Of a stretch of DNA of 64,000 nucleotides, positions 1 to 64,000 are shown piece after piece; within the stretch, counting starts at the first letter, position 1, and each line of letters opens with the position of its first letter. This DNA is from Candidatus Microgenomatus sp. (lineage in GTDB: Bacteria; Patescibacteriota; Microgenomatia; UBA8517). The translations under genes were made by a program, and so were the position numbers. The notes beneath the pieces were generated by a model. The model saw only the letters and a program-made list of their open reading frames with translations, had not been told where the DNA came from and searched no databases. The DNA is taken from positions 358,002 through 422,001 of the forward strand of contig DYGS01000001.1 of NCBI GenBank assembly GCA_020724585.1, in the 5' to 3' direction.

Positions 1-620
1 AAACTGTTAAAATAAAAAAGATAGAGTGTTTAAGCCAATTTGGTAATTGCCCGAATGAACTAAAAGGATATTTTGATAAAAACATCGGCAGGTCTTATTG
101 GGATATTAAAAAAGAAATATCTAAAGCTCTAAAGGAAAATGCTTTGGTTTCAGATTTTTTGATTCAGTTTAAACTTCCTAATTCAATAAAAATTGAGCTA
201 GTTTTAAAAGAACCTTGGGCAAGTGTTTTTTTAAATAATGTTTATTATTTTGTAACTGAAGATGGAGTAATTATTCATGCAGATACAAAATCAAATTTGG
301 TCAATTTAAATTTAAGTGAAAATGGCGAATTTAAATTTGGTCAAGAAATTAAGAGCAGTTATTTAAATGCTTTAAAATTGCTTAAGAAGCTGGAATTTAC
401 AAAGTCGGTCAAGACATGCAATATCAAAACGGACGAACTGATTTGTAATATTGACGGTATAGCAGTAAGATTCCCAGTGGAGGGAGATATTGATTATTTG
501 ACAGGAGCTGTCAGATTGATATTTTCACGCTTGAACGAAGGAAAAGAAGGATTTAGAATGGAAGATGTAGCTGAAATTGATTTGAGATTTAAAGATCCGA
601 TATTAAGACTTTTAAAATAA
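1..620 (+). CDS. ftsQ: Cell division protein FtsQ/DivIB, 5'-truncated at the window edge (POTRA plus beta domain)
   Basis: The reading frame is open from position 3 into the listed ORF 144..620. It sits directly upstream of ftsA-ftsZ, and the sequence is FtsQ beta-domain-like. Confidence 0.65.
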   Translation, partial: TVKIKKIECLSQFGNCPNELKGYFDKNIGRSYWDIKKEISKALKENALVSDFLIQFKLPNSIKIELVLKEPWASVFLNNVYYFVTEDGVIIHADTKSNLVNLNLSENGEFKFGQEIKSSYLNALKLLKKLEFTKSVKTCNIKTDELICNIDGIAVRFPVEGDIDYLTGAVRLIFSRLNEGKEGFRMEDVAEIDLRFKDPILRLLK

Positions 621-1888
621 TGGCTAAAAATAGAATAATTGCAGGAATTGAACTTGGAAGCAGTAAAACAGCGACTGTTGTTGCTCAGGTTGTAGTCGAT
701 GAAAATTCGCTTTCAGAGGAAATTAATATCATTGGGGTCTCTTCAGTCGAATCAAAAGGGGTTAAAAAGGGTCAGATTGTAAATATTGAGGAATCGGTTG
801 AGTCGACTGTTAATTCCATTGAGGCGGCAGAAAGAATGGCGGGGCATAATATCGATTCAGCTTTTGTTGCTCTCGGCGGTGCTCATATTACATCGCTTAA
901 TTCTCACGGAGTAGTTGCGATTTCCGGCCAAAACGGAGAGATAGCAAGACCTGATGTGGATAGGGTAATTGAAGCCGCTTCAGCAATATCGCTTCCCAAT
1001 AGTCGCGAGGTTGTCCATGTTTTACCTAGAGAATATATTGTTGATGGCGAATCGGGAGTCAAAGACCCAATTGGAATGAGCGGCGTCAGACTCGAGGTTG
1101 AAACTCATGTTGTAACAGGTTCAAGCGCGGCAATCAAAAATCTTTCAAAATCGTTAAACGAATCAGGAGTAAAAATCGAGGATATGGTATATTCCGGCTT
1201 GGCTTCGTCTTATGCTGTTTTAACTGATACTGAAAAGGAGCTGGGCTGTTGTTTAATTGATATCGGAGGCGGTACTACATCTGTAATCGTCTATATAGAT
1301 GGTGCAGTAAGCTATTCAGGAGTTATTCCGATCGGTGCTAAAAATGTAACCAATGATATTGCAATTGGTTTGAGAGTTTCTCTAGAATCGGCTGAAAAAA
1401 TTAAAATATCGCTTTCTAAAGAGAAAAAGCAAGATAAAGAGGCAAAAGATGAGCTGGATCTGGAATCTTTAGGAATTGCTGAAGTCAGTAAAGTCTCTAA
1501 AAAAACTTTGGTCGAAGGAATAATCAAGCCCAGGCTCAATGAAATTTTTACAATGGTTAGGCTTGAACTTGAGAGAGAGAAGATATTAAATAGGATCCCC
1601 TCGGGTATTGTTGTTACGGGCGGCGGCGCAAAAACTATAGGTGTTGCGGAATCTGCCAAGCGAATGCTGATGCTCCCCGTTAGAATTGGCATACCAGTGG
1701 GTATATCAGGTTTAGTTGATGATTGCTTGGACCCTGTTTTTTCAACCCCGATAGGGCTTTTACTATATGCTGTAAAACAAGGCGTGGAGAGTGAAGAGTA
1801 CGGGATTAAGTTTCCTGTCAAACTAAATCTGCCAGGCAAGGGCTTGATTAATAAATTGGTTGAATCGATTAAAGATTTACTGCCTTAA
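620..1888 (+). CDS. ftsA: Cell division protein FtsA (actin-like ATPase)
   Basis: The 422 aa product begins MAKNRIIAGIELGSSKT and has DIGGGTT and VVTGGGA motifs typical of FtsA/actin-fold ATPases. It lies between ftsQ and ftsZ. Confidence 0.9.
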   Translation: MAKNRIIAGIELGSSKTATVVAQVVVDENSLSEEINIIGVSSVESKGVKKGQIVNIEESVESTVNSIEAAERMAGHNIDSAFVALGGAHITSLNSHGVVAISGQNGEIARPDVDRVIEAASAISLPNSREVVHVLPREYIVDGESGVKDPIGMSGVRLEVETHVVTGSSAAIKNLSKSLNESGVKIEDMVYSGLASSYAVLTDTEKELGCCLIDIGGGTTSVIVYIDGAVSYSGVIPIGAKNVTNDIAIGLRVSLESAEKIKISLSKEKKQDKEAKDELDLESLGIAEVSKVSKKTLVEGIIKPRLNEIFTMVRLELEREKILNRIPSGIVVTGGGAKTIGVAESAKRMLMLPVRIGIPVGISGLVDDCLDPVFSTPIGLLLYAVKQGVESEEYGIKFPVKLNLPGKGLINKLVESIKDLLP

Positions 1889-1931
1889 GGTTTGCATTGG
1901 TGCTTGATTATTGACAATTTTCTTGTAAAGT

Positions 1932-1959
1932 TTGACTAGAGGCTTATTATGTATATAAT
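1932..1959 (+). promoter_or_regulatory. Sigma70-like promoter for ftsZ (TTGACT-16nt-TATAAT)
   Basis: TTGACT at 1932-1937 and TATAAT at 1954-1959 with a 16 nt spacer, about 45 nt upstream of the ftsZ ATG. Confidence 0.4.
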
Positions 1960-2001
1960 GCTTCTAGAATTCTGCCCCATTTTTTAAATTAAGGAATATT
2001 T

Positions 2002-3162
2002 ATGGCTTTAGTAAAACCTGATTCTGCAAGAATTGCAAAAATAAAAGTAATTGGTGTTGGCGGCGGCGGCGGGAATGCCGTTTCTTCAATGGTTGAAAAC
2101 GCGGCAATTTCAGGTGTTGAGTTTATAGCGGCCAATACAGACGCACAAGTTCTTCTTACAAATAAAGCTCCGACAAAAATCCAGATTGGGGAGAAAATTA
2201 CAAAGGGATTGGGAGTTGGCGGAAATCCTGAAATTGGCGCACAAGCGGCTGAGGAATCGATTGAAAAAATTAAAGATTTAATGATAGATACCGATATGGT
2301 TTTTGTGACCGCGGGAATGGGAGGAGGAACGGGAACAGGAGCGGCGCCGGTTATTGCCAAAATAGCCAGGGATTCGGGGGCTTTAACTGTTGGAATAGTC
2401 ACAAAGCCTTTTGCTTTTGAAGGTACAAGAAGAGCAGTCGCGGCCGAAGAAGGCATTGAAAAGTTAAGAGAGGCAGTTGACACTTTAATAGTTATTCCAA
2501 ATCAGAGACTGATGGATGTCATTGATAGAAAAATGAGCCTGGTAGATGCCTTCAAGGTAGTTGATTCTGTTTTGGAGCAGGGAGTTTCTGGTATTGCGGA
2601 AATCATAACAACTCCCGGGCTTGTCAATGTTGATTTTGCCGATGTCAAAACAATTATGAGCCAAGCAGGAACTGCACTTTTGGGAATTGGAACGGGTGTT
2701 GGTGAAAATAGGGCCCAAATGGCCGCCCGAGCGGCGGTTTCTTCTCCTCTTTTGGATTTATCTATTGAGGGGGCAAGAGGTGTTTTGTTTAACATTGCAG
2801 GCGGTAAAGACATGACCATGTTTGAGGTTGACGAGGCTGCCAAGACAATATCTCAGGCGGCGGATCAAGACGCAAATATTATATTTGGAGCAGTTATTAA
2901 AGATGATCTAATTGATCAGATTAGAATAACCGTAATTGCAACTGGATTTGACGAAACCCGCTCAAGAATTGCCCAAATGAGGACAAGCGGCACAAGACCT
3001 GTCATTCAGGGGGTAGTATCTGAGCAGATTAAGAATGAAGAATTAAAAAATAACAAAGGGAGCATAGCAGACGATACAAAAGACTATGAAATAACAGACG
3101 AAAAAGACGATATTTTCGGCGAAAAATTCGACATCCCCGCGTTCCTCCGCAAGGGTAGATAA
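2002..3162 (+). CDS. ftsZ: Cell division GTPase FtsZ
   Basis: Carries the tubulin signature GGGTGTG ([16 protein letters not shown]) and the N-terminal GGGGGNAV. Confidence 0.95.
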
Positions 3163-3169
3163 TTTTTAA

Positions 3170-3392
3170 TTTTTTTATGTTATAATTGATTAAAGCAATA
3201 AAGAGTAATCAACTCTTTGCTAAAGGAAGAAATCCTTTTTATAGCATGTGGAAAGGAAATTAGAACCTTTCGGGTAAGCCCGTAACAGCAGATTAAAGGA
3301 AGAAAATTAAGCGAAGCTTGTTTCTTCGAAATAAGGTGGTACCGCGTCTTCATATAAAAGTCGCCCTTTAAATAATATATAATTTATTTAAG
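3170..3392 (+). promoter_or_regulatory. T-box riboswitch-like leader upstream of ileS
   Basis: The T-box consensus AGGTGGTACCGCG is at 3334-3346 (UGGU would pair with NCCA of a tRNA with discriminator A). A short hairpin AAGAGT-AATCA-ACTCTT at 3201-3217 exposes ATC (an Ile codon) followed by A in its loop. The element lies immediately 5' of an IleRS gene. Confidence 0.6.
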
Positions 3393-3394
3393 CC

Positions 3395-6298
3395 ATGGCG
3401 AAAAAACAATATTTTGAAAGTATAAACTCAATGTCAGATTTTCCCGCAATGGAAAAAGAAATACTTGAGCATTGGTACAAAGATGGCATAGTTAAAAAAT
3501 ACCTAGACAAAAACAAAAATTCAGATAAGTATTTTTCTTTTCAGGATGGACCAATAACTGCTAATAACCCAATGGGTGTTCACCATGCATGGGGTAGAAC
3601 ATATAAAGATTTGTGGCCAAGATTTAAAAGCATGCAAGGTTATAAACAAAGGCACCAGAACGGATTCGACTGTCAAGGGTTGTGGGTTGAAGTTGAAGTG
3701 GAAAAAGAGCAAGGATTTAAAACAAAAAAAGATATTGAAAAGTTTGGAGTTGATAAATTCGTTGCGCTTTGTAAAGAGAGAGTTAAAAAATACTCAGGAA
3801 TTCAAACAGAACAAAGTAAACGATTAGGTTATTTTGCAGATTGGGATCACTCTTACTACACATTGTCAGATGACAACAATTACATGATTTGGCACTTTCT
3901 AAAAGTTGTTCATGAAAATGGTTGGCTCTATAAAGGTAATGGCTCAGTCCCATGGTGCCCCAGATGTGAAACCGCCATTAGTCAACATGAGATGCTAACT
4001 GAAGACTACAAAGAAGCAACACATGAATCAATTTATATGAATTTATCGGTTGTTGACTCAGACGAATATTTACTTGTTTGGACAACAACTCCTTGGACAA
4101 TACCTGCAAATATTGCTGTTGCAGTTGACAAAAAACTCGAATATTCATTAGTTGATGTTGATAACAAAAAGTGTTGGCTGGCAACTGAAGCTGTTGAAAG
4201 AGTTTTGAAGGGTAAAGTATATAAAAAGATTAAAAATGTTAAGGGAAGTGAACTTGTTGGAAAAAAATACAAAGGTGTATTTGATGATTTTCATGCTGTT
4301 AAAAAAGTTGCAGGAGATAAACTATTCCATACTGTAGTTGCAACGGATGATTTAATAATGCCAATCACAACAACAGAAGGAACTGGAATGGTCCATACAG
4401 CAGTGTCGGCTGGCACAGAAGACTTTAATTTGGGTAAAAAACTAGGACTTCCAATGATTCCAGTAATTAATGATGATGCCTCGTACATGGAGGGTTTTGA
4501 TTTTCTGACAGGCCGAAACGCTAAAGACAACCCAAGACTTATTCTTGATTACATAGAAGAAAATGGGTTTGCCTTTAAGATTGAAAAATACACCCATAGA
4601 TATCCTGCCTGTTGGAGATGTAAACAAGAACTTGTTTGGAAAGTTACTGATGAATGGTACATTGCAATGGACAAGAAAAGCATTAAAGAGCCAGAAAAAC
4701 CAACTTTGCGTGAAAGAATGATTGAGGTTGCTAAAAAAATTAATTGGATTCCAGAATTTGGGTTAAAAAGAGAACTGGACTGGTTAAACAATATGCATGA
4801 TTGGTTGATTAGTAAAAAGAATAGATATTGGGGACTAGCTCTTCCGATTTGGGAATGTAACTCTTGTGGAAACTTTGAAGTAATTGGTGGAAAAGAAGAG
4901 TTAAAAGAAAAAGCCCATTCAGGTTGGGATGTAATGGAAGGTAAATCGCCACACAAACCTCAGATTGATGAAGTTAAAATTAAATGTAGTAAATGTAGCG
5001 AAGTATGTTCAAGAATTGAACCAGTTGGTAATCCATGGTTGGATGCTGGAATAGTTCAGTTTTCAACAATATCAGAAAATAATTTAGCCAGTAATTTTGA
5101 AGTAACAGACACAAAACCACTTTATTTAACAAACAAAGAACAGTGGAGAAAATGGTTCCCAGTAGATTTCATCACTGAAAGTTTTCCAGGACAGTTTAAA
5201 AATTGGTTTTACTCAATGATTGCAATGAGCACAGTTTTGGAAAATGAGAATCCATTTAAAACTGTTTTAGGTTTTGCAACACAATTAGGTGAAGATGGTC
5301 GAGCAATGCACAAATCATGGGGTAACGCTATTGAATTTAACGAGGCAGCAGACAAAATAGGAGCCGATGTTATGAGATGGATGTTTGCAAGACAAGACCC
5401 ATCTCAAAATATGCTTTTTGGTTATAAATCAGCAGATGAAACAAGAAGACGATTTCATTTGAAGCTTTGGAATATCTATAATTTCTTTGTTACTTACGCC
5501 AATTTAGATTTTTGGAATCCAAAAAATGATGTACAAGAAAGTAAAGAAGTTCTTGATTTGTGGTTGAATGCTAGACTTAAAGAAGTAGTGGGTGGTGTTA
5601 CAAATAGTTTAAACCAATATGATGCCTACAATGCAAGTTCATTAATTGAAAAATTCGTAGATGATTTTTCAGTTTGGTATATCAGAAGATCAAGAGGTAG
5701 AAGAGATTCTAATTTTTACTCTACAACTTACAATGCACTTAAGACACTTTCTTTGATCTTGGCACCATTTAATCCATTTATCTCAGATTTGATTTACAAG
5801 AATCTTACCAAAGAGGAAAGTGTTCATTTAGCTTCATGGCCAGTTGTTGATAGTTTAAATAAGAATGAAGCTTTATTGATTGATGAAATGAAAAAATTAA
5901 GAGAGGTTGTTGAAATTGGACATAGTTTAAGGAAAGAAAATAATATTGCATTAAGACAGCCTCTTTCTAAATTAAAAATTAAAAATTCAAAATTAAAAAT
6001 TGAGGGTCTGGAAAGACTTATTTTGGATGAGTTAAACATAAAATCAATAATATGGGGCAGTAAAAAAACAGAATTAGACCTTAATATAACTCCAGAACTG
6101 GTAGAAGAGGCAAAAACACGGGAATTAATCAGAAAAATACAGGCTACAAGAAAAGAGCTTGGGGTCTCTCTTGATTCAAAAATTAGCTTGACAACAGATT
6201 GGATGCCTAAAAGTACCAAGCTTAGAAATCTGATACTTGCCAAGACTTTGACCAAAGAGGTTAAAAAGGGTGAATTTAGTGTATCATTAGTCAAATGA
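3395..6298 (+). CDS. ileS: Isoleucyl-tRNA synthetase (class I aaRS)
   Basis: The 967 aa product has a HIGH-region variant (NPMGVHHAWGRT), FDCQGLW (the IleRS WDCHGLP-like motif) and a KMSKS variant (MHKSWGN). Confidence 0.85.
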   Translation: MAKKQYFESINSMSDFPAMEKEILEHWYKDGIVKKYLDKNKNSDKYFSFQDGPITANNPMGVHHAWGRTYKDLWPRFKSMQGYKQRHQNGFDCQGLWVEVEVEKEQGFKTKKDIEKFGVDKFVALCKERVKKYSGIQTEQSKRLGYFADWDHSYYTLSDDNNYMIWHFLKVVHENGWLYKGNGSVPWCPRCETAISQHEMLTEDYKEATHESIYMNLSVVDSDEYLLVWTTTPWTIPANIAVAVDKKLEYSLVDVDNKKCWLATEAVERVLKGKVYKKIKNVKGSELVGKKYKGVFDDFHAVKKVAGDKLFHTVVATDDLIMPITTTEGTGMVHTAVSAGTEDFNLGKKLGLPMIPVINDDASYMEGFDFLTGRNAKDNPRLILDYIEENGFAFKIEKYTHRYPACWRCKQELVWKVTDEWYIAMDKKSIKEPEKPTLRERMIEVAKKINWIPEFGLKRELDWLNNMHDWLISKKNRYWGLALPIWECNSCGNFEVIGGKEELKEKAHSGWDVMEGKSPHKPQIDEVKIKCSKCSEVCSRIEPVGNPWLDAGIVQFSTISENNLASNFEVTDTKPLYLTNKEQWRKWFPVDFITESFPGQFKNWFYSMIAMSTVLENENPFKTVLGFATQLGEDGRAMHKSWGNAIEFNEAADKIGADVMRWMFARQDPSQNMLFGYKSADETRRRFHLKLWNIYNFFVTYANLDFWNPKNDVQESKEVLDLWLNARLKEVVGGVTNSLNQYDAYNASSLIEKFVDDFSVWYIRRSRGRRDSNFYSTTYNALKTLSLILAPFNPFISDLIYKNLTKEESVHLASWPVVDSLNKNEALLIDEMKKLREVVEIGHSLRKENNIALRQPLSKLKIKNSKLKIEGLERLILDELNIKSIIWGSKKTELDLNITPELVEEAKTRELIRKIQATRKELGVSLDSKISLTTDWMPKSTKLRNLILAKTLTKEVKKGEFSVSLVK

Positions 6299-7323
6299 GA
6301 TTTGACTTAAAACTGATAATTCCGTGCCTTCTACTTTTAATTTTTGGGATAATAATTCTAAACTCTATAAGCCCCACACTTTTCCCTGATTATTATTGGT
6401 TTTATGCAGTTGGAGTTATTGCTTTTATTTTTTTTGCGATTTTTGATTTTGATATAATTTCGGCTTTTTCTAAATATTTCTATATTTTTTCAATCCTTCT
6501 TTTGGTTTTGGTTTTAATTATAGGTCAGGTGACAAGGGGTACAGTCCGCTGGATTCCAGTTGGCTCTTTCTCTCTTCAGCCGTCCGAAATCGTTAGACCA
6601 TTTTTATTGATTTTTTTTGCAAATTACATAGCAGAAAAGAAGTTGGACATAAAAAGACTTATTAATATTCTGATTTTGATGATTATACCGCTTTTTCTGA
6701 TATTAATTCAGCCATCACTAGGGGTTAGCGCATTAACTGCAGTTGGTTTTTTAGGTTTATTTCTGGCAAGTGAAATAAATAAAAAATATTTTTTGTATTT
6801 AGGACTTATAGCTCTTGTTCTTGCTCCTCTTGTCTTTTTAATTTTGGCTCCATATCAAAGGATTAGGGTTTTAAGTTTTTTGGACCCATCCAAAGATCCT
6901 CAAGGAGCAGGCTATAACGCGATTCAGTCAACAATTTCAGTCGGTTCGGGAAAATTTTTAGGCAGGGGATTGGGCAGGGGAGTCGGGACGCAGCTTGCGT
7001 TTTTACCCGAAAGGCAAACTGATTTTATATTTGCATCGGTTGCGGAGGAGATGGGATTTGTAGGAGCATTTATTTTACTTGGTTTAACTTTCTTTCTTTT
7101 CTTGCAGATTATAAACTACGCTTCAAATTCCATGAGTATTCCCGCAAGATTATTTTTGGGAGGAGTTTTTTTGACTCTTTTCGCTCAAGTTGTGGTTCAT
7201 GTGGGGATGAATATGGGCTTATTTCCAATTACAGGCGTTCCCTATCCGCTTGTTTCAGCCGGCGGCTCCTCCCTTCTTGCAACCCTAATTACACTTGGAG
7301 TTGTAAATGGCACAAAAAAATAA
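6295..7323 (+). CDS. ftsW: SEDS-family peptidoglycan glycosyltransferase FtsW/RodA
   Basis: A polytopic membrane protein with GLGRGVGTQLAFLPERQTDFIFASVAEEMGF, matching the SEDS signature. Confidence 0.85.
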   Translation: MRFDLKLIIPCLLLLIFGIIILNSISPTLFPDYYWFYAVGVIAFIFFAIFDFDIISAFSKYFYIFSILLLVLVLIIGQVTRGTVRWIPVGSFSLQPSEIVRPFLLIFFANYIAEKKLDIKRLINILILMIIPLFLILIQPSLGVSALTAVGFLGLFLASEINKKYFLYLGLIALVLAPLVFLILAPYQRIRVLSFLDPSKDPQGAGYNAIQSTISVGSGKFLGRGLGRGVGTQLAFLPERQTDFIFASVAEEMGFVGAFILLGLTFFLFLQIINYASNSMSIPARLFLGGVFLTLFAQVVVHVGMNMGLFPITGVPYPLVSAGGSSLLATLITLGVVNGTKK

Positions 7324-7329
7324 TAGAAT

Positions 7330-7570
7330 AGGGCATGGAAGGATTGTTAAGTAAGATGGCCCAAGAACTTGGAATAGATTTGAGAGAAGTTAGAATAACC
7401 AGAAATGGATTGAGACCAGTTGAGACTAGGACTTTACCACTCGGTCATGGAAAAGGCAGAATGCTTCGCCCTGGGGGAGGCTTTAAGCACTCTAGGAACC
7501 CACATCCTCAAAAGATTGGAAACGGAAGTCATGAGAGAATATCGGAAGGTAATGGGAGTAGGTAATAATT
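7330..7570 (+). ncRNA. GC-rich probable structured leader or ncRNA upstream of rplU; the overlapping 76-aa ORF is likely spurious
   Basis: The segment is locally about 45-48% GC in an AT-rich genome. The ORF product is Gly/Arg/His-rich low complexity (GHGKGRMLRPGGGFKHSRNPHPQ). It sits directly 5' of rplU, where ribosomal-protein leaders occur. Confidence 0.3.
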
Positions 7571-7885
7571 ATGAAGATAATAAATACTAAATTTGTAGTT
7601 TTGAGGATTTTGGGGAAACAATATAAAGTTTCTGAAGGGCAGGAATTTTTAGTGGATAGACTTGATGGACAGCCTTCTGCTGAAGTTTTACTTTTTGCCC
7701 AAGAAGATAAGGTTCAGGTTGGGACGCCGACTCTTCCAAAAATAAAGGTTGATCTAAAAGTTGTTAATCAGGAAGAGAAAGGTGAAAAAGTTAAAATTTT
7801 CAAATACAAATCAAAAAGCAGATATAGAAGAAGGATGGGCTTTAGGCCAAAATATACAAAATTGCTTCTCGAGAAAATAAAGTAA
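7571..7885 (+). CDS. rplU: 50S ribosomal protein L21
   Basis: GKQYKVSEGQ motif in a 104 aa product that ends in a basic tail. Confidence 0.9.
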   Translation: MKIINTKFVVLRILGKQYKVSEGQEFLVDRLDGQPSAEVLLFAQEDKVQVGTPTLPKIKVDLKVVNQEEKGEKVKIFKYKSKSRYRRRMGFRPKYTKLLLEKIK

Positions 7886-7930
7886 AAAACTCTAAAACTC
7901 AAATATATCAAAATATAACTTTCTAGTCAC

Positions 7931-7959
7931 TTGACAAGCGTGAAAACTTATACTATATT
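7931..7959 (+). promoter_or_regulatory. Consensus sigma70 promoter (TTGACA-17nt-TATATT) for rpmA
   Basis: TTGACA at 7931-7936, a 17 nt spacer, and TATATT at 7954-7959. It is followed by the palindrome GTACTTAAGTAC at 7978-7989 in the 5'UTR. Confidence 0.55.
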
Positions 7960-8014
7960 GCGATATACCAGTACAGAGTACTTAAGTACATAGTACTTAG
8001 AAAAACAAACTAGT

Positions 8015-8269
8015 ATGTCAACACATAAAGCCGCAGGAAAAGCAAGACAGCATGTAAGCCCCGCCGGAAAAAGACTTGGGGTAAAAGTATCTGCAAAACA
8101 AAAAGTTTCTGCTGGTGAAGTTTTGATAAGGCAGAGAGGAACGAAAGTTGGTGCTGGTAAAAATGTAAAAGTAGGCAGAGACCACACGCTTTATTCTGTA
8201 GCTGATGGAATTGTGAAATTTACAACAAAATTGGGAAAAAAGTTTATTAATGTTTTTACTAGTTCCTAA
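8015..8269 (+). CDS. rpmA: 50S ribosomal protein L27
   Basis: N-terminus MSTHKAAGKARQ..GKRLGVK, typical of L27. Confidence 0.9.
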   Translation: MSTHKAAGKARQHVSPAGKRLGVKVSAKQKVSAGEVLIRQRGTKVGAGKNVKVGRDHTLYSVADGIVKFTTKLGKKFINVFTSS

Positions 8270-8296
8270 TTCCTAGTTTCTAATTACTAATTATAT

Positions 8297-9127
8297 ATGG
8301 CCGAACAAATTGTACAATTAGATATAAATCAGCTCCAGCCAAATCCTCTACAGCCTCGTGGTGCTATTACCCCTGAGAGTTTAGTCGATTTGGTTGATTC
8401 AATAAGAGAGCACGGCATTTTAGAACCTTTAGTGGTTGCCAAGACCCCTGCGGGTTACCAAATTATTGCAGGTGAAAGGCGCTGGAGAGCTAGTAAACTT
8501 GCAGGACTAACACATGTACCTGCAATTATTAGAGAAACTACTCCCAAGGGAATGCTTGAAATGGCCATTGTTGAAAATGTTCAGAGAGTTGATTTGAATG
8601 CGCTTGATAGAGCAAAAGGGTTTGAGAGGTTAATGGATGAGTTTGGTTTGACAACTTCAGAAGTCGCCGTGAGAATTGGCAAATCAGTTGCCTATGTTAG
8701 TAACTCCTTAAGGTTATTGTCACTTCCTGATGCCCTAAAAGATGGCCTGCTTTCAGGACTTATTACTGAAGGCCACGCAAGGGCTCTTTCTGCAATTGAA
8801 GATGTTGAGCTAATGGTTGAGGCCTACAAAATAATTTTGCGTGAATCAGGATCAGTTAGGAGGGCAGAAGAGCTTGCAAGAAGAATGAAAGCTGAAAATA
8901 ATTTGAAGCAAAAAGTAAATCTTCCAAAAATGCATGTCGTAAGCGAGGAAATCGATAAATTAAAAGAAGGGTTTGAAAAGGCTTTGGGTGAGAGACATCA
9001 AGTGAGACTTACGAGGTCGCGAAGAGAGACAAGACTTACATTTATACTAAAGGGAAGTCTTGATGAAACTGAAAATACACTCCAATTACTCTACAAGGCT
9101 GTTGCCGGCCAGGAAAATGTCAATTGA
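8297..9127 (+). CDS. parB: ParB/Spo0J-like partition protein (ParB N-terminal domain plus HTH)
   Basis: GERRWRAS motif and an HTH region LTTSEVAVRIGKSVAYVSNSLRLL. No parA is adjacent. Confidence 0.8.
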   Translation: MAEQIVQLDINQLQPNPLQPRGAITPESLVDLVDSIREHGILEPLVVAKTPAGYQIIAGERRWRASKLAGLTHVPAIIRETTPKGMLEMAIVENVQRVDLNALDRAKGFERLMDEFGLTTSEVAVRIGKSVAYVSNSLRLLSLPDALKDGLLSGLITEGHARALSAIEDVELMVEAYKIILRESGSVRRAEELARRMKAENNLKQKVNLPKMHVVSEEIDKLKEGFEKALGERHQVRLTRSRRETRLTFILKGSLDETENTLQLLYKAVAGQENVN

Positions 9128-9671
9128 ACTTGTAGACTGGATTTTTAATGAAGCCGCTTTTTGAAAAAGGCCAATAAACTAACCAAGCTTTGCCTGTGAT
9201 GTCCTTTTTGGTAATCGGTCCCCAGGCTCTGGAATCTGAAGAATGGGGCCGGTTGTCTCCGACTACAAAATATTGCCCATCAGGTACAACATATTCTTCA
9301 CTCTCTGAAAGAAACGATCCCCCATTTGTTTGAACTTTTATATAGTCTTCGTCTAATAACTTGTCGTTTATATAAATTTTACCTTGTTTTACAGAGACAG
9401 TTTCGCCAGGAAGCCCAATTACTCGTTTTATAAATTCATCTTCAGAGATAGGAGGCTTAAAAACAATGACATCTCCTCTTTGGGGGTTTCCTTTGTAGTA
9501 GCTTATTTTTTCTGTCAGTAAATATTCACCATCAGGGAAATTTGGGTGCATTGATTGGCCTTTAATTTTATGAGGCCTGAGGATAAGCAGGTAAACAATC
9601 AAAAATATCCCAATTGCAAGGACAATCACTTCTAAAATGTCCATAAAAAAAGCTCCCAGTTTTGCAAACAT
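9120..9671 (-). CDS. lepB: Signal peptidase I
   Basis: N-terminal transmembrane segment, GQSMHPNF (Ser box) and GDNRPHSSDSR (box E). Confidence 0.85.
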   Translation of the reverse strand: MFAKLGAFFMDILEVIVLAIGIFLIVYLLILRPHKIKGQSMHPNFPDGEYLLTEKISYYKGNPQRGDVIVFKPPISEDEFIKRVIGLPGETVSVKQGKIYINDKLLDEDYIKVQTNGGSFLSESEEYVVPDGQYFVVGDNRPHSSDSRAWGPITKKDITGKAWLVYWPFSKSGFIKNPVYKFN

Positions 9672-9748
9672 ACACTAATTATATTTACTAAATGAACCTT
9701 AAAACAAGGACTATTTTTCAAATATGTAGTAAAATTAGCTGAATTATC

Positions 9749-9820
9749 GATCGCTTAGCTCAGCGGTAGAGCACTTCATTCACATTGAAGGGGTCGTAGG
9801 TTCAAATCCTACAGCGATCA
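9749..9820 (+). tRNA. tRNA-Val (anticodon CAC)
   Basis: Folds as a cloverleaf by hand: acceptor GATCGCT/AGCGATC, D-arm GCTC-AGCGGTA-GAGC, anticodon stem CTTCA/TGAAG with loop TTCACAT, and T-arm GTAGG-TTCAAAT-CCTAC. Confidence 0.8.
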
Positions 9821-9949
9821 CAAATGCTTAACCTAAATTTGGATTGAATAAAATCAGTATAGAATTGATCCTGGTACTCTTCGTTGGCGAGTGCGCAACT
9901 TGGTAATTTTTGATAAAATGTGTTTTGGCAGATTTCGCATACTTGCATC

Positions 9950-10501
9950 ATGACAAATATTGAACTTATAAATTTATTACAAAGAATAACAGGTGTTTTG
10001 GGTTATATTTTAATTACCCTGCAGATTTTTTTAAGTACTGATAGAAAATTTGTCAAATATCATAAAATTAATGGGGTAATTGCCTATTCTGTCATATTTT
10101 TACACCCCTTTTTGATGGTATTGTTTAAGTATTTTTATGTATCAGATTTCGACCCCTTTTATGTCTATATAGATATTTGTTTATTGTGCGACGGAAAATA
10201 TGAAATGTTTGTGAATTTTGGCAGGATGGCGTTTTGGATAGTGACGATAACTGCAATAACAGCATTTTTCAGAGGAAAACTTGCAGTGTTTTTAGGTAAA
10301 AAAATTGGAGATTTTATTGATAATAATTGGAGAAAAATACATATATTAAATTATCTGGTTTTTGTATTTGTTTCAATCCACGCCGTAAACATTGGAAGTG
10401 ATGCGCAAGCTTTATGGTTTAAGATAATATTCTGGCTAGGTCAAGCAGTCTTTGTTTATGCAGTTGTTAAGAGAATTAGAGAGCTTATCGTAGCACAATA
10501 G
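9950..10501 (+). CDS. Polytopic membrane protein with conserved His in TM helices (ferric-reductase/YedZ-like?)
   Basis: The listed ORF starts at GTG 9920; the first ATG is at 9950. About 5 transmembrane segments with His in FLHPFLM and SIHAVNIG. Confidence 0.45.
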   Translation: MTNIELINLLQRITGVLGYILITLQIFLSTDRKFVKYHKINGVIAYSVIFLHPFLMVLFKYFYVSDFDPFYVYIDICLLCDGKYEMFVNFGRMAFWIVTITAITAFFRGKLAVFLGKKIGDFIDNNWRKIHILNYLVFVFVSIHAVNIGSDAQALWFKIIFWLGQAVFVYAVVKRIRELIVAQ

Positions 10502-12788
10502 GAAAAGAATATTTTTCTCCATCATCGAGATTAATTATCAACTCGAACCTTCCTCTACTAAAATTATTAAGTCTTGTTGAAAGATTGTAGATATATTCAT
10601 TTGTGTCTTGATTATATCTAAATTTATTGCCGTAGTTTGAAAAACCCGATGAAACAACTGGCAATAGGCCGTTTTTTATTTCTAAATATGCAACTGCCGT
10701 GTCTATATATTCATTGCTCGAGTTTGTTAATTGAAATTTAATTGGAATTGTGCGATTAAAATTAAAGATATTTCCATTTTGCTTAATTGGAGTTAACAAG
10801 CCGACAAAATTATAAATATAAAAATAGCTATGAGATTTTTCATGAATATTCCCTGCCCAATCTTCTGTCCTGACAGTAAATTTATTGCTTAAAGCATCAT
10901 GATTTGTTGTCGTCGACTTTATACCCGAAAGCGAGTCTGACACATTCCAGTTTGGGGTAATTGTTGTGCCAATTATATATTTATAACCATCGGCGGGTGT
11001 AATGATATTTATAGTTGGTTTAGTTTTATCAAGTTTTATCATTGCACTTTTTTCTGAAAACCCACCAAGACTAGATGCACTGCATGTAATTGTTATATTC
11101 AAGGTTTCAACATCAATGTATTTTTCATTGCAACCATTTGTTGAAAAATTGGATTCCAAGTCGTCGACGGTCCATGTAATTGTTGCATTTTCTTTATTCC
11201 AACCAAACTCATTTGGAAGCGGGCTAATTGAATAACTAATGGATGGAGGAGTTTTGTCAAATAGTGTTTTGTTATTTTCACCAAAATAGACATGATAAAT
11301 ATCAGAACCGTCTTTGTCTAATTCACCTGAAAAACTTTTTTTAGTTGGATTTCCATTAATATCGTATAAATAAGAATCGAGTGTATAGAAACCAGGTTTA
11401 CCCGATATTTTTAATTTATATTCATCTGAAGCGGGTTTTTCCAATATCAATAGGGACAACGGTTCGCCACTTTTATTTGTTGGATCATTTAAGTCACTAA
11501 TTGGTTCCTCGATAAAATTTTGGCTAGAAACAGGATTTCCTTTCGAATCAGATAATTCAAAAACGATATCTTTATCGGCAACAAACATCATATATGACAA
11601 ATCTGAATCAGATGGGGTATATGAATTAATTGCTAGATAATTATTGTTGTATGCAGATAAAGTTGATCGATCAGAATAACCCGGATCATTTATGGTATAA
11701 GTATTAGTTAATTTACCTGTGGCTACAACAAAATGGCCATCTTCTTTTAAAATGGTTGGTCTATTATTATAAAGTTCACCGTCAAGATTTTCCTCTGTTG
11801 GTAAAAGGCGTTTGTATTCAAGAGTTCTAGAAGCTGGAGAGTAATTATCTTTGGTATATCTTGAGACTGCAAGCCAGTTAACTAGTCCGTTTCGTATATA
11901 GCCGTCAGGTTGTTGTTTTAACCAATTATTTAGTTCGCCAGGTAAAATTTTGTGACCGTGATAATCAAGTATCATTGCCGCGGCTGTAAGTGCGCATCCG
12001 AACTGTTTAATGGTACCGGAAACATTGTCATATAAATCATTTTCCCACCCACCCGCATACTGTTTTAGATCTACAACTGGGATTATTGGAATGACGGGGG
12101 ATGGAGATGAAGTGGGGGTGGGAGTGGACGAAGGTGAGGGTGTTGGTGTTGAGATGGGTGGATCCATAGATCCATCTAATACAACAAAGTCGTCAAAATA
12201 TACTTTAGTGTAACCATCATTTGCTCCAAAACCTGCAGAACCGGATGTAACATAGTTTAGTGTGCTCTCAGCATACAAATTGTTATTTACCCAAACTTTA
12301 ATAGAATTTCCAACGAGTTTAACTCTGAATGTATATTCTTCTCCAATTATGGCGCGTGGTGCTGAGTTTGGTATTAGCCGGTAGTTTCCGTTGTGTACCT
12401 CATAAATTTCTAATGGGCCTGTTTGATAGTAATTTATTGCGATTCGATTGTTTATGTCGATTACTCTTGCAAGCAATGTAGTGTCACCGTTTTGATGAAT
12501 GAATTTAATACTTACATCCTGGTCCTGGGTATTTAATCCAATTACTTTGTAAAAACCCCACAGACCACCTCTACCTACTTCCACATAAGCCTTATCATTT
12601 TCAATGCCTGCCGGTTGGTTTCCATAAAATTGTGTCCAATTTTCTCCTAAACTGATGCTATTTGGTCTATTGAAATTATCTATAAATAATATAGGTGATG
12701 CACTTATTGCATGTATGATCTTTGAAGGAAGTATAAACAAAAATGAAATTAGTATAATAAGAAACAAATAAGCCAATATTTTGTTCAT
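10485..12788 (-). CDS. Large secreted multidomain protein with a papain-like Peptidase_C39-like domain and Pro/Thr/Ser linker
   Basis: Signal peptide MNKILAYLFLIILISFLF, a PT-rich linker PPISTPTPSPSSTPTPTSSPSP, and a Cys motif QFGCALTAAAMILDYHG. The N-terminal region is jelly-roll/lectin-like. Confidence 0.55.
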   Translation of the reverse strand: MNKILAYLFLIILISFLFILPSKIIHAISASPILFIDNFNRPNSISLGENWTQFYGNQPAGIENDKAYVEVGRGGLWGFYKVIGLNTQDQDVSIKFIHQNGDTTLLARVIDINNRIAINYYQTGPLEIYEVHNGNYRLIPNSAPRAIIGEEYTFRVKLVGNSIKVWVNNNLYAESTLNYVTSGSAGFGANDGYTKVYFDDFVVLDGSMDPPISTPTPSPSSTPTPTSSPSPVIPIIPVVDLKQYAGGWENDLYDNVSGTIKQFGCALTAAAMILDYHGHKILPGELNNWLKQQPDGYIRNGLVNWLAVSRYTKDNYSPASRTLEYKRLLPTEENLDGELYNNRPTILKEDGHFVVATGKLTNTYTINDPGYSDRSTLSAYNNNYLAINSYTPSDSDLSYMMFVADKDIVFELSDSKGNPVSSQNFIEEPISDLNDPTNKSGEPLSLLILEKPASDEYKLKISGKPGFYTLDSYLYDINGNPTKKSFSGELDKDGSDIYHVYFGENNKTLFDKTPPSISYSISPLPNEFGWNKENATITWTVDDLESNFSTNGCNEKYIDVETLNITITCSASSLGGFSEKSAMIKLDKTKPTINIITPADGYKYIIGTTITPNWNVSDSLSGIKSTTTNHDALSNKFTVRTEDWAGNIHEKSHSYFYIYNFVGLLTPIKQNGNIFNFNRTIPIKFQLTNSSNEYIDTAVAYLEIKNGLLPVVSSGFSNYGNKFRYNQDTNEYIYNLSTRLNNFSRGRFELIINLDDGEKYSFPIVLR

Positions 12789-12927
12789 TTAAATATGTAA
12801 ATATGAATAATACTTAATCTATTATTATTTAATGCTCATTTTGTAAATATGTCAAGGCCGGGCTTTGTTTTAATAAATAATTGCTACTGTTGATTTAGTC
12901 TAAATGTGATTTAATAAAAACATCAAT

Positions 12928-13695
12928 ATGTTTTTCGGTAAGATAAGGTATATATCTAGTTTGATAAATAATTATTCTAGTTGGTTCGACATAATATTGT
13001 CTAGGATTGAAAAGAGACCGATCACAATGGTCTCATTGAGAAACGGAACTACTCTTTTTGGTGGCGAAAAAAGTTTATTGGTTGATATCGTTGATGAGGT
13101 TTTTGTGAAAAAAGTGTACAATCCTAGTTTCTTAGAGATTGAAAAAGGCGATATTGTGGTAGACATAGGTGCAAATATCGGAGTGTTTAGCGTATATGCT
13201 GCGATCTGTGGTGCGTCAAAAATTTATGCAATCGAACCCCTAAGTGATAATTTAACATACATTAGAAAAAATTTTAAATACAATGGTTTGAATACACCTG
13301 ATTGTGTAAATAAGGCTATTTATAGTAAAAAAGGTTCAGTGAAATTATATCTGTCCGAGATTGATTCTCATGGGCAAGTGTTTAAATTTGATAATAAAGA
13401 AAGTCAAGATTCCTACAGAAGGGTAATGTCGATCAGGTTTCTAGACTTTTTGCGTGATTACAAAATCAAGAAAATCGACTTCTTAAAGGTTGATTGTGAA
13501 GGAGGTGAAGGCTTTTTGTTTGGAGGTACCACGAGAAGGGATTGGGAATTTATCAAAAAAATTGCAATTGAATATCACAACAATGTCTCTATTTTAAGTA
13601 GTGATTTAATTATTAATAAACTTGTATCGTTTGGTTACGAAACAAAAATAATAGAAAGTAACAATTTGTATGGTTACATTTATGCATGGAGATAA
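12928..13695 (+). CDS. FkbM-family methyltransferase
   Basis: VVDIGANIGVFSVYAA...IYAIEP matches FkbM-type SAM-binding signatures. Confidence 0.7.
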   Translation: MFFGKIRYISSLINNYSSWFDIILSRIEKRPITMVSLRNGTTLFGGEKSLLVDIVDEVFVKKVYNPSFLEIEKGDIVVDIGANIGVFSVYAAICGASKIYAIEPLSDNLTYIRKNFKYNGLNTPDCVNKAIYSKKGSVKLYLSEIDSHGQVFKFDNKESQDSYRRVMSIRFLDFLRDYKIKKIDFLKVDCEGGEGFLFGGTTRRDWEFIKKIAIEYHNNVSILSSDLIINKLVSFGYETKIIESNNLYGYIYAWR

Positions 13696-13716
13696 ATTAT
13701 TAGAAAATTGTAAATT

Positions 13717-14445
13717 ATGACTTTATATGAAAAATATCATTTAAACCGTCAACAAGAAAAAAGGGTTATAAATGATTTTGATTATACTCATAGGCCATTG
13801 CTGTCAGTTTTGTCAAATATAGACCACAAGAACAAAAGAGTTTTGGATATTGGCTGCGGTACAGGGACTACTTGTTTTTATTTTGCTTCAAAAGGGTCAA
13901 ATGTCTTAGGCATTGATGTTTCTAGGAACGCGATAAAGTTAGCAAACACAAATGCTAAGCGTCTTGGTCTGAAGACTAGAACAAAGTTTATTTTAGCAAG
14001 TTACCCAGAACTAGATTTAAAAGACAAGTACGATTTAATTGTCTGCTCTGAGATATTAGAACATATCAAAGATCATGAAAAAGCTTTAAAAAAAATTCAT
14101 AAGTTGTTATTAAAAGATGGTCTGGTTGTTTTTTCAATTCCATTAACTTCGTCATTTCTATATAGAAAGAAACTATTGAATAAATTCGATAAAGAAGTGG
14201 GTCATCTGAGAAGATATGATGCTTCTGGATTTATAAAGCTTATCAAAAATAGCAAATTCGATATTATAAAAACCAAAAAAAATCAAGGGATACTCCGAGA
14301 TTATTTATTTACATCAACAACAAGGTCAATAATTGTAGCTTTAGCAAATAGATTTAAGGTTATATCAGATTTACTAACTTTTATTGATGAAAAATTGTTC
14401 TTTCTTGGTGTATCAAATTTGGTAGTTTTAGCTAGAAAAAAATGA
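13717..14445 (+). CDS. Class I SAM-dependent methyltransferase
   Basis: VLDIGCGTGTTCFYFASKGSNVLGIDVS (motif I) and LLKDGLVVFS (motif III). Confidence 0.75.
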   Translation: MTLYEKYHLNRQQEKRVINDFDYTHRPLLSVLSNIDHKNKRVLDIGCGTGTTCFYFASKGSNVLGIDVSRNAIKLANTNAKRLGLKTRTKFILASYPELDLKDKYDLIVCSEILEHIKDHEKALKKIHKLLLKDGLVVFSIPLTSSFLYRKKLLNKFDKEVGHLRRYDASGFIKLIKNSKFDIIKTKKNQGILRDYLFTSTTRSIIVALANRFKVISDLLTFIDEKLFFLGVSNLVVLARKK

Positions 14446-15332
14446 AGATTCTTTTTATTTCAAAATATAAGTGGCCGCGGGTGGGAGGGGTGGAGAAGCA
14501 CATAGAGGCTATAAGCCACAAGCTATATGCTTTAAGGTACAAAACAAAAACAATTAAAACAAAAATTATTTCGGGAGAAGATATCAAACAACCACATATT
14601 AAAATTATTGGGCTATTTTATATTTGGTTTTGGTTTTTAAAAAATTATAGATTAATTTTAAATTCTGACATTATTCATATTCATGATGTTTTTATCTGGT
14701 ATCTACCTTTTAGGTTCTTATTTTTTTGGAAAAAAGTATACATAACCTTTCATGGTTGGGAGGGGAAATTTCCAATTCCTTATTGGAATATATTAAATAA
14801 AAAACTTGCTTATTATTTAACAAGCGGAAATATATGTGTTGGGAAATATATTGAAAAGTATTATGGAATAAAGTCCGATTTTGTAATATATGGAGGCGTA
14901 GAAAAAACTCAAAAACTCCAAGAATTAAAAAATCAAAACAAACAAAAAAAAGAAAACACAATTGTTTGGTTGGGGAGATTGGAAAAAGATACGGGATTAT
15001 TAGAGTTTTTATCTTGGTCTAGTAGACTAGTCTACGGATACAGAGGATATAGGATTATTTTTGTGGGGGATGGGAACTTGAGAAAGGAATGCCAAAAATA
15101 CGGAAAGGTTATTAAAAAAGTTAAAGATCCTGAAAAATATTTAATCTCTTCAGAATACTGTGCGCCCTCTGGCTATCTTTCCTATTTGGAAGCTAAAAAC
15201 ATGGGGTGCAAGATAATGACATTTGCTCACAATAAATTAAAAGAAGATTACTGGAAAGAGATAAAAAGGATGAAAACAGTTCCTGGTTGGGATGATGTTT
15301 TAAAAGTCTATTTGAAATTATGGCAAATTTAA
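14442..15332 (+). CDS. Glycosyltransferase, GT4-like
   Basis: N-terminus MKILFISKYKWPRVGGVEKHI is typical of GT4 N-termini. Overlaps neighbouring genes in an operon. Confidence 0.55.
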   Translation: MKILFISKYKWPRVGGVEKHIEAISHKLYALRYKTKTIKTKIISGEDIKQPHIKIIGLFYIWFWFLKNYRLILNSDIIHIHDVFIWYLPFRFLFFWKKVYITFHGWEGKFPIPYWNILNKKLAYYLTSGNICVGKYIEKYYGIKSDFVIYGGVEKTQKLQELKNQNKQKKENTIVWLGRLEKDTGLLEFLSWSSRLVYGYRGYRIIFVGDGNLRKECQKYGKVIKKVKDPEKYLISSEYCAPSGYLSYLEAKNMGCKIMTFAHNKLKEDYWKEIKRMKTVPGWDDVLKVYLKLWQI

Positions 15333-16306
15333 AATTTTTAAAAGATAAAAAAGTTTCTGTTTGTGTAACCATATTCAATGAATCATCAGAGAGCATTAAT
15401 AAACTTCTTAATGCGTTAAACAATCAATCTTTAAAAGCTGATGAAGTGATAGTGGTCGATGCAAGTACAAAAACTCAAAGATTCAAAAAAACAAAAAATC
15501 AAAACAAATTAAAAATAAAAATAATAAATAAAGAGGGAGCAAGTAGAGCCGAGGGGAGAAATACTGCAATAAAAAAAGCCAGAAATGAAATAATTGCTAT
15601 AACTGATGCAGGTTGTGTGCCAAATAAGGATTGGCTAGAAAAAATAACTAAACCATTTAAGATTGCTTCGTCGCAAGCTCCTCGCAATGACAGAGTTTTT
15701 TTCTCCCAAGTTCCTCGTACTGATGTTGTCAGTGGCGGCTACAAAATGGTTGCAAATAACAATTTTGAAAAAGCAGAAAGTGTATTTTTGGGTGTTAGCC
15801 GGGAAAATATGAATAAAGATTTTTTACCTTCTGCTAGGTCGATGGCTTTTACTAAAACAATCTGGAAAAAAGCCGGCGGCTTCCCTGAAAATTTAAATGA
15901 CACGGCAGAGGATAGCCTATTTAATATTAATTTGATTAAGAGGGGGGCGAAGTTTAAAGTAGTAAAAGACGCAGTTGTTTTCTGGGAAATGCCTAAATCA
16001 ATTTATGATTTTGGATTTAAGATATATAGATACGCATTGGGTGATTTGAATTCTGGTATTTGGTGGCACCCAACCAAAAAATGGAAAACACATAACTTGA
16101 AGATACTGAGTATTTTTGCAAGATATGTTGTTGGAATCTGGTTACTATTCTTTAATTACTATTTATTTTTGCTATATGTATTATGCTATATGCTGTATGG
16201 GTATAAAAAAGCAAAGTGGTGGGGGATAATACTCCAATTCGTGTCCGATATTGCAATTATTTCTGCTACAATCAGGTATGTATGGGATATTATAAAGAAG
16301 CCCTAA
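15320..16306 (+). CDS. Glycosyltransferase family 2
   Basis: VSVCVTIFNESSE...VIVVDASTK...AITDAGCVP resembles the GT2 DxD region, followed by C-terminal transmembrane segments. Confidence 0.7.
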   Translation: MANLKFLKDKKVSVCVTIFNESSESINKLLNALNNQSLKADEVIVVDASTKTQRFKKTKNQNKLKIKIINKEGASRAEGRNTAIKKARNEIIAITDAGCVPNKDWLEKITKPFKIASSQAPRNDRVFFSQVPRTDVVSGGYKMVANNNFEKAESVFLGVSRENMNKDFLPSARSMAFTKTIWKKAGGFPENLNDTAEDSLFNINLIKRGAKFKVVKDAVVFWEMPKSIYDFGFKIYRYALGDLNSGIWWHPTKKWKTHNLKILSIFARYVVGIWLLFFNYYLFLLYVLCYMLYGYKKAKWWGIILQFVSDIAIISATIRYVWDIIKKP

Positions 16307-17499
16307 AAGGCATAAGTTGGATGGGGATTCTTCGCGGATTAACAAGGGGCTTAGCTCTTATTAAAATCGCAATTTTAGCCCGTATTTTAAGTCCTCTTCA
16401 GTTTGGAATTTTTGGCATCGCAACTTTAGTTTTGGGATTTCTAGAAATAATGACTGAGACGGGCATAAACATATTTTTAATACAAAAAAAGGATAATATC
16501 GACAGGTATATTAATTCAGCTTGGTTTATTTCAATTATTAGAGGATTTTTAATCGGGTTTTTGATATTTTTATTGTCACCTGTTATTGCGAATTATTTTG
16601 AATCCGAAAGCGCAGTTTATATCATAAGGTTGATATCTCTAGTTCCAATTATTAGAGGATTTATAAATCCCTCATGTGTTAAATTTCAAAAAAATCTGGA
16701 ATTTAGGAAACAATTTTTTTATGAATCTTCTATTTTTGGACTAGATTTTTTACTTACTGTTATTATTGCCTTGATTACCAAGTCTGAAAATTCGCTAGTT
16801 TTGGGAATGATTTTTTCTACGATTTTAGAAATTGTTTTGTCTCATAAAATATTTAGCCCAAGACCTAAATTTGTTTTTGAAAAAGAAAAGACACTGGAAG
16901 TCATAAATAGAGGTAAATGGATAACAGGAGCTGGAGTATTTAATTATTTGTTCCAAAATATTGATGATTTATTTGTTGGAAAAATGATGGGGGCAACTTC
17001 ACTTGGTGTTTATCAACAAGCATATAAATTATCAACCGTACCTGTTTCAGAAGTTGGAGAGGTATTTAATAAAGTGACATTTCCAATTTATACCAAAATT
17101 GAAGGTGATAAAGTACGACTTAGAAAAGCATTTTTTAAAACCCTTTTAGTTATCTGTCTTTTTGTAGTTCCATTTGTAATTATTCTTTTTAAATACCCTG
17201 TAGAAATCGTAAAAATTGTTTATGGAGATAAATGGCTTTCAATGGTACCGGTATTACAAATATTGGCCATTTTTGGACTAATTAAATCTATATTTAACTC
17301 ATTTTTCTCACTCTTTTTAGGTTTAAAAAAACAAGAAGTTGTTACTCTAATTACTTTTATTGGTTCAGCCTTACTATTTTTCCTAACTTTTCCACTTATT
17401 AAAATATTTGGTGTAATTGGAGCAGGATACGCAACAATAATTGCAACACTTTTAGCATATCCATTTGTAATTTATTACTTTTTTAAATTAACAAAATGA
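16282..17499 (+). CDS. Wzx-like oligosaccharide flippase (polysaccharide biosynthesis protein family)
   Basis: Multi-TM protein whose N-terminus (GLALIKIAILARILSPLQFGIFGIATL...IFLIQKKDN) looks like the Polysacc_synt family. The listed ORF starts at 16216, overlapping the GT2 gene. Plausible starts are 16282 or 16321. Confidence 0.65.
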   Translation: MGYYKEALKGISWMGILRGLTRGLALIKIAILARILSPLQFGIFGIATLVLGFLEIMTETGINIFLIQKKDNIDRYINSAWFISIIRGFLIGFLIFLLSPVIANYFESESAVYIIRLISLVPIIRGFINPSCVKFQKNLEFRKQFFYESSIFGLDFLLTVIIALITKSENSLVLGMIFSTILEIVLSHKIFSPRPKFVFEKEKTLEVINRGKWITGAGVFNYLFQNIDDLFVGKMMGATSLGVYQQAYKLSTVPVSEVGEVFNKVTFPIYTKIEGDKVRLRKAFFKTLLVICLFVVPFVIILFKYPVEIVKIVYGDKWLSMVPVLQILAIFGLIKSIFNSFFSLFLGLKKQEVVTLITFIGSALLFFLTFPLIKIFGVIGAGYATIIATLLAYPFVIYYFFKLTK

Positions 17500-18116
17500 T
17501 AGAGATATTAACTCTAAAAAAAAGAAATGTAAAAGATTTTGCAAAAGAAAAAAATTTACTTTTATCAAAAGCTAAATCGGAATGGGTTTTATTTGTCGAT
17601 CCAGACGAAATTGTTTCTGATGAATTAAAAAATGAAATCGAAAGTGTGATAAAAAATACTACAAAAAATGGGTATTACATAAGACGCGTGGATTATCTTT
17701 TTGGTAAAGAACTCAAACATGGGGAATACTCTAGATCAGGCTGGTTTGGGAACACTACACTAATTAGATTAGGTAGAAAAGGTACGGGAATATGGAAAAG
17801 AAAAGTTCATGAATATTGGGATATTCGAGGTGAGGTTGGATATCTTAAAAATCCTTTATTACATTACCCGCACCCAACACTAAAAGATTACATAAATAAC
17901 ATAAATTATTTTTCAACTTTGCACGCTAAATCTTTACATGAGGAAGGGAAAAAATCGACGATAATTAAAATTATTATTTGGCCAGTAGGTAAGTTTATAT
18001 ATAATTACATATTTAGATTGGGATTTTTAGATGGTATGGTAGGCTTTGTATCTGCCTTAGTGATGAGTTTCCACTCATATTTATCATGGTCAAAGTTATA
18101 TTTTGGGCAATATTAA
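17496..18116 (+). CDS. GT2-like glycosyltransferase, N-terminally truncated relative to the family
   Basis: EWVLFVDPDEIV matches the GT2 DxD motif only about 35 aa from the start, so the N-terminal Rossmann half is missing. Its ATG overlaps the flippase stop (ATGA). Confidence 0.5.
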   Translation: MIEILTLKKRNVKDFAKEKNLLLSKAKSEWVLFVDPDEIVSDELKNEIESVIKNTTKNGYYIRRVDYLFGKELKHGEYSRSGWFGNTTLIRLGRKGTGIWKRKVHEYWDIRGEVGYLKNPLLHYPHPTLKDYINNINYFSTLHAKSLHEEGKKSTIIKIIIWPVGKFIYNYIFRLGFLDGMVGFVSALVMSFHSYLSWSKLYFGQY

Positions 18117-19123
18117 TTGTTTTTCCATTTGGCCAACTATTAAAAATTGGCTTTATTAACCTTTTTGATGTCTTGGTTTTGACTCTGGCCATTATTACAT
18201 TATTTAAAAAACCTCAATATCCCGAGTGGTATAAATACTTTCTTAACTTTTTATTGTTTTGTGTTTTTGGGTTAATTCTTAATTATTCACTTTTAACTCT
18301 TAATTCGTCATTATACTTAGTTCGTCTTTGGTCATACTCAATGATTGCAGTTTATATAACTAATTATCTAAAGAACAAAATAGATATAACTAAAAGTTTA
18401 ATGGCAGTTACTTTTTATTCAGCTCTCTTTGGTTTTATCCAGTATTTTATATATCCAGATACTAGGGCCTTTTTTGAGTTTGGTTGGGATGATCACTACT
18501 TGAGGATGATAGGAACATTTTTAGATCCAACTTTTTTGGGTTTAATATTAGTTTTAGGATTAATTTTATCTATTGATTATAAAAAAAATATATTAAGCAT
18601 TTTTTTAAGTAGCGCAATTTTATTAACTTATTCTAGAGTGAGTATTTTACTTGCTTTACTTATTTTAATTTGGAAAAAAAAGATATTTGTAATCCTGTTT
18701 TTAATATTTGTGTTTCTTTTTATTCCTAAAAATATTGGAGAGGGCACAACTATAACTAGAACTGCAAGTGGGGTGAATAAGTTACAAAATTATACTGAAA
18801 GTCTTGAGATTATTAAGAATTCACCCATATATGGCATTGGCTTTAACAATTTATGTAAGTTGAAGGCAGGAAATTACAACTCACATTCATGTTCTGGTCT
18901 GGATTCTTCAATATTATTTTTGTTGGCAACAACAGGTGTAATTGGGACAATGATGTTGTTGTATGCTATAAGTCATATGCCATATGGCTTAGTTCTTAAA
19001 GCTAGCTTTATCGTAGTTTTTATTCATAGTTTATTTTCAAATAGCTTATTCTACCCACATATTATGTTTTGGTTATTTAGTTTAATTGGATTAGAGGGTA
19101 AAATTAACAGTCAACGAAGTTGA
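18086..19123 (+). CDS. O-antigen ligase/polymerase (Wzy_C)-like membrane protein
   Basis: A protein with about 10 TM segments and a LTYSRVSILLALLIL motif. Confidence 0.6.
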   Translation: MVKVIFWAILIVFPFGQLLKIGFINLFDVLVLTLAIITLFKKPQYPEWYKYFLNFLLFCVFGLILNYSLLTLNSSLYLVRLWSYSMIAVYITNYLKNKIDITKSLMAVTFYSALFGFIQYFIYPDTRAFFEFGWDDHYLRMIGTFLDPTFLGLILVLGLILSIDYKKNILSIFLSSAILLTYSRVSILLALLILIWKKKIFVILFLIFVFLFIPKNIGEGTTITRTASGVNKLQNYTESLEIIKNSPIYGIGFNNLCKLKAGNYNSHSCSGLDSSILFLLATTGVIGTMMLLYAISHMPYGLVLKASFIVVFIHSLFSNSLFYPHIMFWLFSLIGLEGKINSQRS

Positions 19124-19804
19124 ATTTTCATTTCCTGCCATATCCTTTGCTTTGATTTCAAATTTGTTTTCTCCTTCTGAAAGTGTTGTTGAAAATATAA
19201 AACTTAGATCATCCTTTAAGGAGACGACTCTTTCGTTTATCTTTAGATCAACAATTTCAGAGATCTTTCCTTTTATTGCCAGTTGTCTTTGATTTTGTCC
19301 ATAAAAAGAGTTTCCATCCGAAGGCGATTCAATTGTAATTTCAGGTTTTTGATCATCAAATATTATTTTGTAGGTCTCAGTTTTCTGGCTTTCATTGTTT
19401 GATGAATCTTTTGCCATAAAGTCAATTAAGTTCTCGCCGTCATTTAGTTTGAATTCAAATCTAAAATCTCCATTTGCATCAGATACCACCTCTTCATTTC
19501 TGTTATTGGCACGAATTATAATAATCGCCCCTTCTTCAGTTTTGCCCTTTATCTCAATTGTTTTTAGATTTGTATACTCGGGAAGATTTTCAACTTGAGG
19601 TGGGGCGGGAGGCGTTGTATCTGCAATGTCAACTGGGGAGTCGGGTTTTCCAATTCTACCTACAAACCCGGCAAATTTTATAAGCGTTGGCAGTCCAAAA
19701 AAGACCAGAAAAAGTACAGCAGTAATTGACAGGATCATATAAAAATAAGCTCTTTTTATATTCCTTTTTTCCTCGACTGAGGCTAGCCTTGAATATTTTG
19801 TCAT
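19091..19804 (-). CDS. Membrane-anchored protein with repeated Ig-like/beta-sandwich extracellular domains
   Basis: An N-terminal TM segment (a possible alternative start is 19738), a Pro-rich linker, and two similar beta-rich repeats. Confidence 0.45.
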   Translation of the reverse strand: MTKYSRLASVEEKRNIKRAYFYMILSITAVLFLVFFGLPTLIKFAGFVGRIGKPDSPVDIADTTPPAPPQVENLPEYTNLKTIEIKGKTEEGAIIIIRANNRNEEVVSDANGDFRFEFKLNDGENLIDFMAKDSSNNESQKTETYKIIFDDQKPEITIESPSDGNSFYGQNQRQLAIKGKISEIVDLKINERVVSLKDDLSFIFSTTLSEGENKFEIKAKDMAGNENSTSLTVNFTL

Positions 19805-20651
19805 GTATAATAGTTATATCACTAAAATGGATAAATACAAGGCTACATGGGTAAGCCACTCCTCAATTTCTGATTTTTTGGCTTGTCCAAGGGCATATTA
19901 TTTGCGAAATGTCTATAAAGACCCCATAACTTCTCATAAAATAACAATTACAACACCTGCTCTTTCCCTTGGATCTGTGGTGCACGAGGTAATAGAATCG
20001 TTATCAATTTTACCTTCGGATCAAAGATTTAAAATACCGCTTGTTAAAAAATTTGAAGAGGCATGGCTCAAAGTTTCTGGCGAAGCTGGCGGTTTTAAGT
20101 CAAAATCAGAAGAGGATGAATATAAAAATCGAGGTATGGAGATGGTTTTAAGAGTGCAAAAAAATCCTGGGCTGCTTCTTAAAAAGGCTATTAAAATTAA
20201 AAGCGATTTTATCCCCAATTTCTATCTGTCTGAAGAAGATGAGATTATTTTATGCGGCAAAATTGATTGGATTGAGTATCTAGATCAAAGCGATTCAATT
20301 CACTTAATTGATTTTAAGACGGGAAAAAATGAAGAGGGCAAAGAATCTTTACAGCTTCCAATCTATTACCTTTTGGCTTCAAATCTGCAAACAAGATTAG
20401 TGACAAAAGTTTCATATTGGTATTTAAATAAAGACATAAAACCTGTAGAAAAAGACCTGCCTGATTATGAGAAATCAAAGGAAAATATTTTAACGATTGC
20501 CAGAAGAATAAAACTTGCAAGACAGTTAAACCATTTTAAATGTCCTAAAAATGGGTGTATAAAGTGTAAGCCTCTTGAGCGAGTGCTTCGGGGTGAAGGC
20601 AAGAAAGTTGCCGTATCCGACACGAATCAAGATGTTTATATTTTAGTCTGA
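19803..20651 (+). CDS. Cas4-like PD-(D/E)XK nuclease with Cys cluster (RecB-family)
   Basis: N-terminal Cys (FLACPRAYY), LIDFKTGK, a QLPIYYLL Q-x3-Y motif, and a C-terminal C-x4-C-x2-C (CPKNGCIKC). No CRISPR or cas genes are nearby. Confidence 0.6.
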   Translation: MYNSYITKMDKYKATWVSHSSISDFLACPRAYYLRNVYKDPITSHKITITTPALSLGSVVHEVIESLSILPSDQRFKIPLVKKFEEAWLKVSGEAGGFKSKSEEDEYKNRGMEMVLRVQKNPGLLLKKAIKIKSDFIPNFYLSEEDEIILCGKIDWIEYLDQSDSIHLIDFKTGKNEEGKESLQLPIYYLLASNLQTRLVTKVSYWYLNKDIKPVEKDLPDYEKSKENILTIARRIKLARQLNHFKCPKNGCIKCKPLERVLRGEGKKVAVSDTNQDVYILV

Positions 20652-20821
20652 GGCTTTAAAGTCGCCACCGGCAGTATTATCGATCCAGAATTGTTATTTG
20701 AGCCACCTAAATTTTCATCTAATGGACCTTTTTCATATTGAATCGGAGTCTTCGGATTTTCACCGCCAGACAGCGGATCGTGGACTCTTTTTAATTCTTC
20801 TATTACTTGCTCACCACTCAT
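20636..20821 (-). CDS. Small hypothetical protein
   Basis: ORF only; the product is compositionally odd. A probable internal start is MSGEQ. Confidence 0.2.
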   Translation of the reverse strand: MSGEQVIEELKRVHDPLSGGENPKTPIQYEKGPLDENLGGSNNNSGSIILPVATLKPQTKI

Positions 20822-20860
20822 GTGTATATTATACCAAAAAAACAAAATTTAGGTTAAAAT

Positions 20861-21082
20861 ATGAAGCATATGAATATGAATATAGAAAAAAGACTTGAAC
20901 CGGTAAGGATTCCTGAGGGTGACGATGAAGAGGAACGGTTTACGGCTTTTCAATTGATTAAGATGGGGATTGCCACTGGGGATGAATTTACAAGACAAAT
21001 GGGACAAGCAAGATTAAGATTTCTTGAGGGGAGGCCGACAATAGAAGATTTAGAATTGCTAGAAAAAATTGATCCAGAATAG
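20861..21082 (+). CDS. Small acidic hypothetical protein
   Basis: A 73 aa ORF with a promoter-like AT-rich region upstream. Confidence 0.3.
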   Translation: MKHMNMNIEKRLEPVRIPEGDDEEERFTAFQLIKMGIATGDEFTRQMGQARLRFLEGRPTIEDLELLEKIDPE

Positions 21083-21103
21083 ACAAAGGTTTGCTAACTG
21101 GTA

Positions 21104-21202
21104 TGATCCCCACATGTCATCGCGACCGCGAGCGAAGCGTGGCGGGTGGCGATCTTTTAGTTTTTAGATTGCTTCTCCCGCATTGCGGGATCGCAATGAC
21201 AT
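21104..21202. repeat. GC-rich composite intergenic repeat, copy 1 (module B then module A)
   Basis: Module A (TGCTTCTCCCGCATTGCGGGATCGCAATGACA) and module B (GTCATCGCGACCGCGAGCGAAGCGTGGCGGGTGGCGATCT) recur at 49755-49845 in swapped order. The ends are inverted (ATGTCATCGCGA vs TCGCAATGACAT). Confidence 0.6.
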
Positions 21203-21234
21203 TTAATTAATTAAACTTTAATTAACCTATTAAT

Positions 21235-21915
21235 TTAATATCCTGTAAATTTCTCAGTTTTTACATTGTCTTCTGGGATTTTTAATTCTTCTAAGATATT
21301 TTCCATGGCAGTAACAAAACCAGGGGGGCCGACAAGCCAAAAAAAACACGCATCAAGTGTCAAGTTCCAAGTATTAAGATAATTACTTATTTTGAGTTTA
21401 TCGACTCTACCATCAACTGAAGTATTTACATACTCAATTTTTAATAAATTATTTCCTTTTTGCCAAGCGTCAAGCTCGTTTTTAAAAACAAATTCATTAT
21501 CGGAATTTGAATAAATTAAGTACATGGGAATATTTAGCTTCAGATCCAAATTATATTTAATCATTGATCTAAATGGTGTAATTCCAATCCCTCCAGCTAA
21601 GAAAACATGATAGGCAGTAGGCACTAGATAATTAGAATCTAGGACAAAAGTGCCGAAGGGAAGACGGGCTTCAATTTTACTTCCTATTTCTAATCTATTT
21701 AAATTTTGTTTAAATTCTGAACCCTCCCTTATTCTTGTTGTAATTTGAATAAATTCTTCAGTGGGGGAACTGGCAATTGTAAATTGCTTTGTAATTTCAC
21801 CAATTGTTAAGTAAGCATACTGTCCAGCTTGCCAAGTTACTTTTTCGGAAGGTAAAAAAAAGAAACTAACAGTATCTTTAGCTTCTGTAATTTTTCTGAC
21901 CAGTTGAAGTTTCAT
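21235..21915 (-). CDS. Ferredoxin-NADP+ reductase-like FAD/NAD(P)-binding oxidoreductase
   Basis: An RxYS-like motif (QFTIASSP) in the FAD-binding domain and GGIGITPFRSM in the NAD-binding motif. Confidence 0.65.
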   Translation of the reverse strand: MKLQLVRKITEAKDTVSFFFLPSEKVTWQAGQYAYLTIGEITKQFTIASSPTEEFIQITTRIREGSEFKQNLNRLEIGSKIEARLPFGTFVLDSNYLVPTAYHVFLAGGIGITPFRSMIKYNLDLKLNIPMYLIYSNSDNEFVFKNELDAWQKGNNLLKIEYVNTSVDGRVDKLKISNYLNTWNLTLDACFFWLVGPPGFVTAMENILEELKIPEDNVKTEKFTGY

Positions 21916-21917
21916 AC

Positions 21918-22133
21918 TTGAAAATTGTAGATTGGTTATTGTATATTGTCCATATGTGTTTTAATTGTGGTTGTGGAATTACAGATGACAATATGGGTAA
22001 GCCTGATATGACAGGAGCTTCCTTGACTGACAAATCATTTGAAGAAATGGCCAAAGCATGGAATATGACTGTGGAAGAAGCTCAAAAAGAAGTCTATAAA
22101 GTTTTGAAGAAAAAACTTGATAAAAACGCTTAA
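21918..22133 (+). CDS. Small Cys-containing hypothetical protein (CFNCGCG)
   Basis: ORF only, divergent from the FNR-like gene. Confidence 0.25.
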   Translation: MKIVDWLLYIVHMCFNCGCGITDDNMGKPDMTGASLTDKSFEEMAKAWNMTVEEAQKEVYKVLKKKLDKNA

Positions 22134-22249
22134 CTTTTATCTTCGCTTTTGATAAGACCCCAATGATATTTATATAGAGGAATTCCAACTAGTAACATTG
22201 CAAGGCTTTCTGCCACTTCTCTTTGTCTTTGTCGAGTATTTTCTTTTTG

Positions 22250-22322
22250 AGCCTACGGTCAGCTACGATCTGACGACCTGCGGTTTACGATACCGCCGCT
22301 CTACCAACTGAGCTACGTAGGC
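22250..22322 (-). tRNA. tRNA-Thr (anticodon CGT) with non-canonical T-loop
   Basis: Hand-folded: acceptor GCCTACG/CGTAGGC, D-arm GCTC-AGTTGGTA-GAGC, anticodon loop ATCGTAA, T-arm GTCAG-ATCGTAG-CTGAC (A54 and U58 deviate from the canonical loop). Confidence 0.6.
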
Positions 22323-22354
22323 TTAATCTTGTAGCGAAGTTGGCCAAGCTATGC

Positions 22355-22377
22355 TTACCAACTGAGCTACGTAGGCT
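22355..22377 (-). other. Duplicated 5' fragment (acceptor plus D-arm, 22 nt) of the adjacent tRNA-Thr
   Basis: An exact copy of GCCTACGTAGCTCAGTTGGTA that does not continue into a tRNA fold. Confidence 0.6.
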
Positions 22378-22389
22378 GGCTCCTTATGA

Positions 22390-22460
22390 GCGGCGGACGG
22401 GATTTGCGCCCGCGACCTTCTCCTTGGGAAGGAGACATTCTACTACTGAACTACCGCCGC
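22390..22460 (-). tRNA. tRNA-Gly (anticodon CCC) with non-canonical T-loop
   Basis: Acceptor GCGGCGG/CCGCCGC, D-arm GTTC-AGTAGTA-GAAT, anticodon loop TTCCCAA, T-arm GCGGG-CGCAAAT-CCCGT. Confidence 0.55.
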
Positions 22461-22517
22461 GAATACCACAGCACAAGAAAACTAACCAATTATAACATTT
22501 TGCGGGTAGGTGAGCGT

Positions 22518-23069
22518 CTATCTTGGAATTGTTAAGATATTTCCAGAATGGATCAGGTCGGGGTTTGTAAGTTTATTTATTTTTGCAATTTCTACCCATT
22601 TATATCCATCTCCATAACTTCTGACTGCAATATCCCACAAAGAATCTCCCTTTTGTACTGTGTAGGTGTTTCCTTGGATTGAGTCAGTTTCAGTGTTTGC
22701 ACCGGCAACCTCCTCTTTGCCTAATTCTGGAATTGTCAATTTTTGTCCAACTTCAATTTGGCTTGCATTGGAAAGCTTATTTTCTGTTGCAATATCAATC
22801 CATTTAAATCCATCTCCATAGTAGTTTTCTGCAATTTTCCAAAGCGAATCACCTGTTTTAACTTCATATGAATTTAGGGCTGTTTCTTCTTCTTGCTGCG
22901 TGCTAGTTCCTGTTAAGAGTTCTGTTGGTATACTGCTTTTGGTATTTTTGATGTATCTAAAAGCTAGGCTAGAAACTGCAATTACAACAATTAACCCCAA
23001 GACGAAAGAAATTGAAGATTCATTAAGTTTAATTGTTTTCAATAATTTTTTGATGTCCAATTTAATCAC
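22518..23069 (-). CDS. Membrane-anchored protein with two LysM domains
   Basis: Two repeats of YTVQKGDSLWDIA...GYKW..IA..N.L.....I..G..L.IP (the LysM consensus) after an N-terminal TM segment. Confidence 0.8.
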   Translation of the reverse strand: MIKLDIKKLLKTIKLNESSISFVLGLIVVIAVSSLAFRYIKNTKSSIPTELLTGTSTQQEEETALNSYEVKTGDSLWKIAENYYGDGFKWIDIATENKLSNASQIEVGQKLTIPELGKEEVAGANTETDSIQGNTYTVQKGDSLWDIAVRSYGDGYKWVEIAKINKLTNPDLIHSGNILTIPR

Positions 23070-23173
23070 CCCTTTTTCCTCAGGGCAGAAGATAACTTAC
23101 CTGAAATTTATAGCAGATATTAATTATCTGTCAAGAGAGAGGTTGGTATAATTTAAACAATATTTAGAAATAC

Positions 23174-24073
23174 TTATATAAAATCCATAATGTATTTCTT
23201 AATAATATTCAAGTTGCTTTTGATTTTACCATCTCTTAGGAAAGCCTGTGGTAATTTATTGTCTTCAATGTATATCCCCTTATTAATATCTGGTGTTCTG
23301 ATATAAAAAGACCTAACCATATCATTGTTTAGACGCGAATGGCCTTCTGGATAATCAAAACCTCTATCTATTCCATATTTGCCATCTATACAGTTTCTAA
23401 GCGTAAAATTAATTACATGTACTTTTACATCATGTCTAACACCCTTAAGAAGTGAACTAAAAGTCTTCTTATCCACAGGATATTTTTGATTACCGTCCCA
23501 AGTTTGACCAAGAGGCAATGTCAGATCTCTTAATAGGTAATCCGTAGGATCAAGCAAAACTACATTTTTTATACCTAAATCCTCCTTATTAACAACCACA
23601 AGTACAGCACTAATGGCACCGCCGCTTGTTGCAACTAAGTTTATTTCTTTAATTTTTATAATTTCTCTGATTTTTGAGATGATCTCTACAAGATTTAATA
23701 GCTGTGTTTTTGGAGCAGGAAACCGCATGTCTGTCTCCATTTGTTCAAACGAGATTGCTGCTATATTTGAGTCTTGAATTTCATTAAATAAAAACTTAGC
23801 TAGCGGCCTCAATTTTAATCTATTACCACCATCGCCGTCGATCAAGACCATTAATTTCTCACATCTACCCCTTTTCAGGTATAGATCAAATGCAGCAGAA
23901 CTTTTATTTGAGGTATCAAGAAAAAATGTTTTCATTAAAAAAATTATACCAAAACTTCTAATCTCGTCACGGGGTATATCCAATTTAATATAGTTATTGA
24001 AACTAGCTTTCAATGCGGGCGTTGGTAGACTACTTATACAACTTTTATTCTCCAAAATAATTTGCTTTTTCAA
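23174..24073 (-). CDS. Hypothetical protein, possible alpha/beta-hydrolase fold (AxSxG nucleophile elbow VATSGGA)
   Basis: The motif LVATSGGAISAV resembles a nucleophile elbow. No other clear signature. Confidence 0.3.
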   Translation of the reverse strand: MKKQIILENKSCISSLPTPALKASFNNYIKLDIPRDEIRSFGIIFLMKTFFLDTSNKSSAAFDLYLKRGRCEKLMVLIDGDGGNRLKLRPLAKFLFNEIQDSNIAAISFEQMETDMRFPAPKTQLLNLVEIISKIREIIKIKEINLVATSGGAISAVLVVVNKEDLGIKNVVLLDPTDYLLRDLTLPLGQTWDGNQKYPVDKKTFSSLLKGVRHDVKVHVINFTLRNCIDGKYGIDRGFDYPEGHSRLNNDMVRSFYIRTPDINKGIYIEDNKLPQAFLRDGKIKSNLNIIKKYIMDFI

Positions 24074-24096
24074 TCAACTTATCCTATAATAGTTAC

Positions 24097-24654
24097 ATGG
24101 ATTTACTTAAATTTAGTCCTGGCCCAAAAGAACAAATAGAAAAAGCTTCAAACAGACTCACACAAGATGATGCTGATAAATTTGCCGTAGATAAACCACT
24201 AAATGATGACTTCTTGATTTCCTTTACAGCTAGAACTATGCTTGAATTTGATGATGGAGATTTAGAACTTAGAATTTCGCTTACAAAATACAAGAAAAGT
24301 GGAGAGTTAACTCAAGAGATACTTTTACAAGAACCAGACGGTAAAAAGTTGTACAGATTAGACATAAGTTCAAGTCCTAAGAAAGATGAAGAGAAAGAAA
24401 AGATGTCTTCACTTGTTTCAGAAATTAAGGATCCGAAAGGGGCAAATGCACTTTCAAAAATGCTTTCTGACACCTTTGGGACTTCAGGTAATGTAACTGT
24501 TTCAAGAATAGACAATTGGGCAGAAACAAATATAACAACCGATAGTGCGAGAAAATTGATCGAAGTTGGAACTCCAAAGTTACCCAGCAATACAAGATTA
24601 ACTCTTCATGAGTTTAGACAACAAATGGGGACAGATTTCCCCCAACTAAACTAA
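24097..24654 (+). CDS. Hypothetical protein
   Basis: ORF with an acidic/Lys-rich middle. No recognisable motifs. Confidence 0.35.
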   Translation: MDLLKFSPGPKEQIEKASNRLTQDDADKFAVDKPLNDDFLISFTARTMLEFDDGDLELRISLTKYKKSGELTQEILLQEPDGKKLYRLDISSSPKKDEEKEKMSSLVSEIKDPKGANALSKMLSDTFGTSGNVTVSRIDNWAETNITTDSARKLIEVGTPKLPSNTRLTLHEFRQQMGTDFPQLN

Positions 24655-24711
24655 GCAAAGCTAAATTTCTGTAATTGACGAAATACTAGTTAGTCGCTTG
24701 AATAATCTAAT

Positions 24712-25314
24712 TTAGTGTAGTTCATCAGCGAGTATTTCAAAATCAATTTGATACTCACCATGTAATCCATCTGAGCTGTTAACTACGAACGTCACTACGT
24801 CATTGTTGGTTGTATTTTTAATATAGAATTTATTGATGTAGCAATCTCCCACGCCGACTAGTGGAAAATCTTTGAGAATTTCAATTAAAAGTCTTATAAA
24901 AATCCTCCAGTTTCTTGAGTTGAGCAAATCAGATTCAAGTTTGTAGTTTAGACAAAATTTTTCAAGATCTTTTTTTAAATCTAAAAATAGCGTGATGTTT
25001 TTCATTAACTCAAACGGGTCTCGTTTGTTATTACTCTTAATTAAATACCTTGCGTATTCATCTAGTTTTCTTCTTGCACCTGTTCCATTTAAATGGTTGT
25101 GCAATATCCAGTCATTAAACAATGATAAAGTTGGATATTCCATCTCCCATATTTTTCTATCATTCTTGAATGTGTGTTCCAAGAATTTTCTAATCTGTCC
25201 CATTATATAAAATGTCTCTGACTCCAAACTAATACCACTTTGTATAAGAGTGTTAAGCTTACTGATTATTCTTGATTCTGTACTCATTGAAATTTTATTT
25301 CCTATAAACAACAT
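24712..25314 (-). CDS. Hypothetical protein, downstream partner in an operon with the HExxH protein
   Basis: Its start overlaps the stop of the 25295..26782 gene. No motif recognised. Confidence 0.4.
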   Translation of the reverse strand: MLFIGNKISMSTESRIISKLNTLIQSGISLESETFYIMGQIRKFLEHTFKNDRKIWEMEYPTLSLFNDWILHNHLNGTGARRKLDEYARYLIKSNNKRDPFELMKNITLFLDLKKDLEKFCLNYKLESDLLNSRNWRIFIRLLIEILKDFPLVGVGDCYINKFYIKNTTNNDVVTFVVNSSDGLHGEYQIDFEILADELH

Positions 25315-26782
25315 ATTCTTTATTTATCATGGTTTCATACCAATCAACATCCCAATCTAAGCCCATCCATATTGATAACAAGTTGTTTAAATGTTTGCGA
25401 AAATTATTTATCAAATTAGGTTTTGTTTTAATTAGATTCACATTATAATCACGTATAAAATCCTCAATATCTTTATTGCCAAATGTGTTGACAAAATGTA
25501 TTACATCACTAACATTTAAAACTAAGGAGTGAAACGGGTGATTTTCCGATGCATTTAAAACAACGTAATCTGCTTTATTATTTTTATTAAACCAAGATTT
25601 AAATTTATTTCTCAGGTCCTGAACTGTATTGTAGATAACTACATCTGGTTTTCTTGAATTGGGGAAGTAATTCAAATCTTTTGATTCAATATCATAAAGA
25701 CCCCACTTCACTATTAAAGTTTTCCCGTTAAATTCATTTTTTAAGAGTCTTGACAACTCAACAGTATCAAGGCCAATTAGATATTTCTCACAGGTTCTAG
25801 TAAAAGCTAAAAAGCCTACCTCGTATTTTTTGTTTAGTAAGTTTTCTACTCTACTTTTGTAGTCCCAATCATCACTAAGTCTAGTTACAAATACCGCTTC
25901 TGTTACATCTGAATAATTGATAATATCGTCTATTTCCCAAAGCGCAATGCTTGATTCAACTATATTCAGATTCATATTTGCTATAAATGTATTATTACTT
26001 GCTTGTTGAATTACTAAACCCCCTTGCGGAGCGTCTTTAATGTCATCTTCTGTAAAATAATAGTGTTTGTTTTTGGTTAAATCATGCATATAATTTAGGA
26101 AGTTGGCAACATCACGTTTTGTTACATCTGGAAAAAATTTAATACCAGAACGATCGGCTATTTCACGGACATCTTTCGTTACAAGAAATTGATTATAATG
26201 CAACAAATCTATAAGTTTCATAAAACGTTTGTCAGGGTTATTATCCTCATTATCTAAATACGAAATGAAGTTATTTGGTTTTTTAAATAAATCATATTCT
26301 ACAATGGCCTTTCTGATACCAGTATGCATAGCAAGATGAGAGATCTTTTTAGTAAATTCTTCTCTATATCGTTTTCCCATGTCCATTACAAACATAAGTT
26401 TTTTAAGCCTATCTAAATAATCATAAGGTAAGTGTTCGAATGCCCAAATTATTGATCTTTCTTTACCAACATAAGATCTATGCATAAGCATTTCCATCAA
26501 CGAAGCGCTACCTTCTTGAACAAAAAGTTGAGATTCGTACAATTTCTCATATATTTTGCGTTTATCAACTTCATCAATACTGGCAATGTGTGGTAGAAGT
26601 GAGTGGATTGTCTGTGTTGCAAGTCCAAAATCAGTGTTACTTCCCAAAACACTATGTGTTATCTCGTGAACATAAGTGATTTTTGCTATAACGGGATCAA
26701 GAAACAAACTCTTGTAATCCAAGCCAATCCACCTTTCTGTAGTGTTATAACGACCCGAAATACTATGCCAAAAACTTTGCAT
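25295..26782 (-). CDS. Large HExxH-motif protein (putative zinc metallopeptidase-like N-terminal domain)
   Basis: N-terminal ITYVHEITHSVLG (HExxH) followed by a downstream Glu (FVQEGSASLME). The 495 aa product is encoded on the island. Confidence 0.45.
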   Translation of the reverse strand: MQSFWHSISGRYNTTERWIGLDYKSLFLDPVIAKITYVHEITHSVLGSNTDFGLATQTIHSLLPHIASIDEVDKRKIYEKLYESQLFVQEGSASLMEMLMHRSYVGKERSIIWAFEHLPYDYLDRLKKLMFVMDMGKRYREEFTKKISHLAMHTGIRKAIVEYDLFKKPNNFISYLDNEDNNPDKRFMKLIDLLHYNQFLVTKDVREIADRSGIKFFPDVTKRDVANFLNYMHDLTKNKHYYFTEDDIKDAPQGGLVIQQASNNTFIANMNLNIVESSIALWEIDDIINYSDVTEAVFVTRLSDDWDYKSRVENLLNKKYEVGFLAFTRTCEKYLIGLDTVELSRLLKNEFNGKTLIVKWGLYDIESKDLNYFPNSRKPDVVIYNTVQDLRNKFKSWFNKNNKADYVVLNASENHPFHSLVLNVSDVIHFVNTFGNKDIEDFIRDYNVNLIKTKPNLINNFRKHLNNLLSIWMGLDWDVDWYETMINKEYVVYRK

Positions 26783-26844
26783 ATTTGAATTATAGTTTCG
26801 TTTTTTGATTTAACAAGTCATCCTATTTCAAATATAATATATGT

Positions 26845-27279
26845 ATGTCAACAATAAAACAAAAAATAGCAATTGCAAAATTAGTGGAAAATGGTGGAAA
26901 TGTAAATAAAGCTATGGTTTCTGCTGGGTATTCAAGGACAACAGCAAAAACACCTAAAAAACTAACAGAAAGCTTGGGATGGAAGGAATTGGTAGAAAAA
27001 TACCTTTCTGAGGAAAAATTGATGAAAACTCATTTATCTCTACTTAATAGTAGTAATTGGAGAGCAAGAGCTAACGCACTTGATAAAGCATATAAGATAC
27101 TAGGTAAATATATAAAACAGGTCAGATTTACAACATACGATGAGTTTGCAGACTTAACTGATGAAGAATTAGATATAAAGTTGGCTGAACTTGAAGAAAA
27201 AATAGCTAGGTTTAAAAAATATACAAAAGTAGACGATACGAATCTAGGAATTTCATCACTTAGTCTCAATAACCTTTAA
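26845..27279 (+). CDS. Phage terminase small subunit-like protein (Terminase_2-like HTH)
   Basis: KQKIAIAKLVENGGNVNKAMVSAGYSRTTAKT resembles the TerS N-terminal consensus (..gNatqAai.AGYs.ktA..). No large terminase subunit is in the window. Confidence 0.55.
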   Translation: MSTIKQKIAIAKLVENGGNVNKAMVSAGYSRTTAKTPKKLTESLGWKELVEKYLSEEKLMKTHLSLLNSSNWRARANALDKAYKILGKYIKQVRFTTYDEFADLTDEELDIKLAELEEKIARFKKYTKVDDTNLGISSLSLNNL

Positions 27280-27917
27280 GTATTCTTTTCTTTGCTCCCA
27301 AATTGGTTTTAGTTCATTGTTTTCATAGTAAAACCTAACTAATGTGAGTCCAATATCACAGCACTTATTTGTTTCTTCATTAAAAGTCGAATAATAAAGA
27401 TAAAATCCGTTTCCACTATTTGAAGGCGTAAAAGTAACACCGTGTAAATTTGTAGCTTCAAAAATTATATTATTTGAATGATCGATAATGAATATATTAT
27501 GAGGTGGATAATCTAGGTTATCTGAATAAATATAAATATCTTCGTAAACACCATCACCTGTTATGTCGAAGGAGTCGTGAGGATCGTCAATACCATACTC
27601 TGTAGAACCACCAAATGGTCTAGAAATTGTTTTATAGTCAAAAGGTGTATAAACCCTGTTGGCATGTCGGAAACTAATATATCTCGACTAATATAATAAC
27701 CTTTGTATTTGTAATCAGTCGTATCAAAATACTTGGATTTGATATGCCCCATCACACCATTTGTATTTTTGGTTAATCCATTTATATTAGGATTTGGTGG
27801 TTGATTGTAAACATAACTAACAGCATATCCGACTGAAAATATAATCAAGGTTAATGTGATCCTTCTAATAAGTAAGAAAACTCTAGTTTTAAATAGTGAT
27901 CTATTATTAAATTTCAT
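27262..27917 (-). pseudogene. Frameshifted gene (N-terminal TM protein), interrupted around 27560-27667
   Basis: The listed ORF 27561..27917 ends where a second frame continues open for 137 more codons down to 27262, with the shift between 27561 and about 27667. A homopolymer-associated frameshift or a sequencing error. Confidence 0.4.
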
Positions 27918-28216
27918 TTAAAAATTCTCGAAATTAAAAAGCCAGTAATGAATGTTATTGTGAATGCACTAAATAAATTTAAAACCAGCCAAATGATATT
28001 TGGATTTGCGCTTACTTTTGTGTTAAGCACGATTTCTTGTACTTGAACTAATCTTGTAAATCTAGAGAACGATTTGTAATTGAAAACAAACAAATGCAAT
28101 AGTGAAACTACACACCATAGCAAACAAAGTTTTATTAAAGAATAACCTTGAATAGTGCCGATCCCCACCCAAATTCCTCCAAATATGTTTGATACAATCA
28201 AATTAGATAAAAACAT
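27914..28216 (-). CDS. Small 3-TM membrane protein
   Basis: A hydrophobic ORF translationally coupled to its neighbours. Confidence 0.4.
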   Translation of the reverse strand: MFLSNLIVSNIFGGIWVGIGTIQGYSLIKLCLLWCVVSLLHLFVFNYKSFSRFTRLVQVQEIVLNTKVSANPNIIWLVLNLFSAFTITFITGFLISRIFK

Positions 28217-28219
28217 AAC

Positions 28220-28888
28220 TTATGGAACTACATCATAAAAAGCAGTTGTATATAGATCGTGAGAACCATAGCAGGAATATCCATCTCTATTATCAATAGA
28301 AACACTAATATATCTTTTCGTTCCTAAAATTACATTGGCAGTGTTAATGTCAATAAAGTTATCTTGAGACCAATCTTTAGATGTAATTGAACGTTGGTCG
28401 GTATTTTCAATACCCAAAGAGTCAAATCTGTAATACAATGGCAATCCTTTTGGATCCTCTGCTGTAACCGTTAATCTTAAACTACTAATTTCACCTCTTT
28501 TAAACAAGCCATTTATATCATTACTATTATTACCAAGACTGTCCTGAACCCTAATTATTTTTGGACAATGCATGTCGTTATAGCTTGGTGTAGGTGTAGG
28601 TTTTGGTGTTGAAATCATAATAGATGTGATATTTGGTATTTCAGTTGCTTTTCTTGATGATGGCGGTGTAATGGATGGATAAATTGGTGTGGGTATATCT
28701 GAATTTTTAACAACTGCATTTTCCGTAGGCTTAATACTGTTTGCAACTACTATTTCTTTTGGTAAAGAATTTAGTTGTGCTATATCATTATCTTGTGCAA
28801 TACCAAGTACAGAAGAAACAGTAAGTAAAAAGCCACTAATTAGTAGTTTTGTGTGTAAAACGAGCTTCGCCAATATAAGTTTTATCAT
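28220..28888 (-). CDS. Secreted hypothetical protein
   Basis: A signal-peptide/TM N-terminus, a Pro/Thr linker and a beta-rich C-terminus. Confidence 0.4.
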   Translation of the reverse strand: MIKLILAKLVLHTKLLISGFLLTVSSVLGIAQDNDIAQLNSLPKEIVVANSIKPTENAVVKNSDIPTPIYPSITPPSSRKATEIPNITSIMISTPKPTPTPSYNDMHCPKIIRVQDSLGNNSNDINGLFKRGEISSLRLTVTAEDPKGLPLYYRFDSLGIENTDQRSITSKDWSQDNFIDINTANVILGTKRYISVSIDNRDGYSCYGSHDLYTTAFYDVVP

Positions 28889-28889
28889 A

Positions 28890-28995
28890 AAAAAGCTCCC
28901 AGCCAGCGATAGCTTGCGCTACCCATATTCTTTCGAATACGACCGTTCAAGGATGCTCTGACTAGGAGCTTATTTCCTTGAACGGATTTTTATAA
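28890..28995. promoter_or_regulatory. Nested inverted repeats in a divergent intergenic region (possible structured RNA or operator)
   Basis: A perfect 11-bp inverted repeat CCGTTCAAGGA/TCCTTGAACGG with a 21-nt spacer, followed by ATTTTT. An outer AAGCTCC/GGAGCTT pair and a small AGCG..CGCT hairpin are nested with it. Confidence 0.35.
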
Positions 28996-29092
28996 GCCAT
29001 GCCCAAGATTGGGTTTAGGCCATTAACTGTCTATAATTTATCACGTTAATTGAATAAATATCAACATCTGGTATTATTTTGTATATATTAAA

Positions 29093-29749
29093 ATGAAGAT
29101 TGATCCAAGCAGTGAGTATGATAGGCTTCTCTATGAAGCAATGAAAGTTATTGATTTTCAACTTCGAGCCTATAACCAAAATCAAATATATTTTACAATT
29201 CAAACTAAACCCTTTAATAAAGATTTATATGCAACTCAAATTGTTTTAGATCGTCTTATGAAATTAGGATTTGTCGTATATGGAAAAAAGGACGATGTTA
29301 TCGATGACGTTCAAATTTGTGAAAATGATCATTATTATGCAATAGGTATAAAAATGACTGTTATAGATATTCATCTATTTGATCGCATATACGCAAAATA
29401 TAAAAGCATTTTCCAAAATAACGGTAAAGATAAACTAGTTATCAGTCGAAAAGGAAAAGCTACTTTTATGTCAGAAGGGATTACATATACTGGTTCACTT
29501 AAACCTAAAAGTAATTTATATCAGGCGTTATTAAAGTTAGCAGAAGATAATACTATATTCACTACAGCAGATGAATTAAATAAATCAATGACAAAGACAA
29601 AAATTAACAACAATTCGAGTGATCCAATCGAAAGGGCAAGACAGGTGATCAAGAATATAAAAAGGAAACTGGGTTACAAAGGCAAAAGGTTAATAAAGTC
29701 AAGCTATGACCAGTTTAAACTACTTCCAACAGTCGAAATAGTTAGTTAG
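29093..29749 (+). CDS. Hypothetical protein (island)
   Basis: ORF only, with a basic C-terminus. Confidence 0.35.
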   Translation: MKIDPSSEYDRLLYEAMKVIDFQLRAYNQNQIYFTIQTKPFNKDLYATQIVLDRLMKLGFVVYGKKDDVIDDVQICENDHYYAIGIKMTVIDIHLFDRIYAKYKSIFQNNGKDKLVISRKGKATFMSEGITYTGSLKPKSNLYQALLKLAEDNTIFTTADELNKSMTKTKINNNSSDPIERARQVIKNIKRKLGYKGKRLIKSSYDQFKLLPTVEIVS

Positions 29750-29976
29750 CTTCAAGTTTACACAAAGCTGCTATTTTTTTAGCCTCAACTTTTACATTTT
29801 AATTACCATACAGTTTATAGAAAATATATTTATATGAACTGGTTAAATGAAAATTTAAAAAATGAAATTAAAAAAGTTTTTGAGCCAAGATATGATAGGA
29901 AACTTAACAATGTTGAAGTAGAAAACATTGCACGTAGTCTAGTTTTCATAGTAGAGAGATATATAAAAAATAAAAA

Positions 29977-30210
29977 ATGGAAATAGGTAACACATATTCT
30001 ACTAGAGATATAGCAGAGGCGTCTGCGTTACTAGCTAGGGGACAAAAACTAATTGCTGTAAATAAAGTTGACAGTGTTTGTTATTTTAATTTTAAAGATG
30101 CTCAAGTTTGTAAACAAACATCAAATGAGTACTTCTTTGGAGAGCTATTGGTTAATGCAAGATTATTTCATGAATCCTTTATCAGATTGAAAAACAAAAT
30201 TTTTCAGTGA
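29977..30210 (+). CDS. Small hypothetical protein (island)
   Basis: ORF only. Confidence 0.3.
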   Translation: MEIGNTYSTRDIAEASALLARGQKLIAVNKVDSVCYFNFKDAQVCKQTSNEYFFGELLVNARLFHESFIRLKNKIFQ

Positions 30211-30238
30211 AAAGAATTGTGAAAGTTGAGTAACTAAT

Positions 30239-30607
30239 ATGGACAATGATATTAAAATTAAAATTATATTAAAGGACAAAGGAAAGTTATTAGCAAATGC
30301 AAACATTTATTTGCCCACACTTGAATACGGAATTGTTGTCATTAAAGGATTTCAAGTTTGGAAAAGTGAGCGAGAAAATACTCGTTTGCACAATGATATG
30401 TTAAACATTCAGCCACCGTCAACTTGGGGCAAATATAAAGGGAATATAACATTTGTATTTTTTGAGGACGAACCTAAGTGGTATAAAATTGAAAGTCTAA
30501 TATATGATAAATATATCGAAAGCATGAACAAACAAAATGTAAAGGAATTTGATCTGGACGAAATTGATATAGGTATTGAAAAAAGTAAAACGCTATTTAC
30601 TAATTAG
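30239..30607 (+). CDS. Hypothetical protein, weak SpoVG-like N-terminal pattern
   Basis: IKIKIILKDKGKLLANANIYLPTLEYGIVVIKGFQVWKSE loosely resembles the SpoVG beta-hairpin region. Weak. Confidence 0.3.
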   Translation: MDNDIKIKIILKDKGKLLANANIYLPTLEYGIVVIKGFQVWKSERENTRLHNDMLNIQPPSTWGKYKGNITFVFFEDEPKWYKIESLIYDKYIESMNKQNVKEFDLDEIDIGIEKSKTLFTN

Positions 30608-30662
30608 TAACTATATAGTTATAGTTACTATATAAAAACTATATGATTACTGATAAGTATAA
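30606..30662. promoter_or_regulatory. AT-rich palindrome cluster immediately upstream of the serine recombinase (candidate att/recombinase-binding site)
   Basis: A perfect 14-bp palindrome TAACTATATAGTTA at 30608-30621, followed by overlapping TAGTTACTATA, CTATAT and AGTAA/AGTTA repeats up to the integrase ATG. Confidence 0.35.
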
Positions 30663-30682
30663 GTAATAGTTAATATATTAAA

Positions 30683-32200
30683 ATGGAAATTAAATACATA
30701 AGATACTCTAGAAAATCATCTGAAGCAAAGGAAAGACAGATCGCTTCAATAACCGATCAAAATTTAGAATGTGAGGAGTATGCAATCAAAAACAATTTAG
30801 TTATTGAATATCGATTAGAAGAAAGCAAATCTGCATATAAACCAGACAGGCGCGAAAAATTTACTGAGATGATTCAAATGATTGAATCGGGTTTAGCAAA
30901 CGGCATTATTACTTGGAAACTTGATAGATTGAGTAGAAACCCGAAAGAGGGTGGAATAATAATGCAACTGCTAAGTGATGGAAAGATAAAGGAAATAAGA
31001 ACGCCTATGGGAGATATTTACACACCCGATAGCGACCCTCTTATACTTCAATTGCATTTAGGTATGGCGAATCAGTACAGTAAAGTGTTAAGTCAAAACG
31101 TCTTACGAGGTTTGAAACATAAAGTTGAGCGTGGTGAATATCCAAGCGATGCAATTTATGGATATAAAACTGCAGGTGAAAAAGGAAGAAAAAATTTAGT
31201 AGTTGATCCATTCGAAGCCCCACTAATTAAAAGTTCATTTGAACTATTTGCCACAGGTCAATACTCGCTCAGTCATATCGCAAACCATTTATATTCGAAA
31301 GGTTTAGTTTCAACAAGCAAAAACAAACTAACTAAAGAAGGTATTAGGCGAATTTTGAAAAACTCAACTTATTATGGCTATTTTAAAAGAAAAGGAGAAT
31401 TTTTTAAAGGAACTTATGAGCCACTTATAACTAAACAGTTATTTGATTCTGTTCAGGAAGTATTATCAAACAGGTCTAAACCTCAAGTAAACATCTGGGA
31501 TAAATATAGCTACAACGGGTTATTAAAATGCCCTAGTTGTGGCTCTGCTATAACTACAACAGTAAAAGAAAAATTCTATAAAGGTACAAACAGAAAAGCT
31601 ACGTATTTTTACCTTCATTGTACTAAGCGTAAAGGATCATGTATGCAAAAGAGTGTTACTTTACAAGATTTTGAAGATAAGCTATTGGAACAGCTTTCAA
31701 AGATAACAATTGACCAAGAAGTATGGGAATTAGGTATAAAACTCTTAAAGGAAAAAAGTAAGCAAGAAATTTCAAAAGGTGGTGTTGTGACTGAAAAGTA
31801 TACACATCAGTTTAAGATTGCACAGGCCAAGGTTTTTAATTTAGTTGAAATGAGAGCAAATGGCGAACTGACAAAAGAGGAATTTATGATTCAAAAACAA
31901 CTCTATTTACAGGATCTAGCTAGAATTGAAAGTTTGTTAAAAGATAGTGCGCGTACTGGTTTTAATTGGTTGGAACTTGCTGAAAAATTATTGAACAACG
32001 CTTTTGAGCTTCGTGATATTATGAAGCTTGGAAAGCCAGAGGAAAAAAGAGAGCTACTTATGCAGGTTGGTGAGAACTTCTATTTAAGTGACAAAAAACC
32101 AGAATTTAGCTTCAAAAAACCTTATGATATTCTGTTAAAACCTGTTAGTCAGTTTTCAATGCGGGATCGACGAGACTCGAACTCGCAGCCTTTGCCGTGA
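30683..32200 (+). CDS. Large serine recombinase (phage-type serine integrase)
   Basis: An N-terminal resolvase domain with catalytic Ser (YIRYSRKSS..Q), a recombinase domain, and a zinc ribbon (CPSCGS...HCTKRKGSC). The last ~13 codons overlap tRNA-Asp. Confidence 0.8.
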   Translation: MEIKYIRYSRKSSEAKERQIASITDQNLECEEYAIKNNLVIEYRLEESKSAYKPDRREKFTEMIQMIESGLANGIITWKLDRLSRNPKEGGIIMQLLSDGKIKEIRTPMGDIYTPDSDPLILQLHLGMANQYSKVLSQNVLRGLKHKVERGEYPSDAIYGYKTAGEKGRKNLVVDPFEAPLIKSSFELFATGQYSLSHIANHLYSKGLVSTSKNKLTKEGIRRILKNSTYYGYFKRKGEFFKGTYEPLITKQLFDSVQEVLSNRSKPQVNIWDKYSYNGLLKCPSCGSAITTTVKEKFYKGTNRKATYFYLHCTKRKGSCMQKSVTLQDFEDKLLEQLSKITIDQEVWELGIKLLKEKSKQEISKGGVVTEKYTHQFKIAQAKVFNLVEMRANGELTKEEFMIQKQLYLQDLARIESLLKDSARTGFNWLELAEKLLNNAFELRDIMKLGKPEEKRELLMQVGENFYLSDKKPEFSFKKPYDILLKPVSQFSMRDRRDSNSQPLP

Positions 32201-32235
32201 CAGGGCAACGCTCTAACCAATTGAGCTACGACCCC
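32162..32235 (-). tRNA. tRNA-Asp (anticodon GTC)
   Basis: Acceptor GGGGTCG/CGATCCC, D-arm GCTC-AATTGGTTA-GAGC, anticodon loop CTGTCAC, T-arm GCGAG-TTCGAGT-CTCGT (canonical). Confidence 0.8.
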
Positions 32236-32308
32236 ACACTGAAAACTACTTGTCTATTTTACAATAAAATGCATTTATCTACCAGCAATAACTTGTTATA
32301 CTGAATTA

Positions 32309-32611
32309 ATGCCTAAACACAAAAAAATACATAGGGACAAGAATAAAAATGGTGTGGATGATAGGCTGGATTTGATTGCACATATAAGCGCAGTAGTTTT
32401 ACCTTTTACAACAATCGATCAGCTTTACATAGTTTTTGTTAAAAAACAGACAGATGGAGTGTCTTCAACTACATGGCTTTTGTATGGGCTTTTAACAATT
32501 CCACTTCTGATTTATTCAATTAAACGGAAAGAGGTTCCCATGATTATCCTAAATGGTCTTTGGGTAATAATTGATTTTGCCGTTTGGATTGGTGTAGTTA
32601 TGTATTCGTGA
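32309..32611 (+). CDS. Small 3-TM protein, possible PQ-loop/SemiSWEET-like
   Basis: A 100 aa product with 3 TM segments. TIDQLYIVFVKKQTDGVSSTTWLL resembles a PQ-loop motif. Confidence 0.3.
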   Translation: MPKHKKIHRDKNKNGVDDRLDLIAHISAVVLPFTTIDQLYIVFVKKQTDGVSSTTWLLYGLLTIPLLIYSIKRKEVPMIILNGLWVIIDFAVWIGVVMYS

Positions 32612-32624
32612 TATATTTAGGTAA

Positions 32625-34358
32625 ATGAATAATACTCAAATTGCTGAATTACTTCGTAATGTTGCGGCTTCGTATCAATACAAAGACCCAATTAAGTATA
32701 AATTTCAAATAATTGCTTATAATCGCGCCGCTGATTCCATAGAACATGCTACAAGCGAGCTTAAAGATTTGTGGGACGATGGAAAACTTGATGATGTTCC
32801 TTCAATCGGTGTTTCAATCGCTAAGCACTTAGATGAACTGTTTAGAACAGGCAAATCAAAACATTTTGAAGATTTAATGAAAGATATTCCAAAAGAGGCA
32901 TTTATTTTAATGGCGCTTCCTAAAATTGGTTTAAAAACTGCCCTTCGGCTAATCGCTCAGGGTAAACCAGATGAGGTAAAAAGGCTTTTAAAAGATGCTG
33001 AAAAACTTAAGGCAAAAAACAAAAGACTATTACTTCCATATGCAGAAAACTTAGCGCTAGAGGTCATAGAATGGATTAAGAAAAGCGAATATGTAGAAAA
33101 TGTAGATGTATTAGGGTCTTTAAGAAGAAGATCGGCAACTGTTGGAGATATTGATATCCTTGCTGCTCCAAAAAACTCAAAAACTCAAAAAATCCACACC
33201 AAAGGTGGTTACTTTAACTCAAAACTAATTGAACATTTCACAAAATATCCAAAGGCACAAAAAATTATAGAGGCGGGGGATACTACAGCCTCTTTGCTTC
33301 TTCCAAACAATGTACAGGTAGATTTATTAGTTATGGATAGTGAGGCCTATGGAAATGCGCTGCAGCATTTCACAGGTAGTAAGTTTCATAATATTGCACT
33401 TCGAGAACATGCAAAAAAATTGGGTTACAGTTTAAACGAATATGGAGTAAAAAAAGCGAATAGCGGACAGCGAATAGCGAACAGATTTAAAACAGAAGAG
33501 GAATTGTATGAATTCTTAGGACTTCGTTATATCGAGCCGGAATTAAGGGAAGACGCCGGTGAAATAGAAAGCTCGCTTAATAATAGTTTACCTAATTTAG
33601 TTAAACTTGAAGATATAAAGGCTGATTTGCAAATTCATAGTAACTTTGACATTGAAACCTCACATGACTTAGGGGTTAGTACAATGGAAGAAATTATTGA
33701 AAAGGCAAGTCAACTTGGTTATGAATACATTGCCTTTACTGAACACAACCCAAGTAAAAAAGGGCATACCAACCAGCAAAAAATAAATTTAATAAAACAG
33801 AAATCAGAAGCTATTGAACAGTTAAATTACTCTCGTGAAAGCAATAGTGAAAAAAGAATACCAAAAGTATTCAACAGTTTAGAAATAGATATAAATAAAG
33901 ACGGATCATTGCCACTTCCTGATAAAGCCTTCGATTTTCTTGATTTTACACTTGTTTCTATACATGGAGTTTTTGATTTGTCTCGATTCGATCAAACGAA
34001 ACGGGTGATTAACGCACTCTCTTATCCCAAAGTAAAAATATTTGCCCATCCCACAGCAAGAAAAATTAATGAAAGAGAAGGAGTGGAACTTGATTGGGAA
34101 AAAATTTTTGACTTTTGCCTTAAAAATAATAAATGGATAGAGATAAATGCTGATCCTATGCGTTTAGATTTACCTGACACTTTAGTTCGTGATGCTGTTA
34201 AACTTGGGGTTAAACTAACGCTTGGAACAGACACCCATGAAGTATCTATGATGAATAATATGAAATATGGAGTTGATGTTGCTAGACGCGGCTGGGCAGA
34301 AAAAAAGAATATAATAAACACTAGAAGTTTGAAAGAATTTGAAGAAATGCTACAATGA
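32625..34358 (+). CDS. polX: DNA polymerase X family protein with C-terminal PHP phosphoesterase domain
   Basis: An N-terminal Pol-beta-like region with HhH motifs (IGVSIAKHL; LPKIGLKTALRL), GDIDIL, and a C-terminal PHP region (FTEHNP...SIHG...AHP). Confidence 0.75.
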   Translation: MNNTQIAELLRNVAASYQYKDPIKYKFQIIAYNRAADSIEHATSELKDLWDDGKLDDVPSIGVSIAKHLDELFRTGKSKHFEDLMKDIPKEAFILMALPKIGLKTALRLIAQGKPDEVKRLLKDAEKLKAKNKRLLLPYAENLALEVIEWIKKSEYVENVDVLGSLRRRSATVGDIDILAAPKNSKTQKIHTKGGYFNSKLIEHFTKYPKAQKIIEAGDTTASLLLPNNVQVDLLVMDSEAYGNALQHFTGSKFHNIALREHAKKLGYSLNEYGVKKANSGQRIANRFKTEEELYEFLGLRYIEPELREDAGEIESSLNNSLPNLVKLEDIKADLQIHSNFDIETSHDLGVSTMEEIIEKASQLGYEYIAFTEHNPSKKGHTNQQKINLIKQKSEAIEQLNYSRESNSEKRIPKVFNSLEIDINKDGSLPLPDKAFDFLDFTLVSIHGVFDLSRFDQTKRVINALSYPKVKIFAHPTARKINEREGVELDWEKIFDFCLKNNKWIEINADPMRLDLPDTLVRDAVKLGVKLTLGTDTHEVSMMNNMKYGVDVARRGWAEKKNIINTRSLKEFEEMLQ

Positions 34359-34380
34359 ATTCAGATTGGCGGTGATTGAT

Positions 34381-34941
34381 ATGAATATAACACTAATATT
34401 ACTAATAGTAGCAGTTTTGTTAGTTCTTTGGGTGGTTTCTACATATAACTTTTTTGTTTCCAGTAAAGCCAGAATTAAGGCTTCAATTCAAGAAATAGGA
34501 AATCAACTTAAAAGACAAGCTGATTTAATTCCAAATCTTGAATCTTCGGTTAAAGGATATTTGAAGCATGAAAAAGGAATACTTGAGATGTTATCCGAAG
34601 CAAGGAAACTTGTTTCAAAAGGACAAGATGCATCAAAACAAATTGGGGAGGCATTATCAGGTTTGAAAATCATTGTAGAAAGTAATCCTGAACTTAAAGC
34701 AAATACTGTTGTTGAAAATTTGATGAATGAGCTCAGAGATACTTCTGACAAAGTAATGTATGCAAGAAGACTAATGATTGATTTAACAGCTGATTACAAT
34801 GTTAAAAGAGCAACAGTACCTACTAACATCGTTGCCAACCTATTTAAATTTGAAGAACTAAAAGGTTTGGAAACTGCAGAAACTGGTGAACACTTAACAG
34901 TGAGTAGTCCAGAAATGAAGTCACCAAAAGTTAATCTCTAA
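34381..34941 (+). CDS. lemA: LemA family protein
   Basis: An N-terminal TM segment followed by the LemA-like helical domain. The listed ORF starts at 34339; an internal ATG is at 34381. Confidence 0.65.
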   Translation: MNITLILLIVAVLLVLWVVSTYNFFVSSKARIKASIQEIGNQLKRQADLIPNLESSVKGYLKHEKGILEMLSEARKLVSKGQDASKQIGEALSGLKIIVESNPELKANTVVENLMNELRDTSDKVMYARRLMIDLTADYNVKRATVPTNIVANLFKFEELKGLETAETGEHLTVSSPEMKSPKVNL

Positions 34942-34945
34942 CCAA

Positions 34946-35416
34946 ATGGAAAATCCTAAATTAAATATATTTTTTAGGCTTTTGGATATTTGTTTGCATC
35001 CAGTAATGTATTTACTTCAGGGCAATTTTATTGAAAAACCTCAAGAAACACACCCTTGGCATGTTAAAAAATATAAATGGAAAGGTCGAGGTATAAAAAT
35101 TAAAGGAAATGATGACTTAGCAAAATACAGTCAAAGTGGAATATCAAAATATTTGGGTTTGTATCATGCACCTATCTTGGGTGGCTTAAGAAAGTATGTT
35201 GTTTTAGAAGATTCAAAATTTAAAAAATTTTGGAATGTAGGATGGGATGGTCATATCCAAGTTTTAAGAATTTACGAACCAAGAATAAAACTTTTGGTTG
35301 GAAAAGAGGGTTACAATGCCCATGGTTTATCGGATGACAGAAACGAGGTAAAATTAAGTATCATAGATTTTGGTAAAATAGGAGATGGAAAGTATAAAAA
35401 TATAAGATTGTTTTAA
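34946..35416 (+). CDS. Hypothetical protein
   Basis: ORF only. Confidence 0.35.
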   Translation: MENPKLNIFFRLLDICLHPVMYLLQGNFIEKPQETHPWHVKKYKWKGRGIKIKGNDDLAKYSQSGISKYLGLYHAPILGGLRKYVVLEDSKFKKFWNVGWDGHIQVLRIYEPRIKLLVGKEGYNAHGLSDDRNEVKLSIIDFGKIGDGKYKNIRLF

Positions 35417-35418
35417 TT

Positions 35419-36351
35419 ATGCAAAATATATATGAAGTGCAGAATAGCAACAAGGTAAAAAGTGGGGTTATTGTTGCCTTTTTCTTCCTTTTTGTAGCTG
35501 TTGCCACTTATTTTATTTCTTTAGCCTTCGGGGTATATTCGGGATATGAACCAAGTTCACTTGGGTTTGTAGGAATTGCTTTAATAGTTTCAGGCATTTC
35601 AACTTTTATAAGTTATTACTACTCAGACAAAATAGTTTTGGGAATAAGCGGGGCAAGACCGGCTAAAAAAGAAGAAGACAAAATTTTTAGCCAAGTAGCA
35701 GAGAATTTATCAATTGGTGCGGGGCTTCCTAAACCCAAACTTTATGTGATAGAGGATTCGGCACCCAATGCTTTCGCTACGGGTAGAGATCCTAAAAACG
35801 CTGTTATTTGTGCAACTTCCGGACTACTTTCAAAATTAAACAGAACAGAATTGGAGGCAGTAGTTGCTCACGAACTCTCTCATATCAAAAATTATGATAT
35901 TCGGCTCATGAGTATTGTTTCTGTTATGGTTGGATTAATTGCTCTTTTGGCAGATTGGTTTTTGAGAATGAGCTTCCATGGTAGAAATAAAAGTAATGAT
36001 CGTGACAATAATCAACTGGCTGCTATTATAATGGTTTTGGGTATTATATTTGCCATACTTTCTCCAATAATTGCCCAACTTATCCAGCTTGCCATTTCGA
36101 GAAGAAGAGAGTTTTTGGCCGATGCTTCGGCCGTTGCCATGACCAGACAACCTCAGGGTCTGATTTCGGCGCTTGTTAAAATATCAAACGATCATGAACG
36201 ATTGGAGGCTGCCAATAAAGCAACAGCCCATTTATATTTCGAGAACCCTTTTAAAGATAATATTAAAAATGGTGTTGGTTGGTTTGCAAATTTATTTAAC
36301 ACTCATCCCGCCGTCAAAGACAGAATCGCAGCCCTTCAAAAGATGGTTTAA
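35419..36351 (+). CDS. htpX: M48-family zinc metalloprotease HtpX
   Basis: Multi-TM protein with HELSHIKNYD (HExxH). Confidence 0.85.
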   Translation: MQNIYEVQNSNKVKSGVIVAFFFLFVAVATYFISLAFGVYSGYEPSSLGFVGIALIVSGISTFISYYYSDKIVLGISGARPAKKEEDKIFSQVAENLSIGAGLPKPKLYVIEDSAPNAFATGRDPKNAVICATSGLLSKLNRTELEAVVAHELSHIKNYDIRLMSIVSVMVGLIALLADWFLRMSFHGRNKSNDRDNNQLAAIIMVLGIIFAILSPIIAQLIQLAISRRREFLADASAVAMTRQPQGLISALVKISNDHERLEAANKATAHLYFENPFKDNIKNGVGWFANLFNTHPAVKDRIAALQKMV

Positions 36352-36363
36352 AAGAAGTATTAT

Positions 36364-36678
36364 ATGGTTATGTCAAAGAGTAAATTAACAAAAAGTGATG
36401 TTTTGCATGTGGCTAAACTTTCCAACTTAAAGTTAACTGACGAGGAAGTTTCAAGATATAGCGATCAACTTTCAAAAATTGTTGATTATATAAGTGAACT
36501 TTCTAATGTTGATACTACTGGCATTAAACCTGTTTACCAAACGACTGGCTTAATCAATGTTTTAAGAGAAGATGAGGTAAATACTACAAATATCTTACCA
36601 ACAAACGCTGCGCTTTCTGGAACTGATAATACTAAAAATGACTTGTTTGTAGTTAAAAAAATATTAACAAACAACTAA
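36364..36678 (+). CDS. gatC: Asp/Glu-tRNA amidotransferase subunit C
   Basis: A 104 aa product (VLHVAKLSNLKLTDEE...) immediately upstream of gatA and gatB. Confidence 0.8.
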   Translation: MVMSKSKLTKSDVLHVAKLSNLKLTDEEVSRYSDQLSKIVDYISELSNVDTTGIKPVYQTTGLINVLREDEVNTTNILPTNAALSGTDNTKNDLFVVKKILTNN

Positions 36679-36680
36679 TT

Positions 36681-38087
36681 ATGAATATACCCTTAACAAT
36701 TAAAGAGACACAAGATGGGTTAAAATCCAAAAAGTTTAGTGCAGTAGAATTAGTAGATGCTTACTTTTCTCAAATTAAAAAATACAATGATGAATATAAT
36801 ATTTTTCTAACTCTTACCGAAGATTCGGCTTACAAAAAAGCAAAGGAAGCTGACAAGATATTAAGTAATAAAGATATAGAGATATTAAGTGAAAAACCTT
36901 TGATAGGAGTAACAGCGTCCTATAAAGATATATTTTTAACAAAAGGGGTTAGAACGACGGCCGGTTCAAATATCTTAAATAATTTTATTCCGCCATATTC
37001 TGCTACCTCTGTTTTAAAAATGGAGAATGCAGGCGCTATAACCATTGGAAAAGCCAACTGCGATGCTTTTGCGCATGGCGCTAGCGGAGAAAATTCAGAT
37101 TATAAAGCTACACTAAACCCTTGGAACAAAAGTTATGTTCCTGGTGGGTCGTCAAGCGGCTCTGCGGCTTCGGTTAGTGCAAACATGAGTTTGGTTTCAC
37201 TCGGTTCAGATACGGGAGGATCGGTTAGGCAACCGGCAAGTTTTTGCAATCTGGTTGGATTAAAACCAACATATGGTGCAATATCAAGATATGGCGTGAT
37301 TGCTATGTCTTCGTCGCTTGACACTGTCGGGACTTTTGCTCATACAATTGACGATATTGAAATAATTTTTGATGTTTTAAGAGGCCAAGACGGCTTTGAT
37401 GGAAATGTTATCGATTTTGAAAAAAAGAGCTTTGATAAAAATAGTAAAATTAAGTTGGGTGTTGCCAAAGAGTATTTTGGTAAAGGTTTGGATAGTGAGG
37501 TTGAGGGTAAAATAGAGGAGGCAATCAAAATTTATGAACGATTAGGAGTTGAAATTGTTGAGGTTAGCCTTCCTCATACAAAATATGGCGTTTCAGTCTA
37601 TTACATAATTCAACCCGCGGAAGTATCCAGTAATTTGGGCAGATTTGATGGAATAAGATATGGAAATGATAGGAGCTTTTTTGGAGATGAAGCAAAAAGA
37701 AGAATTATGCTAGGAAGTTATGTATTATCCGCCGGTTATTACGATGCATATTATGAAAAAGCTCTAAAAGTCAGAACAAAGATGGTTGAAGATTTTAATA
37801 GGGTGTTTAGTCACGTTGATGCAATAATCTCTCCTGTTTCCCCGTCAACACCTTTTAAACTAGGTGAAAATGCGTCCAATCCTTTAAAAATGTATTTGGA
37901 GGATGTTTATACGACTACTGCAAATATAGTAGGCATTCCGGGACTTTCTGTTCCTTTTGGATTTAGCAAAAATGAATTACCTATTGGTTTCCAGCTTTTA
38001 GGGCCTAGATTTTCAGAACATAGGCTTTTTGAAATCGGAAGAATGTTTCACAAAGAAATTAATTATAAGCCAAGAGTGGCTTTGTGA
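36681..38087 (+). CDS. gatA: Asp/Glu-tRNA amidotransferase subunit A (amidase)
   Basis: Amidase signature GGSSSGSAASVSA and catalytic-region GSDTGGSVRQPASF. Confidence 0.9.
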   Translation: MNIPLTIKETQDGLKSKKFSAVELVDAYFSQIKKYNDEYNIFLTLTEDSAYKKAKEADKILSNKDIEILSEKPLIGVTASYKDIFLTKGVRTTAGSNILNNFIPPYSATSVLKMENAGAITIGKANCDAFAHGASGENSDYKATLNPWNKSYVPGGSSSGSAASVSANMSLVSLGSDTGGSVRQPASFCNLVGLKPTYGAISRYGVIAMSSSLDTVGTFAHTIDDIEIIFDVLRGQDGFDGNVIDFEKKSFDKNSKIKLGVAKEYFGKGLDSEVEGKIEEAIKIYERLGVEIVEVSLPHTKYGVSVYYIIQPAEVSSNLGRFDGIRYGNDRSFFGDEAKRRIMLGSYVLSAGYYDAYYEKALKVRTKMVEDFNRVFSHVDAIISPVSPSTPFKLGENASNPLKMYLEDVYTTTANIVGIPGLSVPFGFSKNELPIGFQLLGPRFSEHRLFEIGRMFHKEINYKPRVAL

Positions 38088-38099
38088 TAATTAAAAACT

Positions 38100-39428
38100 A
38101 TGATCTACACACCTATTATAGGTCTTGAAATACATATTGAACCAAATACAAAAAGCAAAATGTTTTGTGCTTGTCCGCAAGATCATTTTGGCAAAAAACC
38201 AAATAGTCAGACATGCCCTATTTGTTTAGGTCTTCCCGGAAGTTTACCCTTTACCAATAGAGAAGCTATTAATAAAACAATTAAACTAGGGCTTGCTTTG
38301 GGATCAAAAATATCTGAATTTAGCAAATTTTATAGAAAACATTATTTCTACCCCGATCTTCCGAAAGGCTTTCAAACAAGTCAAAAAGATGAAGTACTTT
38401 GTCTAGGGGGAAGCCTTTTTGGTAAAAGAATAAACCATATTCATTTGGAAGAAGATGCAGGCAAACTTATGCATGTTAATAACCAATCGTTAGTAGATTT
38501 TAATAGATCAGGCTGCGCTTTAATTGAACTTGTAACAGAACCTGATTTTCACTCAACTGATGAAGTTTTAGCATTCACCAAGGAGCTCCAATTAATTGCG
38601 CGGTACTTAGACATTAGTAATGCTGATATGGAAAAGGGGACAATGAGATTGGAAGCTAATATATCAATGCTAAATGCTAAAAATTCAAATGCTAAATTAC
38701 CGGATTACAAAGTTGAACTTAAAAATATCAATTCATTTAAATTTTTGGAAAAAGCTATAAATGCAGAAATTGTAAGACAAGAATCAGAATTGAGTAAGGG
38801 CCGAAAAATAATACAAGAAACAAGAGGATATGATGAAAATAAAAAAACAACTTTTAGCCAAAGAGTTAAAGAGGGAAGTGAAGACTACAGGTATTTTCCA
38901 GAAGCAGACCTGCCCCCGATCGAAATCGGGGAATTAAAAATTAAAAATTTAAAATTAAAAATTCCTGAATTGCCGCAGGCAAAGCGTGAGCGATTTCAGG
39001 ACATATATAAATTATCAAAAGATTATATTGAAATTTTAGTAAGTGATTTAAACAGAGCAAATTATTTTGAGGATGTCATTGCGAATGGAATGAAGCAACC
39101 CAGATTGAGGTCGCTTCACTCATTACATTCATTCGCGATGACAGTTGCGAATTTAATGATTAACAAACATTTAGATACAGACTATCCAGAGCCAGCAGGA
39201 CTTGCGAGAAAGATAATAGAACTAGAAGATAGAAGTTATGAGTCAGCAGAAAATACAGAAGAAGCAGTAAGACAGGTGTTACAGACAAATCCTGAAATAA
39301 TTAAAAAATATCAAAATGGACAAACGCAGGTTTTGAGTTTTTTAATCGGTCAGGTGCAAAAAATTCTTAGGGGAAGTGGAAACCCAAAATTGATCGGAGA
39401 TTTGCTTAAATCAAAATTGGAAAAATAG
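38100..39428 (+). CDS. gatB: Asp/Glu-tRNA amidotransferase subunit B
   Basis: N-terminus IGLEIHIE...CPICLGLPGSLP, typical of GatB. Confidence 0.85.
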   Translation: MIYTPIIGLEIHIEPNTKSKMFCACPQDHFGKKPNSQTCPICLGLPGSLPFTNREAINKTIKLGLALGSKISEFSKFYRKHYFYPDLPKGFQTSQKDEVLCLGGSLFGKRINHIHLEEDAGKLMHVNNQSLVDFNRSGCALIELVTEPDFHSTDEVLAFTKELQLIARYLDISNADMEKGTMRLEANISMLNAKNSNAKLPDYKVELKNINSFKFLEKAINAEIVRQESELSKGRKIIQETRGYDENKKTTFSQRVKEGSEDYRYFPEADLPPIEIGELKIKNLKLKIPELPQAKRERFQDIYKLSKDYIEILVSDLNRANYFEDVIANGMKQPRLRSLHSLHSFAMTVANLMINKHLDTDYPEPAGLARKIIELEDRSYESAENTEEAVRQVLQTNPEIIKKYQNGQTQVLSFLIGQVQKILRGSGNPKLIGDLLKSKLEK

Positions 39429-39430
39429 AT

Positions 39431-40630
39431 ATGCCCAAAAATTTCATACTTCTCTGGACATCACAAATTCTTTCTCAAGTAACTATTCAAATAATGAATT
39501 TTTTGCTATTGGCAAGAATTTATCAAACTACACAGTCTGCTATTGCAACATCGCTTCTTTGGGTAAGTTATGCGCTCCCTACCATCTTTTTTGGCCCGAT
39601 AGGGGCGGGAGTTGTAGATATGGTAAGCAGAAGAAAAACTTTGATGATTACCAATCTTTTGCAAAGTTTAATTATATTCTTGTATATCTTTACTCATAAT
39701 TATTCAGTCTTTTTGCTTTTTGTGGTCGTTGTTATTTATTCTTTTTTGAATCAATTTTATGTTCCTGCTGAAATGGCCGCTTTGCCTTCTGTTGTCTCGC
39801 AAAAGCATCTGCCTAAAGCCAATAGCCTTTTTTTCTTGACACAGCAATTGTCATTAATTTTTGGATTTGGGCTGGCCGGTTTAATTGAAAAATTATTAAC
39901 TTTTAAGGGAACGCTTATATTTTGTTCAATCTTGCTTTTTATTGCATTTCTTAGCGTGTTTTTTCTTCCTAAACTAAAACCTCGAAACAAAACTCCTCAA
40001 AATATTGAAAATTTGATTAAGAAACTTTTTGATAATATCTTGGAGGGCTACAGATATATAAAAGGAAATAGGACTATTCTTTTTCCTTTGGGACTACTTT
40101 TTATCATTCAGGTATCTTTATCAATTGTTACTGCCAATCTTCCCTCAATTGCGCAAGAGATATTTCATGTCAGCATCTCATATGCTGGAGTTTTGGTGGT
40201 GGTTCCTGCTGGTATTGGAGCGGCAATTGGATCGTATCTGGTTCATAAGCTTATTTCAAAAAAATGGAGAAAAAAGAAAATAATTGATATTTCTTTATTT
40301 ATTTTAGCTCTTTCTACAATTTTGCTTTTGTTTGGCAGTTTAATTTTTGGTCCAATTGCGATTATCTTCATAGGTTTGGGGTTTGTGGGTATAAACATCC
40401 CAACCTTGACTTTTTTGCAGGAGAATACGCCGGATAGTTTAAGGGGCAGAGTATTTGGCAATCTTTGGTTTTTTATAACAGTTGCCTCGATTTTCCCACT
40501 TATTTTTTCTGGAGCCATAACAGAATTTTTGGGAGTAAAAACACTCTTAACAATGATGTCTGTGGGTGTTATTCTTATCTTGGCCTATTCAAGGACTCAC
40601 GGCCAAAAATTAGTAGAGGAGGTTTTATAA
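39431..40630 (+). CDS. MFS transporter
   Basis: A 12-TM topology and a D-M-V-S-R-R-K motif after TM2. Confidence 0.7.
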   Translation: MPKNFILLWTSQILSQVTIQIMNFLLLARIYQTTQSAIATSLLWVSYALPTIFFGPIGAGVVDMVSRRKTLMITNLLQSLIIFLYIFTHNYSVFLLFVVVVIYSFLNQFYVPAEMAALPSVVSQKHLPKANSLFFLTQQLSLIFGFGLAGLIEKLLTFKGTLIFCSILLFIAFLSVFFLPKLKPRNKTPQNIENLIKKLFDNILEGYRYIKGNRTILFPLGLLFIIQVSLSIVTANLPSIAQEIFHVSISYAGVLVVVPAGIGAAIGSYLVHKLISKKWRKKKIIDISLFILALSTILLLFGSLIFGPIAIIFIGLGFVGINIPTLTFLQENTPDSLRGRVFGNLWFFITVASIFPLIFSGAITEFLGVKTLLTMMSVGVILILAYSRTHGQKLVEEVL

Positions 40631-40696
40631 GTTATGGGTGAACAGCGCACAAGATGGTTAAAATCGTATTTCTAGAAAGAGAGTGGAATAGTCTAA

Positions 40697-43600
40697 ATGT
40701 CTAAATTTGTACATCTTCATAATCATACTGAATATTCGCTTCTTGATGGGTTGTCTAAAATTAAAAAATTAATTAACCACGTTAAAGAAAATGATATGGA
40801 TGCAATTGCCATTACCGATCATGGAGCAATGTATGGCGTCATTGAATTTTATAAAGAGGCCAAAAAACAGGAAATAAAACCAATAATTGGTCTCGAAGCA
40901 TATTTAACAAATGACGATTTATCCATAAGAAGCGGCAAAACTCAAAATTATCATTTGACACTTCTTGCCAAAAATTATCAGGGTTACAAAAATTTGATGG
41001 AGATATCTTCAATTGCACACATGAAGGGTTTTTATTATAAACCGCGAATTACTAAAGAAATTTTGCAAAAGCACTCCAAGGGTTTAATTTGTTTATCAGG
41101 TTGTCCTCAGGCAGAGGTTCCCCAACTTTTAATTAATGATGAATACCAAAAGGCTAAAAAGTTGGCAGTATGGTTTTTAGATGTATTTGACAAAGATTAT
41201 TATTTGGAAATCCAGAGGCATTTTTATGAAAAAGTAATTCCCGAAATTGATAATACTGAGCTTAAAAATAGTGTTATAGAGGCAAGAGAAACATTTGAAA
41301 AATACGGCCAGGAAATTATTAAATTAAGTAGAGACTTAGGTATACCGTTGGTTGCAACAAATGACAGTCATTATATTAAAAAAGAAGATGCTGCCTCCCA
41401 AGATGCATTGGTTTGTATAGCAACTGGAAAAGTGATATCAGATATAAAGAGACTGCGCTACATTGATAATCCCGACTTTTATATAAAGACTCCGCAGGAG
41501 ATGATCGAGGCATTCATGGACCTGCCTGATGCTGTTTCAAATACAGTTGAAATTGCAAATAAATGCAACTTGGAAATTCCTTTGGGCTCCTGGGCTTTTC
41601 CAAAATTTGACTTGCCGGAAGGAAAAAATGAAAAGGAATATTTGGAAGAACTAGCCTGGGAAAGATTGCCGCAAAGGGTTAGTGAAATTACGGATGAGGT
41701 AAAAAATAGGCTCAAATACGAGCTTGAAATTATAAACGCTAAAGGCTATGCTCCCTACTTTTTAATTGTTATGGATATGGTTAATTGGGCCAATGATAAC
41801 GGAATTATTACAAATACCCGAGGTTCTGCGGCTGGTTCCTTGGTATCTTTTGTTCTGGGAATAACAACTGTTAACCCTATTACCTACAATCTTCCATTTG
41901 AACGATTTCTAAATCCGTATAGGCCAAGTCCACCAGATATTGATTTTGATATTGCTGATAACAGACGCGATGATGTTATTAATTACATTTCTCAAAAATA
42001 TGGGTCAGAAAAAACTGCCCAAATCTGTACATTCGGTAGGATGCTTTCTCGAGCCGCCGTTAGAGATATTGCTAGAGTTTTGGGATATGAATATTCTGTG
42101 GGAGATAAGATTGCAAAAGCTGTACCGCAGGGGTCGCAAGGTTTTCCAATGACATTTGAAAGAGCGCTGAATGAATCACAGGAACTTAAAAATCTTTATG
42201 ACAATGATCCTGATTGTAAAAAAATTATTGATCTCGCACGGAAAATAGAGGGTAACGCCAGGCATTTATCAGTTCATGCCGCCGGTGTTGTTGTTGCCCC
42301 ATCCAAATTGACAAATTTTTCTCCTATTCAAATGGAACCCAAGGGAGAGAAAACAATTACCCAATACGAAATGCACGCCTGCGAGGATGTTGGCTTAATT
42401 AAGTTTGATGTTTTAGGGATTCGCAATTTGTCTATATTGGGAAGTGCAATTGAAATTGTCAAAAATAATTTGGGGGTAGCGGTTGACTTGAGAAAAATTC
42501 CAATTGATGACAAAAAGACTTTTGAAATGCTTTCCCGTGGTGAAACTATGGGGACTTTCCAATTAAATGGGGCGGGAATGACCAAATTTTTGAAAGACTT
42601 GAAACCGACAAGAGTTGAAGATTTAATGGCTATGGTTGCCTTGTATCGTCCCGGTCCAATGGCTGTTATACCCGAATATATTAATAGAAAAAATAATCCA
42701 AAAAAAATTTTATATTTGGATCCAAGAATGGAGAAGTTTTTGAATAAATCTTATGGACTCTTAGTTTATCAGGATGATTTGCTCTTTTGTGCACTTGAAC
42801 TTGCAGGATACACATGGGAAGAAGCAGATAAATTTAGAAAAGCAGTTGGCAAGAAAATTCCAGAGGAAATGGCGGCCCAGCATGAGAAGTTTACGCAAGG
42901 GATTATAAAGAACGGCCAGACAAAGGAATTTGCAGAAAATTTATGGAAGTTGTTTGAGCCCTTTCAGGCTTATGGCTTTAATAAGGCTCATGCAGCATCT
43001 TATGGCATGGTTGCCTATTTTACATCCTATATGAAAGCAAATTACCCCGTTGAATACATGACTGCTCTTTTAACTGCAGAAAGCGATGACAGTCAAAAAG
43101 TGGCCCAGGCTGTTTATGAATGCAAAAGAATGGGGATTAAAATTTTACCTCCAGATATAAACGAATCAGATTTAAGTTTTACTATAGTTACCCACGATGA
43201 ATCTTTGGAAAAAAAGGCGATTAGATTTGGCCTTTCAGCAATCAAAAATGTCGGTTCTGTTGCTATTTCTGATATTTTAGAAAAAAGAAAATTAGATGGA
43301 CCATTTAACTCGTTTTCTGATTTTATAAACAGGGTTGATGGCAGAAAAGTTAATAAAAAAGTCTTAGAAAGCCTTATTAAAGTAGGCGCCATGGATAGAT
43401 TTGGTAAAAGAACAGCCCTATTATCAGTTATAGATCTTATTAAATCAAAACTTGTAAAACCTAAAGAAAACAATGGTCAATCAGGTCTTTTTAGCGATGA
43501 GGATTCTTTAAAAACTTCGGTTTTAGCAACCGATATTATTGAAATTGACGATTCGATAGAGGAGTATTCAGACAAAGAAAAAGAAGATATTGAGCGAGAA

Positions 43601-43963
43601 CTTCTTGGCTTTTCAATATCTGCGAGGCCTACTGCCGAAATTTTGTCGCCAGTTTCGTTTATGGCAAGCCACAGGATTGAAGAGATTGATCCAGAGACAT
43701 TTTTGGGTAAAAACATTAAATTAGTTGTAGTTATTAGGGAAGTCAAAAATATATTAACAAAACAAGGGTCGAACATGGCGTTTGCAAAACTTGAGGATGG
43801 ATCGGGTTTAATTGAGGCAGTTATTTTCCCTAAAGTCTATATACTTTCAAAAGATTTCTTAAAAGAGGGAAATACCATTTTAGTGTCGGGAAAAGTTGAT
43901 TCTAGAAATGATCAGGCAAATATATTAGTTGATAAAATTGAGGAGCTAGAAATAGATGTTTAA
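40697..43963 (+). CDS. dnaE: DNA polymerase III alpha subunit
   Basis: N-terminal PHP domain (HLHNHTEYSLLDG), polymerase core and a C-terminal OB fold. 1088 aa. Confidence 0.9.
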   Translation: MSKFVHLHNHTEYSLLDGLSKIKKLINHVKENDMDAIAITDHGAMYGVIEFYKEAKKQEIKPIIGLEAYLTNDDLSIRSGKTQNYHLTLLAKNYQGYKNLMEISSIAHMKGFYYKPRITKEILQKHSKGLICLSGCPQAEVPQLLINDEYQKAKKLAVWFLDVFDKDYYLEIQRHFYEKVIPEIDNTELKNSVIEARETFEKYGQEIIKLSRDLGIPLVATNDSHYIKKEDAASQDALVCIATGKVISDIKRLRYIDNPDFYIKTPQEMIEAFMDLPDAVSNTVEIANKCNLEIPLGSWAFPKFDLPEGKNEKEYLEELAWERLPQRVSEITDEVKNRLKYELEIINAKGYAPYFLIVMDMVNWANDNGIITNTRGSAAGSLVSFVLGITTVNPITYNLPFERFLNPYRPSPPDIDFDIADNRRDDVINYISQKYGSEKTAQICTFGRMLSRAAVRDIARVLGYEYSVGDKIAKAVPQGSQGFPMTFERALNESQELKNLYDNDPDCKKIIDLARKIEGNARHLSVHAAGVVVAPSKLTNFSPIQMEPKGEKTITQYEMHACEDVGLIKFDVLGIRNLSILGSAIEIVKNNLGVAVDLRKIPIDDKKTFEMLSRGETMGTFQLNGAGMTKFLKDLKPTRVEDLMAMVALYRPGPMAVIPEYINRKNNPKKILYLDPRMEKFLNKSYGLLVYQDDLLFCALELAGYTWEEADKFRKAVGKKIPEEMAAQHEKFTQGIIKNGQTKEFAENLWKLFEPFQAYGFNKAHAASYGMVAYFTSYMKANYPVEYMTALLTAESDDSQKVAQAVYECKRMGIKILPPDINESDLSFTIVTHDESLEKKAIRFGLSAIKNVGSVAISDILEKRKLDGPFNSFSDFINRVDGRKVNKKVLESLIKVGAMDRFGKRTALLSVIDLIKSKLVKPKENNGQSGLFSDEDSLKTSVLATDIIEIDDSIEEYSDKEKEDIERELLGFSISARPTAEILSPVSFMASHRIEEIDPETFLGKNIKLVVVIREVKNILTKQGSNMAFAKLEDGSGLIEAVIFPKVYILSKDFLKEGNTILVSGKVDSRNDQANILVDKIEELEIDV

Positions 43964-44044
43964 AAACAAAAGTTAATCTAAAGTTAATTGGTCGTCTAAA
44001 TTACAAATTGAGATGGAAAAAGTTTTGGGATATAATAGCTAGCT

Positions 44045-44416
44045 ATGGCATTAAAGATTAAACACAATGACATTGAGTTTGGGGTTGGGGACAAGGTTAA
44101 AGTCTATCAACGAATAAAAGAAGGGGAAAAAACCCGTCTTGCTTTTTTTGAAGGTGTTGTAATTAAAATTTCAGGCCGCAATGAGAGAAAAATGTTTACA
44201 GTTAGAAGAATAGGAGAAGCTTCAATTGGTATCGAAAAAATATTTCCAATTTCACTTCCAACAATTGAAAAGATTGAAGTTATTAAAAAAGGAGTAAAGG
44301 GAGTTAGGCGATCAAAACTTTATTACATAAGAGAAAAGTCTCCCAAAGAAATTGACAAAATTTATGCCCGAAACAAAAGACGGGAAGAGGCAAAAAAATC
44401 TAAATCTTCAAAATAA
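44045..44416 (+). CDS. rplS: 50S ribosomal protein L19
   Basis: GDKVKV...RLAFFEGVVI...RR.G motifs in a 123 aa product. Confidence 0.85.
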   Translation: MALKIKHNDIEFGVGDKVKVYQRIKEGEKTRLAFFEGVVIKISGRNERKMFTVRRIGEASIGIEKIFPISLPTIEKIEVIKKGVKGVRRSKLYYIREKSPKEIDKIYARNKRREEAKKSKSSK

Positions 44417-44440
44417 GCAGTCATTTGTTATACTGTTCTC

Positions 44441-44971
44441 ATGGTTATATTGGGTATTGATCCTGGAACTGCTACAACCGGATATGGTCTTATTGAAATC
44501 GGAAAACAGGAAATAATGGTTAAAAGTTGGGGATTAATTGAAACAGATAAAAATGGATTTAAAGAACATCGGTTAGAAAAAATATATGAGGAGACGACTG
44601 CTTTAATAAAACTTCACAAACCCGACTGCTTTGTTATTGAAAAAGTGTTTTTTGCAACTAATGCCAAGACGGCAATTGCGGTGGGCCAAGCACAAGGGGT
44701 GATGTTGTTGGCCGCAGGCAAATGCGGGATTGAGATTTTTGAATATGCTCCCGGAACAATCAAAAAGGTTATAACTGGATCAGGAAAGTCTAATAAGAAA
44801 GAAGTACAGATTCATGTCAGAAAAATTTTAGGCAATAAAGTTAAAAGCCAAAAACACAAAAAAACACATTTTGACAATGCGGCGGATGCTTTAGCAATAG
44901 CGCTTACCCATGCTCAAACTATCAATAATCAATCATCAATAACCAATAATCAAAAGCAAGTTAAGTCCTAA
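44441..44971 (+). CDS. ruvC: Holliday junction resolvase RuvC
   Basis: N-terminus ILGIDPGTATTGYG and VIEKVFF are typical RuvC motifs. Confidence 0.85.
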   Translation: MVILGIDPGTATTGYGLIEIGKQEIMVKSWGLIETDKNGFKEHRLEKIYEETTALIKLHKPDCFVIEKVFFATNAKTAIAVGQAQGVMLLAAGKCGIEIFEYAPGTIKKVITGSGKSNKKEVQIHVRKILGNKVKSQKHKKTHFDNAADALAIALTHAQTINNQSSITNNQKQVKS

Positions 44972-45056
44972 AATATATGCATAAATTTGATTTGGAGGAA
45001 CGAACATTTTCGAGAAGTAATTGGTTATTGTATATTGATTATTAAGTATTATTCAT

Positions 45057-45308
45057 ATGTTTAAAATTGGGACTGTTACTAAATATCTTGAAAAAACTGG
45101 AGTTTGCATCGTTGACTTAATTGCCGATCTTGGCGTTTCTGATAAAATTCGAATAATGCACAAATATAAAGACACCATAGAGAATATAAAAATCGAATTT
45201 ATTCAAATTGGAACCCAAAAAGTAGAGATAGCCTCAAAAGGAACAACTGCAATTGTTAAATTTGATCAAGCTGTTAGGGAGGGATCAGAAATTTACAGAA
45301 ATGGTTAA
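45057..45308 (+). CDS. Small hypothetical protein
   Basis: An 83 aa beta-rich ORF whose 3' end overlaps the next gene's likely start. Confidence 0.3.
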   Translation: MFKIGTVTKYLEKTGVCIVDLIADLGVSDKIRIMHKYKDTIENIKIEFIQIGTQKVEIASKGTTAIVKFDQAVREGSEIYRNG

Positions 45309-45702
45309 AAAAAGATCGGGGGTTAATTGGGAAACCGCAGAAGATATCGAAAAGCGGACGCTTCATTTGATTAAAGAATTAGATTTAGAATGGCTTTCAT
45401 ATGGCCGATTGTTTTTTTATAGATCGTACGGCAGCAAGGCACGGGCTTATGCTCGAACTTGGGGTTTGCCAAGGCTGTGGCAAAGGACTTTAAATGTTGA
45501 ACCTGCCTATATCATTGAAATAATTTCAGAGCACTTTGATAAATTAAATCAGCGAAAAAAGGATGAAATATTGCTCCACGAATTATCACATATACCAAAA
45601 AATTTTTCAGGCAGTTTAACACCCCACACAAGATCAGGCCACAATAACTTTAAGGACAAGCTAAGACAAATGATTACTAAATTGAATGAATTAAATTTTT
45701 AA
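45301..45702 (+). CDS. HExxH metal-dependent hydrolase-like protein (DUF45/SprT-like)
   Basis: LLHELSHIP (HExxH) near the C-terminus. The ATG at 45301 is preferred over the ORF start at 45253. Confidence 0.4.
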   Translation: MVKKRSGVNWETAEDIEKRTLHLIKELDLEWLSYGRLFFYRSYGSKARAYARTWGLPRLWQRTLNVEPAYIIEIISEHFDKLNQRKKDEILLHELSHIPKNFSGSLTPHTRSGHNNFKDKLRQMITKLNELNF

Positions 45703-45704
45703 GT

Positions 45705-46253
45705 ATGAATTTAATTGTTTTACATGGGACAGATAGAAGGAGGCTTTATGAGAGGCTTACTGCCTTTATCAATGAGGCTAAAAAAAGAGGCTGGGAGGTA
45801 GTTAATGATAAAGTGGAGGACACGCCTTCCCTTTTTAGTTTAGAAAAACTAATAATATTAAGAGATTATAAAAAAATAGGAAAAAAAGAATTAAATATAC
45901 TTAAAAATAGAGTAGGGACGGCTGTTATCTACTGGGAAGGAAAAATACCAGCGGCATTTTTGAAAAATTTAGCCAAAAATACAAAAATTGAAAAATATGA
46001 TCTACCTTTTGAAATATGGAAATTTTTACAAAATATAAACTTAAAAAGTTTTAACGAAATCATCAAAAAGGAGCCTTTGGAATATGTTTTTGCGATGATT
46101 TTCTGGAAAATGAAGCAAAAATATCTTTCTGGTTTTGACCCAAAATACGCCCAAATTATTTCAAAATTAGCGGAGATCGATGCCAAATCAAAAACAGGAG
46201 AGGCGGATTTGGAAACAGAGCTTGATTTATTAATCGCCAAAGAACTAAAATGA
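45705..46253 (+). CDS. Hypothetical protein, possibly a short DNA polymerase III delta (HolA)-like protein
   Basis: A 182 aa helical ORF downstream of ruvC. No strong motif; the HolA guess is weak. Confidence 0.3.
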   Translation: MNLIVLHGTDRRRLYERLTAFINEAKKRGWEVVNDKVEDTPSLFSLEKLIILRDYKKIGKKELNILKNRVGTAVIYWEGKIPAAFLKNLAKNTKIEKYDLPFEIWKFLQNINLKSFNEIIKKEPLEYVFAMIFWKMKQKYLSGFDPKYAQIISKLAEIDAKSKTGEADLETELDLLIAKELK

Positions 46254-46257
46254 GATT

Positions 46258-47043
46258 GTGAAACCTCTACAATTACTTACCTACGAAGATATCAAAGATT
46301 TAAAACTTGTTGTTTTTGATGTTGACGGCGTGACCATTAAGAAAGGTACCCAAATTGAAGAAATTAAAACTGCTGATAAAACAAAATTTACCATAAGCAC
46401 TAATAATTTAACTCCTGAAATGAAAGATGCTTTATTTAAATTAAAACAGAAGTATTTTGTGGCCATTTGTTCGGGAAGGAGCAGTCTTTACTTAACTGAT
46501 GTTTTTAACGATCTTCTTTGGGATAATTTTTATCTAATCAGCGAAATAGGTATTTTTACTTTAATTGATGGAGAATTAAAGCAAAATAAAAAATTTGAAC
46601 GAAAATACTTGGAAAAAATGAAACTTATTAAAAATGATTTGAGTAAATTGGTTGGAGATAAACCTGAGATGGCTGATTTTGAACTAAAACAGTTTTTAAT
46701 TACACTTCATGCTAGTTATGAAATTCCTGAAGTTTATGAAATTATGAAAAAAAATGATCCCGAGAAAGAATTTTATTGTCTGTGGAATGGAGAGGCTTTT
46801 GATATTGCTCCAAAAATTTTAGACAAGGGAGAGTCAATCAAATTTTTGGCTAAAGAGCTGGGTATTGGGATCTACCAAACAATGGCGTCGGGCAATGGCC
46901 CAAATGATAAATCAATGCTTGATGCGGCGGGAATTGGTATAACAACTGACAAAAAATCAGTTGAAGCAGATTATTATACCGAGGGTAATGAGGAACTTGG
47001 TGGATTTGAAATTATTAATAAATTATTAGAATTGTCAAAATGA
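46258..47043 (+). CDS. HAD-superfamily hydrolase (Cof/phosphatase-like)
   Basis: Motif I VVFDVDGVTI and motif IV GNGPNDKSM. Confidence 0.7.
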   Translation: MKPLQLLTYEDIKDLKLVVFDVDGVTIKKGTQIEEIKTADKTKFTISTNNLTPEMKDALFKLKQKYFVAICSGRSSLYLTDVFNDLLWDNFYLISEIGIFTLIDGELKQNKKFERKYLEKMKLIKNDLSKLVGDKPEMADFELKQFLITLHASYEIPEVYEIMKKNDPEKEFYCLWNGEAFDIAPKILDKGESIKFLAKELGIGIYQTMASGNGPNDKSMLDAAGIGITTDKKSVEADYYTEGNEELGGFEIINKLLELSK

Positions 47044-47465
47044 AGGATACAAGTAAATTTTCAGTTAAGCCTTATATTTTAAAAGTTGACAAACCTTGGG
47101 GTTTTGAGCTTATTTTTTCAGATGGTAGCACAAAAGTTACAAGTAAATTACTGCATGTAACTGCGGGTAGGAGATCAAGTTTGCAGTTCCATGATACTAA
47201 AGAGGAAATATTGACTCTAATTTCGGGCGAGGGTATTTTAGAATTGGAGGATAGCTTGGGAAATATTCAAAAATTTAATATGGAGCTTCGCAAAAGCTAT
47301 TTGATTTTGCCTAATCAAATTCATAGATTTAGTGCGGGTCAAACTGACTGTGAAATTATGGAAGCTTCAACACCTGAAAAAGGAAACACTGTAAGGCTTG
47401 AGGATGATTATAAAAGAGGCATTGAAACAGAATCTGATCGTCAAAATGCGAGACAAAAATTCTAA
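47040..47465 (+). CDS. Cupin-domain protein
   Basis: A two-His cupin motif region (HVTAGRRSSLQFH...NQIHRF). Confidence 0.55.
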   Translation: MKDTSKFSVKPYILKVDKPWGFELIFSDGSTKVTSKLLHVTAGRRSSLQFHDTKEEILTLISGEGILELEDSLGNIQKFNMELRKSYLILPNQIHRFSAGQTDCEIMEASTPEKGNTVRLEDDYKRGIETESDRQNARQKF

Positions 47466-47486
47466 TTTTTGATGTATATTTAATAT

Positions 47487-49754
47487 ATGACTAATCTGCC
47501 CTTGGTAGTTGATTTTAAAGATATTGATAAACATTCTCTTTCTCTGGTTGGAGGAAAAGGAGCTAATTTGGGGGAAATGGTTAACGCGGGCTTTCCTGTG
47601 CCTAACGGTTTTGCAGTTACCGTGCCCGCCTACCAAAAATTTTTAGAAGAAAATAATATATCGCAAAAGATATACGACATATTAGCTGTTACAAATGTCG
47701 AAGACCCCGCTCAGTTAGAGCAGGCGTCTAAAAAAATTCAAAAAATCGTTATATCATCTAAATTTCCTGAGACAGTTTTTAAAGATTTGATTGCAAGCTA
47801 CCGTAAATTATCAGGCAGATTTGCCAGTGCTTTGGTTGCAGTTAGATCATCAGCGACTGCTGAAGATTTGCCAGGCATGAGTTTCGCGGGTCAGCAGGCT
47901 ACATTTTTGAATATTAAAGGCGAGACCAATCTTCAAATAGCGGTGAGAGAGTGTTGGGCATCGCTTTTTACTCCTAGGGCAATTTATTATCGTGTTCACA
48001 ATAAAATAAAGCACGAAAAAGTTGGAATTTCTGTAATTGTTCAAAAAATGATCCAAAGCGAGGTTTCCGGAATTATGTTTTCGATTGATCCAGTCACAAA
48101 TCTAAAAGACAGAATTGTTATAGATGCTGTTTGGGGTTTGGGTGAAATGATTGTCCAGGGTGCATATGTACCTGATCACTATGTTGTTCAAAAAGAGACC
48201 TTTGCGATTCTATCGAAAGAAGTTAATTTTCAAGAAAAGCAATTAATTAAAAAGGGCCAAGAGACTAAAGAGGTTGATGTGCCAAGGAAAATGCGAGACA
48301 GGGCAAAACTCGATGATAAAAAAATTATTGATCTAGCTAAACTTGCCCAAAAACTGCAGGATCATTACTTTTTTCCTCAAGATATTGAGTGGGCAATGGA
48401 GAAAGAAAAGTTATATATTGTACAGACAAGACCGATAACAACTATAGAAAAAACTCAAAAACTCCAAAACTCAAGTCAAGTTCAAAGCGAAAATAGTGCA
48501 CCGATACTTAAAGGAATACCAGCTTCCCCTGGAATTGGAACAGGCAAAGTTGTAATTCTTAAAAGTCCTAAAGAAATCGACAAAATTTCAAAGGGTGATG
48601 TTTTGGTTGCCCCAATGACATCGCCTGATTATGTGCCTGCGATGAAGAAGGCTTCGGCAATTATTACCAACGAGGGTGGGATGACAAGCCATGCGGCAAT
48701 AGTCTCAAGGGAAATGGGAACTCCTTGCGTGGTTGGAACCAAAAAAGCAACAGAAGTTTTAAAAGAAGGCGACATAGTAACGGTTAATGGAAAAACGGGA
48801 GAAATATATGATGGTAACAAAACTCAAGGAATCAAAGATTCAAAAACTCAAAGCAATGAAAAAGTTAAAAATAAAAATTTAAAGACAGCAACAAAATTAT
48901 ATGTAAATTTGGCTGAACCTGACAGAGCCAAAGAAGTTTCCAAAATGAATGTTGACGGAGTAGGTCTTCTTCGAGCAGAATTTATGATAGCCGATATTGG
49001 AATCCACCCCAAAGAAGCAATTAAAAGAAAAATTCAGCACACTTTTATAGATAAATTAGTTGGGAATTTAGAAAAATTCTGCGAAAGTTTTTATCCGAGG
49101 CAAGTTATCTATCGGGCTACGGATTTTAAAACTAATGAGTATCGAAGTTTGGAAGGCGGTAAGTTCTGGGAGCCATTGGAACCTAACCCAATGCTTGGCT
49201 TTCGCGGCGCTTTTAGATATGTTTCTGACCCCGAAGTTTTTAACCTTGAGCTTCAGGCAATTAAAAAAGTAAGAGAAAAATATAATAATTTACAGATAAT
49301 GATCCCTTTTGTTAGAAGTCCGGATGAGCTGAGAAGAGTAAAAAGGATTGTTCATTCAAACGGCCTTTTTGAGGATCTGAGTTTTAAGTTTTGGATGATG
49401 GTCGAATTGCCTGTAAATGTGATTTTATTGGAAGAATTCATTAAGGTAGGAATTGATGGAGTATCGATAGGCAGTAACGACTTGACCATGCTTTTACAGG
49501 GAACTGATCGCGATAATGCTACAGTTTCCTCAGCTTTTAACGAGATGCAGCCGGAGGTTATCTGGGCAATCAAAAAAGTTATTAAAACATGCAACAAATA
49601 TGGTATAACATCGTCTATTTGCGGCCAGGCGGCAAGCAGTTATAATGAACTGGTGGAAGTTTTAATTAAAGCGGGAATTACATCAGTCTCTGTAAATCCT
49701 GATGCAGTTGAAAGAACAAGGCAGATGATTTATGAAACAGAGAAGTTGATATAG
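47487..49754 (+). CDS. ppsA: Phosphoenolpyruvate synthase / pyruvate,phosphate dikinase family enzyme
   Basis: An N-terminal ATP-grasp region (LVGGKGANLGEM), the phospho-His motif GGMTSHAAIVSREMG, and a C-terminal PEP-utilizer TIM-barrel domain. Confidence 0.8.
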   Translation: MTNLPLVVDFKDIDKHSLSLVGGKGANLGEMVNAGFPVPNGFAVTVPAYQKFLEENNISQKIYDILAVTNVEDPAQLEQASKKIQKIVISSKFPETVFKDLIASYRKLSGRFASALVAVRSSATAEDLPGMSFAGQQATFLNIKGETNLQIAVRECWASLFTPRAIYYRVHNKIKHEKVGISVIVQKMIQSEVSGIMFSIDPVTNLKDRIVIDAVWGLGEMIVQGAYVPDHYVVQKETFAILSKEVNFQEKQLIKKGQETKEVDVPRKMRDRAKLDDKKIIDLAKLAQKLQDHYFFPQDIEWAMEKEKLYIVQTRPITTIEKTQKLQNSSQVQSENSAPILKGIPASPGIGTGKVVILKSPKEIDKISKGDVLVAPMTSPDYVPAMKKASAIITNEGGMTSHAAIVSREMGTPCVVGTKKATEVLKEGDIVTVNGKTGEIYDGNKTQGIKDSKTQSNEKVKNKNLKTATKLYVNLAEPDRAKEVSKMNVDGVGLLRAEFMIADIGIHPKEAIKRKIQHTFIDKLVGNLEKFCESFYPRQVIYRATDFKTNEYRSLEGGKFWEPLEPNPMLGFRGAFRYVSDPEVFNLELQAIKKVREKYNNLQIMIPFVRSPDELRRVKRIVHSNGLFEDLSFKFWMMVELPVNVILLEEFIKVGIDGVSIGSNDLTMLLQGTDRDNATVSSAFNEMQPEVIWAIKKVIKTCNKYGITSSICGQAASSYNELVEVLIKAGITSVSVNPDAVERTRQMIYETEKLI

Positions 49755-49845
49755 ATTGCTTTTCCCGCAGTGCGGAATCGCAATGACACGGCTTTCTTGA
49801 TTGTCATGGCGACCACAGATGAAGCGTAGTGGATGGTGATCTAGC
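49755..49845. repeat. GC-rich composite intergenic repeat, copy 2 (module A then module B)
   Basis: TGCTTTTCCCGCAGTGCGGAATCGCAATGACA followed by TGTCATGGCGACCACAGATGAAGCGTAGTGGATGGTGATCT. Hairpin CGCAATGACA/TGTCATGGCG. Confidence 0.6.
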
Positions 49846-49856
49846 AATATAAAAAT

Positions 49857-51125
49857 ATGAGTACTATAAAAAGAATTTGGGCTCGAGAAATATTGGACAG
49901 CCGTGGGATTCCAACTGTTGAGTGCTATTGTCAATTGGATGATGGTAGATTTGCGACAGCCTCTGTTCCCGCTGGGACATCGATGGGCAGTCATGAGGCC
50001 TTGGAATTGCGAGATAAAGATGCTACCCGATACCACGGAGAAGGGGTTTTAAAAGCAGTTGAAAATATTAATAGCGTTTTGGGTCCTGCTTTGTCGGGTT
50101 TAAATCCTTTAGAACAAGCCCAGATTGATCAAAAATTAATCGAACTTGACGGTACTGAGAACAAATCAAAATACGGGGCAAATGCAATATTAGCCGTTTC
50201 TATTGCAATTTGTAAGGTCGGTGCAACTTCACAAAATAAAGCGCTTTATACCTGGATTAACGAGCTTTGCACTTCGCTTGGAATGAAGCCTGGGGTAAAA
50301 CTGCCTACTCCCCTTTTAAATATGATAAATGGCGGCCTTCATGGGGCGGGAAACTTGGATTTTCAGGAGTTTTGGATGATACCTGCAACTAATAAGTCGT
50401 TTAGCGAGGGCTTGAGAATGGGTGTGGAAGTTTATCAGACAATAGGTGAAAATTTAGCCCGAAGAGGAGCTATTCATTCAGTGGGTCATGAAGGGGGTTA
50501 TGCTCCTAATTTATTTACCAATGCCGACGCTTTTGAGGTTTTTGTAGAATCTGTTCGCCAGACCAATTACTCAATGGGCAGGGATGTATTTTTAGGTCTT
50601 GATGTCGCGGCCAACAGTTTTTATAAGGACGGCGAGTATCAAATCAGAGATAGATCAAGTAGCTTAACAGATGACCAATTGTTAGATTATTATAAAGAAC
50701 TTGTAAATAATTATAAGCTTGCGATTTTAGAGGATGCTTTTCATGAGGATGCTTGGGGATCATGGAAAAAACTATACAATGAACTTGCAGGAACTTCAAT
50801 TATAGTTGGCGACGATTTAATTGTGACCAATCCCAAAAGAATACAGAAAGCAATTGATGAAAAAGCTTGCAATTGTGCCGTAATAAAGCCAAATCAAATC
50901 GGAACAGTCTTTGAAACTTTGCAGGTAGTTAAAATGGTAAAAGAGGCAGGCTGGAAAACTTTGACATCTCATAGAAGCGGCGAGACAAATGACACATTTA
51001 TTGCGGATTTTGCGGTTGGCATTGCCTCAGATTATGCCAAATTTGGCGCACCAGCAAGAGGAGAAAGAGTTGCAAAGTATAACAGGCTTTCAGCTATAGA
51101 AATTGAACTTTCGTATTTTAAATGA
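49857..51125 (+). CDS. eno: Enolase
   Basis: N-terminus IKRIWAREILDSRGIPTVE plus the SHRSGETND active-site motif. Confidence 0.95.
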   Translation: MSTIKRIWAREILDSRGIPTVECYCQLDDGRFATASVPAGTSMGSHEALELRDKDATRYHGEGVLKAVENINSVLGPALSGLNPLEQAQIDQKLIELDGTENKSKYGANAILAVSIAICKVGATSQNKALYTWINELCTSLGMKPGVKLPTPLLNMINGGLHGAGNLDFQEFWMIPATNKSFSEGLRMGVEVYQTIGENLARRGAIHSVGHEGGYAPNLFTNADAFEVFVESVRQTNYSMGRDVFLGLDVAANSFYKDGEYQIRDRSSSLTDDQLLDYYKELVNNYKLAILEDAFHEDAWGSWKKLYNELAGTSIIVGDDLIVTNPKRIQKAIDEKACNCAVIKPNQIGTVFETLQVVKMVKEAGWKTLTSHRSGETNDTFIADFAVGIASDYAKFGAPARGERVAKYNRLSAIEIELSYFK

Positions 51126-52774
51126 AACTGACTAATCTTCCTAAATTTGTGATTTTAACAGTTCTTGATGGTTGGGGAATATCTGCCCCAGGACCGGGAA
51201 ATGCTATATCGCTTGCAAACACTATAAACATCAATAGGCTTACATCAAGTTATCCTCATACAGAATTAAAAGCCTCAGGTGCGGAAGTTGGCCTTCCTCC
51301 CAACGAAGATGGAAACACCGAAACGGGACATTTAAATTTGGGTGCAGGCAGAATTGTTTATCAGGATTTGGTTAGAATTAATATGTCAATTGCGGATGGT
51401 TCTTTTTTTATAAACGAAACTCTTCTTGGAGCAATTTCTCACGCCAAATCAAATAACTCAAATCTTCACCTGATGGGTCTTGTAGGTTCGGGCGGAGTGC
51501 ATTCAAATATTGAACATTTATTTGCTTTAATTCAACTTTGCAATAGAAATGATTTTAATAGAGTTTTTTTGCATCTATTCACGGATGGCAGAGATTCTCC
51601 GCCTACTGCGGCAAAAATTTACATTGAAAGAATAAAAGAAGTAATAAATAGGGAAAAGGTGGGTAAAATTGCAAGCCTTATGGGCAGATATTGGGCAATG
51701 GATAGAGATTTGCGTTGGGACAGAACAGAAAAAGCCTATAGGGCATTAACTTTGGGGGAGGGGGATTTGGTTAAAACAGCCGAGGAAGCAATAGAAGCGT
51801 CGTACAATAATGGCAAGACAGATGAGTTTGTCGACCCCGCTTTAATATCGGATGAGCAGGGAAAGCCAATAGGGATCATAAGGGAAAATGATGCAGTTAT
51901 ATTCTTTAATTTTAGGATAGATAGGCCAAGACAGCTTTCAAGAGCTTTTGTTTACGAGGATTTGACAAAAGCGATAACTACCCATTCTTTCGACCCTTTT
52001 CTTGTCAAATACACTAAAAAACATGTAGCCTCAAACTTTGAAGGCAAAATGCCATTTAATAGACCGCCTAGATTAAAGAATTTGTTTTTTGTAACAATGA
52101 CGCAATATGAAAAACCTTTGGAAGACGAAGGGGCAAAAGTTGCTTTTAAGCCTGAAGCGGTTGATATGCCTTTGGGGAGAGTTATATCGGAACACGGATA
52201 TAAACAGTTAAGGGTGGCTGAAAGCGAGAAGGAGAGGTTTGTTACTTTCTATTTCAATGGACAGCAGGAAATTCCAATGGAGCTTGAGGACAGATTGATT
52301 ATCCCATCTCCTAATGTTTCGACATATGACTTGAAACCAGAAATGAGTTCGGTTGAGTTAACTAATGCAATGCTTGCCAAACTAAAAAATTCACCTGATT
52401 ATAAATTTATTTTAGTTAATTTTGCGGCACCTGATATGGTTTCCCATACCGGCAATATTGGAGCGGCTGTCAAGGCCTGCCAAGTAGTTGATGAGTGCGT
52501 TGGTAGAATTGCAAATTATTGTTTAGCTTATGATGGAGCAATGTTAATAACAGCTGACCATGGGAATTGCGAGGAAATGATTGACCCTCATACCGGTCAA
52601 GTTGAAACAGAGCATTCGACAAACACAGTTCCTTTTATTGTGGTTTCAAAAGAACTTATGGGCAGAGGGGAAATGCTTCCGGCTGGAATTTTGGCTGATG
52701 TTGCTCCAACTGTATTAAATTTATTAGGTATTCAAGTGCCAACTCAAATGACAGGAAGAAATTTGTTGGGTTAA
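51122..52774 (+). CDS. gpmI: 2,3-bisphosphoglycerate-independent phosphoglycerate mutase
   Basis: N-terminus VLDGWGIS...GNAI, catalytic Ser region GNTETGHLNLGAGR, and a C-terminal ADHGN. Confidence 0.9.
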   Translation: MKLTNLPKFVILTVLDGWGISAPGPGNAISLANTININRLTSSYPHTELKASGAEVGLPPNEDGNTETGHLNLGAGRIVYQDLVRINMSIADGSFFINETLLGAISHAKSNNSNLHLMGLVGSGGVHSNIEHLFALIQLCNRNDFNRVFLHLFTDGRDSPPTAAKIYIERIKEVINREKVGKIASLMGRYWAMDRDLRWDRTEKAYRALTLGEGDLVKTAEEAIEASYNNGKTDEFVDPALISDEQGKPIGIIRENDAVIFFNFRIDRPRQLSRAFVYEDLTKAITTHSFDPFLVKYTKKHVASNFEGKMPFNRPPRLKNLFFVTMTQYEKPLEDEGAKVAFKPEAVDMPLGRVISEHGYKQLRVAESEKERFVTFYFNGQQEIPMELEDRLIIPSPNVSTYDLKPEMSSVELTNAMLAKLKNSPDYKFILVNFAAPDMVSHTGNIGAAVKACQVVDECVGRIANYCLAYDGAMLITADHGNCEEMIDPHTGQVETEHSTNTVPFIVVSKELMGRGEMLPAGILADVAPTVLNLLGIQVPTQMTGRNLLG

Positions 52775-53403
52775 CTGTATCTTCTAATTAATCCAACGAC
52801 ACGGCCTTGGACAACTACTTCTTTGGCAAAAATTGGCTGCATTTTAGAATTAGCAGGCTCAAGTCTTATTCTAGTTGCTTCTTTGAAGTACCTTTTAAGG
52901 GTGGCTAAGCCATTCTTCAAAAGAGCCACGACTATTTGCCCGTCCCTTGCGGTTTCTGTTTGCTCACAAATTACAAAATCACCATCATCAATATGATCTT
53001 CAATCATTGATTGACCTTTAACCTGCAAAACATAAATTCTTTTTCCCGATTTCATAAATGAAGGAGGAATTGAAATATGGGCATTAGGGTCAGTCATTGG
53101 CTCGATTGGTTCGCCTGCGGCAATGTAACCTAAAATTGGTACAGTGACGCCTTCATTATTAATATTTATAGGGGTAGTCAATTCCATTTTTCGAAGTCTT
53201 CCCGAGGTTCTTTTTAATAGTCCTTTTTCAACTAGACTTTCAACATGCTCGTGAACGGTTGCAAGCGAACTAACACCAATTGCGTCGGCAATAGAACGAA
53301 GAGTTGGAGCATATCCCGTTGCTTCAACTGTCTGCCTTATAAAATCCAGAATTTGCGCTTGTCTTCTGTAAACTACTGGGACAGTTTTCGGATTATTTTT
53401 CAT
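52771..53403 (-). CDS. lexA: LexA-like transcriptional repressor (S24 peptidase)
   Basis: An N-terminal wHTH (LRSIADAIGVSSLATVHEHVESL), a cleavage-site region, and a C-terminal S24 peptidase with VKGQSM and a Lys. The listed ORF extends to 53460; an internal ATG is at 53403. Confidence 0.8.
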   Translation of the reverse strand: MKNNPKTVPVVYRRQAQILDFIRQTVEATGYAPTLRSIADAIGVSSLATVHEHVESLVEKGLLKRTSGRLRKMELTTPININNEGVTVPILGYIAAGEPIEPMTDPNAHISIPPSFMKSGKRIYVLQVKGQSMIEDHIDDGDFVICEQTETARDGQIVVALLKNGLATLKRYFKEATRIRLEPANSKMQPIFAKEVVVQGRVVGLIRRYS

Positions 53404-53474
53404 ACTTATAACAATATACGAATATTTGCCGAACGGGTCAACTATATCTTTATATATCATGATAAAATAGCTAA

Positions 53475-55550
53475 ATGAAGTTTGAAATTAAATCAACAAA
53501 TAAACCGACGAATGAGCAAAAAAAAGCTATAGACCAATTGGTAAATAATTTTGTCAATTCAAAAAAATACCAAACGCTTTTAGGTGTAACCGGCTCGGGC
53601 AAAACTTTCGTAACCGCAAATGTTATTGAAAGGCTACAAAGGCCAACCCTGATTATTTCCCATAACAAGACCTTAGCGGCACAGCTTTACCAGGAAATGC
53701 GAGATTTATTTCCAAAAAATGCTGTCTCCTATTTTGTTTCTTATTATGATTATTATCAGCCTGAAAGCTATATTCCTTCAACTGATACCTATATTGAAAA
53801 AGACTCTGCCATAAACGAGTTGATTGATAAATTGAGGCTATCTGCAACCACCAATTTATTAACAAGAAAAGATGTTATTGTTGTGGCCTCAGTTTCTGCT
53901 ATTTATAACATCGGTTCTCCGAATGAATATGGAAAATTTGCGTTTGAATTTGCAACCGGAATGAAAGTTGCAAGAGAGCAAATAATCAATCGTCTTTTAG
54001 ACCTGCAGTATGAGAGATCTGAATTTGGCTTTAATAGAGGAACTTTTAGAATACGGGGTGAAAATATTGATGTCTATCCTGCTTATGAGGATATCGGGGT
54101 AAGAATAGAGGAATCAGATGGAGTTATTAAATCAATTAAAAAAATTAATACTATTACGGGCGAAGAGATTAAAGACCATGAATCAATAAGCAAAAACTAT
54201 GTGCTTTTTCCAGCCAAACATTTTATAACAGATTCCAAATCACACGCTAAAGCATTTGAACAAATTAAAAAAGATTTAGAATTTAGAGTTGAGGAATTAA
54301 GAAAAGCAAATAAATTACTTGAAGCACAGAGGTTATCTCAACGGGTTAATTATGATCTTGAGATGATTAAAGAAATTGGCTATGTTAAGGGCATTGAAAA
54401 TTACTCTCGATATTTTGATGGAAGAAAACCCGGGGATCCTCCCTACACATTGCTTGATTATTTTTCGGTTTGTGCAGATGACAAAGATTATCTGGTTATT
54501 GTTGATGAAAGTCACATTACTTTTCCTCAAGTAAGGGGCATGTATAATGGAGATTTTTCAAGAAAAAAGACTCTGATAGATTACGGCTTTAGGCTTCCTT
54601 CAGCTTTTGATAATAGACCATTAAAATTTGACGAATTTTTAAGAAAGATTCCCAATTTTATAGCTTTAAGCGCAACTCCAAATGAATGGGAAGTTAGTAT
54701 GTCTACGACAAATGCTAAATTACAAATGCTAAATTCTAAATTAAACACAAAAAACATGAATGCAGGTGTAGTTGAGTTATTAGTTAGACCTACGGGAATC
54801 CCTGATCCAAAAGTGACAATAAAGCCGACCACAAATCAAGTCAAAGATGTAATTGAAGAAATTAAAAAAGAAATATCAAACAAAAGAAGAGTTTTGGTAA
54901 CTACCCTAACTAAAAAAACGGCAGAAGATCTAACTAGCTATCTTCAAGAACAAGGATTAAAAGTAGCATATTTACATAGCGATGTTGATACGCTTGATAG
55001 AAGCGATATTTTGGATAATTTAAGAAAAGGAACATACGATTGTTTGGTTGGCATAAACCTTCTAAGGGAGGGCCTTGATCTTCCTGAAGTTGGTTTAGTT
55101 GCAATATTAGACGCTGACAAAGAAGGATTTTTAAGAAGTGAAACAAGTTTAATACAGACAATGGGAAGGGCGGCAAGACATGTTGAGGGAAGAGTTATTA
55201 TGTATGCTGATAAAATAACAGATTCGATGAAAAGAGCCTTAGCTGAGGTGGAAAGAAGACGGAAGTATCAGTTAGATATAAATAAAAAATATAACATAAT
55301 TCCCAAGTCCATTGCCAAGCCAATAAGAGAGAAAATTATTGAAAAAGAAGAAGAAAACAAATCAAAAGCAATTGGCTTAGGCCTTGAAACATATACAAAA
55401 CTTCCTGAAATTGATATGGCTTCTTTAACACCAATGGACAAAAAAAGACTTATTAAAAATTTGCAAAAAGAAATGGTTTTGGCCGCAAAAGACTTAAACT
55501 TTGAACTGGCGGTTATAATTAGAGATAAAATTAAAGAAATCTCGCCTTAA
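53475..55550 (+). CDS. uvrB: Excinuclease ABC subunit B
   Basis: GVTGSGKTF Walker A, a helicase core, and a C-terminal UvrB/UvrC interaction motif (ELAVIIRDKIKEI). Confidence 0.95.
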   Translation: MKFEIKSTNKPTNEQKKAIDQLVNNFVNSKKYQTLLGVTGSGKTFVTANVIERLQRPTLIISHNKTLAAQLYQEMRDLFPKNAVSYFVSYYDYYQPESYIPSTDTYIEKDSAINELIDKLRLSATTNLLTRKDVIVVASVSAIYNIGSPNEYGKFAFEFATGMKVAREQIINRLLDLQYERSEFGFNRGTFRIRGENIDVYPAYEDIGVRIEESDGVIKSIKKINTITGEEIKDHESISKNYVLFPAKHFITDSKSHAKAFEQIKKDLEFRVEELRKANKLLEAQRLSQRVNYDLEMIKEIGYVKGIENYSRYFDGRKPGDPPYTLLDYFSVCADDKDYLVIVDESHITFPQVRGMYNGDFSRKKTLIDYGFRLPSAFDNRPLKFDEFLRKIPNFIALSATPNEWEVSMSTTNAKLQMLNSKLNTKNMNAGVVELLVRPTGIPDPKVTIKPTTNQVKDVIEEIKKEISNKRRVLVTTLTKKTAEDLTSYLQEQGLKVAYLHSDVDTLDRSDILDNLRKGTYDCLVGINLLREGLDLPEVGLVAILDADKEGFLRSETSLIQTMGRAARHVEGRVIMYADKITDSMKRALAEVERRRKYQLDINKKYNIIPKSIAKPIREKIIEKEEENKSKAIGLGLETYTKLPEIDMASLTPMDKKRLIKNLQKEMVLAAKDLNFELAVIIRDKIKEISP

Positions 55551-55588
55551 GAATTTTTGGTATAATTAAAGAGTCCGCTGGTAATCCA

Positions 55589-58453
55589 GTGGGGTTTATG
55601 CATGATTTAATTAAAGTAGTTGGGGCGCGGCAGAACAATTTAAAAAATATATCTATTGATATACCCAAAAACAAACTTGTTGTTTTAACAGGTGTATCAG
55701 GCAGTGGAAAATCTTCGTTTGCTTTTGATACTTTGTATGCTGAAGGGCAAAGGAGGTATGTAGAAAGCCTTTCAACCTATGCCAGACAGTTTTTAGGCAT
55801 AATGGAAAAGCCCGATGTTGATTCAATTACAGGATTATCCCCATCTATTTCAATTGACCAAAAAACAACTTCTAAAAATCCGAGATCAACGGTAGGAACT
55901 GTTACCGAAATATATGATTATTTACGACTTCTATTTGCAAGAGTTGGACACCCGCATTGTCCTAAATGCGGTCGTGAAATAAGCCAGCAAACATTGGAGC
56001 AAATTGTAGATAAAATACTACAAGAGAAAGGCAAATTTTATCTTCTTGCGCCTGTAATTAAAGATAGAAAGGGAGAGTTTTCAAGCCTTTTTGATAATCT
56101 TAAATCTAAAGGTTATTCTAGAGTTAGAATTGATGGAATTTATAAAGAGCTATCAGATGATTTTACTTTAATTAAAACAAATAAACACACTATAGATGTA
56201 GTTGTTGATAAATTTACTATAGACACCTTAAAGGGTGTAACCCTTAAAGGTCGACTTTTTGATTCAGTTTCTCAAAGTTTATCACTGTCCGATGGATATG
56301 TAATTTTGTCTAAAATTAAAGATCCTTCTTTTGCAATTCCGGAATATCCAAAAGATTTTGAAGATCATTTGTTTTCTGAAAAATTTTCTTGTCCAGTTGA
56401 TAATATCTCTTTACCAGAAATAGAGCCGAGATCATTCTCTTTTAATTCTCCACATGGTGCATGCCCAACTTGCACAGGACTAGGAAAAATTTTGAAAGTT
56501 GAACCTGGCTTAGTATTTTTACCCGATTTGACCATCAAGGAAGGTGGTATAAGGCCTTTTGCCAACATGATTGAAAGCGAAAGCTATTTTGGCAGAATCA
56601 TTTTAAATTTTTGCGACAAAAATGGAATTTCTGTAAATACCCCAATTAAGGATTTGGATAAAAATAAGTTAAATATCTTGCTTTATGGGGGAAAAGGTTT
56701 TGAAGGGATAGCCAATAATTTGGAAAGAAGATATCGAGAAACTGAAAGTGAATGGTCGAGAGAGGAAATCCAAAAATACATGAAGGAAATGATTTGCAAT
56801 AGCTGTAATGGAGCAAGACTTAAAAAAGAAGCCCTCTCGATAACTGTTGCCGGAAGAAATATATCGGAATATACGCAATATTCTATATCCAATCTGTATC
56901 GATGTATTAATACATCGATACAAAAAGAACTCAACCAAAGAGAAAAAGAAATTGGAAGGTTGATAATAAAGGAAATTTTAGGAAGACTTGAATTTTTGAC
57001 TTCAGTGGGCCTTGAATATTTAAGCCTTGATAGGGTAGCAGGAACATTATCAGGAGGTGAGGCTCAAAGGATAAGACTGGCAAGTCAAATTGGATCAGGT
57101 TTAACAGGGGTTTTGTATGTTTTGGATGAGCCTACAATTGGGCTTCACCAAAAAGACAATCAAAAGTTAATAGATACATTAAAACATTTAAGAGATTTAG
57201 GAAATTCTGTAGTTGTTGTTGAACATGATGAAGAAATGATGAGGCAAAGTGATTTTTTAGTGGATTTTGGTCCTTTAGCAGGGAAATTAGGTGGTGAAAT
57301 TGTAGCATCTGGAACGCCTAAAGAAGTTATGAATAATCCTAAATCGATAACAGGTGCATATCTTTCGGGACGAAAGAAAATTAGTTTATCAAATTTCACA
57401 CCTAGTGTCATTGCGAACGAAGTGAAGCAATCTCAAACTCAGATTGCCGCGTCGCCTATGGCTCCTCGCAATGACAAATTGACAATTTACGGAGCGAGCC
57501 AGTTTAACCTTAAAAACATAAATGTTGAATTTCCATTAGGTAAAATGATTTGCATTACAGGCGTATCGGGCAGTGGCAAATCAACTTTACTGGTTGAAAC
57601 ACTATATCCTGCACTGCAGAGGCAATTTAACCCATTTTTCAAAGGTGATGTCGGCGCATACAGCAGAATCGAAGGTGTAGAAAACATCGATAAAGCAATA
57701 TTAATTGACCAATCCCCAATAGGTAGAACACCCAGAAGCAACCCTGCAACCTACACAGGCCTTTTTGATCCTATCAGAGATTTATTTGCATTAACTAAAG
57801 AGGCAAAAATTAGAGGATTTAAAAAAGGACAATTTTCATTTAATTTAAAAGGAGGAAGATGTGAAGCTTGTGAAGGACAAGGACAAACAAAAATTGAAAT
57901 GCAGTTCATGCCCGATATTTGGATTAATTGTGAGGTCTGCCAAGGAAAGAGATACAATTCCCAAACCTTGGAAGTTTTATATAAGGGTAAAAATATTTCG
58001 GAGATTTTGGATTTAACAATTACCGAGGCGCTTGAGTTTTTTTCTCCAATATCGGCAGTTAGGGAAAAACTGGAAACATTAGAGCAAGTGGGCCTGGGTT
58101 ATATGCAACTGGGCCAAAGTGCAACGACTTTATCAGGAGGTGAAGCACAAAGAGTTAAACTTGCAACAGAACTTTCAAGGCGTCAAACTGGTAGAACTTT
58201 TTATATATTAGATGAACCAACAACTGGTCTTCATTTTGCAGATGTAGAAAGATTATTAAAAGTATTAAAGCTTTTGGTATCAAAAGGAAATACGGTATGT
58301 GTAATAGAGCACAATCTAGATGTTATAAAAAATAGTGATTGGATAATTGATTTAGGCCCAGAAGGTGGTGATAAAGGTGGAGAAGTTGTAGCCACCGGAG
58401 CCCCAAAGGATATTAAAAATAATAAAAACTCAGTAACAGGGAGATATTTATAA
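55589..58453 (+). CDS. uvrA: Excinuclease ABC subunit A
   Basis: Two ABC modules (GVSGSGKSS and GVSGSGKSTL), LSGGEAQR signatures and zinc-finger Cys pairs. Confidence 0.95.
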   Translation: MGFMHDLIKVVGARQNNLKNISIDIPKNKLVVLTGVSGSGKSSFAFDTLYAEGQRRYVESLSTYARQFLGIMEKPDVDSITGLSPSISIDQKTTSKNPRSTVGTVTEIYDYLRLLFARVGHPHCPKCGREISQQTLEQIVDKILQEKGKFYLLAPVIKDRKGEFSSLFDNLKSKGYSRVRIDGIYKELSDDFTLIKTNKHTIDVVVDKFTIDTLKGVTLKGRLFDSVSQSLSLSDGYVILSKIKDPSFAIPEYPKDFEDHLFSEKFSCPVDNISLPEIEPRSFSFNSPHGACPTCTGLGKILKVEPGLVFLPDLTIKEGGIRPFANMIESESYFGRIILNFCDKNGISVNTPIKDLDKNKLNILLYGGKGFEGIANNLERRYRETESEWSREEIQKYMKEMICNSCNGARLKKEALSITVAGRNISEYTQYSISNLYRCINTSIQKELNQREKEIGRLIIKEILGRLEFLTSVGLEYLSLDRVAGTLSGGEAQRIRLASQIGSGLTGVLYVLDEPTIGLHQKDNQKLIDTLKHLRDLGNSVVVVEHDEEMMRQSDFLVDFGPLAGKLGGEIVASGTPKEVMNNPKSITGAYLSGRKKISLSNFTPSVIANEVKQSQTQIAASPMAPRNDKLTIYGASQFNLKNINVEFPLGKMICITGVSGSGKSTLLVETLYPALQRQFNPFFKGDVGAYSRIEGVENIDKAILIDQSPIGRTPRSNPATYTGLFDPIRDLFALTKEAKIRGFKKGQFSFNLKGGRCEACEGQGQTKIEMQFMPDIWINCEVCQGKRYNSQTLEVLYKGKNISEILDLTITEALEFFSPISAVREKLETLEQVGLGYMQLGQSATTLSGGEAQRVKLATELSRRQTGRTFYILDEPTTGLHFADVERLLKVLKLLVSKGNTVCVIEHNLDVIKNSDWIIDLGPEGGDKGGEVVATGAPKDIKNNKNSVTGRYL

Positions 58454-58468
58454 AGGGGTCGAGCAGTA

Positions 58469-58534
58469 TCACATGAGAGGTTGTTTTTAAGGAAAAAAGG
58501 AAAAAGTCCTTTTTCAACAACACATCTCATGTGA
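58469..58534 (+). terminator. Long imperfect inverted repeat immediately after uvrA (terminator-like hairpin)
   Basis: TCACATGAGAGGTTGTT ... AACAACACATCTCATGTGA, about 17-19 bp arms with a 29-nt spacer, beginning 16 nt after the uvrA stop. Confidence 0.35.
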
Positions 58535-58711
58535 CACTCTTCTGTTTGGTATAGCCATCGCTTTGACACAAAACCCATTGGGGTTTTGGCAATTTGGTAG
58601 GCCATTGACCAAACAGGTCTTGCAAAATAACTTCAAAATAATTCCAAACCTCATGCGCGAGCGCCTACAGTCGTTAGACTGCGCCTCCAAGCCCGCATGG
58701 GTTTCTCCCCA

Positions 58712-59119
58712 CTATTCGTTGTTACGAATAAATTTGATGCAGGCGACGCCGTTACCCATCAGGGCGAGTGAAACCACTACGATGGAAATGTAGAAGTCGT
58801 AATGCCATGTGAGAGTGGGCCAGAATTGAATCCAATTCAGCCACATCGCCGTGCCGAGGACATTGAGCAGGATCATGACCACTGTTGCGATTCCATCACG
58901 CCAGCCACTGGGATTGTTGAACGCCCAGAGGGTGAGGGTAAAGATTGCAAGCAACGATAACAACAGTGCCTGCAAAAAGGCGGATTGCTCGGTCGGATCC
59001 ATGATGAATCCCGTGAGCAGATATCCACCGCCCATGTATGCCCACAATTCAGCGAGGGTCATGAAGGCGAGGAACATCAAGGGCCAGACGATCAGCTTCA
59101 GGTATAACGGTTTGTTCAT
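58712..59119 (-). CDS. Membrane protein (4 TM) encoded in an anomalously GC-rich segment
   Basis: A 135 aa ORF. The surrounding 58560-59280 is visibly more than 50% GC with GC-ending codon usage, unlike the rest of the window. Confidence 0.5.
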   Translation of the reverse strand: MNKPLYLKLIVWPLMFLAFMTLAELWAYMGGGYLLTGFIMDPTEQSAFLQALLLSLLAIFTLTLWAFNNPSGWRDGIATVVMILLNVLGTAMWLNWIQFWPTLTWHYDFYISIVVVSLALMGNGVACIKFIRNNE

Positions 59120-59452
59120 TTTACTCTCCTTTTCAAATTTGAACTTGCACAGGTCCAGTCATGGTTTTTATTGTTAAGAACATGTAATGTTCCAACGAGA
59201 ATAAGGCGCGACGTAAGGTCGTGATCTGATTCATGCCCAGAATTGTGCAGTCCAAACTTAAATTTGGAGAACTATTTTTGCAAGATTGTTAAAGTACTCT
59301 TCGACAGGCTCAGAGCTAGCTTTTTCAGAAAGTTCAGGTGAACTTCTTTAGCAAACTCAGAGCGTATTACTTTTAATATCGCAAACCGATATTTAAGTGT
59401 CTAAATAATACCCTATAATATTACAAAAGTCAAGTTTTTAGATAATATTTAG

Positions 59453-59490
59453 ATTACCGCACTTTATTCGCAATGACACGGTTATCTCTG
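59453..59490. repeat. Partial copy (module A only) of the composite intergenic repeat
   Basis: TTACCGCACTTTATTCGCAATGACACGG matches the module A tail of copies 1 and 2. Confidence 0.45.
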
Positions 59491-59504
59491 TTAAAATAGT
59501 TTTA

Positions 59505-61343
59505 ATGAAAAAGATTTTTTTGTTTTTTGTTTTCTTGTTTACTCTAAGTACTTTGTACTTCGTACTTAGTACTAGTGTTCGAGCCGAAGGCGAGTTTTTA
59601 ACAGATTTTGAAGTAAGTTATACACTGGATGAATCGGGAATTACAAATGTTAAAAATAAAATTACTTTAACTAATGTTTTTACTAATTTATATGCAACAT
59701 CTTATTCAATTATTTTAAACAGCATTAATCCTGAAAAAATTATAGCTTATGGAGGCGATGGAACAAATTATAAAACCGAAGTTACTCAAAAAGACGGCGA
59801 GACCTTGATTAAAGTTGAATTTCCCGACAAAATTGTCGGAAAAGACAAGTCCAGAACATTTTGGGTTGAGTACAACGAGCGTTCTTTTGCGGTAAAAACA
59901 GGTGAAGTCTGGGAAATTTCTATTCCAAGACTAAGTGAAAATTCGCCGTTTGACAGCTATTTTGTATCATTATTTGTTCCTGAAAAATTAGGTCAGGAGG
60001 CTTACATTTCCCCTGATTATAGAAATAAATCTCAAGAAAATGGCTATTTTATATATAGATTTAATAAAGAAGATATTGAAAAATCTGGCGTTGTTGCTGG
60101 TTTTGGAGAATTTCAAGTTTTTAATTTTAATTTAAATTATCACCTTGAAAATCCTCTTGGCCGAACCGCCGTAACCGAAATAGCAATCCCCCCCGACAGC
60201 TCATTTCAAAAAGTTTACTATACGAATATTACTCCCAAGCCTCAAGATGTTTATATAGACCTTGACGGCAATTGGATAGCAAAATATGAACTTAAAGCAA
60301 GAGAGAGGGTAGATGTTTCTGCTTCCGGTTTTGTCCAAATTTTTGCAGGAGCAAGGCCTTTCCCGAAGCCTACAGATGAAATATTAAAGGTAAACTTAAA
60401 ACCCAAAAAATATTGGGAAGTTGATGACCCTAATATTTACAATTTGGCTCAAAATTTAAAAACTCCAAAAGCTATTTATGATTATGTTTCAAAAACTTTA
60501 AAATATGACTATCAAAGAGTAAGGCCAAATGTTGAAAGGCTAGGTGCCGTGTCGGCATTGAATTCGCCTCAAAGTGCAATTTGTATGGAGTTTACAGATT
60601 TATTCATAGCTATTGCTCGGGCGGCGGGTATTCCTGCGCGAGAAGTTAATGGTTATGCTTACACTGAAAATCCTGAAATTCAACCTCTTTCTTTGGTAAA
60701 TGATGTTTTACATGCCTGGCCGGAATATTATGATTATCAAAAAGGAGCTTGGATACCTGTTGATCCCACATGGGGTTCAACTACAGGAGGCGTTGATTAT
60801 TTTAATAAATTGGATTTAAGACATTTTGCCTTTGTCTATCATGGAACAGATTCAACTAAACCATATCCTGCAGGCAGTTATAAATTAGGAGCAAATCCGC
60901 AAAAAGATGTATTTGTATCATTTGGTACATTGCCAAAAATTAGAAATGCAGAGATCGAAATTAAAGCTAAACTTGAGAAGTGGATACCCTTAATTTCAAA
61001 TAGGCTAGATATTGAAATTTATAATCAAGGACCTTCCGCTGTTTACAACATAACTCCAAACATCTTTTTTGATAAATCGCCAGTTTTAAATAAAGAAAAA
61101 ATTGAAGTATTACTTCCGTTTGGCAGGCACAAGACGGTGATTGATATACCCTTTTCATTTTTAGGGGCAAAAACGCCTGATTTGGTAACAGTTTCAGTTG
61201 ATGGCAAGGAAGTTAAAGTTAAAACTTACAAGGATCAGGTTTTGATTTATAATCTATTGTTTCTATTTCTATTATTTTCTGCTATTTTAGTAACAGTAAT
61301 GATAAGGCTTAAAAAATGGAAATTTCCAAAGAAAATTTTTTAA
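59505..61343 (+). CDS. Secreted/membrane-anchored transglutaminase-like cysteine protease domain protein
   Basis: A signal peptide, a Cys-His-Asp triad context (CMEFTDLFIAIARAAGIPAR; HAWPEYY; VDPTWG), and a C-terminal TM anchor. Confidence 0.7.
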   Translation: MKKIFLFFVFLFTLSTLYFVLSTSVRAEGEFLTDFEVSYTLDESGITNVKNKITLTNVFTNLYATSYSIILNSINPEKIIAYGGDGTNYKTEVTQKDGETLIKVEFPDKIVGKDKSRTFWVEYNERSFAVKTGEVWEISIPRLSENSPFDSYFVSLFVPEKLGQEAYISPDYRNKSQENGYFIYRFNKEDIEKSGVVAGFGEFQVFNFNLNYHLENPLGRTAVTEIAIPPDSSFQKVYYTNITPKPQDVYIDLDGNWIAKYELKARERVDVSASGFVQIFAGARPFPKPTDEILKVNLKPKKYWEVDDPNIYNLAQNLKTPKAIYDYVSKTLKYDYQRVRPNVERLGAVSALNSPQSAICMEFTDLFIAIARAAGIPAREVNGYAYTENPEIQPLSLVNDVLHAWPEYYDYQKGAWIPVDPTWGSTTGGVDYFNKLDLRHFAFVYHGTDSTKPYPAGSYKLGANPQKDVFVSFGTLPKIRNAEIEIKAKLEKWIPLISNRLDIEIYNQGPSAVYNITPNIFFDKSPVLNKEKIEVLLPFGRHKTVIDIPFSFLGAKTPDLVTVSVDGKEVKVKTYKDQVLIYNLLFLFLLFSAILVTVMIRLKKWKFPKKIF

Positions 61344-62623
61344 AACTTCCCCAAACCCCAGGCGTTTATTTGTTTTACGACAAAAAGAAAGTAATTTATG
61401 TGGGCAAAGCCATAAATCTTAAAAATAGACTTAGTAGTTATTTTCAAATCAATTTACTGCTTAAAACCAAAAACATGGTTGAATCATCAGATAGCCTTAA
61501 ATATATAAAAGTAAATTCAGAGATAGAAGCACTTCTTTTGGAAGCAGAATTAATTAAAAAATATAAGCCAAAATATAATATAGTTTTAAAAGATGACAAA
61601 AGCCCGCTTTATATAGTAATTACCAAAGAAGAATTCCCAAGAGTATTAACTGTCCGGAAGTTATTCGCTATTAACTATTCGCTATTAGCTCTTTTTGGAC
61701 CATTCCCAAATTCATATCAAGTCAAGCAAATATTAAGAATAATTAGAAAAATAATACCATTCAGTGACCACAAATTAGGTAAAAAACCATGTTTATATAG
61801 CCATTTAGGACTTTGTAATCCATGCCCAAACACTATAAAAATGCTAAATTCTAAATCTCAAATACTAAATTTAACAAAACATTACACAAAAAACATAACA
61901 AGAATAAAGTTAATACTTTCGAGAAAATTTAATAGTGTTAGAGTAGCTTTGAAAAAAGAAATGGATAATTTATCTAAAGCACAAAAATATGAAGAAGCAA
62001 AGTTGATAAGAGACAAAATACGGACTCTTGATTATATTACACAAGAAAGAATAGATTCAGAAAAGTTTTTAGAAAATCCTAACCTAACCGAGGATATACG
62101 CAACCGAGAATTAAAAAGCTTTCTTGAAATTCTAAATTCTATATTACAAATTACAAATTTAGTAAGAATTGAGTGCTACGACATATCACACCTTGCGGGT
62201 GTGAAGGCTACTGCTTCAATGGTAGTTGCCATAAATGGAGAAATGGATAACAGCTTTTACAGACACTTTAAAATTAGACAAAAAAAATCGCAAAGCGATT
62301 ATCATTCTATGGAGGAGTTGGCAAGAAGAAGAATAAATAATTTTAAAAAATGGGGTAAGCCTGATTTAATTATTGTTGATGGGGGATTGGGTCAGGTTAG
62401 AGTATTTGCTAAAAGTTTAAAAAATTATAGAATTCCCGTTATTGGAATTGCTAAAAACCCCGATCATTTGGTATTTTCAAACGGTAAAAAAGTAAAGATT
62501 AAGGGGCCAGCGCTTAACTTAGTCCAAAGACTTAGAGATGAAGCCCATCGGTTTGCAAGAAGACTACACCATAAACTCATATCAAAATCCTTGCTTGACC
62601 ACAAAATGACACCTAATACTTGA
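61316..62623 (+). CDS. uvrC: Excinuclease ABC subunit C, short form (GIY-YIG, UvrBC motif and RNaseH-like domain; no C-terminal HhH)
   Basis: GIY-YIG (PGVYLFYDKKKVIYVGKAINLKNRLSSYF) and a UvrB-interaction motif (YEEAKLIRDKIRTL). At 435 aa it is shorter than canonical UvrC. Confidence 0.7.
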   Translation: MEISKENFLKLPQTPGVYLFYDKKKVIYVGKAINLKNRLSSYFQINLLLKTKNMVESSDSLKYIKVNSEIEALLLEAELIKKYKPKYNIVLKDDKSPLYIVITKEEFPRVLTVRKLFAINYSLLALFGPFPNSYQVKQILRIIRKIIPFSDHKLGKKPCLYSHLGLCNPCPNTIKMLNSKSQILNLTKHYTKNITRIKLILSRKFNSVRVALKKEMDNLSKAQKYEEAKLIRDKIRTLDYITQERIDSEKFLENPNLTEDIRNRELKSFLEILNSILQITNLVRIECYDISHLAGVKATASMVVAINGEMDNSFYRHFKIRQKKSQSDYHSMEELARRRINNFKKWGKPDLIIVDGGLGQVRVFAKSLKNYRIPVIGIAKNPDHLVFSNGKKVKIKGPALNLVQRLRDEAHRFARRLHHKLISKSLLDHKMTPNT

Positions 62624-62660
62624 TACTTGACACCCGATACTTGACACTTGATACTTAAAT
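62614..62660 (+). repeat. Tandem direct repeats (about 5 units of ATACTTGAC) overlapping the uvrC stop
   Basis: TAATACTTGATACTTGACACCCGATACTTGACACTTGATACTTAAAT, immediately followed by TATAAT and the ATG of the next gene. Confidence 0.6.
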
Positions 62661-62663
62661 ATA

Positions 62664-63065
62664 ATGAAAAGAATACTTAGGCATTTTGTAGTAAGCAGTG
62701 TCTCAATTTTTTTAAGCAGTTCAATTGCCAAGGGTTTATATTTTGAAAAAGGTCTGGAAACTATTTTGATGACGGGTTTGGGTCTCACATTGGTATCTTT
62801 AATTGCTAAACCTGTGATTAATATGCTTTTATTGCCCGTCAATCTTTTAACATTTGGTCTTTTTAGATGGGTGTCTGCTGTCGCTGTTTTATATATAGTC
62901 ACCATGACGGTTCCTGGTTTTAAGATCGCCGGTTTTGATTTTGGAGGCTACACCAGTCTTTGGATAGATCTTCCTCAGATTGTTTTATCTGGTTTTCTAG
63001 CAGTTTTAGCTTTTTCATTTCTTCATTCGATCATTTCCTCCTTTATTTATTGGCTTATGAAGTGA
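62664..63065 (+). CDS. Small 4-TM membrane protein (YvlD/phage-holin-4_2-like?)
   Basis: A 133 aa product with four hydrophobic helices. The family assignment is tentative. Confidence 0.4.
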   Translation: MKRILRHFVVSSVSIFLSSSIAKGLYFEKGLETILMTGLGLTLVSLIAKPVINMLLLPVNLLTFGLFRWVSAVAVLYIVTMTVPGFKIAGFDFGGYTSLWIDLPQIVLSGFLAVLAFSFLHSIISSFIYWLMK

Positions 63066-63085
63066 AAAACTAGTATAATTCAACT

Positions 63086-63292
63086 ATGAATCAGGCGTTG
63101 TCCATAATTCAAGGTTTGTCTGCTGCTGTTATTATAATTCTAGTTTTGCTTCAAGTTAGAGGTACTTCCTTGGGTAGAAGCAGTAATTCAGCATCCTTCA
63201 CCAGAAGGGGGCTTGAAAAAGTAATATTTAAAGCTACATTTGTAGTTTCCGCAATATTTTTAGCCGTCTCATTTTTAAATCTTTTGGTTTAA
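63086..63292 (+). CDS. secG: Preprotein translocase subunit SecG
   Basis: A 68 aa product with two TM helices flanking a Gly/Ser-rich loop (LLQVRGTSLGRSSNSASF), the SecG pattern. Confidence 0.6.
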   Translation: MNQALSIIQGLSAAVIIILVLLQVRGTSLGRSSNSASFTRRGLEKVIFKATFVVSAIFLAVSFLNLLV

Positions 63293-63300
63293 AAACATTT

Positions 63301-64000
63301 ATGCTTTCACTTCGCTACATATATAGACTAGTTGAGGCCTTTTTTAAAAAGTTTAAAGCCTTAATTGCAATTGGAGTACTTTTGGGTTTATTAGTGTTTT
63401 TTGCTCTTTATTTTGTACTGCCAAAGGCTATATCAAAGCACGAAAGAATTGGCCTTGTGGGTAGGTACTCTACGAATGATTTGTCATTAAATATTCTTAG
63501 CCAGCTGTCAATGGGATTAACCAAAGTTGAAATTGACGGTTCAATCACTCCGGGCATCGCCAAATCATGGGAAACGGCTGATGGTGGAAAATCATGGACT
63601 TTTGTATTGAATAATAATTTATTTTGGCAAGATGGAAAAAAATTAACTGCTTATGATTTAAATTACAATTTTAACGATGCTAAGTTTGAGGTGGTAAATG
63701 AAAATGAAGTTAAATTTAGTTTGGATAATGAGTTTAGCGCCTTTCCTGTGGTTGTTTCAAAACCTGTCTTTAAAAAGGGACTTTTGGGAGTTGGTGAATG
63801 GAAAGTTGGGCAAATTTCTTTAACAGGTGGTTTCGTCCAAAGATTGATGATTGCTCATAAAAATAGTGAGAAAATTACATACAAATTTTATCCATCAGAC
63901 GAGAGATTAAAGTTGGCTTTTAAGCTTGGTCATGTGGATACTGTAAGTAAGCTTCAAGACATTGATGAGTTTAAAAATTGGCCCAAAATTAAAATAGAAA
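63301..64000 (+). CDS. Solute-binding protein (ABC transporter, family 5-like), 3'-truncated at the window edge
   Basis: The frame is open from the ATG at 63301 to the window end. An N-terminal TM/signal anchor is followed by SBP_bac_5-like sequence. Confidence 0.45.
   Translation, partial: MLSLRYIYRLVEAFFKKFKALIAIGVLLGLLVFFALYFVLPKAISKHERIGLVGRYSTNDLSLNILSQLSMGLTKVEIDGSITPGIAKSWETADGGKSWTFVLNNNLFWQDGKKLTAYDLNYNFNDAKFEVVNENEVKFSLDNEFSAFPVVVSKPVFKKGLLGVGEWKVGQISLTGGFVQRLMIAHKNSEKITYKFYPSDERLKLAFKLGHVDTVSKLQDIDEFKNWPKIKIE

Follow-up and report, generated by a model that had tools for sequence, protein, structure and literature searches.

The isoleucyl-tRNA synthetase gene ileS of a bacterium from Microgenomates (CPR) is preceded by a leader that is very probably a genuine tRNA-Ile T-box. 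The leader is complete and lies at 3194-3368 on the plus strand of the window, by which we mean the whole stretch of 64,000 nucleotides that was analysed. Judging from its sequence, the region 3194-3401 probably functions as a tRNA-Ile-responsive T-box of the ultrashort-Stem-I class that governs ileS and is transcribed from an extended -10 box of its own. The whole element is a little longer than the initial annotation had drawn it, beginning with the promoter (3178) and ending with the 3' arm of the candidate sequestrator (3401). The host, which the initial annotation had considered as possibly CPR-like, indeed belongs to this group.

Structure of the leader

The T-box consensus GGTGGTACCGCG, reported earlier, is present at 3335-3346 on the plus strand. 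This is the only copy in the 64-kb window, where 0.01 matches are expected by chance with one mismatch allowed. With the T-box sequence AAGGUGGUACCGCG at 3333-3346, A1, the 7-nt bulge of the UGGNACC type and A2 all pair. A search with Infernal, proposed in the initial annotation, aligned the Rfam model RF00230 over its full length to positions 3189-3371 with 54.8 bits (E 2.1e-11 for the 401 nt searched, extrapolated to approximately 3e-9 for the whole window). The match is significant, but it falls short of the curated gathering cutoff of 93 bits, and this is why routine annotation misses the leader. In this alignment, 55 Stem I positions of the model correspond to 15 in the window. The T-box identity follows from this full-length match together with agreement with the consensus of the family of related leaders at 55 of the 56 columns conserved at 80% or more. 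The elements are listed in Table 1.

Table 1. Elements of the ileS leader and the adjoining gene (positions in the window)
Element	Position	Strand	Composition	Basis
Extended -10 promoter	3178-3186	+	TGtTATAAT	read from sequence
Ultrashort Stem I, 28 nt	3194-3221	+	basal helix 3194-3196/3219-3221; 3-nt bulge AAU 3197-3199; helix 3200-3205/3213-3218; terminal loop UAAUCAA 3206-3212	pairs checked, covariation
Specifier	3208-3211	+	AUC 3208-3210, purine A 3211	conservation; downstream gene ileS
Stem II	3222-3270	+	lower helix 3222-3226/3266-3270; S-turn-type internal loop AAGAAA 3227-3232 / AAUUAGAA 3258-3265; upper helix 3233-3239/3251-3257	loop motifs, covariation
Stem IIA/B, F-box-like	3271-3289	+	CGGG-UAAG-CCCG-UAACAGC	near-invariant in family; predicted pseudoknot
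Stem III	3295-3331	+	3299-3305/3321-3327 and 3308-3312/3316-3320	pairs checked; hairpin in MFE fold
Discriminator (antisequestrator), A1-bulge-A2	3333-3368	+	A1 3333-3336/3365-3368; 7-nt bulge UGGUACC 3337-3343; A2 3344-3348/3360-3364 with U3347.U3361 mismatch	pairs checked, covariation
Candidate sequestrator hairpin	3361-3401	+	UCGCC 3361-3365 with GGCGA 3397-3401; UUUAAAUAA 3367-3375 with UUAUUUAAG 3384-3392	MFE fold, shuffles
ileS, type-2 isoleucyl-tRNA synthetase, 967 aa	3395-6298	+		Pfam, NCBIfam

Transcription would start near 3193, directly 5' of Stem I. A TAnAAT hexamer lies 7-13 nt 5' of the model start in all 12 CPR leaders, and the TGn extension is found in 11 of them. A second TATAAT (3378-3383) occurs within the loop of the sequestrator and could be a promoter that bypasses the switch. 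The ileS product contains the Pfam domains tRNA-synt_1, Anticodon_1 and DUF5915; by far its best NCBIfam match is TIGR00392 (616 bits, cutoff 621).

The short upstream hairpin with AUC and A in its loop, noted before, is formed by pairing of AAAGAGU (3200-3206) with ACUCUUU (3212-3218). The terminal loop has 7 nt, or 5 nt (AAUCA, 3207-3211) if U3206 pairs with A3212. AUC is an isoleucine codon complementary to the anticodon GAU; it matches the amino acid of the regulated gene and is followed by a purine. The specifier columns (33-38 of alignment A3) contain A, U, C and A at 83-92%. In all 12 CPR leaders the loop sequence AUCA is invariant, while the helix that carries it covaries, being AAAGAG/CUCUUU, ACAGAA/UUCUGU, ACAGGA/UCCUGU or ACAAGA/UCUUGU in close relatives. 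Ser-type leaders carry UCC as the loop triplet and UGGC in the bulge. Independently, Stem I, Stem II and the A1-bulge-A2 structure were recovered by RNAalifold on a plain MAFFT alignment.

A second AUC (3232-3234) straddles the boundary between the internal loop and the upper helix of Stem II. Were the leader a conventional T-box whose Stem I had become shorter, the specifier would be this triplet, in the 3' strand of an internal specifier loop. Indeed, the cmscan alignment to RF00230 places AGAGUA and GAAGAAAUC at the specifier-loop positions, the distal part of Stem I being deleted. However, the triplet is not conserved (the corresponding sequences are AAUAAAG in L021 and AACAAAG in L017, where L numbers denote loci of relatives), and it falls within GG-AAGAA, a strand of the Stem II S-turn that every member retains whatever its specifier. 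On this comparison the second AUC was rejected, a conventional arrangement being highly improbable, and the triplet displayed in the Stem I loop stands as the specifier, as originally proposed.

The loop motifs of Stem II, GG-AAGAA and (G/U)UAGAA-CC, are conserved at 82-100%, and both helices covary. In the window, GG-AAGAA, UUAGAA-CC and CGGGUAAGCCCGUAACAGC fit the consensus except for U3260, where the consensus has G; the S-turn and the pseudoknot, the residues of which are invariant, are predicted. The near-invariance of Stem IIA/B in metagenomic loci is biased, as the same block served as the search pattern, and Stem IIA/B is present in 10 of the 12 CPR genome loci, which were found independently of the pattern. 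Stem III is a 12-bp hairpin (3299-3327) flanked by the purine tracts AAAGG and GAAA; the flanking AA (3329-3330) is conserved at 88-95%. These flanks fit the published motif RRRxG-Stem III-AA (PMC7583486).

At its base, Stem I of the window lacks the GA motif of a K-turn: in GC-AAU-AA...UU-GC, A-U pairs follow a bulge of 3 nt. At the same place the family consensus, GC-NUU-GA...GA-GC, has tandem G.A pairs. The loss is common to L202, L203, L204, L206 and L207, while L047 retains CGAUGA...GGAG. A review of the field (PMC7583486) lists T-box function in the absence of a K-turn as an open question. A further variable position is the base pair of A2, for which a G.U pair has been proposed as a steric sensor (PMC7583486). 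It is a G-C pair in the window (G3344-C3364), not G.U, and varies across the family (GU 30, GC 22, AU 17).

Predicted mode of regulation

The initial annotation had suggested that the leader sequesters the Shine-Dalgarno box, and that folding should reveal an alternative pairing around the ATG at 3395. Such a pairing is predicted at 3361-3401. The hairpin shares positions 3361-3368 with the 3' strands of A2 and A1, so that it and the A1/A2 structure are mutually exclusive, and it takes in the G of the AUG with the 4 nt that follow. The hairpin has a computed energy of -10.9 kcal/mol, compared with -3.4 +/- 1.95 in shuffled sequences (p approximately 0.001). The antisequestrator fold by itself has -2.5 kcal/mol, and forcing it brings the computed probability that the AUG region is paired only from 0.69 down to 0.42.

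As had been noted, the plus strand carries no intrinsic terminator from the T-box core to the ATG. No U-run of five or more occurs between the bulge and the AUG, and the hairpin is followed by AAAAAACAAUAUUUUG. Sequestration of the start region is predicted, but not in the form originally proposed: no Shine-Dalgarno box precedes the ileS start, the region reading UUUAAGCCAUG, and the paired elements are the start codon and the AU-rich region 5' of it. In the predicted hairpin, UAAG is the partner of the CCUU of A1, and GGCGA, over the start codon, is the partner of UCGCC. Since Shine-Dalgarno boxes are rare in this genome (4 of 51 genes), control would be exerted by occlusion of the start region and not by hiding of a Shine-Dalgarno box. 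On this sequence evidence it is rather likely that the leader acts on translation through the 3361-3401 hairpin.

The regulation could proceed as follows. The anticodon GAU of tRNA-Ile would pair with AUC in the terminal loop of Stem I, and the purines of the Stem II S-turn, together with Stem IIA/B, may support this contact. The 3' NCCA end of an uncharged tRNA would pair with UGGU (3337-3340) and stabilise the weak A1 and A2 helices; bacterial tRNA-Ile carries A73, with which the fourth bulge base, U, would pair. The A1 and A2 helices would then hold 3361-3368, leaving the AUG and the AU-rich region before it single-stranded, and ileS would be translated. If the tRNA is charged or absent, 3361-3368 would pair with 3384-3401, and the resulting hairpin would bury the start codon and block initiation. 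No tRNA-Ile gene was found in the 64-kb window or in any of the CPR loci fetched.

Analogous hairpins of different sequence, built from the 3' strands of A2 and A1 and lacking a U-run, are predicted in L202, L203, L204 and L207. They stop 3-7 nt before the AUG or cross it (p from <0.001 to 0.024). The four closest T-box-bearing lineages are 85% (L202), 83% (L203), 80% (L204/L205) and 75% (L207) identical to the window in IleRS. In L203, L204 and L207 a Shine-Dalgarno-like AAGG(A) is paired to the CCUU of A1, whereas the window and L202 have only UAAG in its place and the pairing runs into the first codons. The conservation of the sequestrator is a matter of topology and of shuffles of each sequence, its AU-rich arms being too divergent for column-by-column covariation.

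The same hairpin might instead act on transcription within a real T-box, as a non-canonical terminator, a pause site or a Rho-dependent signal. It occupies the same position as the terminators of the relatives; seven of the 12 CPR leaders are of the terminator type, and most T-boxes are likewise transcriptional. Moreover, one terminator-type leader, L206, belongs to the window's own subclade, which suggests that the two types of platform interconvert easily. Nevertheless, the window hairpin is not followed by a U-run, a lack common to five lineages, whereas all terminator-type relatives have runs of U4 to U7. Its 3' arm lies in the coding sequence, and in each of these cases the hairpin adjoins or covers the AUG, a placement that fits translational occlusion but not a terminator. 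A transcriptional mode in the window is thus unlikely.

It is similarly doubtful that the leader is a decaying or bypassed relic that contributes little, with ileS expressed mainly from the proximal TATAAT as a near-leaderless mRNA. Most relatives do have ileS behind a -10 box located 6-8 nt before the ATG, without any leader, and a -10-like hexamer occurs in the loop of every sequestrator-type hairpin (TATAAT in the window and L207, TGgTAGAAT in L204, TATAAA in L202 and L203). The K-turn consensus has been lost in the window, and close relatives lack Stem III, some of them Stem IIA/B as well. On the other hand, the window keeps all but one of the 56 conserved positions and has the most complete set of domains in its clade, and the covariation of Stem I, Stem II and A2 among close relatives indicates selection on the structure. 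The upstream promoter has the TGn extension seen in nearly all CPR leaders, while the internal TATAAT of the window has none, and a TAnAAT hexamer may arise by chance in an AT-rich loop at some 0.2 per leader, a rough estimate with no tool behind the figure. Occlusion of the start region by a working T-box remains the reading that we prefer.

Related leaders

With a model built from the window, 11 further CPR leaders and at least about 75 metagenomic ones were found to share its architecture. The comparison of orthologous ileS leaders called for in the initial annotation revealed strong covariation of the helices both in the CPR set and in the whole family. Among 82 family members, 91.7% of cells pair; shuffling gives 64.9% and sliding of the partners 26-49%. 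Compensatory changes are observed at 42 of the 46 pairs. For the 12 CPR leaders the respective values are 96.1% against 72.7%, with compensatory changes at 31 of the 46 pairs.

Leaders of this kind have a sporadic distribution over Microgenomates, CPR3 and Parcubacteria. RF00230 scores the CPR relatives at 34-56 bits or misses them; all are below the Rfam threshold, and for this reason genome annotation does not report them. Stem III is absent in 10 of the 12 CPR leaders, and L204/L205 and L206 also lack Stem IIA/B, which reduces the leader to approximately 123-125 nt.

The strict regular expression TGGNACC[GA][CT]G, applied upstream of ileS in 80 relatives, matched only L047. It undercounts, as the Collierbacteria-like group has AGAUGGUACC and other bases follow; the undercount was corrected with nhmmer, inspection by eye and the covariance model. 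Another conserved element upstream of ileS in the Collierbacteria-like loci corresponds to no Rfam family. The pattern used in the metagenome scan was the Stem II/IIA/B block, which is generic to Stem II-containing T-boxes of many phyla. No close relative of the window was found among the matches listed (IleRS identity at most 38%). The metagenomic leaders serve as an outgroup that is uninformative on the sequestrator, and alignment columns 186-210 are biased by the search pattern.

Comparison with known T-boxes

T-box regulation is considered a trait of Gram-positive bacteria, namely Firmicutes and Actinobacteria. In the literature searched, no link of T-boxes to CPR or Patescibacteria was found. 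Genomes of CPR bacteria are very small and encode few known regulators, and amino acid biosynthesis is typically absent. In such organisms, a sensor of tRNA-Ile charging on ileS would therefore count among the few nutrient-sensing circuits that can be identified. We tentatively suggest, though the odds are somewhat against it, that CPR bacteria possess their own lineage of streamlined T-boxes, with a plain 3-nt bulge for the K-turn, Stem III usually gone, some members without the pseudoknot, and burial of the start codon on mRNAs that have no Shine-Dalgarno box. If the reduced forms are functional, they would be natural counter-examples to the published need for the K-turn, the pseudoknot and Stem III in tRNA binding and charge sensing, and would define the minimal natural T-box. 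The subclade of the window offers natural variants without the K-turn, Stem III or the pseudoknot, on terminator or sequestrator platforms, and bears on the K-turn question.

With canonical transcriptional T-boxes (RF00230; Bacillus subtilis tyrS and glyQS) the window shares the T-box sequence, the 7-nt bulge for the tRNA NCCA end, a specifier codon for the tRNA anticodon and two mutually exclusive 3' folds, the latter being predicted in the window. Unlike canonical class I T-boxes, its Stem I has no internal specifier loop, AG bulge or distal loop, no intrinsic terminator is present, and the score of 54.8 bits is below the gathering cutoff of 93.

Terminator-type ultrashort T-boxes of CPR bacteria were found in L047 (CPR3), L206, the Collierbacteria-like L008, L017, L021, L025 and L032, and L122 and L102 from Patescibacteria/Parcubacteria. 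They have the same decoding module, the loop AUCA and an extended -10 box directly before Stem I. In contrast to the window, they contain a GC-rich hairpin and a U-run (U4 to U7 in L206, L047, L008, L017, L021, L025 and L032) well upstream of the AUG, and by the look of their sequences they appear to act on transcription. The Collierbacteria-like group has AGAUGGUACC in place of GGUGGUACC, and most of the terminator-type CPR leaders are without Stem III.

Sherwood et al. reportedly described actinobacterial ileS T-boxes with a truncated Stem I in 2015. Such T-boxes are found in Mycobacterium tuberculosis, Mycobacterium smegmatis and Nocardia farcinica and constitute 'class II' of TBDB (PMC7583486, PMC11297988); we took the definitions of the actinobacterial type from PMC7583486, PMC7778990 and PMC11297988. 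The resemblance to this type, already seen in the initial annotation, is borne out by the same layout in high-GC, actinobacteria-like metagenomic leaders, which align to the model of the window over its full length. Common to both are the regulated gene, ileS; AUC as the specifier, with A after it; a Stem I that is a short hairpin without the distal platform for the tRNA elbow and has the specifier at its end; the Stem II S-turn, Stem IIA/B, the purine-flanked Stem III, A1, the UGGUACC bulge and A2; and, instead of a terminator, an alternative helix (predicted in the window) in which the 3' strand of A1/A2 blocks translation initiation. The window differs in that its host is a CPR bacterium of Microgenomates with 34% GC, its IleRS is of type 2, its 3-nt bulge is followed by Watson-Crick pairs where the K-turn has tandem G.A pairs, A2 has G-C and not G.U at its base, and the predicted sequestrator takes up the start codon and first codons, no Shine-Dalgarno box being involved.

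The ileS leader

Positions 3163-3394 of the window are intergenic, flanked by ftsZ (2002-3162) and by an ORF of 967 aa that begins at 3395. The latter is ileS (Pfam domains tRNA-synt_1, Anticodon_1 and DUF5915; NCBIfam top match TIGR00392, 616 bits). The window has a GC content of 34%. In a collection with one genome per species, all relatives of this IleRS belong to Patescibacteria/CPR (at most 66% identity), mainly to Microgenomates lineages (Woesebacteria, Collierbacteria, Roizmanbacteria, CPR3 and others); nearer relatives (72-85% identity), found by protein search, carry the names Microgenomates or Patescibacteria where they are named. The organism is a CPR bacterium of the Microgenomates; a CPR-like host had been considered in the initial annotation.

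The T-box consensus reported at 3335-3346 is indeed there: the 12-mer GGTGGTACCGCG occurs once in the window, with 0.01 chance matches expected. At gathering thresholds, Rfam reports nothing in the leader region. With permissive filters on positions 3100-3500, the full-length model (1-219) of the T-box family RF00230 aligns to 3189-3371, and 55 distal Stem I positions collapse to 15. The alignment scores 54.8 bits (E 2.1e-11); the gathering score is 93. This Infernal check, proposed initially, yields a match that is statistically real, yet would never be annotated.

The elements of the leader (see table) correspond one-for-one to the parts list of the truncated-Stem-I ileS T-boxes in a review (PMC7583486), the class to which the leader had been assigned at the outset. 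Of the 56 columns conserved at 80% or above in 82 family members, 55 show the consensus base in this leader; the only departure, U3260, is common to L047, L025 and L140. Judged by sequence and comparison, the leader is a complete, conserved and covarying T-box with an isoleucine specifier and its own promoter in front of ileS, and we have little doubt that it is a genuine tRNA-Ile T-box. R1, the covariance model built on it, detects no further T-box in the 64 kb of the window.

Elements of the window leader and of related leaders (L-numbers are loci of relatives, in their own coordinates; percentages are IleRS identities)
Locus	Feature	Position	Details	Basis
Window	Extended -10 promoter	3178-3186	TGtTATAAT	
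Window	Stem I	basal helix 3194-3196/3219-3221; helix 3200-3205/3213-3218	3-nt bulge AAU; helix AAAGAG/CUCUUU; loop UAAUCAA	pairs checked
Window	Stem II	lower 3222-3226/3266-3270; upper 3233-3239/3251-3257	internal loop AAGAAA / AAUUAGAA	pairs checked
Window	Stem IIA/B and F-box	3271-3289	CGGG-UAAG-CCCG-UAACAGC	
Window	Stem III	3299-3327	flanks AAAGG and GAAA	pairs checked
Window	Discriminator	A1 3333-3336/3365-3368; bulge 3337-3343; A2 3344-3348/3360-3364	bulge UGGUACC	pairs checked
Window	Competing hairpin	3361-3365/3397-3401; 3367-3375/3384-3392	UCGCC/GGCGA; UUUAAAUAA/UUAUUUAAG; loop hexamer TATAAT (3378-3383)	
L202	Leader without Stem III	1029-1170	directly before ileS (85%); Stem I helix ACAGAA/UUCUGU	A4 alignment
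L207	Leader without Stem III	1035-1170	directly before ileS (75%); Stem I helix ACAGAA/UUCUGU	A4 alignment
L203	Leader without Stem III	364-524	before inserted NYN-domain gene preceding ileS (83%); Stem I helix ACAGAA/UUCUGU	A4 alignment
L204/L205	Leader without Stem III and Stem IIA/B	1051-1177	directly before ileS (80%); Stem I helix in L204 ACAGGA/UCCUGU	A4 alignment
L206	Leader without Stem III and Stem IIA/B	1044-1170	directly before ileS (77%); Stem I helix ACAAGA/UCUUGU	A4 alignment
L008, L025	Stem I helix		CCGG/CCGG	
L017	Stem I helix		GCCG/CGGC	
L021	Stem I helix		UGGG/CCCA	
L032	Stem I helix		GUCCG/CGGAC	
L202	Hairpin	3' arm to +10	-11.0 kcal/mol; loop hexamer TATAAA	p <0.001
L204/L205	Hairpin	3' arm ends 3 nt before AUG	-13.8 kcal/mol; loop in L204 TGgTAGAAT	p 0.001
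L203	Hairpin	3' arm ends 7 nt before AUG	-9.1 kcal/mol; loop hexamer TATAAA	p 0.006
L207	Hairpin	3' arm ends 3 nt before AUG	-7.7 kcal/mol; loop hexamer TATAAT	p 0.024

Specifier and structural conservation

The short upstream hairpin noted initially is formed by 3200-3206/3212-3218 and displays AUC (3208-3210) and A (3211) in its loop AAUCA. The loop sequence AUCA is invariant in all twelve CPR leaders (that of the window and eleven others upstream of ileS), over a stem that is wholly different between leaders. Metagenomic leaders of the same architecture but with a UGGC bulge have UCC (Ser) as the loop triplet, hence the loop position is what is read, and the specifier is the loop-displayed AUC, as first proposed. 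A specifier in an internal loop, as in the cmscan placement at the second AUC (3232-3234), is effectively refuted: that triplet is not conserved (AAUAAAG in L021, AACAAAG in L017), and it lies within the Stem II strand GG-AAGAA, conserved whatever the specifier.

Six metagenome loci (L115, L087, L123, L161, L098, L156) have an ultrashort Stem I with the loop NUUCCAA or CCUCCAA (UCC, Ser). Most of these loci have the UGGC bulge, which would fit a G73 discriminator; UGGCACC was not seen in L087 and L123. These leaders look like serine-specific ultrashort T-boxes. The Stem I loop of a further metagenome locus, L132, is UUAGCUA.

The structure underlying R1 was derived by hand. In an 82-sequence alignment fitted to R1, whose metagenomic members were drawn from among the matches listed, 91.7% of cells pair, against 64.9% in shuffles and 26-49% with slid partners; both sides change in 42 of 46 pairs, and none of 500 shuffles reaches any observed measure. 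The twelve CPR leaders alone give 96.1% against 72.7% (slid partners 24-56%) with compensatory changes in 31 of 46 pairs, so the covariation to be sought in orthologous ileS leaders is present. As a control independent of the hand-derived structure, the seven closest leaders were aligned with MAFFT and folded with RNAalifold, which recovers Stem I with the 3-nt bulge and 7-nt loop. It also predicts Stem II in both its parts and the helices A1 and A2 with the 7-nt bulge between them; 16 of the 28 predicted pairs show compensatory changes. The Stem IIA/B block is present in 10 of the 12 CPR loci, which were found through the protein; its invariance in metagenomic loci is circular, because the block served as a search pattern.

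Candidate mode of regulation

The antisequestrator, helices A1 and A2 around the T-box bulge, has a folding energy of only -2.5 kcal/mol. The predicted competing hairpin has -10.9 kcal/mol versus -3.4 +/- 1.95 in 1000 shuffles (p ~0.001) and belongs to the minimum free energy fold of the whole leader. The two structures have 3361-3368 in common, and the hairpin buries the G of the AUG and four more bases; the folding proposed initially thus gives mutually exclusive candidates at the start of ileS. As had been noted, no intrinsic terminator is apparent: there is no terminator-like site on the + strand of the leader and no U-run after the hairpin. The four closest T-box-bearing lineages contain hairpins of different sequence and the same topology: the 3' strands of A2 and A1 form the 5' arm, the 3' arm stops 3-7 nt short of the AUG or crosses it, and the U-run is absent.

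In seven other CPR leaders (L206, L047, L008, L017, L021, L025, L032), a GC-rich hairpin followed by a run of U4-U7 is situated well upstream of the AUG. Terminators are thus obvious where these organisms use them, and this is the main argument for translational action of the window leader; translational control by the hairpin 3361-3401 is fairly likely. Non-canonical transcriptional control is improbable, as the window hairpin lacks the U-run of the terminator-type leaders. It is equally doubtful that the leader is bypassed or decaying and that a proximal promoter (3378-3383) drives expression instead: every sequestrator-type hairpin has a -10-like hexamer in its loop that could be a second promoter, but that of the window lacks the TGn extension found in 11 of the 12 leader promoters. 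The loop 9-mer of L204, GTAGAATAG, also occurs in the leaderless ileS promoter of L002, a relative without a T-box. The loop hexamers may represent an additional promoter that does not depend on the T-box, or what is left of such a promoter.

The sequence preceding the ileS start is UUUAAGCCAUG. Of 51 crude gene calls in the window, just 4 are preceded by an SD-like motif of even 4 nt. In many genes, a TATAAT box lies 6-8 nt upstream of the ATG (e.g. starts 23935, 24097, 26782, 26845, 44045), which suggests widespread leaderless mRNAs in this genome. In L203, L204 and L207, AAGG(A) in the 3' arm, 4-7 nt before the AUG, pairs with the CCUU of A1, as is classical for an anti-SD and its SD. UAAG alone remains in the window and L202, where the pairing is shifted onto the start codon and first codons. 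The SD sequestration suggested initially should therefore be read as start-region occlusion.

By analogy with the established T-box mechanism, uncharged tRNA-Ile(GAU) would bind through its anticodon and NCCA end and stabilise A1/A2, leaving the start region free for translation; charged tRNA would be unable to do so, and the sequestrator would form. A search of the window and the CPR loci for a tRNA-Ile gene gave no match. The modelled opening of the AUG region upon forcing the antisequestrator is modest, from 0.69 to 0.42.

Distribution and reduced variants

In most of 80 species-level relatives, the region upstream of ileS measures less than 60 nt and a TAnAAT box precedes the ATG by 6-8 nt, suggesting leaderless ileS mRNAs. 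Among these 80, full-length R1 matches (E 7e-12 to 6e-5) were found only in L047 (CPR3) and the Collierbacteria-like L008, L017, L021, L025 and L032. The closer tier of relatives keeps the ftsZ-ileS-ftsW synteny throughout; the T-box leader is absent from L208-L210 (73-75% identity), which have a leaderless-type promoter instead. Thus the element is patchy, with repeated loss or gain also between closely related lineages. Two low-GC metagenomic leaders among the best R1 matches have proteins named by NCBI Patescibacteria group bacterium and Candidatus Parcubacteria bacterium; their IleRS are about 31% identical to that of the window, hence the class occurs across CPR and accompanies more than one type of IleRS.

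Several further observations concern these loci. In L203, the T-box scores 87 bits, the inserted ORF (196 aa, 549-1139) is followed by ileS at 1201, and the sequestrator-type hairpin ends before the AUG of the NYN gene. The Collierbacteria-like genomes L009, L010, L011, L014, L015 and L025 share about 250 nt of conserved non-coding sequence, approximately 150-400 nt upstream of ileS, containing …GGATCCCTAGGCTGT…GCGGTGTACCAATA…TATATGTGGGATTAATTACA… and adjoining a bidirectional-looking terminator; this block matches no Rfam family at the gathering threshold. The ileS leader of L011 and L014 consists only of a promoter, AAAAGCGUUUGUC and a terminator, and may be a T-box remnant. Downstream of the terminator-type ultrashort T-boxes of metagenome loci L105, L100, L150, L142 and L119, the IleRS (1130-1200 aa) contain about 200 inserted aa; the start of the insertion, …SGNKYFVMRHG…, resembles a histidine-phosphatase (PGAM-like) motif. 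The window also contains a LOOT RNA (RF03000) match at 28908-29021 (-), with 77.8 bits versus a gathering score of 46.4.

In open-access papers and preprints, we found no mention of T-boxes with Candidate Phyla Radiation, Patescibacteria, Microgenomates, Parcubacteria or Saccharibacteria. TBDB ran its translational-class model only on Actinobacteria genomes and on class I hits with truncated Stem I. The RF00230 scores of CPR leaders are 34-56 bits, and five of nine escape detection at E<0.001; this accounts for why such leaders would not have been reported.

The window leader is the most conventional of its clade, and the interest is more in the reduced natural variants around it. Only two of the twelve CPR leaders, those of the window and L047, have the Stem III hairpin. 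In three lineages the Stem IIA/B pseudoknot is missing as well, so that Stem I through the end of A1 measures about 123-125 nt. The pseudoknot-less leaders retain the specifier loop, S-turn, bulge and covarying helices, each with its own terminator or sequestrator. Stem III has been called indispensable, and deletion of the pseudoknot is reported to lead to a 1200-fold loss of binding (PMC7583486).

The leader is a variant of the truncated-Stem-I class in a superphylum where, as far as we found, no T-boxes have been described. It differs from the known class in its host phylum and in having no SD. Its A2 base pair is G3344-C3364 instead of the G.U described as a steric sensor, a position variable in the family (GU 30, GC 22, AU 17). 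Finally, the base of Stem I is a K-turn in the family consensus, GC-NUU-GA...GA-GC, whereas GC-AAU-A(A/C)...(U/G)U-GC is found in the window and in the five T-box-bearing relatives closest to it. In these, a 3-nt bulge precedes Watson-Crick pairs, which covary in their turn.

Follow-up and report, generated by a model that had tools for sequence, protein, structure and literature searches.

A probable integrative element with a large serine recombinase and an orphan small-terminase homolog at a tRNA-Asp gene of Candidatus Woesebacteria

The window (the whole 64,000-nt stretch of DNA that was analysed) holds, between a pair of tRNA genes on the - strand (tRNA-Thr, 22249-22322; tRNA-Gly, 22388-22460) and a tRNA-Asp gene, a run of ORFs that includes a large serine recombinase and a small-terminase-like gene. 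Is this a mobile element and, if so, a parasite of phages? A first-pass annotation drew an island of about 10 kb from tRNA-Thr/Gly to tRNA-Asp and proposed a phage satellite of the PICI type or a degraded prophage. We know of no phage parasite described in CPR bacteria, and the satellite reading, if true, would place one in a bacterial group without described ones. Here, we conclude that positions 24008-32165 are very probably an integrative mobile element that entered a Candidatus Woesebacteria chromosome at the 3' terminus of its tRNA-Asp(GTC) gene. The element has a mosaic make-up and is satellite-like in logic and not a PICI; that it parasitizes phages is no more than plausible. Satellite-type packaging by a helper phage is proposed tentatively, and the combined statement of an integrative element plus such packaging falls a little short of an even chance.

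The closest relatives of the window's PolX come from Candidatus Woesebacteria MAGs, in keeping with the CPR host that had been supposed. At 14 syntenic Woesebacteria loci, tRNA-Gly, LysM, (tRNA-Asp), PolX and LemA are kept together, with a LysM-to-tRNA-Asp spacing of approximately 70-500 bp where tRNA-Asp is present at the locus, and the 13 ORFs called within 23174-32200 are missing from all 14. Judged by this synteny, the extra DNA between LysM and tRNA-Asp is a real insertion, and the proposed tRNA-associated insertion of island genes with a large serine recombinase is borne out. Contrary to the first-pass annotation, the tRNA-Thr/Gly cluster is not its edge: the LysM gene (22518-23069) is a host gene, syntenic in 10 relatives, and the element also excludes a 253-aa hydrolase-like gene (23174-23935), since homologs roughly 250 aa long begin to align at residue 47 and place the start of the gene at ATG 23935. 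The span is hence corrected from about 10 kb to about 24008-32165 (8.15 kb), approximately 1.5 kb of the former being host DNA. The compositional contrast noted earlier stands in part: the tetranucleotide deviation of the island is the highest within the window, but its AT-richness is modest (31.3% GC vs 34.9% in the remainder) and is equalled at 10-19 kb of the window.

The target tRNA-Asp(GTC) (32161..32235, - strand; ARAGORN and Rfam, 70.8 bits) is intact. The 12-bp direct repeat TTTCAATGCGGG, the sole exact match of at least 12 nt common to the tRNA-Asp 3' junction and the inserted DNA, provides the attL core at 24008..24019 and the attR core at 32154..32165, the latter lying across the tRNA 3' terminus and including the final 6 nt of the gene. 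Such a repeat has a chance probability of approximately 0.01 (31/3000 Markov simulations). The conserved left end (24012..24063, + strand), which would be the P' arm of attP now within attL, is 83% identical over 52 nt (E 4e-8) to positions 801-848 of the locus L247, the left end of a related element in DNA otherwise unrelated to the window. To the right of the core, L247 matches tRNA-Asp only up to the anticodon loop, so the crossover might instead lie in that loop. Among the Woesebacteria relatives the orientation of tRNA-Asp flips, and several lack the gene at this locus.

The recombinase itself (505 aa; 30683..32200, + strand) is intact and matches Resolvase (2.6e-18), Recombinase (6.2e-15) and Zn_ribbon_recom (3.7e-6) in Pfam as well as PHROG 95 integrase (2e-70), with the catalytic S12 and R10/D81/R82/R85 invariant in the recombinase alignment. 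As first described, its 3' end runs over tRNA-Asp: the final 40 nt of the ORF overlap the 3' part of the tRNA gene, with the last 14 codons antisense. It is 66% identical to the L247 recombinase, and NCBIfam models of CcrA/B/C match it weakly (66-74 bits vs cutoffs of 700-900). Recombinase genes that converge on a tRNA or tmRNA gene and overlap its 3' end are also found in L035/36 (tRNA-Phe), L032-34 and L329 (tmRNA), and further in L242, L247 and L323/324.

From the ends we infer that the large serine recombinase would join attP, reconstructed as ...TAGTCAGTTTTCAATGCGGGCGTTGGTAGACTAC..., to an attB that comprises the 3' end of the tRNA plus the flank downstream of it, with the crossover within the common AATGCGGG core. 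A crossover inside this core would leave the tRNA intact and, since the integrase gene contains attP in its 3' end, integration would exchange the last residues of the protein, from ...SMRALVDYLYNFYSPK in the free form to ...SMRDRRDSNSQPLP in the integrated form. The expected junction sequences are AGTCAGTTTTCAATGCGGGCGTTGGTAGAC for attP and CTAGCTTTCAATGCGGGATCGACGAGAC for attB. An identical integrated copy is present in 5/5 samples, with no excised circle, empty site or strain polymorphism found in them, and the copy in the window may have decayed in part and may be immobile at present.

Divergent promoter-like sites at 29021-29093 part two operons. The rightward operon encodes, in order, an orphan protein of 218 aa (29093..29749), a 50-aa protein (29834..29986), a 77-aa DUF5659 protein (29977..30210; PF18903 4.1e-5, which passes the cutoff) and an orphan protein of 122 aa (30239..30607) immediately upstream of the integrase, all on the + strand. 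The first two share their positions with L247 counterparts (40% identity, and 60% to a 56-aa protein, respectively), the DUF5659 protein is 54% identical to its L247 counterpart, and DUF5659 proteins also lie near the recombinase in L243 and L244. The 50-aa and 77-aa proteins belong to the conserved backbone. The 122-aa protein has no family match in Pfam, PHROGs or NCBIfam, and a role as directionality factor would be speculative, drawn from position only.

The leftward operon, on the - strand, opens with a LOOT RNA (Rfam RF03000; 28908..29021) as its 5' leader, matched over the whole model at 77.8 bits vs a gathering score of 46.4 and preceded by a promoter-like site at 29064-29035. Predicted envelope or secreted proteins follow. 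The first, of 222 aa (28220..28888), has an N-terminal hydrophobic segment and is predicted from sequence and hydropathy to be secreted or anchored, with no match in Pfam or PHROGs; the next is a hydrophobic, predicted membrane protein of 100 aa (27914..28216) with no Pfam match. The last is a pseudogene of a 217-aa membrane-anchored protein (27256..27917), frameshifted near 27654. Both of its frames match the intact 217-aa protein of L247 (3791-4444), which confirms the frameshifted gene reported in the first pass, and the frameshift is also present in the independent assemblies L001 and L002. We found 11 further LOOT RNAs, each 18-102 nt upstream of an ORF, and all 12 sit in loci with a related serine recombinase; 10 occur in 0.92 Mb of recombinase-selected viral loci vs 0 in 0.98 Mb of TerS-selected viral loci. 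The LOOT RNA is a marker of this recombinase lineage.

A second module pairs a phage-type small terminase (TerS) with a 495-aa HExxH protein. The orphan 144-aa TerS homolog (26845..27279, + strand) is not significant against Pfam Terminase_2 (E=0.32; 12 bits, cutoff 26), so the earlier identification does not stand on that family; it is upheld by neighbourhood in viral contigs, similarity to a phage TerS and fold. The protein has 102 relatives in IMG/VR, and at 52/80 loci of such relatives an ORF of at least 300 aa lies within 350 nt downstream; many of these ORFs match large-terminase families (Terminase_6N, 26; Terminase_3, 17; GpA_ATPase, 11), counts that may overlap because one protein can match several families. 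In viral contigs, the relatives usually have a large terminase as their immediate downstream neighbour. With the TerS of L038, a phage-like locus that has both an SU10 portal and a large terminase (hhalign 95.9%), the 144-aa protein shares 36% identity over 134 aa, and the similarity is full-length, C-terminal acidic helix included. In a fold search, its structure model is matched best by small terminase DNA-binding domains of the SF6/SPP1-like type (TM 0.80, E about 1). Gene neighbourhood and fold together suggest a TerS by remote homology.

The partner gene (25295..26782, - strand) encodes a putative zinc metallopeptidase with an invariant HExxH and a downstream Glu; its family is without relatives in IMG/VR. 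The partner gene and the TerS-like gene are separated by divergent promoter-like sites and form a divergent pair that is conserved in L329; in L243 the place just before the 495-aa homolog is taken by another small protein, DUF5681. The 495-aa protein does not resemble a large terminase (probability 0.3% in a profile comparison with 52 large terminases, and the structure model agrees), and Pfam, PHROGs and NCBIfam reveal no large terminase, portal or capsid in the element, as had been noted. An orphan 200-aa protein gene (24712..25314, - strand) overlaps the 3' end of the 495-aa gene, and an orphan 185-aa protein (24097..24654, + strand), the first gene within the element, is absent from relatives; neither has a match in Pfam, PHROGs, PADLOC or NCBIfam, and these searches likewise brought to light no repressor, excision factor or replication module. 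PADLOC detects none of the known defence proteins in the island. The orphan small terminase would most likely let a helper phage package the element with its own large terminase and capsids. We found no helper candidate; the only TerS-bearing viral contig of the same metagenome has 62% GC.

The TerS family occurs together with a recombinase, whose gene runs over the 3' end of a tRNA or tmRNA gene in each case, in at least five other elements (L032-34, L239-241, L242, L035-37 and L329), of differing recombinase lineages and targets, and none has a large terminase by Pfam annotation of the called genes, which was also checked explicitly for some L032 and L035 proteins. Elements of the L242/L032 type have shorter TerS-like genes without any 495-aa partner. 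L247, the closest relative, has the compact backbone in common with the window element and no virion genes; it also lacks a TerS gene, so TerS is dispensable for persistence of the backbone. The window element thus combines a backbone common to L247 with a TerS/495-aa pair common to L329, and its parts were probably drawn from a common pool: the serine-recombinase/LOOT elements of CPR and related genomes. Among more distant recombinase relatives in IMG/VR, a large-terminase-like gene is present in 42/80 loci, often immediately upstream of the recombinase, and the cargo includes restriction-modification, reverse-transcriptase and Abi-like genes.

The frameshifted gene, the lack of a recognised replication or regulatory gene and the identical, always integrated copy in five samples would also fit decay of a temperate phage, or of a larger element with a terminase, to a remnant that had lost its large terminase, other genes and its mobility; the 42/80 loci make loss from such an ancestor plausible. 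However, TerS lacks a large terminase in five or more other elements, a recurrence for which independent random deletions right beside the gene are an improbable cause; L247 shows the same compact backbone without virion genes, and the large-terminase-bearing IMG/VR relatives carry defence cargo, not portal or capsid genes. Together with an intact integrase and recognisable att-like ends, this recurrence speaks against decay that was simply random, and we consider a remnant unlikely. Unlikelier still is an SCC-type cassette of accessory or defence genes at the 3' end of a housekeeping gene, with a TerS-like protein that does not serve packaging. Under that reading the helix-turn-helix protein could be a DNA-binding regulator or a partner of the HExxH protein, perhaps hindering phage packaging. 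The conserved divergent pair with its promoter-like sites, the DUF5681 protein in the corresponding place in L243, the defence-type cargo of recombinase relatives, the TerS-free L247 backbone and the weak Ccr matches speak for it, but the 144-aa protein is similar from end to end to a bona fide TerS of a phage, the L242/L032-type elements lack the 495-aa partner, that family has no IMG/VR relatives and the island has no known defence protein.

It is very improbable that the region is not mobile and simply varies by lineage next to tRNA genes, with a recombinase that inverts or resolves DNA only locally; the comparative data have largely refuted this reading. The flipping or missing tRNA-Asp of relatives and the modest GC contrast, which is not unique in the window, could be so explained, but the reading has against it the direct repeats, a left end conserved with L247 despite unrelated flanks, modules that recur in other organisms in elements at tmRNA and at other tRNAs, the top tetranucleotide deviation and the integrase-type architecture of the recombinase.

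We therefore return to the integrative element and its likeness to known systems. With PICIs (for example, SaPIs) it shares a small, site-specifically integrated form with the integrase at one end, its own small terminase without large terminase or virion genes, divergent transcription units and accessory cargo. The PICI-type identity first proposed is not sustained, given that PICIs use a tyrosine integrase and the window element a large serine recombinase, that no primase/replication-initiator module, Stl/AlpA-type master regulator or capsid-remodelling genes were detected in it, and that it is smaller (8.2 kb), has a CPR host and has only a putative dependence on a helper. In SCC elements a large serine recombinase (Ccr) likewise directs integration to the very 3' end of a conserved housekeeping gene, with short flanking direct repeats, a preserved target gene and variable mosaic cargo, but there a CcrAB pair acts where the window element has a single recombinase (Ccr scores here are far below cutoffs), the target is rlmH rather than a tRNA or tmRNA, and the small terminase homolog and LOOT RNA are additions of the window element.

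The LOOT RNA is a full-length, high-scoring match to the curated model; the Rfam entry gives only a candidate sRNA, whereas here it is consistently an operon 5' leader. We found no description of this leader context in the searchable literature; in these serine-recombinase elements, the LOOT-led operon diverges from the integrase operon. In Mx8 and SSV1, complete viruses with tyrosine integrases, attP lies within the integrase gene and integration alters the integrase C-terminus. The same alteration, by a crossover inside coding sequence, is proposed for the window element, although only the last ~14 codons would be swapped and the enzyme is a serine recombinase. In well-studied systems, mycobacteriophages among them, tyrosine integrases are the ones that target tRNAs, and serine integrases insert elsewhere (PMC10654092). 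Temperate phages with serine integrases of the phiC31, Bxb1 and A118 type share with the window element the domain order Resolvase, Recombinase, zinc-ribbon, a short common att core and an integrase gene that adjoins attP; the window element differs in having no virion, lysis or replication genes, in its tRNA 3'-end target and in an attP that lies inside the 3' end of the integrase gene.

The ORF at the right end of the inserted DNA beside tRNA-Asp (30683-32200, plus strand) encodes a 505-aa large serine recombinase with matches above cutoffs to PF00239 (Resolvase, 2.6e-18), PF07508 (Recombinase, 6.2e-15) and PF13408 (Zn_ribbon_recom, 3.7e-6). It matches PHROG 95 'integrase' at 2e-70, and residues S12, R10, D81, R82 and R85 do not vary across alignment A6. 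Over its last 40 nt the gene runs antisense to the 3′ portion of tRNA-Asp(GTC) (32161-32235, minus strand; ARAGORN and Rfam), which bears out the serine integrase that the first-pass annotation had placed at the island end, running over the tRNA. Domain architecture and short flanking att sites fit a recombinase of the integrase type, with predicted activity. Comparing the tRNA-Asp 3′ junction with the inserted DNA, the sole exact repeat of at least 12 nt is TTTCAATGCGGG, with copies at 24008-24019 and 32154-32165. TGCGGG within this repeat is the reverse complement of the final 6 nt of the tRNA gene, and a 12-mer match of this kind arose by chance in 31 of 3000 Markov simulations (~0.01).

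The closest related element (L247/L246) resembles the window element in its recombinase (66% identity), a 218-aa protein (40%), a 50-aa protein (60%) and a DUF5659 protein (54%). Amid otherwise unrelated DNA it holds a 52-nt stretch 83% identical to 24012-24063, preceded by AATGCGGG. The L247 recombinase likewise reads into AATGCGGG at the right end, and sequence resembling tRNA-Asp comes next. This shared left end gives independent support for the element ends, and we read attL as 24008-24063 and the attR core as 32154-32165, which would make the element 8.15 kb long. Crossover would take place inside the core shared by attL and attR, with a predicted attP of …GTTAGTCAGTTTTCAATGCGGGCGTTGGTAGACTACTTATAC… and a predicted attB of …GAAACTAGCTTTCAATGCGGGATCGACGAGACTCGAAC…; when the arms are joined in silico, the integrase of the free form has 507 aa and a 16-residue tail different from that of the integrated form. 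No direct repeats of at least 11 nt were found to bound the L035 and L032 elements, and neither the attP junction nor related left ends were found in the viral contigs searched. Metagenome contigs likewise yielded neither, in a search that did not return an exact 24-mer of the window itself and so could not have revealed an excised form. All five samples with the organism contain the identical integrated element, and no empty site or circle was found. That the element is integrative and driven by a serine recombinase acting at the tRNA-Asp 3′ end is well supported.

A crossover in the anticodon loop, with the element supplying the whole 3′ half of tRNA-Asp, is a minor alternative. To the right of the L247 recombinase (8640-8773), the tRNA-Asp match stops at the anticodon loop and then diverges, which could reflect an intron, a chimeric contig or such an alternative crossover. 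We set the anticodon-loop crossover aside because the displaced tRNA half is absent from the whole window and because the left end conserved in L247 begins directly after TGCGGG. At the L247 junction the 5′ exon ends in U and the preceding base is G, as an anticodon-loop group I intron would allow; 85 nt of contig remain past the divergence, and no Rfam match was obtained there.

The PolX gene directly to the right of tRNA-Asp was compared across 20 reference-genome loci, and its closest relatives (55-74% identity) are Candidatus Woesebacteria/Patescibacteria or evidently mislabelled MAGs, which makes the host a CPR bacterium. Woesebacteria relatives keep the order tRNA-Gly, LysM, (tRNA-Asp), PolX, LemA, and where tRNA-Asp sits at the locus it lies ~70-500 bp from LysM. 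By tblastn, the LysM protein gene (22518-23069, family match) was found in 10 relatives, whereas none of the 13 ORFs of 23174-32200 was found in syntenic relatives. LysM is therefore a host gene and the remainder a genuine insertion. Hence, the island boundary once drawn at the adjoining cluster of tRNA-Thr(CGT) (22249-22322) and tRNA-Gly(CCC) (22388-22460), both on the minus strand and called by ARAGORN and Rfam, does not hold, and the synteny in recombinase-less relatives that would have spoken against an island was seen for 0 of 13 ORFs.

Between the LysM promoter and attL lies a 253-aa alpha/beta-hydrolase-like gene (23174-23935, minus strand). The ORF as called (23174-24073), with a weak alpha/beta-hydrolase match, has 94 cluster representatives of ~250 aa whose alignment begins at ORF residue 47, and the true gene is therefore 23174-23935; the called start is 46 codons too long and runs into attL. 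The gene is missing at the same locus in all relatives and may stem from a previous insertion event at tRNA-Asp. Between tRNA-Thr and tRNA-Gly, the tRNA-Thr 5′ end recurs as an exact 22-nt copy (22356-22377 versus 22302-22323), and the order of an FNR-like gene and tRNA-Thr differs between the window and relatives L006 and L008; together these may be the scar of an earlier rearrangement or integration. Near PolX, tRNA-Asp has plus orientation in L005, L007 and L015 and minus orientation in the window, L011, L012, L017, L018 and L022; upstream of PolX in L006, L008, L009 and L010, no tRNA-Asp was found. Across the loci compared (L005-L022), the PolX/tRNA-Asp locus is a rearrangement hot spot in Woesebacteria.

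The island had also been described as richer in AT than its flanks. The element has 31.3% GC versus 34.9% in the rest of the window, a drop that is real but small and is matched by the polysaccharide-synthesis/Wzy region at 10000-19000 (31.1%), so low GC alone is no mark of foreign DNA in this host genome. The tetranucleotide distance of the island is the highest among all 9-kb windows (0.177 versus a mean of 0.118, s.d. 0.024), and the compositional claim stands in this weaker form.

Nearly every ORF between the tRNAs lacks a family in Pfam, PHROGs, NCBIfam and PADLOC, the exceptions being LysM, the hydrolase-like protein and the DUF5659 protein (29977-30210, family match). The 144-aa ORF 26845-27279 (plus strand) had been annotated as terminase small-subunit-like, with a Terminase_2 match as the annotation's own yardstick. 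That match fails: against PF03592 (Terminase_2) the ORF reaches E=0.32 and 12.1 bits (cutoff 26.1), over the N-terminal 59 residues (helix-turn-helix) only, and PHROGs gave weak matches only, to a family of unknown function and a DNA-binding protein family. Its relatives are more informative. A 5.8-billion-protein index held 11, and a profile of those retrieved 102 from IMG/VR, where an ORF of at least 300 aa follows the homolog within 350 nt in 52 of the 80 best loci; 26 of these 52 ORFs match Terminase_6N, 17 Terminase_3 and 11 GpA_ATPase (one protein may match more than one family). One homolog, P0011, is 36% identical over 134 aa, acidic C-terminal helix included; a large terminase (hhalign 95.9% against the 52-member profile) and an SU10-type portal come after it in its phage-like locus (L038). 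For the window ORF, AF2 predicts an all-helical structure (pLDDT 73) whose top PDB matches are SF6/SPP1-like small terminases, at a TM of 0.80 on the DNA-binding domain but an E of ~1. Given the neighbourhood of the viral relatives, the similarity to P0011 and the fold matches, we accept the ORF as a small-terminase homolog (TerS) of inferred function despite the Pfam result, and the annotation survives in that form. In one viral contig, L041, the TerS homolog is directly followed not by a terminase but by a Cpn60/TCP-1 chaperonin ORF (2523-4070; 1.4e-39). A known defence system in the island was rejected, PADLOC giving only a weak partial GajB match for the TerS-like ORF (E 0.007).

TerS of the window type recurs in five other chromosomal elements, beside tmRNA (L032-34, L239-241 and L329), beside tRNA-Phe (L035-37) and in L242, which also has a large serine recombinase. 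In these elements a large serine recombinase gene and a convergent tRNA or tmRNA overlap at their 3′ ends; the exception is L239-241, where the contigs stop short of that position. None of the five yielded a large terminase. A 407-aa gene after TerS in L032 was considered for that role and rejected. Between L242 and L032, TerS (77%) and the recombinase (52%) are shared along with two small proteins, which makes this 4-5 kb type, at least, a conserved unit. The divergent pair of TerS and a 495-aa protein known from the window is also present in L329 (46% and 39% identity). In L243 and L244 the 495-aa protein occurs together with DUF5659 and a recombinase, and L247 has a backbone like the window's but carries a kinase and a NUDIX gene instead. 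The window element thus joins a backbone shared with L247 to a TerS/HExxH module shared with L329.

The 495-aa protein (25295-26782, minus strand), a putative zinc metallopeptidase with an HExxH motif, belongs to a family of ~30 members across phyla that is without a Pfam family. Of the four recombinase elements seen to carry it, three have a small TerS-like or DUF5681 protein beside it, namely those in the window (25295-27279), L329 (9522-11488) and L243 (5062-7000); in L244 a 366-aa membrane protein precedes the 495-aa gene. This neighbourhood suggests a two-gene module of the HExxH and small TerS-like proteins. IMG/VR held no relatives of the 495-aa family, and no close relatives of the recombinase were found there with the recombinase alone as query.

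A LOOT RNA (RF03000) lies at 28908-29021 on the minus strand (77.8 bits versus a gathering cutoff of 46.4; model positions 1-121 of 121 in Rfam), with a promoter-like site immediately before it and a 222-aa gene beginning 19 nt after it. Divergent promoter-like sites span 29021-29093; the window has no recognisable repressor, and L247 has an HTH_3 protein at that position. Rfam confirmed 11 further LOOT RNAs, in L131 (5922-6043), L242 (517-642), L243 (4838-4960), L253, L270, L272, L285, L288, L297, L300 and L302, and all 12 share their locus with a related large serine recombinase; each is followed after 18-102 nt by an ORF and is usually divergent from the integrase operon. The LOOT profile gave 10 matches in 0.92 Mb of recombinase-selected viral loci versus 0 in 0.98 Mb of TerS-selected loci, while matches of a 14-base LOOT pattern in viral contigs were mostly due to chance, that in L131 alone being real. 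Since the downstream genes vary, LOOT looks like an element-specific, possibly regulatory leader and not a metabolite riboswitch.

A four-recombinase profile found 192 relatives in IMG/VR, of which 80 were kept. A large-terminase-like gene is present in 42 of the 80 loci, often immediately upstream of the recombinase, and a conserved module consists of a ParB/N6_N4 methylase, proteins of ~250 and ~140 aa, a large terminase and the serine recombinase (for example L253 5923-11269 and L300 5983-11263, among L249-L328, and L131 1004-5403). Among 92 ORFs from eight terminase-module loci, the commonest Pfam families are restriction-modification, reverse transcriptase, AAA_15/21 and GmrSD, a cargo of defence type; portal or capsid are not among them. 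The terminase-bearing loci of L249-L328 are possibly a satellite or defence-island family. In only ~6-8 of the 80 kept loci does a convergent tRNA lie no more than 190 nt from the recombinase stop.

No large terminase, portal, major capsid, tail or lysis genes were detected in 24008-32165, in agreement with the earlier observation of an integrase without large terminase, portal and capsid genes, and the element does not qualify as an intact prophage. We infer that a satellite, in which TerS redirects the terminase of a helper, is the most economical account of the repeated design of TerS without a large terminase (TerL). Alternatively, the element may have decayed from a terminase-bearing ancestor. 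The frameshifted gene reported at 27262-27917, which had been brought forward for a decayed prophage, is confirmed: ORF 27561-27917 and the open frame 27256-27654 jointly match an intact 217-aa L247 protein, and the identical frameshift is present in independent assemblies. The integrase and TerS genes are intact. As a further alternative, the TerS/HExxH pair, which recurs as a divergent pair in L329, may act in regulation or defence. No helper phage candidate was found; L085, from the same metagenome, is not credible as one because its GC is 62% versus 33% in the host. In a Logan contig (L001, 1-552; SRR6488399_40), an inverted, 93% identical copy of residues 190-349 of the 495-aa gene is joined to a normal element; this reflects either a hairpin artefact of the assembly or a variant strain.

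Proteobacteria and Firmicutes have well-known phage satellites, and no description of any in Patescibacteria was found in the literature searched. Tentatively, and with rather more doubt than belief, we propose that CPR/Patescibacteria and neighbouring lineages harbour an unrecognised family of minimalist elements of ~4-12 kb, true satellites that would hijack CPR-phage packaging with LOOT as a dedicated regulatory RNA, and that the window element is one mosaic member. In such a family the recombinase gene would end inside a tRNA or tmRNA 3′ end, a LOOT leader would control the cargo operon, and phage-derived terminase genes (small only, or small and large) would occur without virion genes. 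The genomes of CPR bacteria are tiny, with few CRISPR systems, and satellites in them would bear on the open question of their gene exchange and phage resistance.

The 8.2 kb element with its predicted attP and attB is a directly testable model, the short att sites of such recombinases could be of practical interest, and the TerS homolog with the 495-aa HExxH protein is a new two-gene pairing. The function of LOOT becomes approachable because it now has a concrete setting, as a cargo-operon leader in serine-recombinase elements. Serine recombinases that apparently target conserved tRNA/tmRNA 3′ ends may follow a new targeting rule, given that this is a habit of tyrosine integrases in well-studied systems; in mycobacteria, tRNA targets belong to tyrosine integrases, not serine ones (PMC10654092).

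The proposal of a PICI-type satellite is only partly upheld. Like PICIs, the element has an integrase at one end (the right), att repeats, site-specific integration and a TerS homolog without large terminase, portal or capsid. However, its recombinase is of the serine and not the usual tyrosine type, and no primase, helicase or Rep domain was found in any ORF (Pfam, PHROGs, NCBIfam, PADLOC); without such a replication module and with a serine integrase, it is not a PICI by definition. With SCC it shares a serine recombinase, insertion at the 3′ end of a housekeeping gene and mosaic cargo, but the CcrA, CcrB and CcrC models score only 66-74 bits against cutoffs of 700-900. By analogy, the element appears more like a cross between a PICI, with its orphan TerS, and an SCC cassette, with its serine recombinase.
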